NCBI GenBank assembly: GCA_001774395.1
Contig: MEZX01000002.1
Coordinates: forward strand, 96,753 to 160,752
DNA: 64,000 bases
Origin: Candidatus Berkelbacteria bacterium RIFCSPLOWO2_01_FULL_50_28
GTDB taxonomy: Bacteria > Patescibacteriota > UBA1384 > 2-12-FULL-50-11
Direction of reading: 5' to 3'
Numbering within the stretch: position 1 is the first letter of the stretch; each line of letters opens with the position of its first letter. Below, piece by piece: positions 1-64,000 of the stretch. Under the pieces are notes generated by a model. It ran no database searches. It had not been told where the DNA came from and saw nothing but the letters and a program-made list of their open reading frames with translations. The translations under genes and the position numbers were made by a program.

Positions 1-65
1 AAGGGGTTCGACAGGCTGCGGGAAAAGCCGCCCAACAAGCAGCTAAGGCGGCTACTCGGGCGGCT

Positions 66-965
66 ATGGCTGCGGCAAGAGCAGTCGGAGCGCTTATCTC
101 GTCCGGCCCGGTTGGATGGATAATTCTCGCCATCCTGATCATTATTATTCTGGTTTTTATTCTCATAGCGATCCCATCGTTTAGCGGCATATTTGGTGGC
201 GGGCCTGGATCTTACCCAACCACCCAGGTCCAGAAAGAGCAGGCAACACTACTGGCGGCGCTAGCCGGTGATCGTATCTCGAAAAACGAAGTTGTTTTAG
301 AAGTGGTTAAGGATGAGAAAGAGCGCTACGGCCGCATCGAGTCCAACGCCACAAAATATGACCCTAGCTTGAGTGCTTCCATCACGGCCAAGAAAGTTGA
401 ATTTAGCAAGCTACTCGATTCGATGATGGCCGAAACTAATCTCGACCGCAAAAAGGCCGCCGTCAAAGACATTCAGGCGAAAATGATCTTGTTTGAAAAC
501 ACCCTGCCGTTTGGGAGATGGATTTTTAGCATCGCCAGCGCCAGTGTCGATCAGCCAAGCGGCAATTTTTGTCGAGTGACAAAGGTTGCCGGCACCCTAG
601 CCTGCGCCTCATTCGTCTCAACTGTTTTGTCTGACGCCGGCGTACCCAACTCGATCGTTGCTACTACTGAAGCCGTTTGGGAGATCGCCGGGTTGCGAAC
701 GGTCGTGAACCGCCCAGACACCAAAAGCGACTCGCTGTTCGATAAAAGCAAAGGGGCTTTACGTCCAGGGGACATTATCTGGTGGGGCGATGGGAACTGT
801 AGCTCGGTCAAACGAGCCACCAAAATATTTGATCACGTCGGTTTTTACATTGGAGACGGCATGTCGATTGATAATAGTTCCGAATTGGAGAAAGTGGCAA
901 AACGCCATGTAACCGGCCGTGATTGTTGGGCATTTAACGGAGCCAAGAGATATGGTAGCGACTAA
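66..965 (+). CDS. Membrane-anchored NlpC/P60-family (CHAP-superfamily) cysteine peptidase, putative cell-wall hydrolase. The frame is open back to nt 3, so the true start may lie upstream of the window.
   Basis: N-terminal Ala/Lys-rich stretch followed by a TM helix (WIILAILIIIILVFILIAI). Catalytic-type motifs LACASFV (Cys) and HVGFYIGDG (His) match the NlpC/P60 'DCSGFV...HVGIYIG' pattern. Confidence 0.6.
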   Translation: MAAARAVGALISSGPVGWIILAILIIIILVFILIAIPSFSGIFGGGPGSYPTTQVQKEQATLLAALAGDRISKNEVVLEVVKDEKERYGRIESNATKYDPSLSASITAKKVEFSKLLDSMMAETNLDRKKAAVKDIQAKMILFENTLPFGRWIFSIASASVDQPSGNFCRVTKVAGTLACASFVSTVLSDAGVPNSIVATTEAVWEIAGLRTVVNRPDTKSDSLFDKSKGALRPGDIIWWGDGNCSSVKRATKIFDHVGFYIGDGMSIDNSSELEKVAKRHVTGRDCWAFNGAKRYGSD

Positions 966-3900
966 CCGTCGAGGGCTCTTGGTATTACTGGCGACCCTGA
1001 TTGCCGTTTCACCGTTAATGCTCTCTGTTGCTTTTACCACGCCCGTTAAGGCGGTCGCCAGTTCTGTATCGTGGACGGACGGCGCTAACGGCTCACCGGA
1101 GGATATGCTTGGAAACCCCAACTACTACCAGGTCGCCAGCTCTTTAACCACCCTTGGAGCAGTGCTCTCCACCCGCGACAAGCTAGTGATATCGCCGCAG
1201 GACATGAATTACATCAAAGACGGAAAAGTGGACGTGCGCACCACTGATTACCTGATCTACCTAGTAACACCTGTTGAACTGGGCGGCGCTGGATTCGACC
1301 ACATCAAAGCCGGGCGGCTACTTAAAAACTACGACAGCGAGGGCGTTGGCAAATACGACCGCGAGACACTGGCCGCGGTGGAAGAGGACCAGAGCTTTGT
1401 CTCAACCCATAACCGCGGCACGGCGGTTGATGTTACTCAAGTTGGCTCAATTACCTGCAAACTAATCGAAAAAAGACACGTCGGTGGCAATACTACAAAG
1501 TGGCAAGCGCCCCGTAACATCGAGGTTGCCTGGCAGTCAACGGCCGGCATCGCTCGTCATCCCACACCGAAAGGTCCCAGTTTGGTGGAGATTGCCGGCG
1601 GTCTTACCGCCCAGGGCTGGTTGCGGCTCCTTAACGATTCCGGACAGCTGGACGAGGTGGCGGACTTTGTTAAGGGGCTGGACTTCAACAGTATCGTTGC
1701 CTATGTAGGGGCAAACATTCTTATCAAGCACTACGGCGCTGGTGACGTGACTTCCGATCCGCTAGCCAACGGCTTAATCGCAACGATCGGCGCCTCGGTT
1801 CTGCAGAAATCTATTCCCGATCTGCCAGCCGGTTTTGGAATTGCCTCGCGCGACGACGACATCCGCGTGGCTATGGTTAAGGCGCGGCTTGAAGAAACAC
1901 TAAACTTGCCGCCCGGGTCGCTTCGTGGCTGGGGTTGGAACGAGCTACTTAAGAGCACCGGCAAGCGTAACCTCGAGGGAGCGTTAAGCCTGCCTGCCCT
2001 ATTTCTCGAATCGCACGATCTAGCCCAACTCAACTCCTCCGCCAAGAACAACGGGGCAGTTAAGATGCTGAAGCGCAACGACGACGCGTTTAATGTGCCG
2101 CGCGGCTCCTTAGAAAAGATTCGCGCCAACGACGAGGATGGCTTGAAGTTGGCCGGGGTAAATATCCTCGCCGATGCCTTGCGCCTAACCGACGTCCAGA
2201 AGAGCGAGTTGTTGAAGATTGCTCAGAATAAACCGGGGCATGTTGACCTAACGGCCGTGCCGCTCGACGACAAAATTACCCCGACAGATCTACAGCTACT
2301 CTTCTCCCCCAAAGACTCCGACCATCAAGAAGTAGCCGGTAAATTCAAACAGCTCGGTCTCCAGATGTTGCAAGAGGCGATCAAGAAAGCGACTCCCAAC
2401 CAGTATCTCGGCGTTACAACTGACCTACTGAATAAGTTGGCTTACGGACAGCAAGATATGTTGCTCGGCAAGGTCACCGACGATATCGGGGCCAAAAAGA
2501 TTGCTGCCGACTCTGGGATAAAGGTTGAAGATTCTAAGAAGATCACTAGCGGCAAAGATAGCCCCTTGGCCAGCCAGATCGCCAAGTACATTAACGACGA
2601 GTTTCGTCTCTCGGGCAACGGCGCGGTAAATGCCGAGGAAACCAACGGCGTTCTAAAAGGTAGCAACTTCAAGGTTTTCGAGCGCCTCGGCGGAGCGCAG
2701 ATCGACAAAGCGTTGGATTTCAACTCTGGTACCAGCTTCGAGATCATTAGCGGCAAGAAGGATCTTGGCGATGGCTTGAAAGAAGCCTTTGCTCGCTCGA
2801 TCGGCTCAATTGTGGGTATTGATCGTGACTACCCATTGGACTTGAACGGTAACTTACAGCGCAACTACGGCACAGCCATCATTGAGTCCCGACTCGGTTT
2901 AACGAAGGGTCGGCTGAGCAGTATGAGTAGTGAAGAGAAAGTAACGTTTTTTGGCGGCAACAAAGATTCCTGGCAGTATAGCGATGTGCGCCTCGGTCTA
3001 CCTGCCGGCAGCTCGCAAGCGTTCTTTGAAGGTAAAATCACCGCCGACCAGCTAGCCGACAAGGCGGCCAACAACAACATCAAAGAAATCGCCGTCGATC
3101 AAATTTGGAATTTTTTCGATACTTCCGGTAAGTACAAAGTTGGCGACAGCGACGCCAAGGAGATTATTGAAACATTTAGTGACTGGTCGGCGAAAGAGCC
3201 GGCAGACCGCGACAAAGCGATTGCTCTAGCGCTGAAGATCGCCGGACGAAGCTTCGACCAAAAAGCCTCCTTTGCGATTGACTTTGTACGTGGCATTTCC
3301 GACGGCGGCCAAGACGAACAGAATACTAAACGAGTGATCAAAGAGGGCGTTCGGTTACTTTTCGAGGCGATGGGGATTAACGAGAAGTTCGGAGGCTCTC
3401 AGTCGCCAGACAAAATGGCCGAACTTTTGCTGAAAACCTACCAAGACACTTCCTTTAATCCAGCCGGTTCGAGCGGTAACCCCGAGATCGGCGGAATTCC
3501 CCAAGGACGACTGGAAGATTTCATCAGTAAAGCCACCGGCATCCCGAAAGAGTTCATGCCTGATATACGGGCTTTTATCGGTGGCGATTACCGCTTAGCT
3601 ATCAACCACTGGTCTGGAGCGATGTGGACCGATTTTGCCAATAGGTTCCTGCCTGAAGACAACGTTCTTAAATACGAAGATATTCGCAACTCAGTTATTA
3701 TGGACAACCAGACGTTGATCGATCAGGAAGCGTTCCGCCTTTATACTGTTGCCCAGGAAGAGCTTGGCGCCACCTATAACCTAGAAAACTTCAACCTTCT
3801 CAGCTACGACCAGCAGCAAGAGTTCCGCGCCCAAGCGCGTAAGCAACTGATGCAGCGCTTTGACGCCGAAGCCCGTTACAAGATTTCTGATGCCTTTTTG

Positions 3901-5334
3901 AATCAGTCGCTATACGACAAAAAGATCGTTGTGCCGAAAGATTTCTCCAAGATTATGTTTACCGGCACCGACAAACAGCGCGGCGAGCTTCTAACCGATT
4001 TCGCCATTGCCAATCTTGATGTAGCCCTAACCGAAGTCATACCTGGGTACAAGGCAGGGACATTGCAGTTGATGTTCGATGGCGACCTAACGGATACCGA
4101 GAAAAAGGCGATATTACTGAACCAAATATACAGCTACGGCGCCCAGCTGGCCGGATCGTCATTCAACAGTATCACTGGGCTCGGTGAGGACTTTTTGGGA
4201 GACTTTGCGACATTTGTGGTCTCTGGTGGAAAGAGCAACTTCTACACTGACCCGAAGTACGAGTCGATGTGGAGCTCTCTGGACGGTTGGCTGACGAGTA
4301 ATATAGGGATCGACGGTCTGCCAGTGGGAATATCGAAGTCAATTTACCTGGCGTTTAACGGTAAGTTTGATGCTGGTCGCAGCCTCAAAGGGGCGAACGG
4401 ACAGATCATCGTACCGTCACTCAATAGCCTCGGGCGAGACTTTCTAACTAACCGCGTTACCCAGTGGGCCGACGACGCTCTGGGAATGCCGGCTGGCACC
4501 GTCTATCAGTTGTACCAAGCAACAGTTGCTGTTATCCGGGCCTCCGAAGCGCTTTCGGCAATTCAGGCCGCGGCACCGGCGCTCAACTTAGTTGGTGTCT
4601 CCGCCGACCAGCTCACCGCCGCCGCTCGGGGTAATCTGCAGGCCGCCCAGAATCAACTCGTTTACCTTGCTATCACCACCGCTTTGAATGCCTGCGCCGC
4701 TTGCCAGGAGTTCTTCGGTTCAGTCGATCAGGCACTCGCCGCTCCCCCGGGTTTCACCAACGCCGCCGTCGCCGGTGCGATCGCCAACTCGCTTGGTATG
4801 GGCCCGATCGGGCTCTACATTGCCGCCGCAATATACTTGTTTGGCGTTTACGACGTTGACTACCGCTGTCCGGTGCCGCCGAACGAGCGCTACGCCTACA
4901 CCCAGTTCGACGAAAAGCCAGACCAAATCGTCTACAAGTGGGGTAGCTACTACAACGACCCCGCAGTTACGGTGAAGTCTAACCCCAAACTAGGGAACAA
5001 ATACTTGGGTAAATTTGACGAAAACCCGTTTGATTGGGACAACAGTGTGCCGTTTAGCGACGGGAACGATTCCAACCTCTGGATGTACTGGTCGCGCTAT
5101 TTCACTGGACGATTGCTTGAAGCAACGCTGGCCTATACCGCCGGTAAGGATAGTCGTGATAAACCAAACCAGATAATTACTTTTCGCCAGGCTAATGTGG
5201 AGTTCTTCGGCACTACCGCCGCGGCCGCTTTTGGTAGCAAAGGAAAAGATAACGAACGCGTGGGGCTTGGATTCTCGCAGAAGTCGACTAAAACCACCGA
5301 TTGGGTTCACATTGGGTTTGGAGGGTACTTCTAG
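952..5334 (+). CDS. Giant secreted protein (about 1460 aa) with an N-terminal signal peptide and a hydrophobic segment near the C-terminus; function unknown. The ORF track offers an alternative upstream start at 919.
   Basis: Long uninterrupted ORF. Signal-like MVATNRRGLLVLLATLIAVSPLMLSVA; C-terminal hydrophobic helices (GPIGLYIAAAIYLFGVY). Overlaps the upstream gene and abuts the downstream gene (operon). Confidence 0.6.
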   Translation: MVATNRRGLLVLLATLIAVSPLMLSVAFTTPVKAVASSVSWTDGANGSPEDMLGNPNYYQVASSLTTLGAVLSTRDKLVISPQDMNYIKDGKVDVRTTDYLIYLVTPVELGGAGFDHIKAGRLLKNYDSEGVGKYDRETLAAVEEDQSFVSTHNRGTAVDVTQVGSITCKLIEKRHVGGNTTKWQAPRNIEVAWQSTAGIARHPTPKGPSLVEIAGGLTAQGWLRLLNDSGQLDEVADFVKGLDFNSIVAYVGANILIKHYGAGDVTSDPLANGLIATIGASVLQKSIPDLPAGFGIASRDDDIRVAMVKARLEETLNLPPGSLRGWGWNELLKSTGKRNLEGALSLPALFLESHDLAQLNSSAKNNGAVKMLKRNDDAFNVPRGSLEKIRANDEDGLKLAGVNILADALRLTDVQKSELLKIAQNKPGHVDLTAVPLDDKITPTDLQLLFSPKDSDHQEVAGKFKQLGLQMLQEAIKKATPNQYLGVTTDLLNKLAYGQQDMLLGKVTDDIGAKKIAADSGIKVEDSKKITSGKDSPLASQIAKYINDEFRLSGNGAVNAEETNGVLKGSNFKVFERLGGAQIDKALDFNSGTSFEIISGKKDLGDGLKEAFARSIGSIVGIDRDYPLDLNGNLQRNYGTAIIESRLGLTKGRLSSMSSEEKVTFFGGNKDSWQYSDVRLGLPAGSSQAFFEGKITADQLADKAANNNIKEIAVDQIWNFFDTSGKYKVGDSDAKEIIETFSDWSAKEPADRDKAIALALKIAGRSFDQKASFAIDFVRGISDGGQDEQNTKRVIKEGVRLLFEAMGINEKFGGSQSPDKMAELLLKTYQDTSFNPAGSSGNPEIGGIPQGRLEDFISKATGIPKEFMPDIRAFIGGDYRLAINHWSGAMWTDFANRFLPEDNVLKYEDIRNSVIMDNQTLIDQEAFRLYTVAQEELGATYNLENFNLLSYDQQQEFRAQARKQLMQRFDAEARYKISDAFLNQSLYDKKIVVPKDFSKIMFTGTDKQRGELLTDFAIANLDVALTEVIPGYKAGTLQLMFDGDLTDTEKKAILLNQIYSYGAQLAGSSFNSITGLGEDFLGDFATFVVSGGKSNFYTDPKYESMWSSLDGWLTSNIGIDGLPVGISKSIYLAFNGKFDAGRSLKGANGQIIVPSLNSLGRDFLTNRVTQWADDALGMPAGTVYQLYQATVAVIRASEALSAIQAAAPALNLVGVSADQLTAAARGNLQAAQNQLVYLAITTALNACAACQEFFGSVDQALAAPPGFTNAAVAGAIANSLGMGPIGLYIAAAIYLFGVYDVDYRCPVPPNERYAYTQFDEKPDQIVYKWGSYYNDPAVTVKSNPKLGNKYLGKFDENPFDWDNSVPFSDGNDSNLWMYWSRYFTGRLLEATLAYTAGKDSRDKPNQIITFRQANVEFFGTTAAAAFGSKGKDNERVGLGFSQKSTKTTDWVHIGFGGYF

Positions 5335-6522
5335 ATGCGGCGCGGAGGGGCCTTGTGGCTAATTGTCATCGTTATATTTATCGTCCTGACGCTGGTGGCA
5401 GTGGTCCTGCCGTTTGCGGCTTTTGTCGGCATTGGCGCCAGCGGCCCCATTGCGCAAGCAACTGGCGCAGGCGGTAGCGGGCTAGGATGTTTTGTTGCCG
5501 ACCAGGAATTCTCTAATATATCTGTCGCTAACAATCCCGACGAAATCGTCGTCAAACTGGGCGCTAAGTATCCCGCCGCGAAACTGAACGCCGCTTATAT
5601 TAAACAAGTCCTCGAGAGAGGTAAGAAGGAAGGACTCAACCCCCTTATACCGCTGGCTATTTGGAACGGCGAACAGAACTTCAAGAACCCCGAGAAGGCT
5701 TTTGGATACGGCTATCGTGACTCCGGAACCGACAAAGGAGTATCAAATTGGGACGCGCAGTTGAACGGCGTTTACCGCTCGACCCGTTTGGCGACGCAGT
5801 CTCAGGACCCTTACGACAGCCCTTCCGGAACAAATTCATTCACTCGACTTTTCTACCACTACACTACGGCCATGAAAGTAATCTACGAGAACAGCGGTAA
5901 CTCTTGGGACGAGGAAGCCACCTATAAGGACGGTAGTAAGCCTCTAAAGAATCGCCTTGCCGTAATTCGCTTGCTCGCTCCCAGCCAAGTTACCTGTCAA
6001 TCCGTACTGGTCTCTGGTGTGAGCTCCGGGCAAGGGAACGACGGCGTGCCGCTTTTCAAGCAAGGTGATTACAAAAACATCGATTACGCCCCTGGCAATA
6101 GTATCGCCGCATCCGGCTGTTGCACAACTGCTGCTGCGATGATTCTGCGATTTTATGGCAAGCTCGACGCCGATCCAATCTCAATCTCGAAATTCTCCTA
6201 CCAAAATGGAGCCTATGTAGCAGGTAAGGGGACAGATCACGCCAAGTTAGTGCCACTGCTGGCTAAAAAATACAGCCTGAACTACGAAGTTCTGGGAAAC
6301 GACTGGAGCAGAGCGCTAACTCACCTCACTAACAACCATCCGCTCTTAGCGGCAGGGAAGGGCGCCCTACCGTACACTTCAGGCGGTCACTGCATCGTGA
6401 TAACTGGGTATAACGCCAAAACCGGCGAGCTCCGTATTAATAACCCGGCCAAAGGTGACGGACCGTATCCGTTAAGCCAAATTAAGTCCGAGACACATGC
6501 GCTATACTTTTTGGGACGATGA
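5335..6522 (+). CDS. Membrane-anchored secreted protein with a C-terminal papain-fold peptidase C39-like domain.
   Basis: Start codon immediately follows the stop of the giant ORF. N-terminal TM helix. Motifs ASGCCTTAAAMILRFYG (C39 Cys block, cf. 'DCGxAALxMxLxxYG') and GGHCIVITGY (His block). Confidence 0.6.
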   Translation: MRRGGALWLIVIVIFIVLTLVAVVLPFAAFVGIGASGPIAQATGAGGSGLGCFVADQEFSNISVANNPDEIVVKLGAKYPAAKLNAAYIKQVLERGKKEGLNPLIPLAIWNGEQNFKNPEKAFGYGYRDSGTDKGVSNWDAQLNGVYRSTRLATQSQDPYDSPSGTNSFTRLFYHYTTAMKVIYENSGNSWDEEATYKDGSKPLKNRLAVIRLLAPSQVTCQSVLVSGVSSGQGNDGVPLFKQGDYKNIDYAPGNSIAASGCCTTAAAMILRFYGKLDADPISISKFSYQNGAYVAGKGTDHAKLVPLLAKKYSLNYEVLGNDWSRALTHLTNNHPLLAAGKGALPYTSGGHCIVITGYNAKTGELRINNPAKGDGPYPLSQIKSETHALYFLGR

Positions 6523-7112
6523 GTAAGAAACTAATATTTGTCATTGGTGGGCTGGTAGCCATTGGGGCACTGCTGTTTGCTTGGTTCTCTCAACGTGGCA
6601 CCCTAGAGGTTGTCCTCGGCCAAGAAAGTAAGATCAAAAATGGTGTTGAGTTCAGCCTGAGTAATGACAAATTCCGTCAAACTCGCACTCTTCCCGCCAC
6701 CTTAAAAATGTCACCAGGAAAATACACCTTGTACGCCTACGGTAAAGACAGTGACGTCTTTCGTCGCGAGTTTTCGATAGTCGCCGGCGATAAAACATCG
6801 ATCGAAGTACTATTGGGGAACAACCCCAACCAAGCCCTAATAGACTCGACGACCGATTTTAATAACGCCGAGAGTATCCCGTACTACACACTCTTCCCTT
6901 ATGATGGTGGGGATTTTGCAATTGAAGCAACTCCAGACTTTGGTGACAAGCGCATTTCGAAAATAACCATTACCGTGTTTCACCGCTTCGCTCCACCAAG
7001 TGATGCAGAGATGTACACCTCCGAGCGTGATATTGGCGTTAAGGCCGCTAAGAAGTGGCTACAAAAAAACCAGGTGCCTTCGAGCATCCCAATCGAGATC
7101 ATCGACAACTAG
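6519..7112 (+). CDS. Hypothetical N-terminally membrane-anchored protein, last gene of the operon.
   Basis: ATGA overlap with the upstream gene; N-terminal TM helix LIFVIGGLVAIGALLFAWF; no recognised motifs. Confidence 0.5.
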   Translation: MSKKLIFVIGGLVAIGALLFAWFSQRGTLEVVLGQESKIKNGVEFSLSNDKFRQTRTLPATLKMSPGKYTLYAYGKDSDVFRREFSIVAGDKTSIEVLLGNNPNQALIDSTTDFNNAESIPYYTLFPYDGGDFAIEATPDFGDKRISKITITVFHRFAPPSDAEMYTSERDIGVKAAKKWLQKNQVPSSIPIEIIDN

Positions 7113-7390
7113 CCTCGACCGCGCTCAACCGAAATCCGCAGCTTTCTTGGTGAAGTTTTACCGCCCACAACCAATCCGACAATTGCGTAAATTTTTGGCT
7201 TTAGAAGGCTCAGTTTGAACGCCCCCTGCTCAGACTCGCAGTTAATCACAATATCCTTGGGCCGAATAACAACTCTTACCTTTAAGCCAAACTTCTCAAG
7301 TATTTTGGTTTGAATTTGCTGCGCTTGATAGATGCGCTTCAGCGGCCCTGAGTCTGGTTGGTGCAAGATACTCTTTAGAGACTCAAGCAT
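7109..7390 (-). CDS. Small protein downstream of recF, DUF721-like (RecF-associated).
   Basis: 8-nt overlap with the recF stop. Conserved genomic position of DUF721 genes. Weak match to the DUF721 pattern (VVIRPKDIVINCESEQGAFKLSLL). Confidence 0.4.
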   Translation of the reverse strand: MLESLKSILHQPDSGPLKRIYQAQQIQTKILEKFGLKVRVVIRPKDIVINCESEQGAFKLSLLKPKIYAIVGLVVGGKTSPRKLRISVERGRG

Positions 7391-8432
7391 TACGGCTCGG
7401 ATTATTTAAGTTAATTAGGTCGTACCCCTTAAGAGCTGTCTGCTCTACTTTGGTTAGAATCACTTGAAAACCGGGGTTAAAGAGCCCCAACGCCGCTTGG
7501 CCGTTCTTTTCGTCTAGCTCGGAGAACAGATCATCCAGCAGTACGAGCGGTTCGCGACCAAGTGAGCTAGCAACAAAGTCCGCCTCCGCCGCCTTCAAAG
7601 CCAACACCAGCAGCCTGGCCTGACCGCGCGAGCTGAATCGGCGCGCCGGCCGATCGTTGAAGTAAAAAATAACCTCGTCACGATGCGGTCCGAACAGATT
7701 CTGGCTAGCTTTTATCTCCTGTTCTTGTAGCGCCGCTATATCTTCGTCACTGAAGTCGTACTTCAACCCAAAAGATCCCGGAATTATCTTGTGCTTCTCA
7801 GTAAGCCACTCCCCGATAAAAGTCGTCAGCTCGCTGCGCTTTTCTCTAACTGTTCCCGTTAATCGCACCAGCAGTTCGTTCCATGGCCCAAGCTCGTCTC
7901 GCCCAGCCCGGCCGATTTTGATGGAAAAAAGTAGTGCCGATCTCTCGCGCAGTACTTTTTGCAGTTCAAGGTAGTCGTAACGAAACTGCTTATCTATTTG
8001 AAAGAGGACGCCGTCAAGATAGCGGCGGCGGCGCTCCGGCGCTCCGAGCACGATATCTAAATCACTAGGGAGAAACAGAACTGTTGGCAGGGTACCAATA
8101 AAGTCCAGCCATTCGGTTCGGTTACCATTTACAGCCAGGTGTCGTTCGTTTACTTGGGCCCCAGGGAACGGAGAGCCAAAGAAAAGTTCGACCTCCGTCT
8201 CTTTACCATCTTGCTGGATAGTCGCTGAAAGCCGAAAACTGTCTCGCTCAAACATAACAGCTTCCGAAAAAGACACCCCATGCAAACTCTTACCAATAGA
8301 TAACAGGCGGATCGCTTCCAGCAGGCTGGTCTTGCCGCTACCGTTATCGCCCGAAACAACAGTTTTCTTACCTAATCCATACTCGGCCTCGGTAAAGTTG
8401 CGAAATCGCTCTAGGCGCAATTTCTGCAGCAT
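7383..8432 (-). CDS. recF: DNA replication and repair protein RecF.
   Basis: Walker A GDNGSGKTSLLEAI; ABC/SMC signature region LLDDLFSELDEKN; sits directly after dnaN. Confidence 0.9.
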   Translation of the reverse strand: MLQKLRLERFRNFTEAEYGLGKKTVVSGDNGSGKTSLLEAIRLLSIGKSLHGVSFSEAVMFERDSFRLSATIQQDGKETEVELFFGSPFPGAQVNERHLAVNGNRTEWLDFIGTLPTVLFLPSDLDIVLGAPERRRRYLDGVLFQIDKQFRYDYLELQKVLRERSALLFSIKIGRAGRDELGPWNELLVRLTGTVREKRSELTTFIGEWLTEKHKIIPGSFGLKYDFSDEDIAALQEQEIKASQNLFGPHRDEVIFYFNDRPARRFSSRGQARLLVLALKAAEADFVASSLGREPLVLLDDLFSELDEKNGQAALGLFNPGFQVILTKVEQTALKGYDLINLNNPSRNA

Positions 8433-9521
8433 CTAGTCGCTGCGTAACGGCATCAACAAGTAAAGCATCTTCTCCCCACCTGTCGGACGAACAACTATCG
8501 GGCTCTTAGCGTCATTTAGGCCGATCTGGACGTCCCCAGAGAGAACCGCCAGGGCATCGATTAGATACTGGGCATTAATCGAAACTATTACCTCGCTCTC
8601 AACTTTCTCCGTTAACGGAATTTCGTTAGTGTTCTCCCCTAATTGAGTTGAAACTGCTGTGATTGTTATCTTGTTATCTTTAAAAAGAATCTTTGTGCTG
8701 TAGGCCGAGTCGCGCGAGAAGAGGCTTGCCATACGAAGCCCTTGAAGTAACGAGCTCGAGGCAACGGTTAGGGTGGTGGGGGTTTTCTTGGGGATAATCG
8801 CCTCATAAGCTGGGTAGCTACCATCAAGAACTCTGCTCGTTAGACGAGTATCGCCAACAACAAACTTTACCTGATTGGTGGAGGCAGACATTGTAATCGT
8901 GTCAGACCCGTCCAGTTTAGAGAGCTCCGCCATCGTTCGGCGAGGAAGGATGAAATCACCCTCAGTCTCTTGATTTAGAGCAATCTCGCAGCTGGCCAGA
9001 CGATAGCCATCCGTACCGACAACGACCAGGTTCTTACCCTTGAATCGCCAGAGTAAACTGTTCAAAATCGGTCGGGAATCGTCCTGAGCGCTGGCGATAA
9101 TGCAGCGGCTAATTGCCTCCACGATTTTACTAGTCGGAAGCTCGACAGAACTCTCCCCTTTTGCCTGGGGAACGCTCGGATACTCCTCGGCTGGTAATCC
9201 TTTTATCTGAGCTTTGTGGTTCAGGGAGGATATCTTTAATGTGGTGTCGTCACCCTCTATAAGGATCTCTTTATCGGCATTACTTTGTAAATAATCCCCA
9301 AAAAGACGAGCTGGGACGGTGAGCTTTCCAACTTCTTCTCCGTCACCAACAACCTCAGTTTCTATGGTTTGTTCTAAGTTTGTGGCTTGAACCACCAATT
9401 TGGTCTTACTGGCAATCAGCAGGATATTTTGAAGTATCGGTAATGTTGACCGATTGGAGGTTAGTCGTCCGGCAATGCCAACTGCCTTAGCTAAGTTTTC
9501 GCGCGTGGTTCTAAATTTCAT
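8433..9521 (-). CDS. dnaN: DNA polymerase III beta sliding clamp.
   Basis: 362 aa. N-terminus MKFRTTRENLAKAVGIAGRLTSNRSTLPILQNILL is typical of DnaN. Position between dnaA and recF. Confidence 0.9.
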   Translation of the reverse strand: MKFRTTRENLAKAVGIAGRLTSNRSTLPILQNILLIASKTKLVVQATNLEQTIETEVVGDGEEVGKLTVPARLFGDYLQSNADKEILIEGDDTTLKISSLNHKAQIKGLPAEEYPSVPQAKGESSVELPTSKIVEAISRCIIASAQDDSRPILNSLLWRFKGKNLVVVGTDGYRLASCEIALNQETEGDFILPRRTMAELSKLDGSDTITMSASTNQVKFVVGDTRLTSRVLDGSYPAYEAIIPKKTPTTLTVASSSLLQGLRMASLFSRDSAYSTKILFKDNKITITAVSTQLGENTNEIPLTEKVESEVIVSINAQYLIDALAVLSGDVQIGLNDAKSPIVVRPTGGEKMLYLLMPLRSD

Positions 9522-9751
9522 TTTGTGTCTTAGTGGGTTGGTGAATATATATTTTATTTAGTTTACCTAAACAGTATTTGTAATTAGCGTTGGGGATTTG
9601 TGGGTTGTATGGTTTCATCTCTGTGTAGAAAAACTTACATCCTGTGGAAAAGTTGTGCAAATCCTGTGGAGTACCAAACGAACCAGTTGTACCGACAGTA
9701 CTTACTTTTTGCGTCCCCTTCTGGTTGGTAGTTTTCCACATGATATCCACT
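9522..9751. promoter_or_regulatory. oriC: Candidate oriC: the dnaA-dnaN intergenic region with an AT-rich stretch and clustered DnaA-box-like 9-mers.
   Basis: AT-rich ATATATATTTTATTTAGTTT near 9546-9570. DnaA-box variants (consensus TTATCCACA) at TGTGGAAAA 9644-9652, TGTGGAGTA 9666-9674, TTTTCCACA 9732-9740 and TATCCAC 9744-9750. One more TTTTCCACA lies upstream of dnaA at 11146-11154. Confidence 0.65.
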
Positions 9752-11152
9752 TTAGTCATGAAGGGAATTAATAATTATCTTAACATCATTCTCAGTATCT
9801 GGGTCGTTCTTCATCTGTGCCTCAATCTTTCGCGAGCCGTGCATTATGGTAGTGTGGTCCCGGCCGCCGAGCTGATCGCCAATTTGGGGGAACGACTGGT
9901 CTAGAACTTCACGCAGTAGATACATGACGATCTGCCGCGGGTAAACCAGCTCTTGATGACGTTTTTTACCCAAGATATCACTTGGCTCTATCTCGAAATG
10001 GTTGGCGACACAACGAATAACTTTTTTGGCGGTGAGGTTACTCTTGTTGGCTCGACTAAGGTCTTTAACTGTAACGCGAGCAAGCTCCAAATTTAGGGGG
10101 ATTTTCTCAAGTTGAGAACGAGCGGTAAGTTTCGTTAGGGCTCCTTCCAGCTCGCGGACGTTATTAGTTATTTGGTTGGCAACGTAATCTATGACCTCAT
10201 CGGGGATGTTAACCCCCATTTGTTCGGCTTTTTCCCGTAGGATTGCCGAGCGGGTTTCGAAATTGGGCGACTGGATATCGGCGATCATTCCCCACCCGAA
10301 GCGCGATATCAGCCGCTCCTCTAAGTTGGACATCTCTTTGGGGAGTCGGTCGGCGGTAAGAATAATCTGACGGTTGGACTGGTGAAGGGTGTTGAAGGTG
10401 TGGAAAAACTCCTCTTGGGTCCCCTCTTTGTTGGCCAGAAATTGGATGTCGTCAACCAGGAAGACGTCAACGGTGCGGTAGCGGTTCTTGAATTGGTTGA
10501 TGGTCTTGCTCTGTAAGGCATTAATGAACTCCCCAGTGAAAGCCTCGCATGAGGTGTAGATAATCTTTTTCTTGGGGTGGATGTGGTAAATCGCGTTGGC
10601 AACCGCTTGCATTAAGTGGGTTTTCCCCAGCCCCACCCCACCGTAGATAAACAGCGGGTTATAGGCGCTGCCGGGTTTTTCGGCGACGGCTTGGGCGGCG
10701 GCAAAAGCCAGGCGATTATTATTCCCCACCACGAATGTGTCGAAGGTGTATTTCTGGTTGAACTGCGGCGGTTCTCGCGGTGGCTGTTTTGCTTTGTCGT
10801 CGCGATCTTCAACAACCTGAAGTAACGGTAGCTCGTCGACGTCAACGGCTTTCGTGGCTGAGACCACAAGACGCAGTTCAGTATCGGCTCCAAAATGGTC
10901 GCTCAGGATTTTGGTAATACTCTTCGCGGCGTTCGCTTCAACCCAACTCTTTGTGTACAGGTTGGGCACGGCCAGAGTAACGGTATTATCAATCCGCTCC
11001 ACAAAACGAACCGGTTTTAACCAGGTATCGAAGTTCGGCCGACTCACGGTCGATTTAAGTTGTTGTAAAATGTCTTGCCAAATTGCTTCGCTCATTAATC
11101 TTATTTTAGGTTCAACCGCATGGAATGTACTAGAGTTTTCCACAGAGGGCAA
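9752..11152 (-). CDS. dnaA: Chromosomal replication initiator DnaA.
   Basis: AAA+ Walker A GGVGLGKTHLMQAVANAI; sensor and C-terminal DNA-binding regions (NVRELEGAL...HTTIMH); 466 aa. Confidence 0.95.
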   Translation of the reverse strand: MPSVENSSTFHAVEPKIRLMSEAIWQDILQQLKSTVSRPNFDTWLKPVRFVERIDNTVTLAVPNLYTKSWVEANAAKSITKILSDHFGADTELRLVVSATKAVDVDELPLLQVVEDRDDKAKQPPREPPQFNQKYTFDTFVVGNNNRLAFAAAQAVAEKPGSAYNPLFIYGGVGLGKTHLMQAVANAIYHIHPKKKIIYTSCEAFTGEFINALQSKTINQFKNRYRTVDVFLVDDIQFLANKEGTQEEFFHTFNTLHQSNRQIILTADRLPKEMSNLEERLISRFGWGMIADIQSPNFETRSAILREKAEQMGVNIPDEVIDYVANQITNNVRELEGALTKLTARSQLEKIPLNLELARVTVKDLSRANKSNLTAKKVIRCVANHFEIEPSDILGKKRHQELVYPRQIVMYLLREVLDQSFPQIGDQLGGRDHTTIMHGSRKIEAQMKNDPDTENDVKIIINSLHD

Positions 11153-11275
11153 CTACTGCCCAAGGAACTGGCAACTAGGAACCTGGAACTGGTCGGCCAC
11201 TTATACACACCCTCTAGCCCCTAGTCCCCAGCTCCTAGTGCCCTTCAGTTAAATCTGTTACAATAGTCAGTAACA

Positions 11276-11413
11276 ATGGTGAAGAGAACTTACCAAGGCA
11301 ATAAACGACATCGCGCTAAAACCCACGGCTTTTTGGTGCGCAGCAGAACTTCTGGCGGGTTACGCGTGCTTAAGGCGCGTCGCCGCCGAGGCCGGGCGAT
11401 ACTGGCACTGTAA
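11276..11413 (+). CDS. rpmH: 50S ribosomal protein L34 (45 aa). It is absent from the ORF track because it is under 60 aa.
   Basis: Translated by hand: [51 protein letters not shown] -10-like element 15 nt upstream. Stop overlaps the rnpA ATG. Confidence 0.85.
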
Positions 11414-11760
11414 TGCTGCCGCGGATCAACCGCCTCAAACGTCAGGAAGATTTTAAAGCAGTTCGCTTATCCGGCCGCAAAGCCAAGGCGGGTCGTTTAC
11501 TGGTGAATTTCCTGCCGCAACAAGTAGGTTCCGTGAGCCGCGGCGCTGTCGTCATTTCTTCCAAAGCCGTCAGTGGCTCGGTCGAGCGCAACCGGATTCG
11601 TCGCCTAATGGCCAAGTTGATGCGTCAACAGTTTGATAATTGGGCTACTCGCTCGGCGGGTGATATGGTGGTAGTGTTACTTGGGAGTGCTGATGTTTCT
11701 TCGTCTGAAGAACTCACAGCCGATTTCAACAAATGCTTAGAAAAACTATCGTTAAATTAA
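11413..11760 (+). CDS. rnpA: RNase P protein component.
   Basis: [31 protein letters not shown] is a typical RnpA N-terminus. The rpmH-rnpA arrangement is canonical. Confidence 0.9.
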   Translation: MLPRINRLKRQEDFKAVRLSGRKAKAGRLLVNFLPQQVGSVSRGAVVISSKAVSGSVERNRIRRLMAKLMRQQFDNWATRSAGDMVVVLLGSADVSSSEELTADFNKCLEKLSLN

Positions 11761-11990
11761 TCGAGCTTTATCAAGTTAGTGTCTCACCCGACCATAGCGC
11801 CCTGGGTCGCCGTTTGATGGGTGGCGCTTGTCGCTACCAACCAACGTGCTCCGAGTACACCAAGGTAGCAGTAGGACGGTTCGGGATAAAACGAGGGTTG
11901 GGCATGGGCCTGAAAAGGATCTCCCGCTGTCACCCCTTCACCACGGGAGGGTACGACCCAGTACCCGCAGTAATAACCGAATCCCGATAA
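11733..11990 (+). CDS. yidD: Membrane protein insertion efficiency factor YidD.
   Basis: YidD motif GGxCRYxPTCSxY (GGACRYQPTCSEYTKVAV...CHPFTTGGYDPVP). Overlaps the rnpA 3' end as usual. Confidence 0.85.
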   Translation: MLRKTIVKLIELYQVSVSPDHSALGRRLMGGACRYQPTCSEYTKVAVGRFGIKRGLGMGLKRISRCHPFTTGGYDPVPAVITESR

Positions 11991-12067
11991 ATGATAAAGT
12001 TTGAAAATTGTAAAACTGTAAATTATTTGGAAATTGGAAACTGTAAATTGAAAATTGCTGAAAAACG

Positions 12068-12808
12068 ATGAAAGAGTTTTTCAGGATTATTCTCTACAAA
12101 CCGCTCTTCAACCTATTGATGTTTTTCGCGTGGATAGTGCCGGGACACAGTATGGGGTGGGCGATTATTATGCTGACGATCCTAGTGAATGTGGTGCTCT
12201 GGGTTCCCAAGAGCAAATCGCTGAGAATGCCGATGTTGCAGGCCCAATACCGTGACGAGATAAAAGCTCTCCAGGATAAGTATAAAGACGACCGCAACAC
12301 TCAAGCTAAGATGCTGATGGCCTTTTACAAAGAAAAAGGCATCAACCCGATGGCTGGCTGTCTGCCACTTTTGATCCAACTACCAATACTCTTTATTCTA
12401 TACAAAGTCTTTATGGTTGGCCTTAATACGGTACGACCCGACTTAATTTATTCGTTCACGCCGCACTTAAACACAATCAACACCCTCTTTTTTGGCATCG
12501 ATCTCGCCAAACCAGAAAAAATCTTCTTACCCATAATTGCGGCCGCCCTTCAGTTCGGGCAGTCGTACTACCAGATGAAATTAACTCCACCGTCGGGCGA
12601 CAAGAAAGACGTCTCGGCGATGATGAGCAAACAGATGATGTATATGTTGCCGGCCATCACTCTCTTCTTTGGTATGACGCTACCGGCGGGGCTGATGCTT
12701 TACTGGGGCACCTCGACCGGTCTGTCGTGGTTGCAGCAAGTGCAGATCGCTAGAACTTTCAAAGCCAAGCCCAAAACCCAAGTAACTGTGCGAACCCGCC
12801 GACGTTAA
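12068..12808 (+). CDS. yidC: Membrane protein insertase YidC/Oxa1 family (short form).
   Basis: 246 aa, multi-TM. Conserved region PMAGCLPLLIQLPILFILY...YMLPAITLFFGMTLPAGLMLYW. Confidence 0.85.
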   Translation: MKEFFRIILYKPLFNLLMFFAWIVPGHSMGWAIIMLTILVNVVLWVPKSKSLRMPMLQAQYRDEIKALQDKYKDDRNTQAKMLMAFYKEKGINPMAGCLPLLIQLPILFILYKVFMVGLNTVRPDLIYSFTPHLNTINTLFFGIDLAKPEKIFLPIIAAALQFGQSYYQMKLTPPSGDKKDVSAMMSKQMMYMLPAITLFFGMTLPAGLMLYWGTSTGLSWLQQVQIARTFKAKPKTQVTVRTRRR

Positions 12809-12947
12809 AACTTTGGCGGGCGGCCCACCCACCTCACCTGGCACTGGCGGGCAGGCGAAAAAGAGGTGACTGCGCGCCCGGCCAACAAAGGCCCGAACAG
12901 ACGGTATCAGATAGGGCGCTTGGTCTAGACTAGACGCCTAATTACCC

Positions 12948-13080
12948 TATAGTCGCTGGTAAGCGACAACCGCGACGTACCCTTGGGACTTTTCTCGTCG
13001 TGTATAGTCGCCGGTACGGCGACAACCGCGACGTTCCCTTGGGACTTCGTCCCGTCGTGTATAATTCGACTAGTCGCCTA
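12948..13080 (+). repeat. Tandem direct repeat of about 55-57 bp, two full units plus a partial third. Each unit starts TATAGT or TATAAT and carries TTGGGA. Candidate tandem promoter or structured-leader array upstream of the UbiA-like gene.
   Basis: Units at 12948-13002 and 13003-13059, with a partial unit from 13060. Hairpin GTCGC-TGGTAA-GCGAC in unit 1 versus GTCGCC-GGTAC-GGCGAC in unit 2 (compensatory change). The last unit supplies -35 TTGGGA (13039-13044) and -10 TATAAT (13060-13065), followed by RBS GGAGG and the ATG at 13099. Confidence 0.6.
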
Positions 13081-13098
13081 ACGGCTCTGGAGGTTGGA

Positions 13099-14136
13099 AT
13101 GAAGTTTTTGCTTCAAACAGCGCGGCCGATCACGCTCGTCGCGTGGATTCCGCCATTCGTTGGTTGTCTGTTGGGTGGCAATTTGTCTTGGGCCACCTTA
13201 ACAGCCTGTCTTGGAACGATGGTTGCCGTGGGGCTCATTAATACCCATAACAATCAAACCGATCGTCGGATTGATCGGCACAACCCATTGAAGGACACAC
13301 TGGCAATGCAGCACCCCGTGCGAAACCACCAAGTCGTGACAGCGAGTGGTTCGATCCTGGCGCTGTTGCTACGCCAAATTGGATATAACTTTCTCCTGCT
13401 CTCGACCCTCTACTACGTGGGGGTGTTCTACAACTACTTTCTCGGGCGCGTGCCCGTCGTGAAACGCCTAGCGGTAGCGATAGTAGTCGCATCGACATCG
13501 TTCATCGCAGCCGACAGGCCTAACCTAGCCCTGTGGGTTTGGGCTAGCGCAGTTGGACTCTTCATCTACTGTCGAGAAGTTGGCAAAGATCGGGCAGATG
13601 CCCAGGAGGATACCATGGCTCGTTTCTTTCGAAAGGGTGCGCCAGCTGATTCCTGGTGCATCATCGCCCCGTTTATGGGCGGGCTAATCTACGCGACGAC
13701 GACACTTGCTCTCGGGGTTTCGCTGACGTCGACCCATTTGGTCGTTAGTCTCGGTATTGCACTGACGATCTTCTCGTTTATGCAGATCCGGGCTCGCCAC
13801 AATTGGTACCGAATGCGGTTTCCCCATCGCTTGATTGCAGGCCAGTCCGGCCTGACGCTGGCGCTCGCAGCCTTGATGCCGCCATTTGCGCAGGGGATCC
13901 TGCCGATTGTTGTCTTCAACCTGACAACAATCTACGTTCGTTCGTGCCTGACGACGCGAGCCAACGTAAGTTGGTGGGCCAACCTGCACGATGCCTACCT
14001 TTGGGCATCGCTGCTCTGGCTGGCGATGCTCGGACCAGGAGTGTTTTCTGTCTCGACATTCACGATCTCAGTCATTGTTCTGATCGCCGTGTTTGCCTGG
14101 GAATTCCAGCGAACGCAGCACTTAAGAACCGCTTAA
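13099..14136 (+). CDS. UbiA-family aromatic/polyprenyl prenyltransferase (multi-TM). The start is chosen at the RBS-preceded ATG 13099; the track ORF from 13000 reads through the upstream repeat.
   Basis: Asp-rich motifs NQTDRRIDRHN and KDRADAQED; 8-9 predicted TM helices; GGAGGTTGGA Shine-Dalgarno before 13099. Confidence 0.65.
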   Translation: MKFLLQTARPITLVAWIPPFVGCLLGGNLSWATLTACLGTMVAVGLINTHNNQTDRRIDRHNPLKDTLAMQHPVRNHQVVTASGSILALLLRQIGYNFLLLSTLYYVGVFYNYFLGRVPVVKRLAVAIVVASTSFIAADRPNLALWVWASAVGLFIYCREVGKDRADAQEDTMARFFRKGAPADSWCIIAPFMGGLIYATTTLALGVSLTSTHLVVSLGIALTIFSFMQIRARHNWYRMRFPHRLIAGQSGLTLALAALMPPFAQGILPIVVFNLTTIYVRSCLTTRANVSWWANLHDAYLWASLLWLAMLGPGVFSVSTFTISVIVLIAVFAWEFQRTQHLRTA

Positions 14137-14140
14137 CCAG

Positions 14141-14180
14141 CGAGGCCGCTCGGATTTCCGAGCGGCCTCGTAACATTTTT
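14141..14180 (+). terminator. Rho-independent terminator after the UbiA-like gene.
   Basis: Perfect 13-bp stem CGAGGCCGCTCGG / CCGAGCGGCCTCG with loop ATTTC, followed by TAACATTTTT. Confidence 0.7.
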
Positions 14181-14306
14181 GTCGAACCTTGGTTTCGAGT
14201 CGGACGGACTAACAAAACCGTCTGGGCCGTCACCACCTCCCACGGCTTAACCTGGATTTTTACTCTAAAGTTAGGTAAACTTTGTACCAGTACGGTCGGG
14301 TGCCAT

Positions 14307-14388
14307 GGTGGGTTGGCAGAATGGTAATGCAGCGGTCTTGAAAACCGCCGGGCGTAAGCCCTTGTAGGTTCGAGCCCTACACCCACCG
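14307..14388 (+). tRNA. tRNA-Ser (anticodon TGA) with a long variable arm.
   Basis: Acceptor GGTGGGT/ACCCACC (7 bp). Anticodon stem GCGGT/ACCGC with loop CTTGAAA. Variable arm CGGGCGTAAGCCCTT. T-arm GTAGG-TTCGAGC-CCTAC. Discriminator G. Confidence 0.7.
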
Positions 14389-14509
14389 CACTTCGAGTCG
14401 CTGGGCTCCCTCAGTGTAAACTGAGGACAGGCGACCCGAACTACCCCGAGCGACCTGTCCTGAGCGGATTCGAAGGAAGTCGGGGGCGGTACATTACAGT
14501 CACATTTGC

Positions 14510-14530
14510 GCCCGTAGCTCAGTGGATACT
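14510..14530 (+). pseudogene. Exact 21-nt duplicate of the 5' end (acceptor plus D-arm) of the downstream tRNA (GCGCCCGTAGCTCAGTGGATA), a tRNA 5' fragment.
   Basis: Identical to 14599-14619, but the sequence that follows cannot form the rest of a cloverleaf. Confidence 0.6.
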
Positions 14531-14598
14531 CCCGAGTCATCCTTTGAGCTACTGGCACCAGCCAGTATTAGATGCCTACAGTTATGTATGTAGGCTTG

Positions 14599-14671
14599 GC
14601 GCCCGTAGCTCAGTGGATAGAGTATTTGCTTGCGGAGCAAAGGGTCGCTGGTTCGAGTCCAGCCGGGCGCG
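14599..14671 (+). tRNA. tRNA with anticodon GCG as read (would decode Arg CGC), 73 nt. Unusual for bacteria, which normally use ACG.
   Basis: Acceptor GCGCCCG/CGGGCGC. D-arm GCTC-AGTGGATA-GAGT. Anticodon stem TTTGC/GCAAA with loop TTGCGGA. T-arm GCTGG-TTCGAGT-CCAGC. Discriminator G. Confidence 0.65.
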
Positions 14672-14832
14672 CAGATACTAAAAGTCCGAACCGCATTTAT
14701 TCACTTTTCTCGAAGAAAATCGCTACTCTAAGCTTTTGGGAATCACGCAGATTAATAATCGCGTCGCACAATTAATTTTTTTGAACCTGTAATGGTTCGA
14801 TTCCGGTTAGGTCGTTGTACGGGAAAACACTA

Positions 14833-14861
14833 TTGACTGCCACTGTGATTTCTTATAGAAT
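14833..14861 (+). promoter_or_regulatory. Sigma70-like promoter for the downstream lipoprotein gene.
   Basis: -35 TTGACT (14833-14838), 17-nt spacer, -10 TAGAAT (14856-14861). Confidence 0.5.
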
Positions 14862-14900
14862 ATGCGCATAACTGCGACAACCTCGCAGGGGAGGCAGAGA

Positions 14901-15347
14901 TTGAAGTATCTCCTTTTCGCCCTTTTCGCCGTCTGTCTGATCGGCTGTGCCGATCCGATCCAAGAAGCAGTGGAACAAGACAACCGTGAGTTCCAGATAC
15001 GAGACACTCAAAGAACTCGGGAATCGACCCAGATGCCGATCGCTCGATCCGCCAGCAACTACGTCTCCAAGACGATCAACGATAAACTGCTCCTTCTCGG
15101 AGAGGACGAGTGGCTGATCGTGGAAGTCCACATGCCAACCGCGGAGAATCGAATCTTCGTCCTCAGCAAAATTGACCCAGAAAGCAAGGTCCGTATAACT
15201 GAGGTTGTCGAATTCAAGGAGAAGGATTACGGCTGGGGAACCGGAATGATTGCTTGGGTCGGCGATATTGTCAGAAAAGCTCCTGTTTTACCCAATGATT
15301 TGATGGGGACAAATAGGAGCATGCCGAAGTGTGGCTACACTTTCTGA
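14901..15347 (+). CDS. Small lipoprotein of unknown function, with a TTG start suggested downstream of the promoter (track ORF starts at 14862).
   Basis: Lipoprotein signal KYLLFALFAVCLIGC (lipobox LIGC); RBS AGGGGAGG 6 nt before TTG 14901. Confidence 0.55.
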   Translation: MKYLLFALFAVCLIGCADPIQEAVEQDNREFQIRDTQRTRESTQMPIARSASNYVSKTINDKLLLLGEDEWLIVEVHMPTAENRIFVLSKIDPESKVRITEVVEFKEKDYGWGTGMIAWVGDIVRKAPVLPNDLMGTNRSMPKCGYTF

Positions 15348-15396
15348 CCTGGTGAATCGATTTGTCATCAGTGATCCACGTGGCGCCAACACGAAA

Positions 15397-15431
15397 CCGT
15401 CGGAGAGATCTCTCCGACGGCTACTTTTTAT
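15397..15431 (+). terminator. Bidirectional rho-independent terminator between the lipoprotein gene and the convergent comFC.
   Basis: Perfect 24-bp palindrome CCGTCGGAGAGATCTCTCCGACGG followed by CTACTTTTTAT. Confidence 0.65.
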
Positions 15432-15576
15432 CTTCATAAGCGTTCCCACCCTCAATTTAAGGAAGGGAGCGAAACTCTCGAAAAAGAATTAGGAAGAATC
15501 GAAGCTCAGAAGAAGAAATAGGATTGTCTTCAGCGTGGTTCGGACTTTCGTGTGCCGGCGCGCAAGAGTTTAGGTT

Positions 15577-16281
15577 TTAGCCGTGGGCAATGGTGATGGC
15601 CCAGACGGTTTTGGCGCCTTTGCGGCGCAGGAGTATTGCCGCTTCCCCCAGGGTGGCGCCGGTGGTGATGACGTCGTCAACGAGAAGAATATTTTCTGGA
15701 ATCTCTTTCGTTCCGACGTAAGCGAAACATCCGTGCACGTTGGTGAGGCGCTTGGTTTTTGTTAGTTTCGCTTGGGCAGGAGTGTCATTTTTGCGCTTCA
15801 ACAGGTTGGAAACTTCCTCACGGCCGGCAAACATTCTTTGTGACAGAACCTCGCTCTGGTTAAACCCACGCTTGGCTAAGCGTTTTTGATGAATTGGGAT
15901 CGGCACGACCGTCCATTCCGAATGCGGCAGGCGTCGCAGATAATGCCGTCGAAAAGTATCAGCGTAAAAACTCAAGGCGTCAAAATGTCCGCCGTACTTG
16001 GCTTGCTGAACCAGGTCTTGAATTACCGGCTCGGCGTAGGAAAAAAGACTAACTACCCCGTCAAGCGGTACTCGCTCTTGGCACTTGGGGCAGATGCCAT
16101 TATCGGCCGCCTTATCACAGATGACACAGCTTTCGGGACGGCTCGCGGTCAGTTCTCTGCGACAATCGTCACAGATCCAGCCGCTCTCTTGGCCACAGCC
16201 GAGGCAGTTAACGGGGGCAACGAGGTTTTTCAAAGCATTTCCTAGCTCGGTCATTGTCAACATTATGGCTTGACTGACCAT
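15577..16281 (-). CDS. comFC: ComF-family competence protein with a phosphoribosyltransferase domain (ComFC).
   Basis: N-terminal double zinc ribbon (CLGCG...CDDC...CVIC...CPKC) plus PRTase motif LLVDDVITTGATL. Confidence 0.8.
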   Translation of the reverse strand: MVSQAIMLTMTELGNALKNLVAPVNCLGCGQESGWICDDCRRELTASRPESCVICDKAADNGICPKCQERVPLDGVVSLFSYAEPVIQDLVQQAKYGGHFDALSFYADTFRRHYLRRLPHSEWTVVPIPIHQKRLAKRGFNQSEVLSQRMFAGREEVSNLLKRKNDTPAQAKLTKTKRLTNVHGCFAYVGTKEIPENILLVDDVITTGATLGEAAILLRRKGAKTVWAITIAHG

Positions 16282-16298
16282 ATCATAACTCGCATAAT
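16270..16298 (+). promoter_or_regulatory. Sigma70-like promoter of hsp20. The predicted TSS is only about 2-3 nt before the ATG, so the mRNA is probably leaderless.
   Basis: -35 TTGACT 16270-16275, 17-nt spacer, -10 CATAAT 16293-16298; ATG at 16308; no SD sequence. Confidence 0.5.
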
Positions 16299-16307
16299 AA
16301 ACGCACT

Positions 16308-16685
16308 ATGGCTAAGAAAGAAGAAATTCAGGAGGAGTGGGTTGACGAAGAAGAAGAGGGTCAGCTCGCCATCGACGCCTATCAAGACGAAGACAATATC
16401 TACATCAAGGCGCCGATTGCCGGAGTGAGCGTGGAAGATCTAGAGATTTCAATTACCGACGAAGTGGTGACGATTAAGGGCACGCGACGCAACGAAGGAG
16501 ATTTGGCGCGCGAGAGTTACTTTGTTCAAGAGTGCTACTGGGGTTCGTTTATGCGCTCCTACATTCTGCCAGTATCGGTTGATGCGGCCAAGGCCGACGC
16601 CAGTTTGCGTAACGGCATTCTAACGATTCGCATTCCGAAACAAGAGAAGACCAAGACGAGAGTTCTTAAAGTTCAAGTAGATTAA
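16308..16685 (+). CDS. Hsp20/alpha-crystallin family small heat-shock protein.
   Basis: 125 aa. Alpha-crystallin domain pattern AIDAYQDEDNIYIKAPIAGV...GILTIRIPKQEK. Confidence 0.85.
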   Translation: MAKKEEIQEEWVDEEEEGQLAIDAYQDEDNIYIKAPIAGVSVEDLEISITDEVVTIKGTRRNEGDLARESYFVQECYWGSFMRSYILPVSVDAAKADASLRNGILTIRIPKQEKTKTRVLKVQVD

Positions 16686-17063
16686 CGGCGAGGCCGTAGG
16701 GGCTTTATTACCCAGGAAACCGGGGGTTTTTTCGTGGGGGTGAACGAATATTATTCATACTACCTCTAAAGACGCAATTTTTTGCGAGGGTGAGGGGCTC
16801 GGAGTTGCGAAGGCCGCCCCTACACCCTCGCGCTCCCTACCCCGCCACGCTTCTCACAGAGGTATGGAGAAAAAGCTTCGGGGGTTCGCGACGAGCGTCG
16901 CTCCACCGTCCCGGCTAAACCACTCGCTTTTTCGGGCTATCAATATTCTGAAACCGGCGGCACGGACCTGCGCCTGCGTACTCTTGCCGGTTTTCGGTTA
17001 TGAATATAAAAATCGCCCGGGAAGCGTGGAAGCTTCTTCGGGCATTGGCGGTGGTCGGAGCGG

Positions 17064-17996
17064 TCAGCCACCAAATCGAGTGGTAGTCACGCGGTAGCAG
17101 TCGATCAGCTCCCGTTTTCGATCCTCGGCGGGGACATTCAGTTCGATGCAGCGCATCCCGACAACAAGTAGGTGTTGGGCAACCACCGGGTTGAGAACCT
17201 TGTGGCCAGCCTGTTTTGTTCCGAGTATTAGATCGAGCTCGTCAAGATGGCCCTTGGTTAGGACCCGGTACGCCTCGCTCCAATCGACGATCTTCGATTC
17301 GGCAAGAAGGCGGTCTAGGGTCTTATAGTAGGCGCCGTCAGCCAGACGGTTGAGAATCTGCGACTCGACGGTATGAGCTCGCACTTCCTCATAAACCCAC
17401 TCGTCCAACTCCTTGCTTGCGACTGACCCCAGCGCGTTACGCTGGTGCTGCAGGGCGTGAGATAGTTCGTGCCCAAGCAGCGAGGTGAACACTGCCGGTG
17501 GCCAATCGACCGCGGCAACGAAAACCACCTTACGGCTAGCGTCGTACCAGACGGCTGCGGGGTGAAGAGGTCCGTCCTCCTTTGGATAAAAGACGATCAG
17601 CACCTTTCCCCCGGGATAACTCAAGTCGTCCGAACTGATACCAACGCCCATCTTGGAGCTGATGACAACGCCGACGTTGAACTTCGAGAACGCCTTCGCG
17701 ATCTCTTTGGTCTCGTCCGTTGTCGGGCCAAGACGGTTGAGCGCCTCAGTGATGTTGCGGCGCAACGGGTCGGTCAGCTTCTTGTTAGCCTGACTCTCCG
17801 GCACCTGACGCTCCAGCCACCAGGCGCTTTCGTTGTGACTCGCCATATACGCCCTGATCTCTGACTGGATCTGTGCGAAGTTGGCGGGTGGTTGGGGCGC
17901 CGCAAATGAAGGCGGTGACTTCACGGCGACGGGCTTGTTACCCGAGCAGCCGTAAAGACCGAGAACAAAAATGAAAAGAGCGATGAGATACCTCAT
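17064..17996 (-). CDS. Lipoprotein with an HExxH zinc-metallopeptidase motif.
   Basis: Lipoprotein signal MRYLIALFIFVLGLYGCSG; motif LLGHELSHALQH; RBS GAGGAGGAA before the ATG; hairpin CTGCGGCTCGACCGCAG in the 5'UTR. Confidence 0.65.
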   Translation of the reverse strand: MRYLIALFIFVLGLYGCSGNKPVAVKSPPSFAAPQPPANFAQIQSEIRAYMASHNESAWWLERQVPESQANKKLTDPLRRNITEALNRLGPTTDETKEIAKAFSKFNVGVVISSKMGVGISSDDLSYPGGKVLIVFYPKEDGPLHPAAVWYDASRKVVFVAAVDWPPAVFTSLLGHELSHALQHQRNALGSVASKELDEWVYEEVRAHTVESQILNRLADGAYYKTLDRLLAESKIVDWSEAYRVLTKGHLDELDLILGTKQAGHKVLNPVVAQHLLVVGMRCIELNVPAEDRKRELIDCYRVTTTRFGG

Positions 17997-18103
17997 GCGT
18001 ATTCCTCCTCTGCGGTCGAGCCGCAGTTATGCGGAAATTCTACCCTAGATAACCGAGAAAGTCAATGGGAACGAGCTATTTTCTCCAAAAGTGCTCTAGG
18101 TTT

Positions 18104-18127
18104 CCGTATGTGTTAAAACACATACGG
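18104..18127. promoter_or_regulatory. 11-bp inverted repeat CCGTATGTGTT-AA-AACACATACGG in the divergent promoter region, a candidate operator for a dimeric regulator.
   Basis: Near-perfect 24-bp palindrome with no trailing T-run. It lies about 110 bp upstream of the metallopeptidase start (-) and about 400 bp upstream of the 18521 operon (+). Confidence 0.45.
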
Positions 18128-18520
18128 TGGCTTAGGGAATTCGGTATTTTAATAACCAAAAAGTGAGCGTTTTAGTCGGCTATCAATACCGAAGGCAGAG
18201 AGTTTGAACAGTGACACTTCCGGTTCAAACCTTGAGGCTTTCACCCCCCCCTAAGTTGGGAGGAGATGTTTTCCGAGGGGCGTCGCGGACGACGAGGCAT
18301 CTAACCACCTCCCTTTCCCATGGTGCGAGAAGTTATCCTTGCGACCGTGCGGAGGGCGAAGCGGGCATGGTTTCCTGAGCTTGTCGAAGGAAGAGCGAGC
18401 CCGAGCCCGAAACCCAAATTCTCGCTGGGAATTTGGAGTTGGGTCGAAAGGGTAACTTGTCGCACCGCTCTCTCCCCAACTTGAATAAAAACTCTATTTG
18501 CGAGACGCTGAAGTCAACAA

Positions 18521-19885
18521 ATGAAGAGGGGGCTGATAATTCTTGCTGGTTTGGGTGTACTCCTGATACTCGTCGTGGTATTTATGAACATTTTTGGCGG
18601 CAAGACGCCTGACAGCAAGTCGGCACTCAAGGTATGGCTGCCCTTCGACGAAGTAGCGACTTATAAAAAAATCTCTAAGGAGTTTCAGGCTAAGCATTCC
18701 AGCATCGATCTGGAGTTTAGATACATTGACGCCAAAGACGCCAAGGACTACGAGGCAACGGTTATCAATGCTATTGCTGATGGTGAGGGCCCAGACATCT
18801 GGTTGGCACGGTTCGATTGGATACCCAAGCACGCCGCCAAGTCTCTACCGGCCTCATCGGGCGGTCTTACTGATGCGGTAACCCAGCTCAAAGTTCTGGT
18901 TCAATCTAATATCGTCGACTTGAACACTTACAACGGCGAGCTCTACGGCGTGCCGCTGTTTGCCGATTCGCTGGCGATAATCTACAACAGCGATTTTTAC
19001 CGTGAAAACAGTCAGAACTTTTCCCAGAAAAATCTAGCTTTCCTCGATCAGTACCCGAAAAGTTGGGCTGAGCTGAAGCGCAATGTTGGTCTAATCAGTT
19101 CCAACAGCGGCGCGACGATAAAGCGTTCAGGCTTAGCGATGGGAACAGTGAAAAATACACTTGCTCCCGCCGACGTTCTGACGGCCTTTTTGCTCCAGTC
19201 CAACTCGACGATTTTAAGCGAAGACGGCAAAGACGTGATATTCAATCTGGCGGCTTTCAAGAAAGGTAAACCAACATTCCCCACCGCTGAGGCGCTGTCG
19301 TTTTATACGAGCTTTGCCTCGCCAAAGGCGACTAACTATTCTTGGAACGCCGCAATGGGCGACCCAGTTGAGGCGTTCGTGGCCGGTAAGACGGGAGCCC
19401 TCATCGGTTACTACTCAACACTACAAGCAATACTTGATCAAGATCCGACTATCTGGCAAAAAATCATTGTAACTCCCATGGTTCAGAAAAATCCCAAGGC
19501 CGAGCGTATCGACTTCGTGATGGGCTGGACGCATTTAGTCAATCGCGACAGCACTGCTCCTGAGGCGGCCTGGCAGTACTTGAGTTATCTGGCGCAAGAC
19601 ACGGCGCAGTACGACTATGCAGAATCAACCGGTAGAATTGAAGTAGCCAAGCGCGATCGGGGCCTGGCGGAGCGCTCCGAGGCTAATATGTCGCGAGATG
19701 AGATATTTGGCGCTCAATTTGATACGGGTCAGTTGTTTATCAAACGGGAGTGGCAGTTGGTAGACGTTGTTCTGCAAGACGCCATTAACCAAGTGATTGT
19801 GAGCCATCGCACAGCCCAGAACGCCATCGATTCAGCCGCCAGCCGTTTCAAGGTTTTTCTGCAGGACGCTAGCGTGGGGCAGTAG
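18521..19885 (+). CDS. Extracellular solute-binding protein family 1 (SBP_bac_1-like), N-terminally TM-anchored, with no ABC permease or ATPase partner in the window. It is the first gene of the pilin-like operon.
   Basis: N-terminal TM helix LIILAGLGVLLILVVVF; SBP_bac_1-like N-domain (KVWLPFDE...GEGPDIWLARFDWIP); a 3-nt gap to the next gene. Confidence 0.65.
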   Translation: MKRGLIILAGLGVLLILVVVFMNIFGGKTPDSKSALKVWLPFDEVATYKKISKEFQAKHSSIDLEFRYIDAKDAKDYEATVINAIADGEGPDIWLARFDWIPKHAAKSLPASSGGLTDAVTQLKVLVQSNIVDLNTYNGELYGVPLFADSLAIIYNSDFYRENSQNFSQKNLAFLDQYPKSWAELKRNVGLISSNSGATIKRSGLAMGTVKNTLAPADVLTAFLLQSNSTILSEDGKDVIFNLAAFKKGKPTFPTAEALSFYTSFASPKATNYSWNAAMGDPVEAFVAGKTGALIGYYSTLQAILDQDPTIWQKIIVTPMVQKNPKAERIDFVMGWTHLVNRDSTAPEAAWQYLSYLAQDTAQYDYAESTGRIEVAKRDRGLAERSEANMSRDEIFGAQFDTGQLFIKREWQLVDVVLQDAINQVIVSHRTAQNAIDSAASRFKVFLQDASVGQ

Positions 19886-19887
19886 AG

Positions 19888-20163
19888 ATGCTGTTACCTA
19901 TCGAGAGAGCGCTAGCTCAAGGAGGTCCCGCAACCACTGGCTCGAGTTTTAGCGATTATCTGTCAGTGCAAATCGGCCGGGCGATCACCCTGGCTGGGCT
20001 CTTGGCGGTGTTGATGATAGTTTACGGCACGTTCCGCTACGCCACTTCGGGCGGTGACGACACTAAAACCAAAGAAGCGAAAGACATAATCTTGGGTGCG
20101 GTTGTTGGATTTTCCTTGTTAGTTTTAATAAAGATCCTCGTGCCGCTGTTGGGGCTGGAATGA
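19888..20163 (+). CDS. VirB2/TrbC-like pilin-family protein (two-helix hairpin, 91 aa).
   Basis: Two hydrophobic helices separated by the short loop YATSGGDDTKTKEAKDIILGAVVG. Paralogous modules recur in the next three genes. Confidence 0.65.
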   Translation: MLLPIERALAQGGPATTGSSFSDYLSVQIGRAITLAGLLAVLMIVYGTFRYATSGGDDTKTKEAKDIILGAVVGFSLLVLIKILVPLLGLE

Positions 20164-21242
20164 CGAAACTTGTTAAGCTCTTTTTCGGGTTGGCTTTCAG
20201 TCTGACACTGGTATTTTATGCTGGCGGGGTTGCCTTAGCGGACAGTAAACTGGTTGGCTTTTCTCCAAATCCGCTTGAATTTGCCACCGACTCAGCCAAC
20301 AAAGAGATAGTGACAGCCACCGTTTCGCCCGCACCGGCCTCGGCGCTGACGGTTAAATTAGTTGCTAATGGTAAGGTGACCCTTGGCAAGACGACGCTCT
20401 CTTTTAGCCCCACTGACACTACTGACACGTTCGGCGTTACCCCGGCTTCGGGGCTCAAGAGCGGCGACATCGTCATAATAACCGCCGAGGGGAAAATTGG
20501 CGCAGTAACTTACAAGGGAACGCTCGAGGCCGCGATCGGCGTGGTGGCACACCCTAACCCCAACGCTGGGAAAATAGATTGGAATAAAGTTCCCGGCACG
20601 ACCATCACCGATCTGAATGTTTTCCTGAACAAAGCGATAACTGGCGCTCTTTGGGTGATCGCTCTGGTGGCTTTTGCCGGATTAATCGCCGCCGGATTCA
20701 TGTATATAACCGCTGGCGGAGACGCGGCCAAGGCGGAGAAAGCCCGCAAGACGATTATCTGGTCGATTGTCGGGGTGATTCTGGCCTCAATTTCCTACAC
20801 GTTACTTCTGACCGCGGCGCAATTTAGGGGCATCGATTACACTGCAATTCCCCAAGAAACAAGCGATAGCGGCTCGACCGCGGATGACGGTTCTGCAACG
20901 ACAGGTTCGGGAGTCGGATTGACGGTTAGCGACACAGCGGGTACAAATTTTGCCGATGTTATTCCTCTCGACCAAACAACCCAGCTTTCATATCCGCTCG
21001 AGATTGTATTGAATAGTGCCCCAGCCGGTACGGTCACTGTCGAACTAATAACACAGGGTAATTTGCCGCTCACCCTTGCCGGTAGCAGTACGATGACGTT
21101 TGACGAAACCAGTTGGTCAACGCCGCAATCTTTTGGTGTTTCCTATGCTGGTGACGGTCAACCAGGTCAAGCGGGGCAGGTTCTGATCAAAGGCTCGGAC
21201 GGCTCTCGCCAGACAATTCGATTCGAGGTGCCAAATGTTTAG
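20160..21242 (+). CDS. Secreted protein with Ig-like beta-rich ectodomains flanking an internal VirB2/TrbC-like two-TM module.
   Basis: Signal peptide MTKLVKLFFGLAFSLTLVFYAGGVALA. Internal module LWVIALVAFAGLIAAGFMYITAGGDAAKAEKARKTIIWSIVGVILASISYTLL. The C-terminal domain shares the PLEIVLNSAPAGTVTVEL...LTLAGSS block with the next gene. Confidence 0.65.
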   Translation: MTKLVKLFFGLAFSLTLVFYAGGVALADSKLVGFSPNPLEFATDSANKEIVTATVSPAPASALTVKLVANGKVTLGKTTLSFSPTDTTDTFGVTPASGLKSGDIVIITAEGKIGAVTYKGTLEAAIGVVAHPNPNAGKIDWNKVPGTTITDLNVFLNKAITGALWVIALVAFAGLIAAGFMYITAGGDAAKAEKARKTIIWSIVGVILASISYTLLLTAAQFRGIDYTAIPQETSDSGSTADDGSATTGSGVGLTVSDTAGTNFADVIPLDQTTQLSYPLEIVLNSAPAGTVTVELITQGNLPLTLAGSSTMTFDETSWSTPQSFGVSYAGDGQPGQAGQVLIKGSDGSRQTIRFEVPNV

Positions 21243-22815
21243 TCGTCTTGCTCTTGGAGCAAAGCGCTACCTATTCGTGGCTATGTTGACTCTCTTGAGT
21301 CTGGCTCCGGCTTTGAGCTTTCCTGCCCCCGCTAGGGCCGCCGACCCGTTTCCGGTAGACTTTAGCCGCGTTGAGGTTAACAGCCAAAAGCAGGCCCAGT
21401 ACCGGGCGGACATTTTCCAAATTTATTCAGATCTAAAGAGCCAGATTGGCAGTCTGGGCAAATCGCGTGTTATCAAGGCGTTTGTGTTCTATCCGTGGGA
21501 TGTTCAAAAGATAAGCCCCAGTACCCAGGATGGATTTACGGCGGGCTACTTCCAACCGAGCACCGGTTATCTTGTGATAAATTCCGTCGAATTCGAAGAG
21601 ACTGAGAGCGTGAGAACCGTAATTGCTCACGAGCTACTCCATTCATTCGTTCCCGCAAACAACGGCTACGGATACAGCGGGGCGGGAGGCAAGGGCTACG
21701 TTTACGAGGAGATGCTGGCGGACTATTTCTCGAAACTCCACATTGGCGCGAGCCTGGGCGAAACCTACGCTGGTGCCGTAGCATCGCTTGGCTACTCTCA
21801 CCTGGCCAACCTCGTACCCCAAATACTAAACATCATCGGTTTAGCTGGGCAGAGTGATCCGGAAACAATACTGGAACGGGCTATATTTAGCAGCTCCAAG
21901 CTTGGGCTGATCGACCAAACTGTCGGCAAATACCTCACGGACAAAAACTTTTTGGCTAATCTCGGCGGCTTTCTCGACACAAGCCCCGCAAAAACCAATC
22001 TCACAGCGGCCAAGAAGTACCTCGACGAGGTAGAGAGAAAAATTCTTGCCACCAGCGCTAAATCGAGCTCTGTCCAGGTGCTGGTGAAGGGCCAGTTTAG
22101 CGCCGATTACGCCGACGTACTGACGATTCCGGAGAACGTGGAGGGTTTGTCGATTCCTCTGGAAGTTGCGTTGAGCGCCGCCCCTAGCAGCCCAGTTACG
22201 CTGACAGTGGCCGGGCGTGGGGCTCTGGTACTAACTTACACCGGTAGCGCTGATTTGGTCTTTGATTCAACTAATTTTGCCGACAGTAAATCTTTCAGAG
22301 TTTTCTACGACAAGGCGGCCAACAAGGAGGGGACGAGAGCAGAGATTAGTTTCTCTGGCCCCGGAGTGGATACAAAGACCGTGACGGTCGTCAAAGCCAG
22401 CGAGTTGAAAAGCGGCCCTGCCGGTGGGACGACCGGCGGAACTGGCGGCACGGCGGGTGGCACCACGGCGGCTGCTTCAGGAGTCGGCCCGTTTCTGGGC
22501 AAGCTCCTCCTGCCAGACTGTCTGCGCACCGGAGAAAAGGCTGTTAACGCCGAATTCGACACTTGCGTGCTCGACAGCGTGCGCCATTACATCGAGCTGT
22601 TACTTTTGCTGACGGCGTTAGGGGCGTTCGGTTATTTGCTTTACGGTGCCTTCTTATACGCTTCGGCCTTTGGCGATGAAGCGAAGGCGACGTTGGCCAA
22701 AAAGGTAATCACCGCGGCGCTAATCGGTGCGGCGCTCTCCACTCTGGCCTACTTGGCGATAATGTTACTGGCTCAAGGTCTCGGCGTCGAGGGCGGTCTA
22801 CTCCGAACGCCTTGA
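21235..22815 (+). CDS. Secreted HExxH zincin-like domain plus Ig-like domain, a Gly/Thr-rich linker and a C-terminal VirB2/TrbC-like two-TM module.
   Basis: Signal peptide MFSRLALGAKRYLFVAMLTLLSLAPALSFPAPARA. VIAHELLHSF...EEMLADYF (HExxH with a downstream Glu). Linker GPAGGTTGGTGGTAGGTTAAASG. C-terminal module LLLLTALGAFGYLLYGAFLYASAFGDEAKATLAKKVITAALIGAALSTLAYL. Confidence 0.65.
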   Translation: MFSRLALGAKRYLFVAMLTLLSLAPALSFPAPARAADPFPVDFSRVEVNSQKQAQYRADIFQIYSDLKSQIGSLGKSRVIKAFVFYPWDVQKISPSTQDGFTAGYFQPSTGYLVINSVEFEETESVRTVIAHELLHSFVPANNGYGYSGAGGKGYVYEEMLADYFSKLHIGASLGETYAGAVASLGYSHLANLVPQILNIIGLAGQSDPETILERAIFSSSKLGLIDQTVGKYLTDKNFLANLGGFLDTSPAKTNLTAAKKYLDEVERKILATSAKSSSVQVLVKGQFSADYADVLTIPENVEGLSIPLEVALSAAPSSPVTLTVAGRGALVLTYTGSADLVFDSTNFADSKSFRVFYDKAANKEGTRAEISFSGPGVDTKTVTVVKASELKSGPAGGTTGGTGGTAGGTTAAASGVGPFLGKLLLPDCLRTGEKAVNAEFDTCVLDSVRHYIELLLLLTALGAFGYLLYGAFLYASAFGDEAKATLAKKVITAALIGAALSTLAYLAIMLLAQGLGVEGGLLRTP

Positions 22816-22873
22816 AGGAAATCTTGACAACGGTCAGACGATAGTTTGTAGTGATAATATAAGGGAGGAAGAG

Positions 22874-23215
22874 ATGAATTTATTAAGTAAGTTTGTAGGA
22901 GTGGCGCACGCGGAGACACAGTTTCGGGTAGATAACTTCAAGCTGTTCGATATGTTCAAGCCGAACAACGCCGAACAAGGTCTAAGCCAAATCATTACCA
23001 AGATTGTTGGATTTGCCATGCTGATTGCGGCACTGATCGCTTTCGGGTATCTGATAGTGGCTGGCTTCCAATATATGACAGCCGGCGGAGACGCTGCCAA
23101 AGCCCAAACAGCTCGTCAGGGAATTGTTAACGCCTTGGTTGGTATTATTATTGTCGTTATTGCTTACACCCTGCTTGCCTACGTCTCCTCTGTTACAAGA
23201 CGCGGTAATTTCTAA
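22874..23215 (+). CDS. VirB2/TrbC-like pilin-family protein (113 aa).
   Basis: Strong RBS AAGGGAGGAAGAG. Module IVGFAMLIAALIAFGYLIVAGFQYMTAGGDAAKAQTARQGIVNALVGIIIVVIAYTLL. Confidence 0.65.
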   Translation: MNLLSKFVGVAHAETQFRVDNFKLFDMFKPNNAEQGLSQIITKIVGFAMLIAALIAFGYLIVAGFQYMTAGGDAAKAQTARQGIVNALVGIIIVVIAYTLLAYVSSVTRRGNF

Positions 23216-23219
23216 ACGA

Positions 23220-24728
23220 CTAAGCAACCGAACGAACTTCTTCCTCGGTAGTTAGGCCTTGGGCAGCTTTTTCTAAGCCATCATCAAGAAGGGTTCTGTT
23301 GCCGAGTTTTTTAAACATCTCCTCGAATTCCGAGAGCGAAGCCTCTCTTTTGATTAGCTCGATTGTCTGGGCATCTGGCACAAAATGCTCGACGATTAGA
23401 AATCGGCCACGAAAGCCGGTCTGATAACAAACATCACAGCCCGTACCGCCGCAAGCGGCGCAAACCCGTCGGACCAATCTTTGGGCCACAACCAAGCTAA
23501 TGGCGTCGGCCAACAGATACTTCGGGACGCCAATCTGTAGCAGTCGGGCAAACGAAGCAGCGGCAGAGTTGGTGTGAAGCGTCGAAAGCACCAAATGCCC
23601 CGTCAGTGCCGCATCAATAGCGATTTGGGCGGTCTCAACGTCCCGAATCTCGCCTACCATAATGACGTTCGGGTCTTGGCGTAAAACGGCCCGCAGGGCT
23701 TGAGGAAAATCAAAGCCGTCAGCAGGGTTCACTTGCACTTGCTCGATACCTTCGATGCGATACTCCACCGGGTCTTCGATAGTAACTATCTTCGAATCGG
23801 GTTTGTTCAGAAGCTGGAGCACGGCGTACAAGCTCGTTGTTTTGCCCGAGCCAGTTGGGCCGGTGAAAAGCACTAAGCCCTCTGGTCGTGAGACGGCGTC
23901 AAGGATTGCTTTCTGGGTGTCGGGCGAGACGTTAAGCTGGTCGAGCGAGAGAAAATTCTTAAATGTCAGCAGGCGCAGTTCGATGGTTTCGCCGTAAGCC
24001 GTCGGAACGGCGTTAACGCGAATATCAATGTGCTGCTCGCCGACTGTAAAGGTGAAACGGCCGTCTTGGGCGACTTTTTTGACGTCTAATTTTATGTGCG
24101 ACAGGGTTTTGATACGGGACGCCAGCAGGTGGTAGGTTTTCTCAGGCAAGTCGATCACCTCGACCAACTTGCCGTCAATGCGAAACCTAATCGCCACAGC
24201 GGTCTCCCCTGGTTCGAAGTGAACATCGGTCGCGTCGAGCGAAAGCCCCCCGGAAAGAATTGTTTCCAGTAGTTCGGTGGTTGAAACTTTATCGATCGCG
24301 TCCTTCAAATCTTTCAGGGTGCTGATTCTGACGGCGAACTGCTCTTTGGTTTGAGCCTTAGCGGGCCCGGTAACGGCCGCAACCAGCTCGTCGTAGCGCG
24401 TTAAACTATACTCGGCAGAACTTTTTGAGCAAATAAACGGCTGGAAAGTTAGGGACAGCTTCGCTCCCAATTCGCCCATTGCCTCGGCTAAGCCTTGGGC
24501 AAACGGGTTGGGGCTGGCAACGCGAACGTTGTGGCCGATTTTCATAAACGAGACAATCCTGAACCGCTCCGCAACATCTCGGGGAATGATGGCGATAACT
24601 TCACCCACAAACGGAAAGTTCACCAAATTAACGTAAGGCAGCTCTCTGGAGGCGGCAAACTCTGACGTGTGAGCTTCCTCGCGAGCCCTGTCGTACGAGT
24701 GAACAACGTTGCGTAAATCTTGGGTCAT
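23220..24728 (-). CDS. GspE/PilB-family type II/IV secretion-system ATPase.
   Basis: Walker A GPTGSGKTTSLYAVL; VMVGEIRD; tetracysteine CAACGGTGCDVCYQTGF typical of GspE/PilB; N-terminal GSPII-E-like region (LDATDVHFEP...RFRIDGKL). Confidence 0.85.
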   Translation of the reverse strand: MTQDLRNVVHSYDRAREEAHTSEFAASRELPYVNLVNFPFVGEVIAIIPRDVAERFRIVSFMKIGHNVRVASPNPFAQGLAEAMGELGAKLSLTFQPFICSKSSAEYSLTRYDELVAAVTGPAKAQTKEQFAVRISTLKDLKDAIDKVSTTELLETILSGGLSLDATDVHFEPGETAVAIRFRIDGKLVEVIDLPEKTYHLLASRIKTLSHIKLDVKKVAQDGRFTFTVGEQHIDIRVNAVPTAYGETIELRLLTFKNFLSLDQLNVSPDTQKAILDAVSRPEGLVLFTGPTGSGKTTSLYAVLQLLNKPDSKIVTIEDPVEYRIEGIEQVQVNPADGFDFPQALRAVLRQDPNVIMVGEIRDVETAQIAIDAALTGHLVLSTLHTNSAAASFARLLQIGVPKYLLADAISLVVAQRLVRRVCAACGGTGCDVCYQTGFRGRFLIVEHFVPDAQTIELIKREASLSEFEEMFKKLGNRTLLDDGLEKAAQGLTTEEEVRSVA

Positions 24729-24831
24729 TTAACTTATTGTAGCCGACTAGCTGATAGCGACCAACAGGAAGCTTTCTGTCGCGTGCGACTGACTTTTGAG
24801 TGATAATGAGGTAAGATTTAGGTCGTTATCA

Positions 24832-24957
24832 GGAGAGGTCGCATAGCTCGGTTGATGTGAGGCCGCAGGCCGAAGACAACCGGGATGGAAACTTGGAGAG
24901 GTCGCATAGCTCGGTTGATTTTGAGCCAGAGGCGAGAAACAACCGGAGTACAAATCG
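24832..24957 (+). repeat. Two tandem 63-bp units, each beginning with an exact copy of the first 25 nt of the downstream tRNA-Ser (GGAGAGGTCGCATAGCTCGGTTGAT) followed by a diverged anticodon-arm-like sequence. These are tRNA 5'-half pseudo-copies.
   Basis: Unit starts at 24832, 24895 and 24958 (the real tRNA), an exact 63-nt periodicity. All three share ...AACCGG... downstream. The minus-strand ORFs with a repeated QPSYATSP are artefacts of this repeat. Confidence 0.7.
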
Positions 24958-25043
24958 GAGAGGTCGCATAGCTCGGTTGATTGCGCCGGTTTCGAAAACC
25001 GGTATACCGCAAGGTATCGTGGGTTCAAATCCCACCCTCTCCG
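24958..25043 (+). tRNA. tRNA-Ser (anticodon CGA).
   Basis: Acceptor GGAGAGG/CCTCTCC. Anticodon stem CCGGT/ACCGG with loop TTCGAAA. Long variable arm ATACCGCAAGGTATCG. T-arm GTGGG-TTCAAAT-CCCAC. Discriminator G. Confidence 0.75.
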
Positions 25044-25045
25044 CA

Positions 25046-25399
25046 ATGGATGTAGATAAATGCTACAGCGATTGGATTAAGTTGATCGCTGAGTCGAACG
25101 ACAGTGACGAGCTGGTCACCCACTTTAGAGAACATGTCGGTGATCACTTTCACCATCATGACAACGAAGGTGAATTCGGTTTTAAAATATGGCTGACAGG
25201 GGTGGTCAACTTCCTTCGTGTATTTGAGCAGAAATTTACGGAAATAGAAAAAGCCGAACTACTTTTCCAGCTCTGTGTTTTCTACAAAGAAAAAGGTAAG
25301 GGCCCTAAACCGTCGTTCGATATTGATGTTTTTATGGAGAATTTTGATAGCAAAATAAAAGATTATTATCTTAAACGTAAATCAGCTAACAGAGACTAA
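25046..25399 (+). CDS. Hypothetical His-rich small protein (117 aa) starting 3 nt after the tRNA. The track ORF from 24857 reads through the tRNA repeats.
   Basis: MDVDKCYSDW...HFREHVGDHFHHHD; no recognised domain. Confidence 0.45.
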   Translation: MDVDKCYSDWIKLIAESNDSDELVTHFREHVGDHFHHHDNEGEFGFKIWLTGVVNFLRVFEQKFTEIEKAELLFQLCVFYKEKGKGPKPSFDIDVFMENFDSKIKDYYLKRKSANRD

Positions 25400-25474
25400 G
25401 AGATAAGCGTTCGCCATCTATCCAATTGCTCTGGACCGGAACGTCCTACACTAGGAAAAGCCCCTCAGGGTTCG

Positions 25475-26335
25475 CTACTTACTCTGGCTCGTTTTTACGG
25501 CCAAATAGAACGCCGTTGACTCGAGGATATGATCAGATTTGGTTAGCTTGAGAATCAGCGAGATGAAACTCTTGGCCAATCTTGATAGCGGGCTCCGCTC
25601 CGCTATGGTGGTCGAGGTGATCTTTTTTACCTGGAACCCGCCGTACTTTAACTGCTCTTTCACCTGGCCCACTGAATACTCCGTAACGTGGTAACTCGAC
25701 ATAAATCCGACGCCCTTTCCACGGGCGATTCTTGCTAAATTGCTGAAACGATAGCGACTGGGGGTGGAGATAATTAGCAGTCCGCCTGGCTTGAGGACTC
25801 TACTTATGGCTTTGAGCATCGCTAGCGGATCTGGTACGTGCTCCCAGATGTTGTTGCAAATGGCAATATCTAGCGACTCGTCTTTGAACGGCAGCTGGTG
25901 CGCGTCAGCTACAAAGAAAGTAACGCCTTTGTATTTTTTATGTGCGTAGTCGATGGCCGAAGTCGAGTAGTCGAGTCCCAGAACCTCCATCTTGGGGAAA
26001 TGTTTTTTAATTTCGGCTGTAATGTGGCCTTCGCCGCAGGCAATGTCCAAAAGCTTCAGACCCTTTCCCTGTACGCCCTTTAGCAAGTCCAGTGTGCAGT
26101 TGAAGCGGCGCCGGTGGAAATTGCTTGTCATATGATCACTTACCGCATAGGGATCCTCTGTGGCGTACTCGTCTGAGCCTACCAACTCGTCGGGATGAAG
26201 GAAAACGAGAAACTTATTAGGGTGCCAACTGCACGAGTATTTTTTATAGCCGCCCTTTTTCCATTCTTCCAGCGAGCAGGAGTCCTGCCCTAAGTTTATT
26301 GCTCTGCTTTTCGCTTCATCAAAGTATTCAATCAT
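25475..26335 (-). CDS. Class I SAM-dependent methyltransferase.
   Basis: Motif I LDIACGEGHITAEI; motif post-I and II spacing is typical. Confidence 0.75.
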   Translation of the reverse strand: MIEYFDEAKSRAINLGQDSCSLEEWKKGGYKKYSCSWHPNKFLVFLHPDELVGSDEYATEDPYAVSDHMTSNFHRRRFNCTLDLLKGVQGKGLKLLDIACGEGHITAEIKKHFPKMEVLGLDYSTSAIDYAHKKYKGVTFFVADAHQLPFKDESLDIAICNNIWEHVPDPLAMLKAISRVLKPGGLLIISTPSRYRFSNLARIARGKGVGFMSSYHVTEYSVGQVKEQLKYGGFQVKKITSTTIAERSPLSRLAKSFISLILKLTKSDHILESTAFYLAVKTSQSK

Positions 26336-26431
26336 GAGTGCTTCCTCGATTATTGTTGGCCAGCAACGCTTAGCTTACTTTTATCACAATAAGCCCTACA
26401 GAGACACCCTGCCAAGCTCCGTTCTCTGTTT

Positions 26432-26536
26432 AACGCAAAAAGCCGACTGCGAAGAAGCGGCTTTTTAACGCAAAAAGCCGATTGTGAAACAACGGTTTTT
26501 TGTGACGCAAAAAGCCGATCACGAGGACCGGCATTT
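26432..26536. repeat. Three tandem 35-bp hairpin-forming repeats (ACGCAAAAAGCCG-loop-CGGCTTTTT).
   Basis: Units at 26432-26466, 26467-26501 and 26502-26536. Unit 1 is the perfect hairpin AAAAAGCCG-ACTGCGAAGAAG-CGGCTTTTT. Confidence 0.6.
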
Positions 26537-26566
26537 ACGTTGTTACCTAAAGACAATGTCGGTAGG

Positions 26567-26612
26567 CAACAACTAAAAAAGACGAACAGAATGTCGTCTT
26601 TTTTAGTTGTTG
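26567..26612. terminator. 18-bp perfect inverted repeat with a 10-nt loop and A/T runs, a probable bidirectional intrinsic terminator downstream of the 26840-27550 gene.
   Basis: CAACAACTAAAAAAGACG-aacagaatgt-CGTCTTTTTTAGTTGTTG. Confidence 0.65.
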
Positions 26613-26839
26613 ATCTAAAGTGCAAATGACCCTTGCGGATCTTACCCAGTATCAATCTCGACGGTAAGAATGTCAAGGCGGCCGGTATTTAGAAACGTAT
26701 GCTATATATAGCATACGGGAGCTTAGGTAGCTAAAAGTAAAAAATGTAGTTCCCCAATGTGTTAGCACCGGGGTAAAGAAATACCCCCGCTCCACTAGGA
26801 AACGGGGGTTGACGGACGAGCCGTCGAAATCGGAAGGGG

Positions 26840-27550
26840 TTAGCGCTTCTTGGACTTCTCCAAGTCGCGCGGGTCGGTGCCGGTCATCGCCTTGGTGAGG
26901 CGACAGAAGGCATCGTCAAGCTCGCGGGAGACGTTGTCTCCGCTATCTTGCGAGAAGCCGACTCGGCCTAGGTCGACCGAGAGGCCCTTTCTGCCGGTGT
27001 CTGCACCGAGGACATCGAAGATGCCGTTGTCGGCGCTCGAGAAGCCATCGGGGTCGGCAATCTCCACCGAAATTTCGGCAAAGTCCTTCTCCGAATAGGC
27101 AGATGCAAAGATCCCCTGAAAGAGGTTTTGCAGCCGACCCTGCATATCTTGGAATCCCCTGTATTGGGTCGCCGAAACATGCACAACTGAGCACCCTGCA
27201 ACGTCGGGTTTCTCGCCTCTTTCAAGCAGGCGTCCGAGTCGGAGGTCACGACCCCAGTACTTCGCCTGGGTCTTGACCTTCTTGATGATCAGATCGTCGC
27301 TGTAGCCGCTGTTGTTGTCGTCGACCATGAAATACAGTCTGGAACCCGTCGGCAGCACGACTCGGCCCGTGTTGGCGTTGAGCTTGTCGTTAGCGCGGTT
27401 TAGGTCGCCATCGAGGCGACTATCGACCGCCTGGGCGACCAACGAGTTGGCCGCCTCGCCTACCAAGTTGGCGGCGAGGTCACGAAGCGACTGCGCCGGC
27501 GCAAGCGCCGACGCGATGACGAAAGTTAATCCGATAATCGTTTTCTTCAT
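26840..27550 (-). CDS. Secreted hypothetical protein.
   Basis: Signal peptide MKKTIIGLTFVIASALAPAQS; 236 aa; no recognised motifs. Confidence 0.55.
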   Translation of the reverse strand: MKKTIIGLTFVIASALAPAQSLRDLAANLVGEAANSLVAQAVDSRLDGDLNRANDKLNANTGRVVLPTGSRLYFMVDDNNSGYSDDLIIKKVKTQAKYWGRDLRLGRLLERGEKPDVAGCSVVHVSATQYRGFQDMQGRLQNLFQGIFASAYSEKDFAEISVEIADPDGFSSADNGIFDVLGADTGRKGLSVDLGRVGFSQDSGDNVSRELDDAFCRLTKAMTGTDPRDLEKSKKR

Positions 27551-27727
27551 TTCCTTAGTTCCTTAACGATTTCGAGTGCGCCCTTCCGGGCGTTTTACCA
27601 CCCGAAAGTTTCTGGGGCCACTTTACCAGATAAACCGAGAAATGTCAAGGGATTCGGGTGTAATTATTGACCACGGATAGTTTAGCTCTCGTATATATTA
27701 TAATATATGAGGGAGCTAGATCATGAG

Positions 27728-27756
27728 TGACCGAGAACACTGTATATGGTATAATT
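27728..27756 (+). promoter_or_regulatory. Strong sigma70-like promoter with an extended -10, driving the tRNA-Ser(GCT) locus.
   Basis: -35 GTGACC (27728-27733), 17-nt spacer, TGG-TATAAT (27751-27756). Confidence 0.55.
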
Positions 27757-27780
27757 CTTTAGATTCACCTGTGTGAAATG

Positions 27781-27860
27781 GAGAGGTCGCATAGTGGGCC
27801 GGAAGCGAGGGAACGCAGCTTTCGGCGGGAAATGAAAGATTTCCCCGGCGGCCACGTATG
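27781..27860 (+). pseudogene. tRNA-Ser 5'-half-like pseudo-copy. Its first 18 nt (GGAGAGGTCGCATAGTGG) are identical to the real tRNA 130 nt downstream, and it then diverges.
   Basis: Exact 18-nt match to 27911-27928. The rest keeps only fragmentary similarity (GCAGCT) and has no T-arm or 3' acceptor strand. Confidence 0.55.
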
Positions 27861-27910
27861 CCCAGTTTTTTGCTCGAGGACGATAGGCCGAGCTAGAATG
27901 TTGAAAACAT

Positions 27911-27997
27911 GGAGAGGTCGCATAGTGGCCGAGTGCAGCTCACTGCTAATGAGTTGAACCCGTAAGGGTTCCCAGGGTTCGAATCCCTGCCTCTCCG
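27911..27997 (+). tRNA. tRNA-Ser (anticodon GCT).
   Basis: Acceptor GGAGAGG/CCTCTCC. Anticodon loop CTGCTAA. Long variable arm. T-arm CAGGG-TTCGAAT-CCCTG. Discriminator G. Confidence 0.75.
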
Positions 27998-28061
27998 CCG
28001 TCGCCTCGCTGAAGCTCGGCTTTGGCGGACAAGTCCGCTAAGCTGGGCGTAAGCGGGACAA

Positions 28062-28301
28062 ATGAAATATGTATATCTACTGAAGTGCTCTGACAAGCGC
28101 ACGTATATCGGCTGTACCGGCGATTTGAAAAGTCGACTCGACAGGCACATGAAGGGGCATGTGCCCGCAACTAAACCAAGACGGCCAGTGACTTTGGTTG
28201 GATATTTTGCCCTTGTAAGCGAGGTAAGGGCGTTCGAGTTTGGGAAGTATCTAAAGACTGGTTCCGGCCGGGCGTTCTTGAGCAAACGAGTTCTGGGTTG
28301 A
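28062..28301 (+). CDS. GIY-YIG nuclease-domain protein (small stand-alone, YhbQ/UPF0213-like).
   Basis: YVYLLKCSDKRTYIGCTGDLKSRLDRH matches the GIY-(x10)-YIG...R...H/N core. Confidence 0.75.
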   Translation: MKYVYLLKCSDKRTYIGCTGDLKSRLDRHMKGHVPATKPRRPVTLVGYFALVSEVRAFEFGKYLKTGSGRAFLSKRVLG

Positions 28302-28340
28302 GTCCCAGCCTCTTGCTCGTTTTTTTGCTAGACTGAAGCT

Positions 28341-28841
28341 ATGGTCAAACACCACGAAGAGAAAAAAGCAGCGTCCTCTACCAAGAGAACAGATCTGGTG
28401 TTTGAAGGGCCGGAGTTTGTTCACTACGCCAAGGACCATCTCTGGTACATCGGCATCGTCTTGCTGGCGGCTGGTTTCTTCTTTTTGGCCCTGAAGTATC
28501 AGGATTACCTTACTGCCCTGGTTGTCTTGGCGGCTACCGTTGCCATCTTCCGGTTGGCCAACCTGAAACCGAAATCACGAACGGTGCGAGTTGGCGAGCG
28601 AGGCGTGACCTGGGGCGACCAGGTACTTCCCTATCATCAGCTCAAGGCCTTCTGGTTGTCGGAGAACGATGGCCACGCTGTTGTATACCTGGAACGCCTG
28701 AATTTTGCCCCAACAATTCAATTCACGCTACCCGAGGGGAAGGGCAGGACCGTTCTTGAGGTGCTCTCGGCCGAGCTACCGTATCACGAGCATCGCGGCG
28801 AACCGCTGAGTGACCGCTTAGGTCGGCTACTTCGCCTGTAA
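28341..28841 (+). CDS. Hypothetical membrane protein with two TM helices and a C-terminal soluble domain, possibly bacterial-PH-like.
   Basis: TM helices LWYIGIVLLAAGFFFLAL and LTALVVLAATVAIF. Confidence 0.5.
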   Translation: MVKHHEEKKAASSTKRTDLVFEGPEFVHYAKDHLWYIGIVLLAAGFFFLALKYQDYLTALVVLAATVAIFRLANLKPKSRTVRVGERGVTWGDQVLPYHQLKAFWLSENDGHAVVYLERLNFAPTIQFTLPEGKGRTVLEVLSAELPYHEHRGEPLSDRLGRLLRL

Positions 28842-28901
28842 GTTCCAGGTTCTCCATTGCTTGGAGAGGCCCTTTACGCTAGTTTGGAAAATAGGGTTAC
28901 T

Positions 28902-30086
28902 ATGCGAAAATTATTGATCAGTATCGTTATAATCAGTCTACTAACCATCTCGCTTAACATTCCCGAGCGGGCGCTAGCTTTTGATACCAGCTCGGACAAC
29001 TACCTTCGGGGCAAATACTACAATAACCTGGTTGGTGACGCTGATTTTATTGACGTTAACAGTATGACCGTCAGCCAGATCCAGGCCTTTCTAGTGAGCA
29101 AAGGCAGCTATCTCGCCCGTGCTCCTTCGAGCAAGCTTGGCTCGGGTGCCGGCGGCCGCAAGGCTTCTAGGATAATTTGGGACGCCTCACACGGTTATCG
29201 CGAAGCTTCGGGTACGTCCCGGGGCATAACGGTAACAAACACCGTCAGCCCGATGGTCCTGCTAGTGACGCTCCAAAAAGAGCAGAGCCTAATTACTCGA
29301 ACTACCTACGATTCGTGGGCGATGACCGCCTCCATGGGTTACGGCTGCCCCGATTCCGGCGGCTGCGACCCGACCTACAGAGGTTTCACAAATCAGGTTG
29401 AATGGGCGGCCTGGCAGATGCGCTGGAACTACGAGGCTTCCGGCAAGAATGAAGCTTGGTGGGACAGTAATTACCCGAACGGCTACCAGTACTTTGTGGG
29501 AAATACGGGCTCGTTTGGTTGGGGTAGCACCTACTACAACGTTATTTTCCGCAACAAATCGACTGGCTCGCTGTATCGCTACACGCCGCACGTCGGGTAC
29601 GGCAACTTCAACTTCTGGCGTTTAATGATTGATTGGTTCGACATCTCCCCGGTAACGCTAGGCGGCACAGTTCACTCAAGCGACGACCACGTGACCATCA
29701 GCGACACTACCTACCGCAACTTGGTAAAAATCAGCGGCTCCAAAGCTTCTAACTCGTTCGCTTACTACGGCAGTACTCTCCTTGCCGGCTCGGGCAAGAC
29801 GTCGTGGACTATCAGGTTTTCCCCGCAGGTTAGAAAACAGACTTACTACATCACCTACAAGAGTAGCGGCGGTACGACATTGGGAAGGAAAAAGATCATC
29901 ATCGATCGGCGCAAAGTGGGCGATGTAAACGGCGACGGTACCGTTGATTTGCTTGACGTCTCGCTGATGAGTGACGCTTGGGGCAAAGTCGTTCGAGACG
30001 ATGCCTCGTTGAATCTGAATCCAGAGGGCGATAGCGTGGTTGACTTGCTCGACATTTCATTGATGGCCAACAGCTATGAAGGCTAA
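28902..30086 (+). CDS. Secreted protein with a C-terminal dockerin-type repeat pair. The start is chosen at the signal-peptide Met; the track ORF starts at 28857.
   Basis: Signal peptide MRKLLISIVIISLLTISLNIPERALA. Two Ca-binding-like dockerin repeats DVNGDGTVDLLDVSLM and NPEGDSVVDLLDISLM. Confidence 0.6.
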   Translation: MRKLLISIVIISLLTISLNIPERALAFDTSSDNYLRGKYYNNLVGDADFIDVNSMTVSQIQAFLVSKGSYLARAPSSKLGSGAGGRKASRIIWDASHGYREASGTSRGITVTNTVSPMVLLVTLQKEQSLITRTTYDSWAMTASMGYGCPDSGGCDPTYRGFTNQVEWAAWQMRWNYEASGKNEAWWDSNYPNGYQYFVGNTGSFGWGSTYYNVIFRNKSTGSLYRYTPHVGYGNFNFWRLMIDWFDISPVTLGGTVHSSDDHVTISDTTYRNLVKISGSKASNSFAYYGSTLLAGSGKTSWTIRFSPQVRKQTYYITYKSSGGTTLGRKKIIIDRRKVGDVNGDGTVDLLDVSLMSDAWGKVVRDDASLNLNPEGDSVVDLLDISLMANSYEG

Positions 30087-30111
30087 TAGCGAAAGGTTAC
30101 AATTTGGGGTA

Positions 30112-31431
30112 ATGCGACGCTTTTTGCTCTTGGTAGCGATCTCTATTCTCAGTTTGACCCTGAACTTTTCTTGGCTGACTCACGCCTTGGCTGCCGGCTC
30201 GATCGGTGCCTACGGCGGCGGCAACTTTGTGACCGGTGAAACTTTCACAATTTCTGTGGTTGCGGGCGGTGCGACCTTTGATTCACTGCAAGGGGCTATC
30301 TCGGTTTCCGGTGTGGCTGATATCGTCGGATTCTCTGCCGGCGGTGCCACCTGGCTCCCAGGCAAATCTCCCAGTAACGGCGGCCAGTTTGTCGGCCTAA
30401 CCAGTGCCACTAGTAGCTTAACCGTGGCGACGATAACACTAAGCTCGAGCGCTGTCGGCTCGGGAGCCGTCTCGGTTTCCGGTGTCCGTTTAGCTTATTC
30501 GGGTGACGAAGTTGGTACTGGCGGTGGGACTGCCTATTACAACATCTCACGCGCCCCCACTCCTCCCGGCACGGTGGTCGTCTCTTCCTCAACACATCCA
30601 AACCAGAATAAGTTTTACGGCCGAACAACTGTTCAGCTCGCTTGGAAAGCTCCAGCAAACGGCGCTGATGGCTACGCGGTGGTGTTCGACAAGAAAAAAA
30701 CAACGGTGCCTGTCACGAAGATCACCACAACCAAGAGAACGGTAACGTATACAAAAGTAGAGCTGGGCACACACTACTTCCACATTCGCTCAACAAACGC
30801 TGACGGTTGGGGGCCGACGACCACTTTCCGAGTTAACGTCAAAGAGCAGCTCAATGATAATCTGGCTGTGCCGATAATCACGGGCCTTGAGAAACTGCCG
30901 GCGTTTGCAACCAATGTCGAGAACGGCACGGTCAGCGGGTTCAAAATGTTTGGCAATCAACCAGTGCTTACTGGCTACGAGCTTGAGCTGGCTTTCGACC
31001 CAGAAGGTAGGATTCCAGAGAAGCAGAAAACCTCCGTTTTGGTTGCCGCCGATGGTAGCTGGGAAATAGTATTCAACTCGCAGATACCAAGTGGGTTCTA
31101 TGAAGTCACGGCTGTCGCCAAGAAGATCACGACGATCACCCCGCAGTCCGAGCCGCTTAATATCGAGCTCTCGGTTGCCAACGGTGGCGAGGCCAAAGTA
31201 ATTAGCGCGGACGATTTGCCAAAGCCTGACCTGACAGTAACAGTGGCGGGAGTGACGTTTGCAACCAAACAACAGCTGTGGAAAGTTGTTGTCGCGGGGG
31301 CGGTGGCGTTACTGATGATTGCGGTCCTGGGCTACGCGGCCTCAATTTATTTTCGGCGTTGGCAGCGCAGAAAAATCTCGAAAAACGACGACGATTCGCC
31401 CAAGCCGAGCAATCGCGCCACCTTACGTTAA
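30112..31431 (+). CDS. Cell-surface protein with an N-terminal signal peptide, a beta-rich Gly/Ser-rich domain (possibly cohesin-like), a fibronectin-III-like domain and a C-terminal TM anchor with a basic tail. Alternative start at 30076.
   Basis: Signal peptide MRRFLLLVAISILSLTLNFSWLTHALA; C-terminal TM LWKVVVAGAVALLMIAVLGYAASIYFRRWQRRK. Confidence 0.55.
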   Translation: MRRFLLLVAISILSLTLNFSWLTHALAAGSIGAYGGGNFVTGETFTISVVAGGATFDSLQGAISVSGVADIVGFSAGGATWLPGKSPSNGGQFVGLTSATSSLTVATITLSSSAVGSGAVSVSGVRLAYSGDEVGTGGGTAYYNISRAPTPPGTVVVSSSTHPNQNKFYGRTTVQLAWKAPANGADGYAVVFDKKKTTVPVTKITTTKRTVTYTKVELGTHYFHIRSTNADGWGPTTTFRVNVKEQLNDNLAVPIITGLEKLPAFATNVENGTVSGFKMFGNQPVLTGYELELAFDPEGRIPEKQKTSVLVAADGSWEIVFNSQIPSGFYEVTAVAKKITTITPQSEPLNIELSVANGGEAKVISADDLPKPDLTVTVAGVTFATKQQLWKVVVAGAVALLMIAVLGYAASIYFRRWQRRKISKNDDDSPKPSNRATLR

Positions 31432-31480
31432 GCCACCAACAGATTGAATTAAAGAGTGTAAGGCAGCATACTTAGGGAAG

Positions 31481-32953
31481 ATGTCTCCTTGGGGTAAAGT
31501 TGCCAGCTCTGTTGCGATTCAATATTTCGGTCGGACGCTTGGCCTATTAGTCTCGTTGGCCTCGACAGCGATCCTTACCCGAACGCTTGGCGTCGCTCTT
31601 TACGGTGAATACACAACAGCTCTTGCCATCGCGGCGCTGGTTGTAACTTTTGCCGATCTCGGATTTTTCTGGTCCACAATCAAGAGCCTGAACGTTGAAG
31701 GTGATGCCAAGACCATCGCCAGCGAGATCTCGGGCATCCGTTTTGTCGTTGCCTCAATACTGACGGCCCTAATGCTGTTAATCGTTTGGCAAACGAGCTA
31801 TCCGCTCGAGGTAAAGCAGGCGGTCAGCGTCTTGGGAATTTTTACGGTTTCTGGAGCGATGAACAACGTGCTGATCGCCGTTTTCCAGCAGAGCTACGCC
31901 ATGGTGACGCCGACTGTGGCCGAGGCGGCCAGCCGTATTGTTAACCTCGGGCTGATAATGCTTGGCTATCTGCTAGGCAAGGACCTCATCTGGTTTATTA
32001 GCGCTGTTAGTATCGCCTCGGTAACGGGGTTACTTATCAACTGGGCGGTATTGAGCTGGCGTAACGGCGTCATCTGGCCGAAAATAATCGGTTTCTCCTG
32101 GAAAAAGTACTACCGTTCGGTGGCGGTTATCGGCGCGGTGATGCTCTTTAACGCGCTCTATCTGAAAGTGGACGTGATCGTCCTCTCTGCTCTTAAGAGC
32201 TCGGTTGACGTTGGTATTTACGGAGCAGCGCAAAGGGTGATAGAGGTTGCGATGGTGTTTCAATCACTGTTTCTCGCGGCAGCTTTCCCCTTATTTCTGG
32301 CCCGCTTTCGCGAAGGATCGGCTCAATTTTCTCGTACGGTCACGGAAAGCCTGATGGTGGTCTTGGCTTTCGGGCTGCCGGTTGCCCTGGTCCTAGCGTT
32401 GTTTAGTGGCGGTTTGATTAACTTCATTGCTGGTCGGGAGTTTCTAGAGACGACTACGCTCGTAATAAATGGTACAGCGATCACGGCGGCAACAGTCTTA
32501 GCGGTTTTGAGCGCTTACGTCTTGCTGGCGCATGTCGGCGGGGTTATTGCTCTTGCTTTGCTGACGTCGGACCACTTGCGGTGGCTGTTTTGGGTGAACG
32601 TTGGAGCGTTCTTGGTTAATATCGGTATGAATTTGGTGCTGATCCCCCACTACTCTTACTTGGCCGCCGCCGCTATGACGGTCGTCACAGAGCTGATTAT
32701 CGTGGCGGCTAATTTTTACTATCTCTGGAGTCGGCATAGGCCTGCTATCAGCGGGAGCACTGTTGGACGGCTACTGGGTTCTGCCACGCTGGCCGGGCTA
32801 GTTGCCTTATTCTTACCGAGTCAAGCTCATGTATTAGTTAAGGTTGTAGTTACCGTTGCCCTGTACGGTACGGCAGTCTTCCTGACGGTCCCCGCTTTGA
32901 GAGCTCTTGTGGTCAGAGTCTTCCAGCCGCCAACGGAGGAGTCGCAGGGATGA
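31481..32953 (+). CDS. Polysaccharide biosynthesis protein / oligosaccharide flippase (MOP superfamily, Wzx-like).
   Basis: 490 aa, about 14 TM helices; N-terminal region is typical of Wzx/PST-family flippases. Confidence 0.7.
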   Translation: MSPWGKVASSVAIQYFGRTLGLLVSLASTAILTRTLGVALYGEYTTALAIAALVVTFADLGFFWSTIKSLNVEGDAKTIASEISGIRFVVASILTALMLLIVWQTSYPLEVKQAVSVLGIFTVSGAMNNVLIAVFQQSYAMVTPTVAEAASRIVNLGLIMLGYLLGKDLIWFISAVSIASVTGLLINWAVLSWRNGVIWPKIIGFSWKKYYRSVAVIGAVMLFNALYLKVDVIVLSALKSSVDVGIYGAAQRVIEVAMVFQSLFLAAAFPLFLARFREGSAQFSRTVTESLMVVLAFGLPVALVLALFSGGLINFIAGREFLETTTLVINGTAITAATVLAVLSAYVLLAHVGGVIALALLTSDHLRWLFWVNVGAFLVNIGMNLVLIPHYSYLAAAAMTVVTELIIVAANFYYLWSRHRPAISGSTVGRLLGSATLAGLVALFLPSQAHVLVKVVVTVALYGTAVFLTVPALRALVVRVFQPPTEESQG

Positions 32954-34455
32954 ATTTTTATCAAAGAGTAGTATCTCATCGTTATTTCTTTCTGGCGGCC
33001 AGCGTTTCGATCCTTCTAACTCAGCTCATATTGAGCTACTACGGCAATTTTAGGTACAACTACGATGTTGCCCCGGGGGACGACGTCTATAACCATCTGC
33101 GTTATATCGAGACTGCGCGGAGAAACCCGGAGTTCTTACCGACCCCTAGCTACCCGCCGGGGTTCCATTATCTAGTGTTGGGCGCTTCCCTGTTACTGAA
33201 CACAACGCCGTCCAATATCCTACTGTGGGGCTGGCCGATTCTGTTGGTGCTCTCTTCTCTAGCGGTGATGCTGCTGGCGAAAAAAGTTTTTGGTGCGCGA
33301 GTAGCTCTTGTGACCTTGGCACTTTACGCTTTGGTTTCGCTGCAGCCGCTCCAGACGGCCTACGATGGGACGCTGGCCAACCTGTTCGCCGGTAATGTTA
33401 TCATGCCTTTAGCTCTTATCGCGCTCATAAACCTCTGGAAAGATGAGGGCAGGTTGATCTGGCGAAACGCTCTGCTTTTCGCTTTGGCGGCGTTTCTGGT
33501 TGCCTACAGCCACCACCTCAGCGCGATAGTCCTGTTCGGTACCTTCCTCCTGGCTGGAGTGGCGAGATTTGGTTATCTCGCCGTCAAAAGCCGATTCTCC
33601 GATAAGAAGGCTGTTTATTGGCTCGGCACGATTGTCGGAGTCGGGGTTCTGTCGGTTGTCGGATATCTCTACTTGGACGTTCTCTCGCCGTTGCGTTCGG
33701 TCGTGGCTACCGCGATGCACTCGGTATCACCTGATCGCGTTTGGAAGCTGGGCTACTACGTGACGAGAATCGGTCCGTTGGTGGCTTTCTTTGGCTTTGT
33801 TGGCATGGCCTTGGTGGTACTCGGCAGTATTCGCGGGCGGTTTAAGTTCAGCAATCCGACCGGCCTGGCGGTTGTCTCTGCCTGGTTTGCGCTCTACTTT
33901 TTCGGCTCCCTGATAAGTGCTATCGGCGAACCCGAACGGTTGGGTCGGGACTGGGCGATGCCGGGAGCGATCATGGCCGGTGCGGCTGTCGTGATGATCT
34001 TTCGATACTTGAAGAAGCGGCCTGAGCTGCTACGTCTGGCGGCGGCGGCTTTTGCCATTTTCTTTGCCGTTGGATTTCTGGTGAAGCTCGATCGGCTAAC
34101 TAGCTACAACACTATGGTTAGATTCAGCCAGGCCGATAGAACCACCATGGAGCTCGTTCGGTCCGGTGCTCTCCCGACGCCAATCTATATCTGGCCGAAG
34201 CACCCGTACTGGAAGATCGTGGTCCCCGACCTAATCGCCTCGCGAACGGTTAGGATAGTGGAATCTTTCGCAGAGGCCAAAAAGGTTCTGCGCCAAAAAC
34301 GGGGCTGTCTGATCACCGGCTATAACAAACCAGGTACTTATCCGGAGCGTCTGCAGAATAACAGCCCCCTCATACGGCTGATGAAGGTTAAGGGCGTTAC
34401 CGCGCATTATCTGCTGGAGGATAAGGTAAAAATTTGGTACATTCTCTGTGACTAG
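32950..34455 (+). CDS. Polytopic membrane protein with a C-terminal soluble domain; candidate GT-C-fold, polyprenyl-phosphate-sugar-dependent (GtrC/PMT-like) glycosyltransferase.
   Basis: About 11 TM helices; acidic motif GDDVYNHLRY in the first extracytoplasmic loop; lies upstream of the GtrB-like GT2. Confidence 0.5.
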   Translation: MNFYQRVVSHRYFFLAASVSILLTQLILSYYGNFRYNYDVAPGDDVYNHLRYIETARRNPEFLPTPSYPPGFHYLVLGASLLLNTTPSNILLWGWPILLVLSSLAVMLLAKKVFGARVALVTLALYALVSLQPLQTAYDGTLANLFAGNVIMPLALIALINLWKDEGRLIWRNALLFALAAFLVAYSHHLSAIVLFGTFLLAGVARFGYLAVKSRFSDKKAVYWLGTIVGVGVLSVVGYLYLDVLSPLRSVVATAMHSVSPDRVWKLGYYVTRIGPLVAFFGFVGMALVVLGSIRGRFKFSNPTGLAVVSAWFALYFFGSLISAIGEPERLGRDWAMPGAIMAGAAVVMIFRYLKKRPELLRLAAAAFAIFFAVGFLVKLDRLTSYNTMVRFSQADRTTMELVRSGALPTPIYIWPKHPYWKIVVPDLIASRTVRIVESFAEAKKVLRQKRGCLITGYNKPGTYPERLQNNSPLIRLMKVKGVTAHYLLEDKVKIWYILCD

Positions 34456-34458
34456 ACG

Positions 34459-35145
34459 ATGAAATTAACCGTTGTTATCCCAGCATTTAACGAGGAGGAA
34501 ACCATTGCCGAGGTCATCAGCGCTATCCCGAAAAAAATCAGCGGGGTTTCTCAGATCGAGATAATTGTTGTTGACGACCAATCCAGGGACAAGACCGGGG
34601 AGATCGGCCGCTCTTTAGGGGCAACTGTCTTGCGCCATCGGCTGAATCTAGGAGCCGGCGGAGCGACGTTAACCGGAATTGATGCGGCCAGAAAACGCGG
34701 AGCGGATATGGTGATAACGATTGACGGCGACGGCCAGCACGACCCCAAAGAAATCGTCAAGTTAGTTCAAGCTCACCTCGAGAGCGGGGCGGATCTGGTT
34801 ATAGGTAGCCGATTTCTCTCCGATTCCCTAGAAAAAATGCCGGCCTTAAAGAACTTTGGTAATCGGGTAATGAACGGTATTACTTACGTGTTCAGCGGTA
34901 AGCATGTGACGGATTCGCAGTCGGGTTTTCGCCTGTTTGGGCGACGGCTAATAGCTGGTTTTGACCGTTTCACCACCAGCGGTTACGAATTCTGTTCGGA
35001 GACAATAATCAACACCAAGAAGATGGGTTTGAAAATCGCCGAAGTGCCGATTTCAACGATTTATTTCGAAGGCCGTCGCGGCCAGAACCCATTGAACGGC
35101 GTGAATATTCTCTTGAAACTAATCTATAAGACGGTCACGGGCTGA
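34459..35145 (+). CDS. GT2 polyprenyl-phosphate glycosyltransferase (GtrB / dolichyl-phosphate mannose synthase-like).
   Basis: VIPAFNEEETIAEVI...VVDDQSRDKT...ITIDGDGQHDP (DxD) ...DSQSGFR. Confidence 0.85.
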   Translation: MKLTVVIPAFNEEETIAEVISAIPKKISGVSQIEIIVVDDQSRDKTGEIGRSLGATVLRHRLNLGAGGATLTGIDAARKRGADMVITIDGDGQHDPKEIVKLVQAHLESGADLVIGSRFLSDSLEKMPALKNFGNRVMNGITYVFSGKHVTDSQSGFRLFGRRLIAGFDRFTTSGYEFCSETIINTKKMGLKIAEVPISTIYFEGRRGQNPLNGVNILLKLIYKTVTG

Positions 35146-35492
35146 TGTTAATTACACTCGCTAAAGTACTGGCGACGATTTTTGCCGCTTTGATAATCTC
35201 CAAGAGCATTTTGAGCTACAAGCAGCATAAGGAGAATCTGTTTCTGACCGCATTTTGGGTGATTACCTGGGGCGTCATTGTTCTGTTTGCGTTTTACCCG
35301 GACCTGATCGGCAGCCTCTTTGGCGAACGGAAAGTTGGTGTGGGCACCGTCTTAGGGATCGGACTGATGTTTGTCTACTTTGTCCTCTACCGAATTTATG
35401 TAAAAGCTGACAGAGTCGAACGAGAGCTTCAGAAATTGGTCCGAGAGCTTGCCGTAAAAGAAGGTGGCAGCAGTGACCCAAAAAACCCGTAA
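35145..35492 (+). CDS. Small membrane protein partnered with the GT2 enzyme (DUF2304/GtrA-like).
   Basis: 115 aa, 3 TM helices; ATGA overlap with the GT2 gene. Confidence 0.5.
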   Translation: MLITLAKVLATIFAALIISKSILSYKQHKENLFLTAFWVITWGVIVLFAFYPDLIGSLFGERKVGVGTVLGIGLMFVYFVLYRIYVKADRVERELQKLVRELAVKEGGSSDPKNP

Positions 35493-36438
35493 GGTTGTCT
35501 TTATTACCGGCTATCGACCTGGTGGGCCGTACTATTGGGCGGAGAAATTGGTAAAAAAAATTGGCGAGTTAGATTTGGGCTGGCGCGGCTCTCACCCCAA
35601 AACCCTTTGGCAAACTATCTATTCGGCGTTGATTGCGCCAAATGCCGATGTTGTCCACTCGACACTACCGGTGGCGTTTCATCTGTGGAGACGCCCGTTG
35701 GTGATGACGATCAAAGGTGATTTTGAGCGGGAGAAAGGACCGGGCTATCGCGGCTATCGACGAGCAATTGCCGCCGCCGATGCTGTTACCGTACCAAGCG
35801 AATTTATTAAGCGACAGTTAGGCCTCCACCAAGCGATAGTAATTCCCAACGGTTTCGACTTGCCTAACGCCGTCTCGCGACCTGAGACCGAGCCGGATGA
35901 CCCAATTAAGCTGTTAACGGTGACAAAGTTTCACTTTAAAGACAAAGCGAGCGGGGTGTTGAACTTGTATCGCATTCTGGAGTCCGTGGCCGGCCGATCA
36001 AACCGTCAGATAGTCTGGGACATTTTGGGAGACGGGGCTTTTCGCCGTGAGATCGAGTCGCAAGTAAAGAGTGAGAAAATCAAGATAAACTTCCGAGGTT
36101 TTGTTGACCCAAAGCCTTTCTATCAAAGCGCTGATGTCTTTCTTTATTACTCCGACCACGACAATATGCCTAACGCCATAATCGAAGCGATGGGCTACGG
36201 CTTACCTGTTATAAGCAACGATATCGGCGCCGTTGGCGAGATGATCGATGACGGCGTGAGCGGTTACCTCTGTCGTGACCAACAGGATTACACCGCGAAA
36301 CTTACCCAAATGCTAAAAACCCCCAGTGATTTGGCTGTACTCGGCCGTCAGGCGCGAGAGGTTGTGGCGACGCGGTTTGACAACGACGTCATTACGCGCA
36401 AATACCTAGAAATTTACGAACGGATAGTTACCAAATGA
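35464..36438 (+). CDS. GT4-family glycosyltransferase (GT-B fold).
   Basis: C-terminal EAMGYGLPVISNDIGAVGEMIDDGVSGYL (E-x7-E motif region). Confidence 0.75.
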   Translation: MAAVTQKTRKVVFITGYRPGGPYYWAEKLVKKIGELDLGWRGSHPKTLWQTIYSALIAPNADVVHSTLPVAFHLWRRPLVMTIKGDFEREKGPGYRGYRRAIAAADAVTVPSEFIKRQLGLHQAIVIPNGFDLPNAVSRPETEPDDPIKLLTVTKFHFKDKASGVLNLYRILESVAGRSNRQIVWDILGDGAFRREIESQVKSEKIKINFRGFVDPKPFYQSADVFLYYSDHDNMPNAIIEAMGYGLPVISNDIGAVGEMIDDGVSGYLCRDQQDYTAKLTQMLKTPSDLAVLGRQAREVVATRFDNDVITRKYLEIYERIVTK

Positions 36439-38516
36439 GGAGCGACTTACTTCTTGTGAACTTGCTTGTCTCGGCCGGCCTTCTAGTCGGCGCCGTGGTT
36501 GAACGAATAACTGGCTTTGCCGTCGTACAGAATGTTTTTGGTCTGGCAGCTTTTATTTTGCTTGGTTTCAACTTGGCGACGCTAGCAAGGTTCAAGAGTA
36601 TCGTCTCATCCGATACAAACGAAAATATAATCTTTGTACCGCTTTTTTCGGTTCTTGCCGTCACCGTTCTTGGAGCGCTGGCCCGCCTGGCCCACCTAGA
36701 CAAGCCTTATGTTTTAATTGCCGCGGTGGTCACAGTTAACCTTGCAGTGGCTTTTTTCCTCCTGCGTCTGGACAAACAAAAAGCAAGAACGAAAAAAATC
36801 GATTGGCCAAACATGGCCCGCCATACAGTGGAATTTATCGCCGTGCACCGAACGGTTCTGTGGCTGCTAGTAGGTTTTGGCGTTCTGATGTCACTGCATT
36901 TTCTGACGTACCGTTTTATCCCAGAGGCCGATAGCTACCGTCAGCTGATGGCGGTTAGTCAATACCAGGCCAGCTCCTCGCTGCCCGATCCAAGCCGTTC
37001 GTTTTTGCTGATTCTAACCTCGGCCATTAATTACCTGACCGCAATTAGTCCTTACGCGCTCTTCAAGTTTGTGTTTCCGCTCCTCGGGTTCTCGTACATT
37101 GCAACCGCGTTTCTTCTTAGTCCGCTGCTGAAACATAAGTTTAGCCTGGGTTGGTGCGCGCTCTTGGCGATTAGCGCGCCAGTAGTTATCGAGGAGCTGC
37201 TTGTTACAAGGCCGCAGACACTAGTCATGGTCTTCTTCCCCATTACTCTCTATCTGCTCTACACTGCCCTCAAACGTCGTAGCTCCAACTATCTGTTCAT
37301 CGCTCTAGCTCTGAGCTTGACGCTACTGCTCTCCCACGAAACGGCCTGGTTACTCGTGATTACAGGGGCGGTAACCCTTCTCGTTTTCTATCGAGAATGG
37401 ATTAAGTCCCGCTGGCTTCCATTTACCTTCTGGGCCATTCTAGCGCTACTCGCTGTCACCCTCTTTGCTCCGCCACGCATTCTGGCCAAACTGCTGTCTC
37501 AGTTTATTGAAGCGAAAAACGCCTTGGCGGCGCACGGTGTTGACTGGTGGTTTATTGGCTCTTACACCAACGTTGACCAAAACAGGGTCGGCTGGCCGGG
37601 CATTAGTGCCCTGTATTACTACGCTTACAACCTGGGACTTGCCCTACCGGTACTATCTGTCGTCTTGCTTGCCAAAAGGCGTGTCCTTGAAAGATTGGAC
37701 ATCGCCTACGCCCCCTACGTCATTAGCGGTGGGCTCGCCTTTGCGATTGCTGAGATTCTGCCAAGGTTTAGGGTCTATTTCCTTCCGGACCGAGTCTGGC
37801 CGTTTATGGTCGCCTCACTTGCACCGATACTCGTTTATTACTGTATAAGGCTTGAATGGAAAGGCTGGTTGCGCCGCCTGGTTATCATTAGCGTCACGGT
37901 CTCGTTGGCTGCTAGCCTTGGGCTTAGTGCGCTCAAACAGGGGCGAGTTTCAAAGTCCGAGTACCAGGCCGCTTCGTGGCTGGCTAACAATAGCGGGCAG
38001 TCGAGCCTGGTTGTCAGCCAATCTGGGAACGGAGTTTTCATCAGATATTTTGCCGAAAGAAAGCTCGTCAGTTCGGATCGGCGATTCTTTTACGATCAAG
38101 ACAGCCAAGAGATCCGAGCTCTGATTGGCAAGATTAGGCCTGTCTCATACAACAGGGCTGAGCTTGAACATCAGCGTTTAGCGATCCACAAAAAGATGAG
38201 ATCGGCCCTTAACGAGTACGAACTGGCGGAGGACCCCGTTGTGGCAGAGCGGTTCTACCTGAGGCTAGCGGACCTGAAGAGAGGGATTGATAGGTTGGGT
38301 ATGCTCATCGAACAAACAAAGCGGCCGCTCTCGAGCGTGCCCGATGTATATATTCTCTACTCGCTAGATAAGTTTAACACTATCTATCGTTATCGAGCGT
38401 GGTGGATGGATCAGAACTTCTACCGGGCGGAAACCGAGTGGTTTGATACACACCCTGAGTTATTCTCCCAAGTTTACGACAACGGCCAGGTGCGGATCTG
38501 GAAATACAAAAAGTAG
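36435..38516 (+). CDS. Large polytopic membrane protein (693 aa), candidate GT-C-like glycosyltransferase. Paralog A of a tandem pair.
   Basis: About 12-14 TM helices plus a C-terminal soluble domain. The C-terminus ...FSQVYDNGQVRIWKYKK is homologous to the next gene's ...FKKIFDNGAVKVWRVKI. Confidence 0.5.
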   Translation: MRSDLLLVNLLVSAGLLVGAVVERITGFAVVQNVFGLAAFILLGFNLATLARFKSIVSSDTNENIIFVPLFSVLAVTVLGALARLAHLDKPYVLIAAVVTVNLAVAFFLLRLDKQKARTKKIDWPNMARHTVEFIAVHRTVLWLLVGFGVLMSLHFLTYRFIPEADSYRQLMAVSQYQASSSLPDPSRSFLLILTSAINYLTAISPYALFKFVFPLLGFSYIATAFLLSPLLKHKFSLGWCALLAISAPVVIEELLVTRPQTLVMVFFPITLYLLYTALKRRSSNYLFIALALSLTLLLSHETAWLLVITGAVTLLVFYREWIKSRWLPFTFWAILALLAVTLFAPPRILAKLLSQFIEAKNALAAHGVDWWFIGSYTNVDQNRVGWPGISALYYYAYNLGLALPVLSVVLLAKRRVLERLDIAYAPYVISGGLAFAIAEILPRFRVYFLPDRVWPFMVASLAPILVYYCIRLEWKGWLRRLVIISVTVSLAASLGLSALKQGRVSKSEYQAASWLANNSGQSSLVVSQSGNGVFIRYFAERKLVSSDRRFFYDQDSQEIRALIGKIRPVSYNRAELEHQRLAIHKKMRSALNEYELAEDPVVAERFYLRLADLKRGIDRLGMLIEQTKRPLSSVPDVYILYSLDKFNTIYRYRAWWMDQNFYRAETEWFDTHPELFSQVYDNGQVRIWKYKK

Positions 38517-38598
38517 GTGCAGCCGTTACTTAACTTTCGCCTCTGTTCTGGTATGATTCCTAGGAATGCAGTTTATTTTAACCTCTAAAAACTGATCG

Positions 38599-40545
38599 AT
38601 GTGGCTTATCGCCGTCGTCGTTGTTAACGCCCTACTTTTCTCGTTCCTTCTCTCGAGGTGGCATAAGGATAGGCTCTATTCTTTGAGCTTTGCGTTCTAC
38701 TACTTAATGATAGCCTGGCCGTTTTTATCCTGGGTGACGGCCGCGTTTCTGCCTGTACTTAACACCGCGCTGATCCTGTCGACACTGCTGACAACGGGGC
38801 TGCTATTAGGTAGTGTGCTGCTCTCTAGCAGACTTAACCTGGGCTCTGCGATGCACGATGTCAGAGTTTGGTTGGGCCAGTCGTTCTCCAGACACAGTCC
38901 CTTGTCGGTGGCTCTTTGGTTGGGCTTGCTCCTAGCACTGCTTGTCCCTGTTATTACTTACCGTTTCATCCCAGGACTAGACACTTACAAGTACCTAAAC
39001 GTTGTGAACTATATGGTTGACGTCGGTCAGTATCCCACGAGTATGGCCGTAGAGTTCAGTAGTGCGAACTGGTCTTATCCGCCGCTGATGCAGTACCTCT
39101 CTCACGGGTTGTCTTATCTGGGAGTAGCCCCGTATGTATTCTTCAAATATTTCGGTGTGCTTATCTTTTCTTTAGCGCTGTTCCCGTTTCTCCAACTGGT
39201 TAAGAGGTTTGTTGAAAAAAGGACAGTGGTTGTCTTGGCGATTATCGCCTTCTTTGCAACGCCGGCGATATTTTCCGAGCTACAAGTTGTTCGGCCGCAA
39301 CTGGTTATGTTCTTCCTCGCCCCGCTGTCGCTCGTGCTGATGATCGATTACCTAGAGACTAAGAGCAAAATACCGCTATTTGTCGTGGCGGCCTCAGCGC
39401 TAATTGGTACTGTCTACCACACTTTCCTGACGGTAGTTCTATTTATTCCGCTTGGTGTTGGGGTACTAGTAAAGAACTACGGCTGGATAAAGAGTAATAA
39501 ACCCAAGTTCTTGCTGGGCCTAGCCGTTACGGCGCTGGCTTTAGTCCCGTACTATTTTTTGCTTGACCTGCCAGCGAAGTTCGGTTGGCTATTCAAGATT
39601 ATCTTTACTCGCTCTGGTGAGCTAACGTTGCATAGTCCGTACTCGTTGAAAACCTACCTTGCTACCATCGGCATATTTACCGTCGGGCTCTGTTGGCTCG
39701 CTTTGGTTGGCTTGAAGGATAGGGCCCATTTGAAGAAAGCGATCATCCCAGCCTCCTTCTTCGCTCTCTTCTTTTTTGTGCTTGAGATATGGACGCGGCT
39801 TGGCTTCTCATTTCTGCCCGATCGATCGTTCCCCTTCATTGTCATCGCCCTAATTCCGCTCATTGCGCACGGTGTGGACTTGCTATGGAAAGACCGGCGT
39901 ATACAGGCTGTGGTAACGGTCGCGTTGCTCCTGCTACTGGCAAGTACGGCTTACATCGAGTCCCTCGACACTCGACAGTATGTGACGAGTAAAGAGGCTG
40001 AAGCGGCTCAGTTTATTAAAGAAAACTTTCCTCAGAATACGCTCATCGTTACTCAGGGGTCGAACTACCCACTGACTAACTACTTCGCTGCCCGTCGAGG
40101 TTCCTTTAAGGTTAGCTTTAGCCCACGGGATGTTTTCTATGCCGAGAATTCTGCGTCTGCCTTTAAAGTAATCGAGAGCTACATTGTAAGCACGAAGACA
40201 TATCGTCAGCAGTTAGTGGAGCGCATCGCTCCGCATCAAGCGCAGATATTAGAGCTGCTGAAGAGCAAAAGCTTTCGCGATAGCACCGTTTTTTCAAAAA
40301 TATCAGGTATCAACAATAAAACCGAAAATATCTATTTGGCCCTAGCGAAGCGTTCTTTTCGCGAGCCCGAGCCCGAAGAAGTCCTGATTCTTTTTTCTAC
40401 TGATAAGCTGGCTCGTTCGATCAACACCGACAGATACAAGTACAAGAATTTTCATGACGCGGACCTGTCGCTATTCGATGACGCGAGATTTTTCAAGAAG
40501 ATTTTTGACAACGGTGCGGTGAAGGTCTGGCGCGTCAAGATCTAA
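38599..40545 (+). CDS. Large polytopic membrane protein (648 aa), candidate GT-C-like glycosyltransferase. Paralog B.
   Basis: Same architecture and shared C-terminal motif as 36435-38516. Confidence 0.5.
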   Translation: MWLIAVVVVNALLFSFLLSRWHKDRLYSLSFAFYYLMIAWPFLSWVTAAFLPVLNTALILSTLLTTGLLLGSVLLSSRLNLGSAMHDVRVWLGQSFSRHSPLSVALWLGLLLALLVPVITYRFIPGLDTYKYLNVVNYMVDVGQYPTSMAVEFSSANWSYPPLMQYLSHGLSYLGVAPYVFFKYFGVLIFSLALFPFLQLVKRFVEKRTVVVLAIIAFFATPAIFSELQVVRPQLVMFFLAPLSLVLMIDYLETKSKIPLFVVAASALIGTVYHTFLTVVLFIPLGVGVLVKNYGWIKSNKPKFLLGLAVTALALVPYYFLLDLPAKFGWLFKIIFTRSGELTLHSPYSLKTYLATIGIFTVGLCWLALVGLKDRAHLKKAIIPASFFALFFFVLEIWTRLGFSFLPDRSFPFIVIALIPLIAHGVDLLWKDRRIQAVVTVALLLLLASTAYIESLDTRQYVTSKEAEAAQFIKENFPQNTLIVTQGSNYPLTNYFAARRGSFKVSFSPRDVFYAENSASAFKVIESYIVSTKTYRQQLVERIAPHQAQILELLKSKSFRDSTVFSKISGINNKTENIYLALAKRSFREPEPEEVLILFSTDKLARSINTDRYKYKNFHDADLSLFDDARFFKKIFDNGAVKVWRVKI

Positions 40546-41321
40546 CTACTCGCCAAACCTAGATGTTTGGGTTTACGAGCCCGCCCGCCCCGCTCCATGA
40601 CCAACCGAAAGTGGCTGTGCAAGAAGTAAGAGGCGACAAAATTGCTACAAAATATCTGTCCGAACTGACGAAGTTGGCTCGGTGGTAACCAAGTAATTGT
40701 CGGTTTGCGAAACCCGGCGCCTGACAGCAGCTTAACCCAAACGTCCGGACTCTGGTGCTTGTGCCACTCGATACTGCGTACAAACGGATTTTTCAGCCCA
40801 ACAGTTGGGAAAAAGTTGTGGCGCGAAGCATCAGTTACCACCAACTTTGACCCAGGTTTAGCAATCTTGGCCAGCTCCTTAAAGATCTCTTTGTACGAGC
40901 GTTGGGACTCCCTATTTTCTCGCAAGGTAATGCAGGCATCTTCGTCTAGGTGGTTTATAGAGTGGTGAAGCAAAAGGACATCGAACTTCTCCCCTGTTGC
41001 TCGGTACTCCTGAAATGTTTTGGCGATCATCTTAATCTGCGGCAGCTTTAGAACGCCCGCAACCTTGCGGAATTTTTTTATGAACCCGCTCCGCGAGCCA
41101 GCCGCCTCTGGCTCCAAACAGACTACCTTGGATGCGCCAGCAAGGGCAGCGTGAAAGCCGTATGTGCCTGCTCCTGCCCCGATGTCGATCACGAGCTTAT
41201 CTTTTAGAACAACGTCGCGAAAGAGACTGCGAAGATAGTACTCCAAATTATTCGAAGATTTGCACAGCTTCTCTCGTTGACAGACGGACAGAAATTTCTT
41301 CATCGGAGACCGCTTGGTCAT
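40542..41321 (-). CDS. Class I SAM-dependent methyltransferase.
   Basis: Motif I VIDIGAGAGTYGFHAALAGASKVVCLEPE. Confidence 0.7.
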   Translation of the reverse strand: MTKRSPMKKFLSVCQREKLCKSSNNLEYYLRSLFRDVVLKDKLVIDIGAGAGTYGFHAALAGASKVVCLEPEAAGSRSGFIKKFRKVAGVLKLPQIKMIAKTFQEYRATGEKFDVLLLHHSINHLDEDACITLRENRESQRSYKEIFKELAKIAKPGSKLVVTDASRHNFFPTVGLKNPFVRSIEWHKHQSPDVWVKLLSGAGFRKPTITWLPPSQLRQFGQIFCSNFVASYFLHSHFRLVMERGGRARKPKHLGLASS

Positions 41322-41343
41322 TTCTCTTCTTTTACCCTAAATT

Positions 41344-42468
41344 TCACTCGTTGCGAAGTAGCTCGGCAACGGCCGACTTGTATCGGGCGGTGTTTCTGAC
41401 GATATCGTGATTTTCCAGAGCATAACGGTAGCCGTTCTCGGAGAGTGATTTCCAGAGAGCGGGATTGCCCAGTATTTCTGAAAGTTGAGTTGCCATTTTC
41501 TTGTAATCACCCCCTGCACAAAACCCACACTTCTCTTTGTCGAGAAAGTTGTCCGGGTTTACACCAAGCGAAAGAATTGGGGTGGCGCTGGCCGCCGCTT
41601 GAACGAAGGTGTTGGGGAACCCCTCGAAGGTGGAAGTACTCACAAGCACCTTGGCCTGGCCGTAATACTCTGTAATCTGCTCAAATGGTACTTTTCCCAA
41701 AAGTGTCAGATTTGAGATGGCTTCTGCCTCTTCTGTTATCTTCTCGGCGAGAGCCTGGTTATGGGCATGCGGTGGCATAATCATGACAAACTTCTCGCTC
41801 GGGAAATCCCGGGCTAGTTGCAGAAACATCTCCGGTTGCTTTAGCGGCTGAGAGGAGGCCACCCAGAGCACACTCTCGCGTTTTTGGTTGACGTCACGCG
41901 CGGGGATGGTTAGGACATTTTTTAAAACAATGCTCTCGCGATGGAACTTCTCCTTCAGTATTTGCTGATGTTGACTGTTCTGGGTAAAAATTAGATCGGC
42001 GTTTGTTAGGCCAAACTTGAACATTCTCTCTTCAACGAAGGTTCGGTTGCGCAATCCCCCTTTCAGATCGGCCTCGGAAGCAGTCATATAGATAAACTTT
42101 TTGCGGGCTTTTCGGCAGTAAAGGGCAATTATCCCAGCTGAAGCGCCGCTAGCACGCTGTTGGTAAACATCGGCCCGGACGGTCTTTAGCAGCCGCCAGA
42201 GACGTATGGCGAAAGATATCTGACGCCATAGCGCCGGACCTTGCTTCGATTCTGCAGCGAGCTTGTAGACGGTAATACCGTTGAACGTTTCAACTGGTGG
42301 CTGTCCGTAGTCGCCAACTATAAAACTAACGACAAATCCAGGGTCTTTGCTAAGCTCGCTTGAGAGCAGGAACGATTGCAGCTCGGCGCCGCCGAACGCC
42401 CCGCTAACGGTCGGGTTGAAAAGTGGGTAGGCGCCGGGAGAGAAGAAGCAGATTTCAGTCGGTTTCAT
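41344..42468 (-). CDS. GT4-family glycosyltransferase.
   Basis: EGFPNTFVQAAASATPILSLGV C-terminal GT-B motif. Confidence 0.7.
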   Translation of the reverse strand: MKPTEICFFSPGAYPLFNPTVSGAFGGAELQSFLLSSELSKDPGFVVSFIVGDYGQPPVETFNGITVYKLAAESKQGPALWRQISFAIRLWRLLKTVRADVYQQRASGASAGIIALYCRKARKKFIYMTASEADLKGGLRNRTFVEERMFKFGLTNADLIFTQNSQHQQILKEKFHRESIVLKNVLTIPARDVNQKRESVLWVASSQPLKQPEMFLQLARDFPSEKFVMIMPPHAHNQALAEKITEEAEAISNLTLLGKVPFEQITEYYGQAKVLVSTSTFEGFPNTFVQAAASATPILSLGVNPDNFLDKEKCGFCAGGDYKKMATQLSEILGNPALWKSLSENGYRYALENHDIVRNTARYKSAVAELLRNE

Positions 42469-43820
42469 CGCTCCCTCTCTCTGCTAAGCAGGGACTTCAC
42501 GTAAACATACTTGCCGTTTTTAGTTTTTGGTATTGTTTCAACCTGTTTCCAGACTATTCGGCAAGATTCACCCATCACTAAACGGATTTTTGTTTCGATG
42601 TCTCGGCGGTTCTGAGCCGGAAGTTCTCCAAGTGGTACGAAAAGTATCTCAATTTCGTCACGTGTTTTTTGAACCACCTGGAACTGCCTTATCTGGCCTT
42701 GGTTCAAGGTGACCCCGACAAAATGGATGAAGAATTCGGATGGGACGGGGCTACCGTCGATGGCGGCCAAGCAATCTGTCACGCGGCCGGTGAGCTCCTT
42801 GAGAGTCGGAGTTGGAATCTTGCAGTCACAAGTTTGCGGCCCAAGCTCGGCCAGATCACCGATTTCGTAACGAATGAACGGGAACGAATAGTTGTGAAGG
42901 TTGGTAACGATTACTCTCCCCTTAGTGGCTGGCTGACCTCGGTCGTCTAGGATCTCGATAAAGTTATTGAACGGGAGCTGGTGCATCAGCCCATTCTGGC
43001 ACTCGCCGGCGATATCGCCCACTTCTCTGGTGCCGTAGAAGTCGTAAACCGGAGCCTGGAACGTCTTGCTGATGGATCTTCGCATATACTCGTATAAGTT
43101 CTCCGCGGCGCTAATAACAAGATGAGGAGAGTGTACTGTGAGACTATTTCTGCTGATGTAATCGGCCAGCTCAAACAGCGCTCCGGAATAGCCGCGGATC
43201 ACGTACGGTTTGTAGCTGTTAATTTTCTCCACGTACGAGCTCATGCTCGCCTCGTCCATCTTGAAGGCGTTAAGGACTACGGTGTTGCGCAAATAACTCA
43301 TAATCTTTTTCTTGAATCCCGTTTTGGCGCGCAATAGATCTGCTTCCGAGCCCCAGAGGATGATTTTCTTCACAGCGTCTTCATCCACTCCTAGTACGTT
43401 GGAGTAGTAATACTTGTTAGCGGCATTCTTCCACTTGGTGTATCTATCGTCGTGGATGAATTTAACAGGCTCACCAGTACTGCCACCGGTTCTTTTGTAG
43501 TACCAACGTCGAGTGTTCAGGTCGTGCGAAGTTAGGCTTTCAAAGTTTGAGCGAATGATATCCTTGGTAAGCAGTGGGATTTGGTCAAACTTAGTTAAGT
43601 CCACTTGGTCGCGGATAACAACACCAGCCTCGCGCAGAATCTTTTTGTAGTAAGGCACGTTCTGGTAGGCGTGAACGAGCAGCTCTTTTATCCTTTCCTC
43701 TCGCAACTCCTCCAGCTGGTTTTTACCAATCGCTCGGTTAATCTGCTCATATTCTTTTGAGTAGTCGTGGCGCCCGATTTTTAGGACCAATTTCCAGAGT
43801 AGTTGTTTCATTCTATGCAA
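42465..43820 (-). CDS. Adenylate-forming enzyme of the phenylacetate-CoA ligase / coenzyme F390 synthetase (CapK-like) family.
   Basis: AMP-binding motif YYKRTGGSTGEPVKF (cf. SSGTTGKP); size is typical of CapK-like proteins in capsule loci. Confidence 0.65.
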   Translation of the reverse strand: MHRMKQLLWKLVLKIGRHDYSKEYEQINRAIGKNQLEELREERIKELLVHAYQNVPYYKKILREAGVVIRDQVDLTKFDQIPLLTKDIIRSNFESLTSHDLNTRRWYYKRTGGSTGEPVKFIHDDRYTKWKNAANKYYYSNVLGVDEDAVKKIILWGSEADLLRAKTGFKKKIMSYLRNTVVLNAFKMDEASMSSYVEKINSYKPYVIRGYSGALFELADYISRNSLTVHSPHLVISAAENLYEYMRRSISKTFQAPVYDFYGTREVGDIAGECQNGLMHQLPFNNFIEILDDRGQPATKGRVIVTNLHNYSFPFIRYEIGDLAELGPQTCDCKIPTPTLKELTGRVTDCLAAIDGSPVPSEFFIHFVGVTLNQGQIRQFQVVQKTRDEIEILFVPLGELPAQNRRDIETKIRLVMGESCRIVWKQVETIPKTKNGKYVYVKSLLSRERER

Positions 43821-45099
43821 AGCGGTTTTTCATAATAGTCGATATCATCACACCAACAGCGTAGGCCAGAATGAAGGCAAGCACCGCTCCCATGATATGG
43901 AGGCGCGGGATTAGCAGGAAGCCAAATAGCAGATTTATCCCGGCGATAAAAACGGTAATGAGGTTTGAAGTACGAATTCCGCGGAGTCCTTCTGAGGCAA
44001 ACGTCCAAATATAGAGCGTGTAATGAATGATCAAGGCACCGGCAACGGAGAACGCCAAGATTAGCGGTAGCTCGATCGGGTATGAGGCACCGTAAATTTT
44101 TAGAATTATCAGCTGGACTATGAAAAGACCCGGGATGACCGTGCCGTACAAAAACGGCGAGAGCCGTTTGATCTTGCTAAATATCGGCTGACGGGTAGAA
44201 AACTTGGCGGCCGTCGGGAAGAAAACCGATATGAAAACGGCGTTTAGAATGAAGGCGATATTTATGGATGAGGCGTAGTAGGCGCTATAAATCCCCACTT
44301 CTCCGACAGTTAGGTAGCCATTTATCAGCAGTTTCCCGGTCTGCACCAAGAAAGTCGAGGCAATTCCACCTAAGATTCCAGCGGCACCGTACATTAGGAG
44401 GTTTTTAGCAAAGGGAGGGCTGAAGCTGGTTGGCGAGAAGTAGCGTCGCAGATTTATGAAGCTACCAATAATTACAATACCGAAAGCGGCAAACACGGTG
44501 TAAATGGCACTGGTGAAAGATATTAGGTTGAACTGAATTAGTATGAGCAGGCCGACCAAACCGGCGATGCCGTAGAGCGCGTAAAGGTAGGACAGCTGCT
44601 TGAACATATTCAGGCTTCGCAGGCCACCTTTCGTTAACGAATCGAGCGTGTACAGAAATGCGTAGGCAATTGCCAGGTAGAATACTAGGCTTGGCACGTT
44701 GAAGATCCTTAGGAATCCTTCCCGAAAGGCGATGTAGAGCAGTATTGATACGAGACTTGCTGCAAAGAATATCAGAATGGCTGAGGAGATGTATTTTTTC
44801 CGCTCCCCATCGCTTGTCTGCTCAGCATTATATTTAGTAAGCGCGGTTGATAAACCAAGCGACATCGGTATGTAAAGAAACAGCGCTACCGAATTGACCA
44901 GGGAGAACCTACCGTATTGGTCTGGCCCAAGAACCCGCCCGAGCAGTACCTGAAACACAAAGCCTAGTACGAGTGATACGCCATAACCAATAGAAACAAT
45001 CCCCAGGTTTTTCGTGAAGTCCTTAGCCTCGCCAGACATTTTTTCGCCAAAAACCAGCGCGTAGATCCTGCCTACCAAACGGGCGGCTACTCCCTTCAT
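43813..45099 (-). CDS. Oligosaccharide flippase (MOP/Wzx-like), the second one in the cluster.
   Basis: 428 aa, about 12-14 TM helices, typical Wzx topology. Confidence 0.65.
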   Translation of the reverse strand: MKGVAARLVGRIYALVFGEKMSGEAKDFTKNLGIVSIGYGVSLVLGFVFQVLLGRVLGPDQYGRFSLVNSVALFLYIPMSLGLSTALTKYNAEQTSDGERKKYISSAILIFFAASLVSILLYIAFREGFLRIFNVPSLVFYLAIAYAFLYTLDSLTKGGLRSLNMFKQLSYLYALYGIAGLVGLLILIQFNLISFTSAIYTVFAAFGIVIIGSFINLRRYFSPTSFSPPFAKNLLMYGAAGILGGIASTFLVQTGKLLINGYLTVGEVGIYSAYYASSINIAFILNAVFISVFFPTAAKFSTRQPIFSKIKRLSPFLYGTVIPGLFIVQLIILKIYGASYPIELPLILAFSVAGALIIHYTLYIWTFASEGLRGIRTSNLITVFIAGINLLFGFLLIPRLHIMGAVLAFILAYAVGVMISTIMKNRFA

Positions 45100-45866
45100 G
45101 CCTTGCCTGATCCGACCGTCTTCCTCGCGATCAGGTAGATTTTGGGAGAGAGCTGGCTACCCTCTTTTGTTACGGGGAAAACGAATAATAGCTTATCAAG
45201 TAGGTAAAAAATTGGGCCAACAAGGCGTCTTAGGACGGAGTTTTCAAACAACAGTCGTTTCATAAGTCCCAGTCCCACCACTCCCAGGTAATCGCAGTAT
45301 AAAATTTTAAGATGGTGATTATTCGCTGCCTCGGCGAGCTCCTCTTTGGAAACTCTTCGGTGAATCGATTCCTTGCCCGACGCTTTCATTACGCGATTGT
45401 AGTACTTGGAGTCGAAGCCGTTTGGGACACCGATCACGAGTAACCCGCCGTCCTTTAGAAGCTCTAGGTGCTTACTAAAAATTGGCTCGAGCTCGGTGAA
45501 ATGCTCAACAAGTCCAGCCGACATCACCAAATCGTAGTTGTTGTGAGGTAAGGTGTGCTGGAAGATGTCCTGACAGTAAACATCACCCTTAATTTTTAGT
45601 AGGCGATAGTTTTCTTCTGTTGTCTTGCAGCCGTTCTCCTCGTAGTCAACGATATCGCACTGACAGCCAAAGCGTGAGAAAAAGAAATCAGACCAACGTC
45701 CCGGACAGCCACCGATCTCGATGATTTTTTTTGGCGGCTTACCCACCAGGTACTGGGCAATACGATCGCTTATTACTCGATTAGAGTAGTCGGTGTTGAA
45801 CCGAGCTGGCAGCGGCATGTGGCGCCAGTTATTTTCCCAGTGCTCTTTTTTGGTTAGTTTTTCCAT
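45096..45866 (-). CDS. Class I SAM-dependent methyltransferase.
   Basis: IIEIGGCPGRWSDFF...DIVDYEE motif I/II. Confidence 0.7.
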   Translation of the reverse strand: MEKLTKKEHWENNWRHMPLPARFNTDYSNRVISDRIAQYLVGKPPKKIIEIGGCPGRWSDFFFSRFGCQCDIVDYEENGCKTTEENYRLLKIKGDVYCQDIFQHTLPHNNYDLVMSAGLVEHFTELEPIFSKHLELLKDGGLLVIGVPNGFDSKYYNRVMKASGKESIHRRVSKEELAEAANNHHLKILYCDYLGVVGLGLMKRLLFENSVLRRLVGPIFYLLDKLLFVFPVTKEGSQLSPKIYLIARKTVGSGKA

Positions 45867-45881
45867 TCTTCTCCTAGGTAA

Positions 45882-47000
45882 TTAACGGGTGGCCGACGTG
45901 CTCTTAAGGGCTTCGGCTAATTTTTCAACGTTGACGCTAAGGTCAAACTCTTCTGCTATTTTAGCACGCGCCAGGCGTCCTAGCTCTTTGATTTTTACCG
46001 GATCGTTAATTAAGCCGAGAAGCTTAGTCTCTAGATCACCAAGATTTCCTGGCTCAAAGAACAGCCCTTCGTTCTTGTCGAGTAGAATTTTGTTGCCACC
46101 AACGTTACTGACCAAGCAAGCGCAACCGGCGGCCATGGCTTCCATGATGGCGTTGGAGAGACCTTCGGAGAGCGACGGCATCACGAAAATATCAAACATC
46201 TTGTCTAGGCCGGCAACGTCTTTGCGTGAGCCTAAGAAGTGGATCTGCGGGTGCTGAAAAGCTTTAAGCGCCTCTTCGGCTTTCTCCTTCGGACCGGCAA
46301 AAAAGAAATGCAGATTCGGTCGTTTGCCAACCATCTTCATCGCCACGGTGGCCAAATCGTACCAGCCCTTCACCGATTCCAGTCGGCCAACGTAGCCGAC
46401 CCAAATATCGCCCGGTTTTTTCTTCAGGTCGCTTGGCGCCGCGACAGCGTCGAACTTATCGAGCTCTAGGCCGTTGTGAATGACAGTGTAATTGAGGCCG
46501 AGACGTTTGGCGTCTTCCACCAGCCCTTCATGTAATAGCACGACCTTATCGGCTGCTTTCATAATTCGGTTACCTACCAGCCGTGCATAGATAATCATCA
46601 CCAAGCCAACCAGCTTGCTTCTAGGAAACCAATTCACACCTGGGAAGGTATCGGTTTGCACAACCACTTTCTTGCCCATACGCTTCAAGGGCCAGATCGA
46701 GAGCGACGACCAGAACATATGTTTATTAATCAAAAAGGCGTCTGGTGACTCGGTGCGCACTAAACGTCGTACCGCTCCGTAAAGTCCGGGAATGATACTG
46801 AAGTTAACAGGGTCGGGTATAAACCAGTCCTTGATACGATGGATAGTCAAATTTGGTACCGGTCGCTCAACCGCGGCTTTTACTCCAGTAGTTAGTACAA
46901 CCACCTGATGATGCCGAGCCAACTCGAAGGCAGTCTTCTGACCAGAGATCATCCAACGATGCGGTTCGTCAAAATAAGGCACCACAACGAGGATTTTCAT
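45882..47000 (-). CDS. GT4-family glycosyltransferase.
   Basis: EGLSNAIMEAMAAGCACLVSNVGGN. Confidence 0.75.
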   Translation of the reverse strand: MKILVVVPYFDEPHRWMISGQKTAFELARHHQVVVLTTGVKAAVERPVPNLTIHRIKDWFIPDPVNFSIIPGLYGAVRRLVRTESPDAFLINKHMFWSSLSIWPLKRMGKKVVVQTDTFPGVNWFPRSKLVGLVMIIYARLVGNRIMKAADKVVLLHEGLVEDAKRLGLNYTVIHNGLELDKFDAVAAPSDLKKKPGDIWVGYVGRLESVKGWYDLATVAMKMVGKRPNLHFFFAGPKEKAEEALKAFQHPQIHFLGSRKDVAGLDKMFDIFVMPSLSEGLSNAIMEAMAAGCACLVSNVGGNKILLDKNEGLFFEPGNLGDLETKLLGLINDPVKIKELGRLARAKIAEEFDLSVNVEKLAEALKSTSATR

Positions 47001-47004
47001 CTAC

Positions 47005-48300
47005 CTACAGCGACCAGTAGACGCCGTTTTTGCCAACAATGTCGGCCGGAAAGAAGCTTTTCACGTCGATAACAACTGGCTTATCGTCGCCGAAGAGTTT
47101 TTTCATCTCGGTTTGGTCGAACTTCTTGAACTCATCGTGACCGACGGAAAGGATCACAGCGTCAAACTTCGCCCCTTCCGGCAGCTCGGCGTAGAACGGA
47201 AATTCGGAGTAGTCGTGCAGATCGTCTTTATTAACCACGGGGTCGTAACCGTAGATTTTAACCTTCAGGCGTTGCAGCTCGCGGATGGTGTCAGCGATCT
47301 TGGAATTGCGGGCATCGGTGCAGTTTTCTTTGAAGGTGAGCCCCATTACTAAGACTTTCGCGCCCTTAATTTGTTTTTCGGCGTCAATCAAGCTTTCAAC
47401 TGTCGCTTGGGCAACGTGCGCCGCCATCGAGTCGTTAATACGTCGTCCAGCCGTAAGCACTTGAGTGTGAATACCCAACTGCGCCGCTTTATGGACCAGG
47501 TAATACGGGTCAACGCCGATGCAATGGCCGCCGACTAGGCCCGGGGTGTAGCGGACAATATTCCACTTGGTGGTGGCAGCGTCGATCACGTCGAGCGTCT
47601 TGATGCCCATTTTCTCGCAGATCAAAGACAGCTCGTTCATCAGGGCGATATTAATGTCGCGCTGGCAGTTCTCGATAACTTTGGAAGTTTCGGCGGTTTT
47701 GATATTCGGCGCTCTGTGAATTCCGGCGGTAACGATTGAGCCGTAGAGCTCGCTTAAGGTGTCCAGTGTCTCAGGCGTGGAGCCGGACACAACCTTGACG
47801 ATTTTTGGAATGGTGTGCTCTTTGTCACCCGGGTTAACGCGCTCTGGCGAGTAGCCAACCGTAAAATCGCGGTTGTATTTCAGACCGGATTCCTTTTCCA
47901 GAATCGGCACGCACTCATCTTCGGTCGCGCCGGGGTAGACGGTCGATTCGAAAGTAACGATGGCGCCTTTTTTCATATTCTTTCCTACATCGGCACTGGC
48001 AAAGTGCAGAATTGATAGATCTGGGATGTTGGCCGAATCAACTGGTGTGGGGACGGCAACGATTACAATATCCGCTTCGTTGATGCGCTTGGCGTTGCTC
48101 GTCAAGTCAAGCTTGGCCGCTTCAACCTCCTCGATATCAACCTCGCCCATGCTCTCGATTCCCTTGCCGAGCTCCGCAATTTTGCGCTCGCTCTTGTCGT
48201 AACCAATCACGTGGTAACCAACTTTGCCAAACTCAACGGCTAGCGGCAAGCCGACGTAACCAAGACCTACAACTGCCAGGACGGGTTTTGTTTGTGACAT
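47005..48300 (-). CDS. Nucleotide-sugar dehydrogenase (UDP-glucose / UDP-N-acetylhexosamine 6-dehydrogenase family).
   Basis: Rossmann motif VVGLGYVGLPLAVEF; catalytic Cys region GGHCIGVDP. Confidence 0.85.
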   Translation of the reverse strand: MSQTKPVLAVVGLGYVGLPLAVEFGKVGYHVIGYDKSERKIAELGKGIESMGEVDIEEVEAAKLDLTSNAKRINEADIVIVAVPTPVDSANIPDLSILHFASADVGKNMKKGAIVTFESTVYPGATEDECVPILEKESGLKYNRDFTVGYSPERVNPGDKEHTIPKIVKVVSGSTPETLDTLSELYGSIVTAGIHRAPNIKTAETSKVIENCQRDINIALMNELSLICEKMGIKTLDVIDAATTKWNIVRYTPGLVGGHCIGVDPYYLVHKAAQLGIHTQVLTAGRRINDSMAAHVAQATVESLIDAEKQIKGAKVLVMGLTFKENCTDARNSKIADTIRELQRLKVKIYGYDPVVNKDDLHDYSEFPFYAELPEGAKFDAVILSVGHDEFKKFDQTEMKKLFGDDKPVVIDVKSFFPADIVGKNGVYWSL

Positions 48301-48305
48301 CTTAT

Positions 48306-49256
48306 TTACTCCTTTACAAAATGATGCAGGTTATTTTTATACCAATCAATGTAACGTTTAACCCCTTCCTCAAGATCAACCCGTGGCGCCCAATCCAGGA
48401 ATTTCTGCGTTTCCGAGGTATCGGGGAAGTTGCGTCTTGGTTCGGGCGCGACAAGCGCCTCGTAAACTATCTCCACCTTGCCCGGCACCAGGCGCTTGAT
48501 CGCTTCAACTATATCGAGGATCGAGTACTCGTTCGGGTTGGCGACATGAAGGATCCGATTTTTTGGTACTTTCGCGCTGACGGCCTTAATAGTCGCCTCG
48601 ACAGCGTCATCAACATAGGTGTAGTTTCGGAGCTGTTTCCCGTCGCCGTAGACGGTCAACGGCTTGCCCTGGAAAGCGAGCATCACAAGTTTGGCGATGA
48701 CTGCGGGGTAGTCGAGATTACCCTTTTGGCGCGGACCGTAAATGCTAAAGTATCTTAAAATTGTAATATTTTGGTCGTAAAGATCGTTGTAAATTTTGGC
48801 GTACATCTCGCCCACGGCTTTACCGACACCGTACGGGTGAAGCGGGTTGTAAGGAGTATCGGCAGTTAGGGTTCCTTCGCTACCGCCAAGAACTGACGAG
48901 CTCGAGACAAAAACAATTCCTCTTGTAACTTTGGCCTGCCGAGCGGCCTCAAAAACATTCAGCGTGCCGGTAGCGTTCGCCGCATGTGCCCCGAGCGGGT
49001 CGGCAATTGAACGCCCAGCGCGATTCATAGCCGCTAGGTGAAAAACAGTATCTTGTCCCTTAAATATGTCTTTGATTGCGTCGTAACTTGCGATGTCAAC
49101 CTGGTGAAAATCAACGCCAAGCGTTTTGATATGGGCTAGATTGTCATCGCCTGCACTTAAATTATCGATTACAGTTACCTTGTGGCCGTCCTTGATTAAT
49201 CTGTCGGCAAGGTGAGAACCAATAAAACCAGCTCCGCCGGTGATTAGCGCTTTCAT
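48306..49256 (-). CDS. NAD-dependent nucleotide-sugar epimerase/dehydratase (extended SDR).
   Basis: ITGGAGFIGSHL; catalytic YGVGK (YxxxK). Confidence 0.85.
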   Translation of the reverse strand: MKALITGGAGFIGSHLADRLIKDGHKVTVIDNLSAGDDNLAHIKTLGVDFHQVDIASYDAIKDIFKGQDTVFHLAAMNRAGRSIADPLGAHAANATGTLNVFEAARQAKVTRGIVFVSSSSVLGGSEGTLTADTPYNPLHPYGVGKAVGEMYAKIYNDLYDQNITILRYFSIYGPRQKGNLDYPAVIAKLVMLAFQGKPLTVYGDGKQLRNYTYVDDAVEATIKAVSAKVPKNRILHVANPNEYSILDIVEAIKRLVPGKVEIVYEALVAPEPRRNFPDTSETQKFLDWAPRVDLEEGVKRYIDWYKNNLHHFVKE

Positions 49257-49334
49257 GCCCAGTTAGAATAACAGAGCCAGTAATCTTTGTCGAGCCTGTT
49301 AAGTTACAGCCCGTTAGGCTAGAATACAGCTACT

Positions 49335-50453
49335 ATGGCAAGAATAGCTCTTGACGCGCGCTTCTATCGAGCCGGTACCGGTGGGATCGGTCGTTACAGC
49401 CGCAATCTACTCGGGGAGCTATTGAAGATTGACCGAGAGAATCATTACACAGCGATCATTACCCCCGAAGACGAAGCAGAGTTTGATCTCAGGGCCCCGA
49501 ATTTAGATAAGCTAGTAGCGCCGATAAGGCAGTACACGATGGCCGAGCAGACTAAATTTCTCTCAATTCTGAATGCCCAGAAGTTCGATCTAGTTCACTT
49601 TACAAACTTTAACCACCCAATTCTTTACCGACGGCCGTTTGTGGTGACGGTTCACGATCTGATTATGGGCCTCTACCCGACCGGGGCGCAGAAGAAGTCT
49701 CGAGTGCGCCGCGCCGCGTACAGGTGGGTGATGAACGACTGCAAACGGGCGCGTAGGATTATCGTTCCCAGCCAAGCCACTCGCAACGACTTGGTAACTA
49801 TGTACAAGTTTCCTTATGACAACATGGCCGTGACACCGGAAGCCAGCGAGCCACTTTTTCGCGAACACACCGAGAGAGAAAAGTTAGCCATCAAAGAGCG
49901 ACTCGGGCTGCCGAAAAAATATCTCCTGTTCGTTTCCCGCTGGGAGGCCTACAAAGGCCTACCGGTTCTGCTTGAAGCTTACCGGCAACTGACCAGGCAG
50001 TGGCCCGATCTTGGGCTCGTGATCTGCGGCAAGCCGAGCGCCCAAAACCCAGAGGTCGCCCTACTTGTAGAAGCGGCGCAGAGCAATAACTCCAAGATTG
50101 TGACGCCAGGTTTTGTAAGCGATGAGGACTTGGCGGCCGTCTACGCCGCCGCCGAAATTTACGTCCACCCGAGTAGCTATGAGGGTTTCGGTATAATGAT
50201 TTTGGAGGCCTTCGCCTCCGGAGTGCCGGTGGTAACAAGCAATACTTCGAGTTTGCCGGAAGTTGTCGGCAACGCCGGGTTATTGGTTGACCCAAAAAAT
50301 CCAGACGAGTTGACCAATGCGGTTGAAAAAATCTTGACCGACAAAAAAATGGCTGACGATTTGCGCGCGAAAGGTTTTGAACGCGTCAAACAATACTCTT
50401 GGGCCAAAATGGCCGCCCAAACGCTGGAAATTTACAAAGAAGTTTTGGGGTAA
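49335..50453 (+). CDS. GT4-family glycosyltransferase.
   Basis: EGFGIMILEAFASGVPVVTSNTSSLPEVVG. Confidence 0.75.
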   Translation: MARIALDARFYRAGTGGIGRYSRNLLGELLKIDRENHYTAIITPEDEAEFDLRAPNLDKLVAPIRQYTMAEQTKFLSILNAQKFDLVHFTNFNHPILYRRPFVVTVHDLIMGLYPTGAQKKSRVRRAAYRWVMNDCKRARRIIVPSQATRNDLVTMYKFPYDNMAVTPEASEPLFREHTEREKLAIKERLGLPKKYLLFVSRWEAYKGLPVLLEAYRQLTRQWPDLGLVICGKPSAQNPEVALLVEAAQSNNSKIVTPGFVSDEDLAAVYAAAEIYVHPSSYEGFGIMILEAFASGVPVVTSNTSSLPEVVGNAGLLVDPKNPDELTNAVEKILTDKKMADDLRAKGFERVKQYSWAKMAAQTLEIYKEVLG

Positions 50454-50505
50454 AGAAAAGGCCGCGATCTCTGACCGCGGCGCTTTGTTGGATTCGAAGC
50501 AGGAG

Positions 50506-51060
50506 CTACTCGTTGGTCCGACGGTTTGCCAGCCACACTAGTGGCAGGCCAAGCCAGATCCAAAACGGGTCGACGATGGTGACAGCAATGAGTACCGTCT
50601 CCATCCACTTGGAGTAGCGGATCCTCTCGCTGCTTTCGACGTCTTCCAGTTTCGGCCAGCGACCGTCAAGAAGAATGAAAGCCCAGCGAAGGGTGTACTT
50701 GACCCTCCAGCGGTGAGCCGGGTAGCTCACGATGGCTAAGGTCGGAGGCCCTTTAAGCTCGGAGCTGTTCGCCACAATGCGTCGAGCGTAATGCCACATA
50801 TCTCTTGCGGTGCAGCAAGCTCTCGCCTCAATTAGCCCAACTCGACTGCTGTACGGATCTCCGTCGAACCAACGTGAGTAGACCACTGCTTCACTCTCAC
50901 TGTAGGCGTCGCGCTGACCGCCAACTAAGTCAAACGGATCGGTCGAGAACTGGACGGCGGCTCGCAGTCTTTCGAAGCCAGGCTCGCTAGGCTCAAGCCT
51001 CTCCTGATTCCACATGCGTTTTTGTGTCCCAGCCGTTGGGACGACGATTCGTCTCTCCAC
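50506..51060 (-). CDS. DUF218 (YdcF/ElyC/SanA-like) envelope-biogenesis-associated protein with a C-terminal TM helix.
   Basis: LAIVSYPAHRWRVKY resembles the DUF218 LVTSxYHMxRA motif; C-terminal TM LIAVTIVDPFWIWLGLPLVWL. Confidence 0.45.
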   Translation of the reverse strand: MERRIVVPTAGTQKRMWNQERLEPSEPGFERLRAAVQFSTDPFDLVGGQRDAYSESEAVVYSRWFDGDPYSSRVGLIEARACCTARDMWHYARRIVANSSELKGPPTLAIVSYPAHRWRVKYTLRWAFILLDGRWPKLEDVESSERIRYSKWMETVLIAVTIVDPFWIWLGLPLVWLANRRTNE

Positions 51061-51244
51061 ATCAGTGCTCCTTTTTCAGGTCCGCCCTCTCGGGCGTACC
51101 CGAGGGTGTTAAGCGAAGTCTACCAGGTTCGAGGCCAAACGTCAAGGGATCAGGAGGGCATTTCGTGCCCCTTGTCGCACGCCTTGTAGTGAGTTAAAAT
51201 CAAACCGAGTTGAGGAGTTAAGATTTTATGGAGATCAATTAATT

Positions 51245-53257
51245 ATGACGATTGAGCAGTGGGTTTTATACGGTGCAACAGGAGCAGGGGTTCTGACGAT
51301 TCTTTATTCGTTATATCTGACGAGGTGGATTATGAAGCAATCTGCTGGCGACAAAAAGATGCAGGAGATCGCTCTGGCCATTCAGCAAGGCGCTAAGGCT
51401 TACCTAAATCGTCAGTACAAAACCGTCGGTATCGTCGCTCTAATCGCTTTTCTCTTACTCGGGTTTTTACTGAACTGGAAAATTGCCGCTGGCTTTTTGC
51501 TCGGCGCCGTTCTATCTGGGTTATGCGGCTACATTGGCATGAACGTTTCGGTTCGGGCTAACGTCCGCACGGCCGAAGCGGCCAAGAGTGGTATGAAGCA
51601 AGCCCTGAAGCTGGCCTTCCGCGGCGGCTCTGTCACCGGTTTGATGGTTGTGGGTCTCGGTCTGCTTGGCACGACCGCTTTTTATTGGATTACTAAAGAC
51701 GTCTCGGCGATGGTTGGCTTGGCGTTTGGTGGCTCATTAATTTCGATATTCGCTCGGCTTGGCGGCGGGATTTACACCAAAGCGGCTGACGTCGGAGCCG
51801 ATTTAGTGGGTAAGCTTGAAGCCGGTATTCCGGAAGACGATCCGCGTAACCCAGCGGTGATTGCTGACAACGTCGGCGATAACGTCGGCGACTGCGCCGG
51901 TATGGCCGCTGACCTGTTCGAAACGTACGTTGTGACTGCCGTGGCGGCGATGCTGCTCGGCTCAATTATTGTTCCTGGAAACCAGAACGTGGTTCTGTTC
52001 CCGCTGGCTCTCGGTGGTATATCCATTCTTACCTCGGTAATCGGCTCGTGGTTTGTACGAGTCTCCAGCGCCCCCAAACCTAGCATTATGCGAGCGATGT
52101 ATGTCGGTCTCGCGGTAGCCGCGATTTTAGCCGCAGCGGCGTTTTACCCAACGACAAAATGGCTGATGTCGGGTGTGGCCGAATTTGACTTTAATAAGCT
52201 GTTTGGCGCCGGTCTGATCGGCCTGGTGGTGACGGCATTGATGATGGTTATCACTGAATACTACACCTCGACTAAATATCGTCCGGTGCGAGCGGTGGCC
52301 AATGCCTCCGTTACCGGGCACGGCACCAATATCATCGCTGGCTTGGCCCTTTCGATGCGCTCTACAATGCTGCCAGTGATCGTTATTGCTGCGGGAACCT
52401 TGGGAGCGTTTGAACTGGCCGGACTCTACGGAGTAGCGGTTGCCGCCTTTGCGATGCTCTCCCTAACCGGAATTATCGTGGCGATTGATGCCTACGGCCC
52501 AATAACCGATAACGCTGGCGGCATTGCCGAGATGGCCGGTCTGCCGGACACTGTTCGTGTTGTAACCGACGAGCTTGATGCCGTTGGCAACACCACCAAA
52601 GCCGTTACCAAAGGCTACGCTATCGCTTCGGCCGGTCTGGCAGCGCTAGTGCTATTTGCCTCCTACACCCAAGAGATTGCCGCTCGTGGCCAAGACGTCG
52701 CCTACTCACTCTCCGACCCGTACGTGATTATTGGACTATTTATCGGTGGATTACTGCCGTATATTTTCGCGGCGATGTCGATGGAAGCGGTCGGTCGCGC
52801 CGCCGGCGCTGTCGTGGCCGAAGTTCGACGTCAGTTTAAAGAGCGCCGCGGTATTCTGGAGGGCAAGGTTAAGCCCGATTACGCCCGAGCCGTCGATATC
52901 GTTACCGGCGCGGCGCTGAAGGAGATGATCGTCCCCGCTCTATTGCCAGTTGTAATCCCTGTCTTGGTCGGTTGGCTCTTGGGCCCGGCGGCACTCGGCG
53001 GACTGCTGATTGGAGCTATCGTGACGGGCCTGTTTGTTGGACTGTCGATGACAGCTGGCGGCGCCGCTTGGGACAATGCTAAAAAGTATATCGAAGAAGG
53101 TAATCTTGGTGGCAAGGGCAGTGAAGCACATAAGGCCGCCATTACTGGTGACACCGTTGGCGATCCGTACAAAGACACCGCCGGCCCGGCTATTAACCCG
53201 CTCATCAAGATTGTCAACATCGTGGCGCTGCTGATCGTTGCCCTGGTGGTTCGTTAA
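51245..53257 (+). CDS. hppA: Membrane-bound proton/sodium-translocating pyrophosphatase.
   Basis: Signature [44 protein letters not shown]; 670 aa, about 16 TM helices. Confidence 0.95.
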
Positions 53258-53295
53258 AGCTTGCCGTCTGTGGCGCAACGGGGTAGTCTCAGGTC

Positions 53296-55071
53296 ATGAG
53301 GTGGGTAAAATTCAGACGGGTTTTAAAGCGGCATCCAGGGTTGTTTCTGATCGCTGGGGCGGTTGTCGTTTGTTACATCGGAGCGGTTGTCTGGTTTTCT
53401 GGCAGGGTTTTACCGCGTGTATACGTTGGAGAAGTAAAGCTCGGCGGTCTAACCTACGAGCAGACCGTGCAAACCCTGGCAAAGTTCAAAAAGGATTCCG
53501 TTCCAGCCTCGGTTAATCTTCTTGCCAAAGGTAAGACCAGTCGGGTCAAACCAACTGACATAGGCTGGAAAATGGACGTCGAGAAAACTGCTAAAAAAGT
53601 TTACGAACTTGGCCGGCGCGGCAGTTCGAGTCTTTTTTACCAATTCAGAGCGCCATTTGCGAAGACAACCGTCGTGCCGATCGTTGACTACGATGCGGAA
53701 CGCCTGGAAGCGGTGATAAAATCGTTCACGGTCTCGGTGGACGAGCCGGCAATCGACGCCTCGGCAACGCTCGTAGATGGAAAGGTTGTTCCTGTCAGTG
53801 ACCAACAAGGCGAAGTGATCGACTTGGAGGGTGCAAAGGCCAAGATTCTGGACCATTTCAGTAATTTTCATGGTGGCGATATAGCGCTAGAATCAGTTGT
53901 TGATTATCCCAAGATCGTACTTGGTAGCGCGGCGCTGCTGCAGAAATCGGTTCAAGAGCTAGCCAAAACAGAGCTAACTCTAACGTGGGAAGGTGGTAAA
54001 AAGAAATTGAGTAAAAATGGAATCCTGAGTCTCGTTGGGTTTGTCGGCAAGGTTCAGGGTGGGGCGAGTGACCTTGGTTTGCCCAAGGTTCTAACGGCCG
54101 CTTTTACCGATGCTCGAGTTCAAAGCTACTTGTCTAGCATCTCGGGGCTGACCGACGATCCGGTCGTTGAGCCAAAGTTAGCGATCGTTGATAAGAAGCT
54201 GACCGTTCTTAAAGCCGCCAAAGCAGGTCGTATGGTTGATTTGAAGAAATCATCTGCCAAGATACTTCTGGCTTTGCGGAAGGCCGAGCAGAAACGAACG
54301 GTGGCCTTGATACTGAGAGACAGGCCTCCGACAATAGACGTCGCAAACCTTGGTAAGCTCGGCATCATAGAACGCATCGGCTACGGCGAGACCAGCTTTT
54401 ACGGGTCACCTCCAAATCGAGTTCACAACATCACTCGTGGCGTGGAAATCTTGCAGAGTGCTTTAATCCGACCCAGGCGCGAGTTTTCGACAACTGGGAC
54501 GCTGGGTGCGGTTGATAATACTACCGGCTATTTACCAGAGCTTGTTATTAAAGAAAAGCGCACCGTACCGGAGTACGGCGGCGGGCTCTGCCAAGTTTCA
54601 ACAACCCTTTTTCGGGCAATCTTAGATGCTGGACTCAAGGTTACAGAGCGAACGGCCCACGCTTATCGAGTACCTTATTATGAGCCGCCAGTAGGCCTTG
54701 ACGCGACGATTTATATGCCCAAACCCGACTTGCGTTTCTTAAACGACACCCCTGGTAACATCCTGATCCAAGGTCAGGTGGTCGGTAACAAAGTCATTTT
54801 TGAGCTGTGGGGTACGAGCGACGGCCGCAAGTCAACAATTGGCACACCGAGAATCCTGAGCACTACCAAGCCCGGCGAGGCGATCTACGCCAAAACAGAT
54901 ACTCTGCCCGAGGGTGAAATCAAACAAGTTGAGCTAGCGCACGACGGGGCGGCGGTGTTGGTGGATTACGTTGTGACACGCAACGGCAAAACCATAATCC
55001 AGACGACGTTTAAATCGGTTTACCAAGCTTGGCCAGCACGCTACTTGGTTGGCACAAAAAAGAAGAAGTAA
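53296..55071 (+). CDS. VanW-family protein, N-terminally membrane-anchored.
   Basis: VanW core YGGGLCQVSTTLFRAILDAGL; N-terminal TM helix. Confidence 0.8.
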   Translation: MRWVKFRRVLKRHPGLFLIAGAVVVCYIGAVVWFSGRVLPRVYVGEVKLGGLTYEQTVQTLAKFKKDSVPASVNLLAKGKTSRVKPTDIGWKMDVEKTAKKVYELGRRGSSSLFYQFRAPFAKTTVVPIVDYDAERLEAVIKSFTVSVDEPAIDASATLVDGKVVPVSDQQGEVIDLEGAKAKILDHFSNFHGGDIALESVVDYPKIVLGSAALLQKSVQELAKTELTLTWEGGKKKLSKNGILSLVGFVGKVQGGASDLGLPKVLTAAFTDARVQSYLSSISGLTDDPVVEPKLAIVDKKLTVLKAAKAGRMVDLKKSSAKILLALRKAEQKRTVALILRDRPPTIDVANLGKLGIIERIGYGETSFYGSPPNRVHNITRGVEILQSALIRPRREFSTTGTLGAVDNTTGYLPELVIKEKRTVPEYGGGLCQVSTTLFRAILDAGLKVTERTAHAYRVPYYEPPVGLDATIYMPKPDLRFLNDTPGNILIQGQVVGNKVIFELWGTSDGRKSTIGTPRILSTTKPGEAIYAKTDTLPEGEIKQVELAHDGAAVLVDYVVTRNGKTIIQTTFKSVYQAWPARYLVGTKKKK

Positions 55072-55149
55072 CCAAAAAGAGCCCAGGGTCTTGACTGTCG
55101 GCCGAAAATGAGGTAAACTCAGCGCAGTTTAACAACCGGAGGTGCGTCG

Positions 55150-55479
55150 TTGCCACACGAATTATGTCGGAAGTTCGCCGCGCACGGTAATTTTATGCGC
55201 GGAAGTAAGCTGCTGAGCTACGAAGAGTGGTCGATGCTGGCTCGTTGTCTACTTGACGCAAGCAAGCAACCCAGGGAGGATCTTTTCGACGAGGCCCAGG
55301 TGCTTGGGCGGGCGAGAGAGATGGAACGTACGTATCGTACTCGGCTGCCCGAGACGAAAGCCATCGCCAAGCTCCGGGATGCGTATTATTCGGGGCTGAA
55401 GAAACTCGAGGCCTACGAGTCGCCAGCGAGGCCAGTGCCCAAGCCAGAGAAGCGCTACTATTGGCAAGATAGAGACTAA
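55150..55479 (+). CDS. Hypothetical protein (TTG start).
   Basis: RBS GGAGGTG 6 nt upstream of TTG; preceded by TTGACT-17-TAAACT promoter-like elements (about 55101-55129). Confidence 0.45.
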   Translation: MPHELCRKFAAHGNFMRGSKLLSYEEWSMLARCLLDASKQPREDLFDEAQVLGRAREMERTYRTRLPETKAIAKLRDAYYSGLKKLEAYESPARPVPKPEKRYYWQDRD

Positions 55480-55590
55480 CAGCTTTCTCCCAAAGCCGCC
55501 GCGTCCTGAGGACTAGCAGGCCGGCGGCCCGATTTCTTTCCCTCGCTTACCCTCACGTGGGGTCGTCGGCAGACAGCTGCTCGGCGGCCC

Positions 55591-57201
55591 CTACTTTTTT
55601 GCTCCAGAGGCTCTAACTAACCCCGCAAATAGCGGATGAGGTTTATTGGGCCGACTTTTGAACTCTGGGTGAAACTGGCAGGCAATGAAAAACGGGTGGC
55701 CGTTAAGCTCGACTATCTCTACCAAACCAAGCTGCGGATTGACTCCCGAGAATCTTAGGTTTTGATCGGCCTCGAATTGAGGCAGAAACTTATTATTGAA
55801 CTCGTAGCGATGGCGATGACGTTCCTGAATTACTGGTTTTTTGTAAAGATTGCGGGCAAGTGTACCTGGCTTTAAATGGCAGTCGTAGTTACCGAGTCGC
55901 ATGGTCGCTCCGAAGCTACCGCTGATCATCTTTGCCACCTGATCTTCCATTAAGTCTATGACCGGCTCCTTCGACTTGCCGAATTCGGTTGAGCTGGCGT
56001 CTTTCAGTTTGAGCTCGTGGCGAGCGTACTCGACCACGGCCAACTGCAAGCCCAAACACAGCCCCAAGAAGGGAACTTTATTTTTGCGAGCCCACTCGAT
56101 CGCGAGAATAATTCCCTCGATTCCCCGTTTGCCGAATCCGCCGGGCACACAGATGCCATCGAGACTAGATGTTGTGAGTACTCGCGTCCCAGTTTTCTCG
56201 ATTTCTTCCGAATCGATGAACACGATCTCCAGCGCGAAAGGGCTTGTCCAGGCGGCCGCTTTGAGCGCTTCAATTACCGAGAAATAGGTATCTTTCATCG
56301 ACATATACTTGCCAACCAACCCAATCCGTAATTTCTGTTCTTTTTGGGAGTCGATTAGCTTTATTAGGCGAGCCCAGGATTTATCGGAGCTAGGCGACCT
56401 AGCGAGACGGAGGTGCTTCATAACCAACTCGTCAACACCTTGTCGCTGCATTATTCGGGGAACCTTGTAGATTGAGTCGACAGTTTCGAGCGCCACAACC
56501 TGCTCGTTTTTTAGCCCAGCAAACATAGCGATTTTTTCCAATTGCCTTTTTTTCACGGGAAAATCAGTCCGACAAAATACCAGGTTCGGGTGGATCCCCC
56601 GCTCGCGCAGATCGATTATTGAATTCTGAATCGGCTTAGTTTTCAGCTCTTCGGAAACTGGCAAATACGGCAAGTAGCCGACGTGGACGAAAAAGGCATC
56701 ACTGTTCTTTTCGTGTCCCACTTGGCGGATGGCTTCGATAAAGTGGGCCGATTCGATATCGCCGATAGTTCCGCCGATTTCGGTTATCACCACCTTGGCT
56801 CGAGATTGTTGGGCGGCAAGAAAGAGCCGTCGTTTTATCTCGTCGGTGATATGCGGGATAACTTGAACAGTTTTGCCCAAGTAAACGCCGTTCCGCTCGT
56901 TTTCGATAACTTTTTGGTAGATAGAGCCGCTCATTATCGACGAGTCACGGTTCAGCTCGACGTCCAGAAAGCGTTCGTAGTGACCCAAATCCAGATCGGT
57001 TTCTGCTCCGTCGGCAGTTACAAAACACTCGCCGTGTTCGCCCGGGTTCAGAGTACCGGCGTCGACGTTCAAGTACGGATCAAATTTCTGAATATAAACC
57101 GAGTGACCGTGACTTTTCAGGAGGTTGCCAAGTGAGGCGGCTACAACGCCTTTGCCTAAACCGGAGAGAACTCCGCCGGTAACGAAAATGTATTTCGTCA
57201 T
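55591..57201 (-). CDS. pyrG: CTP synthase.
   Basis: MTKYIFVTGGVLSGLGKGVVAASLG N-terminus; C-terminal glutamine amidotransferase domain (GLCLGLQ). Confidence 0.95.
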   Translation of the reverse strand: MTKYIFVTGGVLSGLGKGVVAASLGNLLKSHGHSVYIQKFDPYLNVDAGTLNPGEHGECFVTADGAETDLDLGHYERFLDVELNRDSSIMSGSIYQKVIENERNGVYLGKTVQVIPHITDEIKRRLFLAAQQSRAKVVITEIGGTIGDIESAHFIEAIRQVGHEKNSDAFFVHVGYLPYLPVSEELKTKPIQNSIIDLRERGIHPNLVFCRTDFPVKKRQLEKIAMFAGLKNEQVVALETVDSIYKVPRIMQRQGVDELVMKHLRLARSPSSDKSWARLIKLIDSQKEQKLRIGLVGKYMSMKDTYFSVIEALKAAAWTSPFALEIVFIDSEEIEKTGTRVLTTSSLDGICVPGGFGKRGIEGIILAIEWARKNKVPFLGLCLGLQLAVVEYARHELKLKDASSTEFGKSKEPVIDLMEDQVAKMISGSFGATMRLGNYDCHLKPGTLARNLYKKPVIQERHRHRYEFNNKFLPQFEADQNLRFSGVNPQLGLVEIVELNGHPFFIACQFHPEFKSRPNKPHPLFAGLVRASGAKK

Positions 57202-57228
57202 CGAAAGTTAAACTATCGTTCGGTTGGC

Positions 57229-58626
57229 GTGCTGTCAAACTACCCTGTTTTTCAGTACGCTTTTAGTATGGATTTAGGCAATATATTTCGGGCGTACGAT
57301 GTGCGCGGAATTTACCCGTCGGAGATTAATGAGGCTGTGGCGCAACGCATTGCCCAAGCCGGGGCGCAGTTTTTGAACGCGAAAACTATGGCAGTTGGCC
57401 GCGATGTTCGCCTGTCGAGCCCGAGGCTGGAGAAAGCTGTTATTGACGGTTTGATAAGCGCAGGCGTGGACGTTATGGAAATCGGCGCTGTGCCAACCGA
57501 GCTTCTCTACTTTGCCGTGGGTTACTATAATCTCGGTGGCGGTATCCAAGTGACGGCCTCACACAACCCAGCCCAGTTCAACGGCCTCAAGTTTATCGGT
57601 GAAGGCGTTAAGGCTTTGAGCGAGGAAGACGGTTTGCAAGAGATTCGACACTTTGCCGACTCTGATCGTAGGTTTGACGCCGAAAGAGATGGTGAGGTGC
57701 ACTCTCGCAATGTTGAGGAAGCCTACTTCGACTTTCTGACCCAGTTTTGCAGTTTTGATAACGGTCGAAAATTAAAAATTGTCGCCAACAATAACTTCGG
57801 CCTGAGCGGACCGGTAGTAGAGCGTTTGCTGAAACGACTAGCTAGCGACCATATTCAACTCATCAAGCTCAATTTTGAACCAAACGGGACATTTCCCGAC
57901 GGTCCGCCTAACCCGTTGCTGGAGAAAGTTCAGAGACAAACCCGTGTGCAGCTCCTTGAGCACCAAGCTGATTTCGCCGTGATGTGGGACGCTGATGGCG
58001 ACCGGTGTATGCTAATGGATGAGCGAGGGGAAGTTATTGAGAACTGTCACCTGACAGCCTTGCTGGCTGTATACCTGCTCAAGGAAAACCCTGGATCGAA
58101 GATTATTCACGACCCACGAAATGTTTGGGCAGTTGACGAAGCCGTTAAGTCATCTGGCGGCGTGCCGCTCGTGAATCGAGCTGGACACGCTTTCATTAAG
58201 CACCGGATGAGAGAAGAGGGGGCGCTGTTTGCCGGAGAGACAAGCGGGCATTTCTACTTTCGCGATTTTTTCTTTGCCGACTCCGGAATTATCCCATTTT
58301 TGCTGTTTCTAAATATCGTGGCCAATTCAGACCAAAAAGTCTCGGAGCTTTTTGCCCATCTGCGCGCTAAATACCCAGTATCGGGCGAGATAAACTTCGA
58401 GTTTGAAGATAACTACAAAGTGGTCGAAGAGGCTAGAAAAAGATACATCAAAGGTGAGATTGATAATACCGACGGTCTATCAGTCAGCTATAAGAACTGG
58501 CGTTTCAATTTACACGTTGCCAACACGGAGAATCGCTTACGACTGAATGTGGAAGCGCATGACAAGTGGACTCTCCAGGCAAAAACCGACGAACTGGTGA
58601 CGTTGATAAAGTCTTTGAGCGCCTAA
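57229..58626 (+). CDS. Phosphomannomutase/phosphoglucomutase (alpha-D-phosphohexomutase family).
   Basis: Active-site loop TASHNPAQFNGLKF; metal-binding DADGDR. Confidence 0.85.
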   Translation: MLSNYPVFQYAFSMDLGNIFRAYDVRGIYPSEINEAVAQRIAQAGAQFLNAKTMAVGRDVRLSSPRLEKAVIDGLISAGVDVMEIGAVPTELLYFAVGYYNLGGGIQVTASHNPAQFNGLKFIGEGVKALSEEDGLQEIRHFADSDRRFDAERDGEVHSRNVEEAYFDFLTQFCSFDNGRKLKIVANNNFGLSGPVVERLLKRLASDHIQLIKLNFEPNGTFPDGPPNPLLEKVQRQTRVQLLEHQADFAVMWDADGDRCMLMDERGEVIENCHLTALLAVYLLKENPGSKIIHDPRNVWAVDEAVKSSGGVPLVNRAGHAFIKHRMREEGALFAGETSGHFYFRDFFFADSGIIPFLLFLNIVANSDQKVSELFAHLRAKYPVSGEINFEFEDNYKVVEEARKRYIKGEIDNTDGLSVSYKNWRFNLHVANTENRLRLNVEAHDKWTLQAKTDELVTLIKSLSA

Positions 58627-58667
58627 GCTAGGGGGTTGAATTCTAACTCGGGCGCTCGGGCGGAGCC

Positions 58668-58970
58668 TTACTCGTCTTTGTCTGGCAACGGTACCAGGCC
58701 AATCCCTTCGCGGGCGGCATGGATGTAGCAGACTCCGAAGAGCAGTTGCTTGCGCTTTCCATTCCTCTTCACCTCTCTGAGGGTCACGCGATCGTCGTAC
58801 CAAGCGCGGTCGCCCACGCGTACAGGCAGACAATTCTCAGTGTCGCAGAACCAACAGATGCCGCGGTAGTTAGCCGGCGGCGAATCCTTGGTTCGAACAG
58901 TCGGGTGAACGTTATGTCGAGCAATGGCCTCGGCAAGTTCACAAGTGACAAAGGGCGCCTTGTAGCTCAA
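58668..58970 (-). CDS. Hypothetical Cys-rich small protein (putative zinc ribbon). The call is uncertain because an equally long antisense ORF lies at 58719-59045.
   Basis: CxxC-like spacing CWFCDTENC...C; no SD recognised. Confidence 0.3.
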   Translation of the reverse strand: MSYKAPFVTCELAEAIARHNVHPTVRTKDSPPANYRGICWFCDTENCLPVRVGDRAWYDDRVTLREVKRNGKRKQLLFGVCYIHAAREGIGLVPLPDKDE

Positions 58971-59076
58971 GGCGATTCACCTCCTAAAGACCCGGAGGCA
59001 GTTCCACGGGGTACCACCCCCGCCCTGATGCACGTAGCAAAATAATCGTATACGAAACAGCGTGCCCAACAAGGGA

Positions 59077-60051
59077 TTATCCTACAATCAGACCCAGCGC
59101 TTTTTTGGCTTTGGCTAGTGTTTCGGCGGCGATCGGTTGGGCCTTTTTGCGGCCTTCCTCAAGAATCTGAACTAGTGCGTCTTCATCCTTGAGCAGGGCG
59201 TGATAAGTTTTCTGGATCGGGCCCAAAAAGGCGATAACGTCGTCAATGAGCTGTTCCTTAAGCTCGGAGTAGCGCAGAGTGCCGTCTTTGTACTGGTTTT
59301 CGAGTCTAAGGTACGTCTCACGATTGCCAATTCCTTCAAGAATCGTAAACAAGTTTTTGACCGCTGGGCTCATCTCTTTAGCACCCGGATCGGAATCAGT
59401 TACCGCTCGTTTGATCGTTTGGGTCACGGCCGTTTCGTCGTCGAGAAGTGTTATGGCTGAGCCAGGGATAGATTTAGACATTTTGTGCTTCGGATCGTTC
59501 AAAGCCATGATGCGAGCCCCAGTGTTGAGTAGCGGCTTTGGCTCAATAAATGTTTTTTCAGCATGAGCATTGAAGCTCCTGACTAATTCCCGAGCGAGCT
59601 CGAGGTGTTGAACTTGATCGTCGCCAACCGGTACGACTTCGGCGTCGTAGAGCAAGACATCGGCGGCCATCAAAACCGGGTAAGTAAAAAGACCGGCGTT
59701 CTGGCCGTGGCGATCGGATTTTTCTTTGTACTGGGTCATCCGGTTCAGTGCTCCCATACTGACAAAGTTGCTGAGAATCCAGGCCAGCTCGGTGTGTTCC
59801 GAGATATCAGACTGGAGGAAGTAGGTCGTATTCTTCGGATCAACCCCGCAGGCGATCAGCATCGCCGCAACGTGGCGAGTTAGGTAACTCAAGTCTTTGG
59901 CAGTCGGTCGAATCGTCAGGGCGTGGTAATCGGCGATAAAGAAAAAACAGTCGTAATCGTTTTGGAGGTCAACAAACTGCTTGATCGCACCTAAATAGTT
60001 ACCAAGGTGAAGTTCCCCGGTTGGTTTAATGCCGCTAACGAGTCTTTTCAT
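59077..60051 (-). CDS. trpS: Tryptophan--tRNA ligase.
   Basis: HIGH-type motif TGELHLGN; KMSKS motif KMSKSIPGS. Confidence 0.95.
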   Translation of the reverse strand: MKRLVSGIKPTGELHLGNYLGAIKQFVDLQNDYDCFFFIADYHALTIRPTAKDLSYLTRHVAAMLIACGVDPKNTTYFLQSDISEHTELAWILSNFVSMGALNRMTQYKEKSDRHGQNAGLFTYPVLMAADVLLYDAEVVPVGDDQVQHLELARELVRSFNAHAEKTFIEPKPLLNTGARIMALNDPKHKMSKSIPGSAITLLDDETAVTQTIKRAVTDSDPGAKEMSPAVKNLFTILEGIGNRETYLRLENQYKDGTLRYSELKEQLIDDVIAFLGPIQKTYHALLKDEDALVQILEEGRKKAQPIAAETLAKAKKALGLIVG

Positions 60052-60091
60052 TGGCTTGATTGTACCCGAAACGTTACCAACCTTCTAAGTC

Positions 60092-61288
60092 TTACTCGTA
60101 ACGAAGCGCCTCAAGCGGACTAATTTTCGTGGCTCGACGGGCAGGAATCAAACCGACTAACGCTCCCAGGAGTATTATTAGCCCGATTATCAGTAGTAGA
60201 AAGAGTGGCGGGGCGTAGTAGAAACTTGTTGTAGCGTTCCCGGTCGCCTTGGCAATCAGATTCACTATGCCGTTTAATCCGTAACCTACCCCAAGACCTA
60301 GCGCGATACCTCCGATACCACCCAAAATGCTAATAAGCATTCCTTCAACCAGGAACAATTTCCAGACATCACGCCGTTTGGTACCGAGCGTCTTCATAAC
60401 CCCAATCTCACGGGTACGTTCCATTAGCGAAACTGAGAGAGTGTTGAACATTCCGAGCGCCGCAACGAAGGTGGCAATTAGACCGAACCCGGCCAAGACG
60501 GTTCGAACGACGCTGAATATGCCGTTTAGCTGGCTGATAATGTCCCCGACGTATTCGGTTTGTAAACCGCCGAGATCGGCTATCTGTTGTCTGGTCTGGG
60601 CGATCTCCGAGACGTTCTCTACCTCAATCTTTGCGGCAGAGAAAGCAAATGCGCCGTAGGCGTCAACAACAGGCTGAATTGGAGCGGATAGATACGGTGT
60701 CTCACGGTCGTCAATAATTCCTACAACCGTGAAAGTAATCTCGTCTGTCTTTGGTTTGCCAGCTAATAGTCCCCCGCGCATTAAAGGTTGGAACGTAATT
60801 TTACTGTTCAGAACCTTCTCGGCCGGCAGGGAAAGCAAAGTAAGTACTGCGTCGGAAATCAGCAGCTCTCCCTTGTCGTCCGCAAACAAACGGCCTTTTT
60901 TTAGGGTTAAGTCAGTCTGTTGCAGATAGGTCGTGCTGTTGAATAGCGCAATAACATCTGCCTTTGTTGACGAGCTTGGAAGCGTTAGTTTGGCGGGCGT
61001 TTCCAGCTGGAGATGGATGCCCTTAACGTTGTTGAAGCTAGTAATTTTATTAACGATCTTACTATCGAGTTCGCCGATATCGCCAGTTCCCACCTTGACG
61101 TCAAAAAAGCTTAGAGATTTTGATTGAAGCGTTTCACGAATTGCCAAGCGTTGGATGCCGTAGCCGATTGAAACCAGGAATATTACGGCCGTGACGCCGA
61201 CAGCCACGCCACCGATTGTCAGCAAGGTACGACTGCGTCGGGAGGTTAAGTTTCTGAAGCCCAGGGAGATAATGTCTTTCCAGGTCAT
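60092..61288 (-). CDS. ABC transporter permease, FtsX/MacB-like, with a periplasmic domain between TM1 and TM2.
   Basis: FtsX-family C-terminal 3-TM region; 4-nt overlap with the upstream ATPase gene. Confidence 0.8.
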   Translation of the reverse strand: MTWKDIISLGFRNLTSRRSRTLLTIGGVAVGVTAVIFLVSIGYGIQRLAIRETLQSKSLSFFDVKVGTGDIGELDSKIVNKITSFNNVKGIHLQLETPAKLTLPSSSTKADVIALFNSTTYLQQTDLTLKKGRLFADDKGELLISDAVLTLLSLPAEKVLNSKITFQPLMRGGLLAGKPKTDEITFTVVGIIDDRETPYLSAPIQPVVDAYGAFAFSAAKIEVENVSEIAQTRQQIADLGGLQTEYVGDIISQLNGIFSVVRTVLAGFGLIATFVAALGMFNTLSVSLMERTREIGVMKTLGTKRRDVWKLFLVEGMLISILGGIGGIALGLGVGYGLNGIVNLIAKATGNATTSFYYAPPLFLLLIIGLIILLGALVGLIPARRATKISPLEALRYE

Positions 61289-62184
61289 GGTTTCGTTACC
61301 TTGGTTTGGGGCTTGGAAATTTCTTGAGCTAAGGATGGCTTAGATTTGACTTGGGTTTGAACCTTGCCAGTCGCAGAGCTGTCAGACGCAGGCTTCGTGG
61401 TGGCGGTAGCATTTCGGTCTGCCCATGAGCCAAGGATATCAGATATGCCTTTGTTGTTGTCTGGGCTAGCTGGGGGTCTTTTCACTTCCACATTCACGAT
61501 CTTGCCGTCGATCATTGAAACGATCTTTGATCCGTAGGGCATGTGGCTCATATTGTGAGTGACCATAATGATTGTTTTTCCGAGCTGTTCGTTGATTGTC
61601 TTTAGAAGCTCCATGACGACTATCGACGAGTCGGTGTCTAGGTTTCCAGTAGGCTCGTCGGCAAAGATTACTTCCGGCTCGGTAATCAGCGAGCGCATAA
61701 GCGAACAGCGCTGTTGCTCACCAACCGACAGTTCGTGCGGGTGCTGGTTGGCCAGTTTTTCCAGGTTGAGCACATGAAGCATCCTGTCCGCCTTGGCAAC
61801 GGCATCGCTCTTGGGAATGCGGTGCAGTAACAGCGGAAAAGCGACGTTCTCTCGAACCGAAAGCGCTTTGATCCAGATTGGCTGCTGATGAACCATGGCA
61901 ATGTGGTGACTACGCAACTCAGTTCGTTGGTCTTCGTGCATGGCAAAGATGTCTTGGTTATTGAAGTAAATCTTACCTTCCGAGGGCGGCTCCAGGCCGA
62001 ACATTAGATACATAAACGTGGATTTTCCACAGCCCGACGGGCCAATTAAAATCACGAATTCACCCGGAGTAATCTCAAGTTCGAGGTTGTGTAATACCTC
62101 AATCTCGCGCTTTCCTATCGGATAGCGCTTAGAGATCTTATCGACCTTGAAGATTGCTTCTACTGCCATAGTCGTGATAGCCAA
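61285..62184 (-). CDS. ABC transporter ATP-binding protein (MacB/LolD-like) with a low-complexity C-terminal tail.
   Basis: Walker A GPSGCGKST; signature LSVGEQQRCSLMRSL; Walker B IFADEPT. Confidence 0.9.
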   Translation of the reverse strand: MAITTMAVEAIFKVDKISKRYPIGKREIEVLHNLELEITPGEFVILIGPSGCGKSTFMYLMFGLEPPSEGKIYFNNQDIFAMHEDQRTELRSHHIAMVHQQPIWIKALSVRENVAFPLLLHRIPKSDAVAKADRMLHVLNLEKLANQHPHELSVGEQQRCSLMRSLITEPEVIFADEPTGNLDTDSSIVVMELLKTINEQLGKTIIMVTHNMSHMPYGSKIVSMIDGKIVNVEVKRPPASPDNNKGISDILGSWADRNATATTKPASDSSATGKVQTQVKSKPSLAQEISKPQTKVTKP

Positions 62185-64000
62185 CCGAAATTCTTTACTA
62201 GGGTTCGGCTGATTAGCTGAAGGGCGTTAAGGCGGCGAATACCGCCGGAAACGTTCTCGGGGTCGCTGTAGGTGATGTTGCCGGAGGAGTCGGCGAGTTT
62301 AACGCGGACCGAGTAAATTCCGCCGGCAGGTACGGAAATGCTGAGATTGTGCGATTGGTTCAGAGTATCCGCTTGACCGCTGATGTTGTAGGACGTTGCC
62401 GACGAGCCTTGAGCAACTTCAAGCTGAGCAACGGTTGGTTCGTTTGATTCTACCTTGGCGACCAGAATAGTTTTTCCGTCGGTTTGAGGTTGTGACATGA
62501 TGGCAAAGCTAAGAATCTCCGGAGGCTTGGTGTCGTCTTTTGTCGTGGCGTAGACGATCTCCGGAACGGCGTCGTTACCGAATGAGTCACTCCCGCCGGC
62601 GATAATCTTGTACGAACGTTTGGGTAACAGACCGCTAAGAACGATACTGTGCTTGGTGGAAAGTGGCTCACTGGCGGTTCGCTCTAGCTGAGTGGCACCG
62701 CTAGTTGAGTAAAGGACAGTTGTTGAAGTATCGATGTTAGAGGTATAGGTAACTTTTAAGGTTGGCGTATCAACTTTCAGTACTGGCTCAACCTCAACGT
62801 TACTGACAACCGGCATCGGCAGGGTTTCGAACTTGTTAATAACCTCTTGCGCAAAGACGTCACCGTCGCTCGTTACCATCCGGAAACCGTAAAAGTAATC
62901 GGTCGTGTCTTTCAGTCCCGTTAGGGCGATGCTGAAGTCCTGCCCGAAGCTGTCAAATTCCTTCACGCTACCGAACTCTGAAGTCTCGCCGTACTTCAGT
63001 TCGCCCTTAGCTTGGACGTTTGTCTTGAAACTGACCCGCGCGCTACTTAGGCTAATGTCGGTTACCTCAACGTCTTTCACTACAGGTGGCGGCGCGGTGG
63101 TTAGGTCCATCGCCCCATAGGTGGCGGTGTTGCCGTCAACATCGGTGGAGTAGAGGAAACATTTATAGGGGGTTGACGGGGTTAGCCCCTCGACTGAGAC
63201 GTTGTGAGCCAAGACTTGAGCGAAATCACCGGCAGTAATGTCTAAATCGTTAACTGTGAGACCGCATTTAACGAACGAAGTGCCCGAGCCGTCACCTTTG
63301 GCGCGAGTCGTGATCCAGCTGAAGGTGATGCGGCGAGCAAATATATTGGTGCTGATTGTCTCGCTGGCAATCGTTGGCGCGGAGGTGAACTTGCCAGTGG
63401 GGACGACGCTTAGACTGCTTGTGGAGACCGACTCGGTGTTGGTTTTAGTGTAGGCGGTGGTTTTGTAGTAGTAACGTGTGCCGCCGGTCAGGCCCTGGTC
63501 GACGTAAGCGGTGCCGGTGGTGCTGGAAATTACGGTGTACGTAACATCATCTGTGGAGCGGTAAACTTTGTACCCAGAGAAATTGCCTTCGTCGTAGGTG
63601 TCTGGTTCCTCCCAGGATAGAGCGGCGCCGTACTTCTGGGCGTCGCGATCCGAAAGGTCATTTAGATTGAAATCATTCGGTGCGCTCGGTGCGGCCGTAT
63701 TAGCGGAAAAGCTAACCTGCGCGTAGAGGTCGTAATCGACGTTGCCGGCGCCGTCTTTAGCGACCACGTAAAACGTGTTCTCTCCTTGCTGAGTCGCCAA
63801 CGCTGCTGGCCCAACCGACTCGGCCGATGTTTCGGTGCTATTGTTGGCGGTCGGTAGAGCGTTGACGCTCCAGCGGTAGCGCAGCAGCTCCAACTCTCCG
63901 ACGTACGTTAACGGCGGATCCCAAGTGATGGTAAAGGAGTTAGTCTCGGAGACTTCGTTATCCACTTCAATATTTTGCGGCGGGGTTGGTGCCGAACCAG
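62160..64000 (-). CDS. Large secreted protein with repeated fibronectin-III/Ig-like domains. It is 5'-partial because the frame stays open to the window edge (GTG at 63965 is only an internal candidate start).
   Basis: Repeated FN3-like signatures (ITWDPP...YRWSV; LSWEEPDT...YKVYRS). The frame is readable upstream of 63965 with no stop. Confidence 0.6.
   Translation of the reverse strand, partial: GSAPTPPQNIEVDNEVSETNSFTITWDPPLTYVGELELLRYRWSVNALPTANNSTETSAESVGPAALATQQGENTFYVVAKDGAGNVDYDLYAQVSFSANTAAPSAPNDFNLNDLSDRDAQKYGAALSWEEPDTYDEGNFSGYKVYRSTDDVTYTVISSTTGTAYVDQGLTGGTRYYYKTTAYTKTNTESVSTSSLSVVPTGKFTSAPTIASETISTNIFARRITFSWITTRAKGDGSGTSFVKCGLTVNDLDITAGDFAQVLAHNVSVEGLTPSTPYKCFLYSTDVDGNTATYGAMDLTTAPPPVVKDVEVTDISLSSARVSFKTNVQAKGELKYGETSEFGSVKEFDSFGQDFSIALTGLKDTTDYFYGFRMVTSDGDVFAQEVINKFETLPMPVVSNVEVEPVLKVDTPTLKVTYTSNIDTSTTVLYSTSGATQLERTASEPLSTKHSIVLSGLLPKRSYKIIAGGSDSFGNDAVPEIVYATTKDDTKPPEILSFAIMSQPQTDGKTILVAKVESNEPTVAQLEVAQGSSATSYNISGQADTLNQSHNLSISVPAGGIYSVRVKLADSSGNITYSDPENVSGGIRRLNALQLISRTLVKNFGWLSRLWQ

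Follow-up and report, generated by a model that had tools for sequence, protein, structure and literature searches.

An operon in a Berkelbacteria genome pairing a predicted polyprenyl-phosphate sugar synthase with three putative GT-C glycosyltransferases

Introduction

Patescibacteria (the candidate phyla radiation, CPR) account for much of bacterial diversity; their genomes are minimal, and they grow attached to other cells. To our knowledge, their surface chemistry is essentially unknown. We analyzed a 64,000-nucleotide stretch of contig MEZX01000002.1 from Candidatus Berkelbacteria bacterium RIFCSPLOWO2_01_FULL_50_28 (the window), in which a first-pass annotation had picked out a polyprenyl-phosphate sugar synthase and its small membrane partner surrounded by three large polytopic proteins. 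The locus raises the question of what three such proteins do beside a single synthase, and to which known glycosylation system they are related. The reading we favor, to which we assign a probability of about 0.6, is that the operon loads a sugar onto a lipid carrier and flips it outward, where three GT-C glycosyltransferases attach it to surface targets.

Results

A seven-gene operon adjoins a block of glycan-assembly genes

The first-pass annotation had drawn the unit at 32950-40545. Its open reading frames were all found at those coordinates and its genes were retained; its start was moved, because the true first gene (31481-32953) is Wzx-like; its stop overlaps the start of the first polytopic protein, which we call M1. 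The + strand from 31481 to 40545 carries seven tightly packed genes:

31481..32953, + strand: Wzx-like (MOP/Polysacc_synt) polytopic protein, ∼13 TM (Pfam Polysacc_synt, E 2.3e-15, above cutoff)
32950..34455, + strand: M1, predicted GT-C-fold membrane glycosyltransferase of 501 aa (AF2 model and Foldseek, conserved motifs, topology)
34459..35145, + strand: predicted soluble GT2/GT-A polyprenyl-phosphate sugar synthase of the GacI/PpgS type (Pfam Glycos_transf_2, NCBIfam PpgS)
35145..35492, + strand: DUF2304 protein with 3 TM, GacJ/Rv3632 type, predicted synthase activator and membrane anchor (Pfam DUF2304; role from homologs)
35464..36438, + strand: GT4a, cytoplasmic GT4 glycosyltransferase within the operon (Pfam Glyco_trans_1_4, E 1.8e-22)
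36435..38516, + strand: M2, predicted GT-C-fold enzyme of 693 aa, canonical family member (AF2 model, Foldseek, family profile)
38599..40545, + strand: M3, divergent tandem paralog of M2, 648 aa (BLASTP against M2, family HMM)

The junctions along the operon are −4 (Wzx-like/M1), +3 (M1/GT2), −1 (GT2/DUF2304), −29 (DUF2304/GT4a), −4 (GT4a/M2), and +82 nt (M2/M3). Downstream of M3, a block of glycan-assembly genes (40542..50453) lies mostly on the − strand:

40542-41321, block mostly − strand: methyltransferase
41344-42468, block mostly − strand: GT4b
42465-43820, block mostly − strand: PaaK/F390-synthetase-like adenylating enzyme, 451 aa
43813-45099, block mostly − strand: second Wzx-like protein
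45096-45866, block mostly − strand: methyltransferase
45882-47000, block mostly − strand: GT4c
47005-48300, block mostly − strand: TviB-like UDP-HexNAc 6-dehydrogenase
48306-49256, block mostly − strand: SDR epimerase/dehydratase
49335-50453, + strand: GT4d

We treat the operon and this block as one locus because in a related locus (L013) the adjoining genes are contiguous with GT2-DUF2304-...-M2 on a single strand. The glycan locus spans ∼19 kb, roughly 3% of the organism's longest contig (629 kb). In the window we counted two Wzx-like genes and four GT4s; we found no Wzy-like or other polytopic candidate there that could take the extracytoplasmic step in a Wzx pathway, saw no priming phosphoglycosyltransferase, and found rhamnan genes to be absent. 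The 451-aa product of 42465-43820 was considered as a Wzy-like polymerase and ruled out, being soluble and PaaK/F390-synthetase-like.

The synthase and its partner are of the GacI/GacJ and PpgS/Rv3632 type

The GT2 with a DxD motif was borne out (Pfam Glycos_transf_2, E 8e-26; DxD = D89-G-D91). It has no TM segment by hydropathy, and its homologs include PpgS, AglJ, the P. furiosus DPMS (5mlz, E 1.3e-20), and ArnC. PpgS was its top NCBIfam match over the full length (E 2e-39); at 135.3 bits against an equivalog cutoff of 370 (NF058614), the GT2 is homologous to PpgS and is not its equivalog, and because the score lies so far under the cutoff the match leaves the donor sugar undefined. The small membrane partner of the GT2 is likewise real: it matches DUF2304 (E 4.2e-13, 49.9 bits against a cutoff of 25.5) and has three hydrophobic helices. 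In the literature, DUF2304 proteins of the GacJ/Rv3632 type act as stimulators and anchors for TM-less synthases, GacJ stimulating GacI and Rv3632 stimulating PpgS. Judged by its sequence, the operon's small partner is of this DUF2304 type and not a GtrA-type flippase.

M1, M2, and M3 are predicted GT-C enzymes

That the three large proteins are GT-C glycosyltransferases had been proposed from the letters of the sequence. AF2 models of M1 (pLDDT 85.7) and M2 (pLDDT 91.1, pTM 0.91) matched GT-C structures with a Foldseek probability of 1.00, and M3 is a probable GT-C by paralogy to M2. For M1, STT3 was the best match (E 5.8e-8), with AglB, PglB, ArnT, ALG9, AftA, and Pmt4 also found; for M2, it was PglB (E 2.3e-6), with STT3, DPY19, AftA, ArnT (TMt 0.5), and ALG9. 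All structural matches of either model at probability >0.9 were GT-C glycosyltransferases, with modest TM-scores against the solved structures (0.4-0.58). Transporter identity, set beforehand as the refuting outcome, was rejected for M1 and M2, since all transporter matches had probabilities of at most 0.21 and TM-scores of at most 0.20. Sequence searches against the PDB with M1, M2, M3, and the family profiles gave no GT-C match except a marginal one between the M1-family profile and the AglB N terminus (E 0.021), in which D45 of M1 aligned on D47 of AglB. A sequence match of M1 to an aquaporin (E 0.016) was at chance level.

All three proteins are polytopic with a C-terminal soluble domain, as first described, and the original range of 11-14 TM was roughly right. 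The AF2 helices give M1 11 TM and a 119-aa external C-terminal alpha/beta domain, and M2 15 TM, consisting of a 4-TM N-terminal extension and an 11-TM core, with a 192-aa external C-terminal domain; M3 has ∼14 TM by hydropathy and alignment to M2. In M1 and M2, K+R density is 28% in inside loops and 8-9% in outside loops. Because these residues are concentrated in the loops assigned inside, the positive-inside check of topology places the conserved acidic motifs, all other motifs, and the C-terminal domains outside, the acidic motifs where the first-pass annotation had expected them. A hallmark of the GT-C fold, a conserved acid on the outer face in the first loop that follows TM1, is present in both M1 and M2. 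In M1, the candidate catalytic residues are D44/D45 in APGDD (nt 33079-33084), directly after core TM1; among 10 aligned M1-family sequences D45 is invariant and D44 is conserved in at least 90%. Other invariant M1 motifs are QPLQT..DG, SHH, and GEPERLGRD, and a C453/C500 pair in the external domain is nearly invariant. In M2, D166 in FIPEAD (nt 36930-36932), also directly after core TM1, is invariant in 97 aligned sequences, as are RPQ, H301, E440, R444, and R453.

M3 is a divergent duplicate of M2, and M1 a distant relative of both

The description of M2 and M3 as tandem paralogs held (BLASTP, 27% identity over 572 columns, E 4e-30), as did the C-terminal motif common to them, which reads FSQVYDNGQVRIWKYKK in M2 (nt 38463-38513) and FKKIFDNGAVKVWRVKI in M3 (nt 40492-40542); family-wide, the motif is (V/I)Y.xxG(V/I)xIWK, with the Trp in 98%. 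M2 keeps 46 of the 48 conserved family residues and scores 617 bits against the family HMM, and M3 keeps 25 of 48 and scores 358 bits. The candidate catalytic residues are retained in M3 (D128 at nt 38980-38982, E227, R232-P-Q234, H274, E396, R400, and R409), with D128, like D166 of M2, coming directly after core TM1; a conserved external-loop motif is lost. None of 19 other loci has a second M2-family copy, so that a tandem M3 occurs here only. Of the two, M2 is the conserved enzyme and M3 a lineage-specific duplicate with a remodeled external loop, which means that M3 probably serves a different acceptor site or linkage. UniRef names M3 'Glycosyltransferase RgtA/B/C/D-like domain-containing'. 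M1 shows remote homology to M2/M3 (hhalign probability 96.9%, E 1.8e-10, 372 columns) and is matched by the M2-family HMM (E 1.6e-6); it is a shorter, distant relative of the two.

Scans of Pfam and NCBIfam with M1, M2, and M3 gave no model that reached its cutoff. M2 scored 18.9 bits (E 0.0019) against PMT_2 (PF13231; ArnT/RgtA-D-like, GT83-type), below the 26.1-bit cutoff; M1 and M3 had no match to this model, and five of 70 family members scanned matched it at E<0.01. A literature search for Patescibacteria and GT-C found no paper. We conclude that M1-M3 belong to two protein families without a curated description.

The M2/M3 family is linked to the synthase pair in other Patescibacteria

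A full HMMER scan found ∼460 clusters of the M2/M3 family at 50% identity; word-indexed homolog searches with M2 or a three-sequence profile returned two proteins each, as hydrophobic words saturate the candidates. The alignments comprise 97 sequences for the M2/M3 family (A2) and 10 for the M1 family (A3), 107 in all, and related loci were recovered with a 12-sequence subset of the M2-family alignment. All 16 of 16 genome loci recovered for the M2/M3 family are from Patescibacteria, to which the family seems to be restricted. Of 19 other loci, 11 have a GT2-DUF2304 pair no more than 10 kb from the M2-family gene; these 11 come from Berkelbacteria, Saccharibacteria, Moranbacteria, and other Patescibacteria. 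In L015 and L019, whose flanks extend the full 10 kb, there is an M2-family gene and no detectable GT2-DUF2304 pair; in both, the M2-family gene adjoins a GT4 or a TviB-like dehydrogenase. M1 is directly 5' of GT2-DUF2304 in the window and in L006 and L009, and every M1 homolog recovered has a gene of the Wzx1 type no farther than 3.5 kb away. The GT4a ortholog is directly 5' of M2 in L013 and directly 3' of it in L009 and L010. Most related genomes have a single M2-family gene and at most one M1.

Discussion

A proposed route from lipid carrier to surface

In the mechanism we propose, the TM-less GT2, anchored and activated by DUF2304, would load polyprenyl phosphate with one sugar, taken from a nucleotide sugar, at the cytoplasmic face; the best family match, PpgS, hints that this sugar may be an N-acetylhexosamine. 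The Wzx-like protein encoded immediately upstream would carry the polyprenyl-P-sugar to the outer leaflet, and M1, M2, and M3, in each of which conserved acidic and basic residues and a C-terminal alpha/beta domain are placed outside, would move the sugar from the lipid onto acceptors outside the cell. A polyprenyl-phosphate-linked donor for M1-M3 is putative, supported by their linkage to the GT2-DUF2304 synthase, and a single donor may serve all three enzymes. The most likely acceptor would be the acidic, methylated glycan made by the neighboring genes (the GT4s, the TviB-like dehydrogenase, and the second Wzx), with cell-surface proteins as an alternative. The three transferases may decorate proteins or a wall polymer at several sites or with several sugars, as the first-pass annotation had suggested. 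We regard the Wzx-like protein (31481-32953) as a candidate flippase for the lipid-linked sugar and a possible analog of GacK; Wzx-type flipping of polyprenyl-P-monosaccharides is a hypothesis even in the GAS literature.

Comparison with known systems

The logic of lipid-linked extracytoplasmic glycosylation first attributed to the locus stands, since the GT2 is homologous to polyprenyl-phosphate sugar synthases; GtrABC and Ppm1/Pmt, named as its analogs, give way to GacIJKL and PpgS/Rv3632/Rv3779. In Mycobacterium tuberculosis, the PpgS (Rv3631)/Rv3632/Rv3779 system ends with a step by a GT-C, and its product is GalN on arabinogalactan. The GT2 aligns end to end with PpgS, and a DUF2304 partner is common to both systems, Rv3632 being the mycobacterial DUF2304 protein that stimulates the synthase. 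The present operon differs in having a Wzx-type gene and a GT2 below the PpgS cutoff, and we detected no similarity of M1-M3 to a described Rv3779 model. In Streptococcus pyogenes, GacI/GacJ/GacK/GacL provide the GlcNAc side chain of the group A carbohydrate, GacK (Wzx) and GacL (GT-C) completing the GacI/GacJ part, and are classed as 'type b' multi-component transmembrane glycosylation (Rismondo, Gillis and Gruendling 2021, PMC8035078). Here too, one operon encodes a GT-A synthase without TM helices, a DUF2304 protein with 3 TM, a member of the Wzx family, and polytopic GT-C proteins bearing an acidic motif in an external loop. Unlike GacIJKL, which has one GT-C, this operon has three, from sequence families without a Pfam model; M2 and M3 have in addition a TM bundle at the N terminus and an external domain of 190 aa; and the window, from a Patescibacteria host, lacks rhamnan genes.

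The order of synthase, flipping, and external polytopic transferase is also that of GtrA/GtrB/GtrC and CsbB/GtcA/YfhO. Membership in GtrABC was rejected: the small protein is DUF2304 with no match to the GtrA family (PF04138), and the GT2 lacks the C-terminal TM helices of GtrB/CsbB. The Pfam scan gave no YfhO match. Like STT3/PglB/AglB (GT66), their best structural matches, M1 and M2 have an Asp after TM1 and end in an external alpha/beta domain; they differ in a core of 11 rather than 13 TM, in much smaller C-terminal domains, and in an identity of 11-18%. WWD[YWF]G is absent from M1, M2, M3, and all 107 aligned sequences, and GT66 membership was rejected.

Alternative explanations

Some of the evidence against our proposal comes from those same structural matches; the modest TM-scores and the low score of the GT2 against PpgS weigh against it as well. 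Oligosaccharyltransferases use pyrophosphate-linked oligosaccharides, not monophosphate-linked monosaccharides, and PglB, STT3, and AglB as best fold matches of both models speak against a monophosphate-linked donor. It is conceivable, though we consider it unlikely, that M1 especially, or the others, are oligosaccharyltransferase- or ligase-like, moving a GT4-assembled, Wzx-flipped polyprenyl-(P)P-oligosaccharide en bloc to a surface protein or wall polymer, with the GT2-DUF2304 product used by some or none of them. These best fold matches, the weak match of the M1 profile to the AglB N terminus, the two Wzx-like genes and four GT4s without a Wzy-like candidate, and the Wzx1-type gene near every M1 homolog all fit this. 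So do L015 and L019, where M2 is tied to a GT4 or TviB-like dehydrogenase even without GT2-DUF2304, which also counts against our proposal. Against en bloc transfer stand the missing WWD[YWF]G, the 11-TM core with its small C-terminal domains, the significant Foldseek matches to the monophosphate-donor enzymes ArnT, AftA, and ALG9, the lack of a priming phosphoglycosyltransferase in the window, and separate Wzy_C proteins in two related loci (L002 and L003). A bolder form, which we think improbable, makes the M2/M3 family and/or the Wzx-accompanied M1 family an unrecognized bacterial class of oligosaccharyltransferase or ligase, PglB/AglB-like GT-Cs without WWDYG that would take glycans flipped by a Wzx and attach them en bloc to pili, to S-layer-like proteins, or to the wall. 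If true, such a class would shape the host-contacting surface of ultra-small episymbiotic bacteria.

Mycobacterial Emb/Aft arabinosyltransferases and Mpt mannosyltransferases build extracytoplasmic chains stepwise, and the three GT-Cs here could likewise assemble an oligo- or polysaccharide from one polyprenyl-P-sugar donor, each paralog making a different linkage. Three related GT-Cs with one donor synthase in a single operon, AftA among the significant structural matches, and the remodeled acceptor-side loop of M3 agree with this. We doubt it all the same: as related genomes mostly have a single M2-family gene and at most one M1, elongation in three steps is not a conserved pathway, and ample cytoplasmic GT4 capacity with Wzx export is already encoded at the locus. 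Very improbable, finally, is that the large proteins are transporters or non-enzymatic polytopic proteins that cluster with glycosylation genes incidentally. That M1, M2, and M3 reach no Pfam/NCBIfam cutoff, and the chance-level aquaporin match of M1, are the points in its favor; the exclusively GT-C matches at high probability, invariant Asp, Arg, and His residues on the outer face, as is usual in GT-C active sites, and a synteny with glycan genes conserved across Patescibacteria oppose it.

Significance

Our preferred reading, transfer of a lipid-linked sugar to surface targets by three GT-Cs, follows the established scheme of lipid-linked extracytoplasmic glycosylation known in streptococci and mycobacteria and overturns no principle. 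The locus is set apart from GacIJKL by its three GT-Cs, from families without a curated description, and by its Patescibacteria host. Several CPR lineages have conserved the central enzyme family, for which there is no curated model. In the one relative open to genetic manipulation, predicted EPS biosynthesis genes are either essential or needed for full growth (PMC10633639), and since such genes matter for growth there, defining the M2/M3 family gives concrete candidates with specific catalytic residues for work on CPR surface glycans. The surface glycans of CPR bacteria may mediate attachment to their hosts.

A predicted operon for lipid-linked glycosylation

Seven consecutive plus-strand genes occupy 31481-40545, and their junctions (in order, -4, +3, -1, -29, -4 and +82 nt) indicate a single predicted operon:

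31481-32953, +, Wzx-like protein
32950-34455, +, M1, polytopic protein, 501 aa
34459-35145, +, GT2, putative polyprenyl-phosphate-sugar synthase, 228 aa
35145-35492, +, DUF2304 protein, 115 aa
35464-36438, +, GT4
36435-38516, +, M2, polytopic protein, 693 aa
38599-40545, +, M3, polytopic protein, 648 aa

The 82-nt gap (within 38517-38710) is the operon's sole real intergenic space and has a consensus promoter-like site at 38530-38557. M3 has two candidate starts: ATG 38599 gives 648 aa (NCBI), and the internal Met37, called in another assembly (protein P0003), gives 612 aa.

M1 exactly matches a protein from Candidatus Berkelbacteria bacterium RIFCSPLOWO2_01_FULL_50_28, a member of the candidate phyla radiation; of the contigs that carry it, the longest measures 629 kb. 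The descriptive claims of the first-pass annotation were all borne out, including a GT2 with a DxD motif and a small membrane partner. The GT2 matched Pfam Glycos_transf_2 (E 8e-26), carries DGD at residues 89-91, and has no hydrophobic segment. It aligned end to end with the models for AglJ and for the polyprenyl-phospho-GalNAc synthase PpgS (E 2e-39; 135 bits, below the equivalog cutoff of 370 bits), and among solved structures it matched P. furiosus dolichol-phosphate mannose synthase (E 1.3e-20) and ArnC. Its 115-aa neighbor exceeded the Pfam cutoff for DUF2304 and has three hydrophobic helices.

M1 and M2 models match GT-C enzymes

No Pfam or NCBIfam model matched M1, M2, or M3 at its cutoff (M2 reached 18.9 bits against PMT_2, cutoff 26.1), and sequence searches of the PDB with these proteins gave no matches. 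AlphaFold2 models were built for M2 (pLDDT 91.1, pTM 0.91; 97-sequence alignment) and M1 (pLDDT 85.7, pTM 0.84; alignment of only 10 sequences). In Foldseek searches of the PDB, M2 matched PglB (E 2.3e-6), yeast and human STT3, DPY19, AftA, ArnT, and ALG9, and M1 matched STT3 (E 5.8e-8), AglB, PglB, ArnT, ALG9, AftA, and Pmt4, all with probability 1.00 except M2-ALG9 (0.91). The earlier proposal of GT-C glycosyltransferases would have failed had the proteins resembled transporters instead; no transporter exceeded a probability of 0.21 or a TM-score of 0.20, so the proposal stands for both models. M3 would be a GT-C enzyme by its paralogy to M2, from which its fold is extrapolated. The M1 profile also matched the N terminus of A. 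fulgidus AglB weakly (E 0.021), placing M1 D45 on AglB D47, a metal-binding catalytic residue of that enzyme.

The modeled helices give M1 11 TM segments and M2 15, comprising a 4-TM N-terminal extension and an 11-TM core as in M1. With the N terminus set inside, counts of K+R in short loops (M1, 9/32 inside and 10/116 outside; M2, 18/65 inside and 10/126 outside) reveal a clear positive-inside bias, which places all conserved motifs and both C-terminal domains of the M1 and M2 models at the cell exterior. A nearly invariant Cys pair in the M1 C-terminal domain (C453/C500) fits this location.

Profile-profile comparison relates the M1 family to the M2/M3 family (probability 96.9%, E 1.8e-10, 372 columns), pairing M1 7-414 with M2 129-530. 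The M2-family HMM matched M1 at E 1.6e-6 and its homologs from other loci at E 1e-16 to 1e-18. Paired motifs are APGDD, QPLQT, SHH, and GEPERLGRD in M1 with FIPEAD, TRPQT, SHE, and AEILPR...LPDR, respectively, in M2. Read by eye from the DSSP strings of the models, the C-terminal domains have the same secondary-structure order (H-E-H-E-H...E-H-E-E), M2 having an extra helical hairpin insertion of ~60 residues.

M2 and M3 share 27% identity (E 4e-30, 572 columns), which confirms them as tandem paralogs, and the C-terminal motif first noticed in the pair is present in both and conserved family-wide. Outside M2 and M3, 48 columns of the family are ≥80% conserved; M2 has the conserved residue in 46 of them and M3 in 25, and M3 retains D128, E227, R232-P-Q234, H274, E396, R400, P407, and R409. 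M3 has lost nearly all of the external-loop motif WFxxYxNxDGxxxGWPGxxxxYYGYNLG as well as R188, and its family-HMM score is 358 bits versus 617 bits for M2. Given this divergence and the lack of a second M2-family member in all 19 other loci, M3 is, judged from sequence, an intact, divergent, lineage-specific duplicate; we infer an altered acceptor or linkage specificity.

Related loci and genomic neighborhood

Searching all 1.84 billion cluster representatives by HMMER with a profile of M2, M3, and the family protein P0002 yielded a compact M2/M3 family of 460 representatives at E≤1e-3, of which 261 reached E≤1e-30; most are ~690 aa long and match the profile end to end. In a scan of GTDB species representatives by two peptide patterns only, 16/16 loci were Patescibacteria MAGs (Saccharibacteria, Berkelbacteria, Moranbacteria, 'WS2' ADurb.Bin280, and unclassified Patescibacteria). 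One cluster member is labeled as a Flavobacterium sp. MAG, which we suspect to be mis-binned.

Gene context was read from six-frame ORFs of 20 loci. A short GT2 + DUF2304 pair lies ≤10 kb from the M2-family gene in 11 loci, not counting the window, and GT2-DUF2304-GT4-(GT4)-M2 is a recurrent order. The pair was not detected in L015 or L019, both of which have full flanks, or in the contigs that are short or truncated at an edge. Five loci have an M1 homolog, each with a Wzx1-type gene ≤3.5 kb away; in two (L006 and L009), M1 is immediately 5' of GT2-DUF2304, as in the window.

The operon adjoins a convergent minus-strand arm plus one more plus-strand gene (40542-50453), encoding two methyltransferases, three further GT4s, a second Wzx-like protein, an SDR epimerase/dehydratase, and a TviB-like UDP-HexNAc 6-dehydrogenase (418 bits). 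A Berkelbacteria locus (L013) has the order GT2-DUF2304-GT4c-GT4a-M2-GT4b-Wzx2, uniting genes of the window's two divergent arms, which would thus stem from one ancestral cluster. Synteny with another locus (L003; jgi Ga0272448_1000673, 16702-22091) reaches past the glycan genes: GT2-DUF2304-GT4d is followed there by an H+-pyrophosphatase and a VanW/PG_binding_4 protein, the same GT4d-H+-PPase-VanW sequence as at 49335-55071 of the window. Absent from the window are this locus's additional GT-C-like genes (PMT_2, DUF6798), its Wzy_C protein, and its GtrA-family gene.

Within the glycan locus, near the uronic-acid-forming TviB-like dehydrogenase, 42465-43820 (-) encodes a soluble adenylate-forming enzyme resembling PaaK/F390 synthetase (NCBIfam DVU_1553 family, E 1.8e-28; no Pfam match), which may amidate or acylate a glycan uronic acid. 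Two secreted-protein genes immediately 5' of the operon (28857-31431, +) encode a 409-aa protein with a signal anchor and dockerin-like C terminus and a 451-aa Ser/Thr-rich, fn3-containing protein with a C-terminal TM anchor; both are possible glycosylation targets. Surface proteins with dockerin and fn3 domains are essential in Saccharibacteria (PMC10633639).

Farther away are the chromosomal origin neighborhood (7383-12808), which puts the glycan locus ~20 kb from the origin, and pilus or secretion genes (20160-24728):

7383-8432, -, recF-like
8433-9521, -, dnaN
9752-11152, -, dnaA
12068-12808, +, yidC
20160-21242, T4SS_pilin-like protein
21235-22815, 526-aa protein, no Pfam match
23220-24728, -, T2SSE/PilB-type ATPase

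A 378-aa polytopic protein (13000-14136, +) weakly matches UbiA prenyltransferases (E 5.8e-7; 29.5 bits, under the cutoff of 34.2) and has no NCBIfam match; in mycobacteria, UbiA-type enzymes produce the decaprenyl-P-ribose donors of GT-C arabinosyltransferases. The 919-6522 region (+) holds a 1471-aa ORF with zero Pfam matches and, after it at 5335-6522 (+), a gene whose product has a C39-like cysteine peptidase domain.

Proposed mechanism

We consider the most likely mechanism, at a probability of roughly 0.6, to be one in which the GT2 synthase with DUF2304 would charge polyprenyl phosphate with a sugar, the Wzx-like protein would flip the charged lipid, and M1, M2, and M3 would pass the sugar on to different sites outside the cell. 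As acceptor we favor the acidic, methylated glycan that the genes next to the operon would specify. Mycobacterial DPA and PPM each serve several GT-C enzymes. L. monocytogenes GttA is a further precedent for one donor synthase serving more than one acceptor or transferase (PMC8035078). The three-component logic suggested initially holds in that the operon, as known from genes and predicted folds, has the parts list of the S. pyogenes group A carbohydrate system, where GacI makes GlcNAc-P-undecaprenol and is bound and stimulated by the three-TM DUF2304 protein GacJ, Wzx-type GacK is the proposed flippase for this lipid, and the GT-C enzyme GacL transfers GlcNAc to polyrhamnose (Rush et al., bioRxiv 10.1101/180810). 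The same authors point out that PpgS is stimulated by Rv3632, the homolog of GacJ. The suggested kinship with GtrABC does not hold, because the small membrane protein falls outside the GtrA family and the GT2 lacks TM segments. [quoted passage not shown]

The main rival, in which M1, M2, or both would act en bloc on an oligosaccharide flipped by a Wzx protein, appears unlikely. It would account for oligosaccharyltransferases being the best fold matches, for a Wzy-like protein not being found in the window, and for M2 being linked to a GT4 or dehydrogenase even without GT2-DUF2304. However, WWDYG occurs in 0/107 aligned sequences, for which reason we rejected membership of M1, M2, and M3 in the STT3/PglB/AglB family, and related loci carry separate Wzy_C proteins. 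Chain building in the manner of Emb/Aft is an outside prospect.

The logic of the transfer system is already known, and the automated UniRef name of M3 already hints at a GT-C-like domain. A literature search retrieved no publication that treats GT-C enzymes of Patescibacteria. Work on Southlakia epibionticum shows one predicted EPS biosynthesis gene to be essential, while inactivation of two adjacent genes leads to a growth deficit (PMC10633639). What is new here are two GT-C sequence families without a curated model (Pfam matches among 70 family members are only sporadic), of which one seems confined to Patescibacteria; an architecture that combines 15 TM helices with a distinctive external domain; and the occurrence, in a single operon of a very small bacterial genome, of three such predicted GT-C enzymes.
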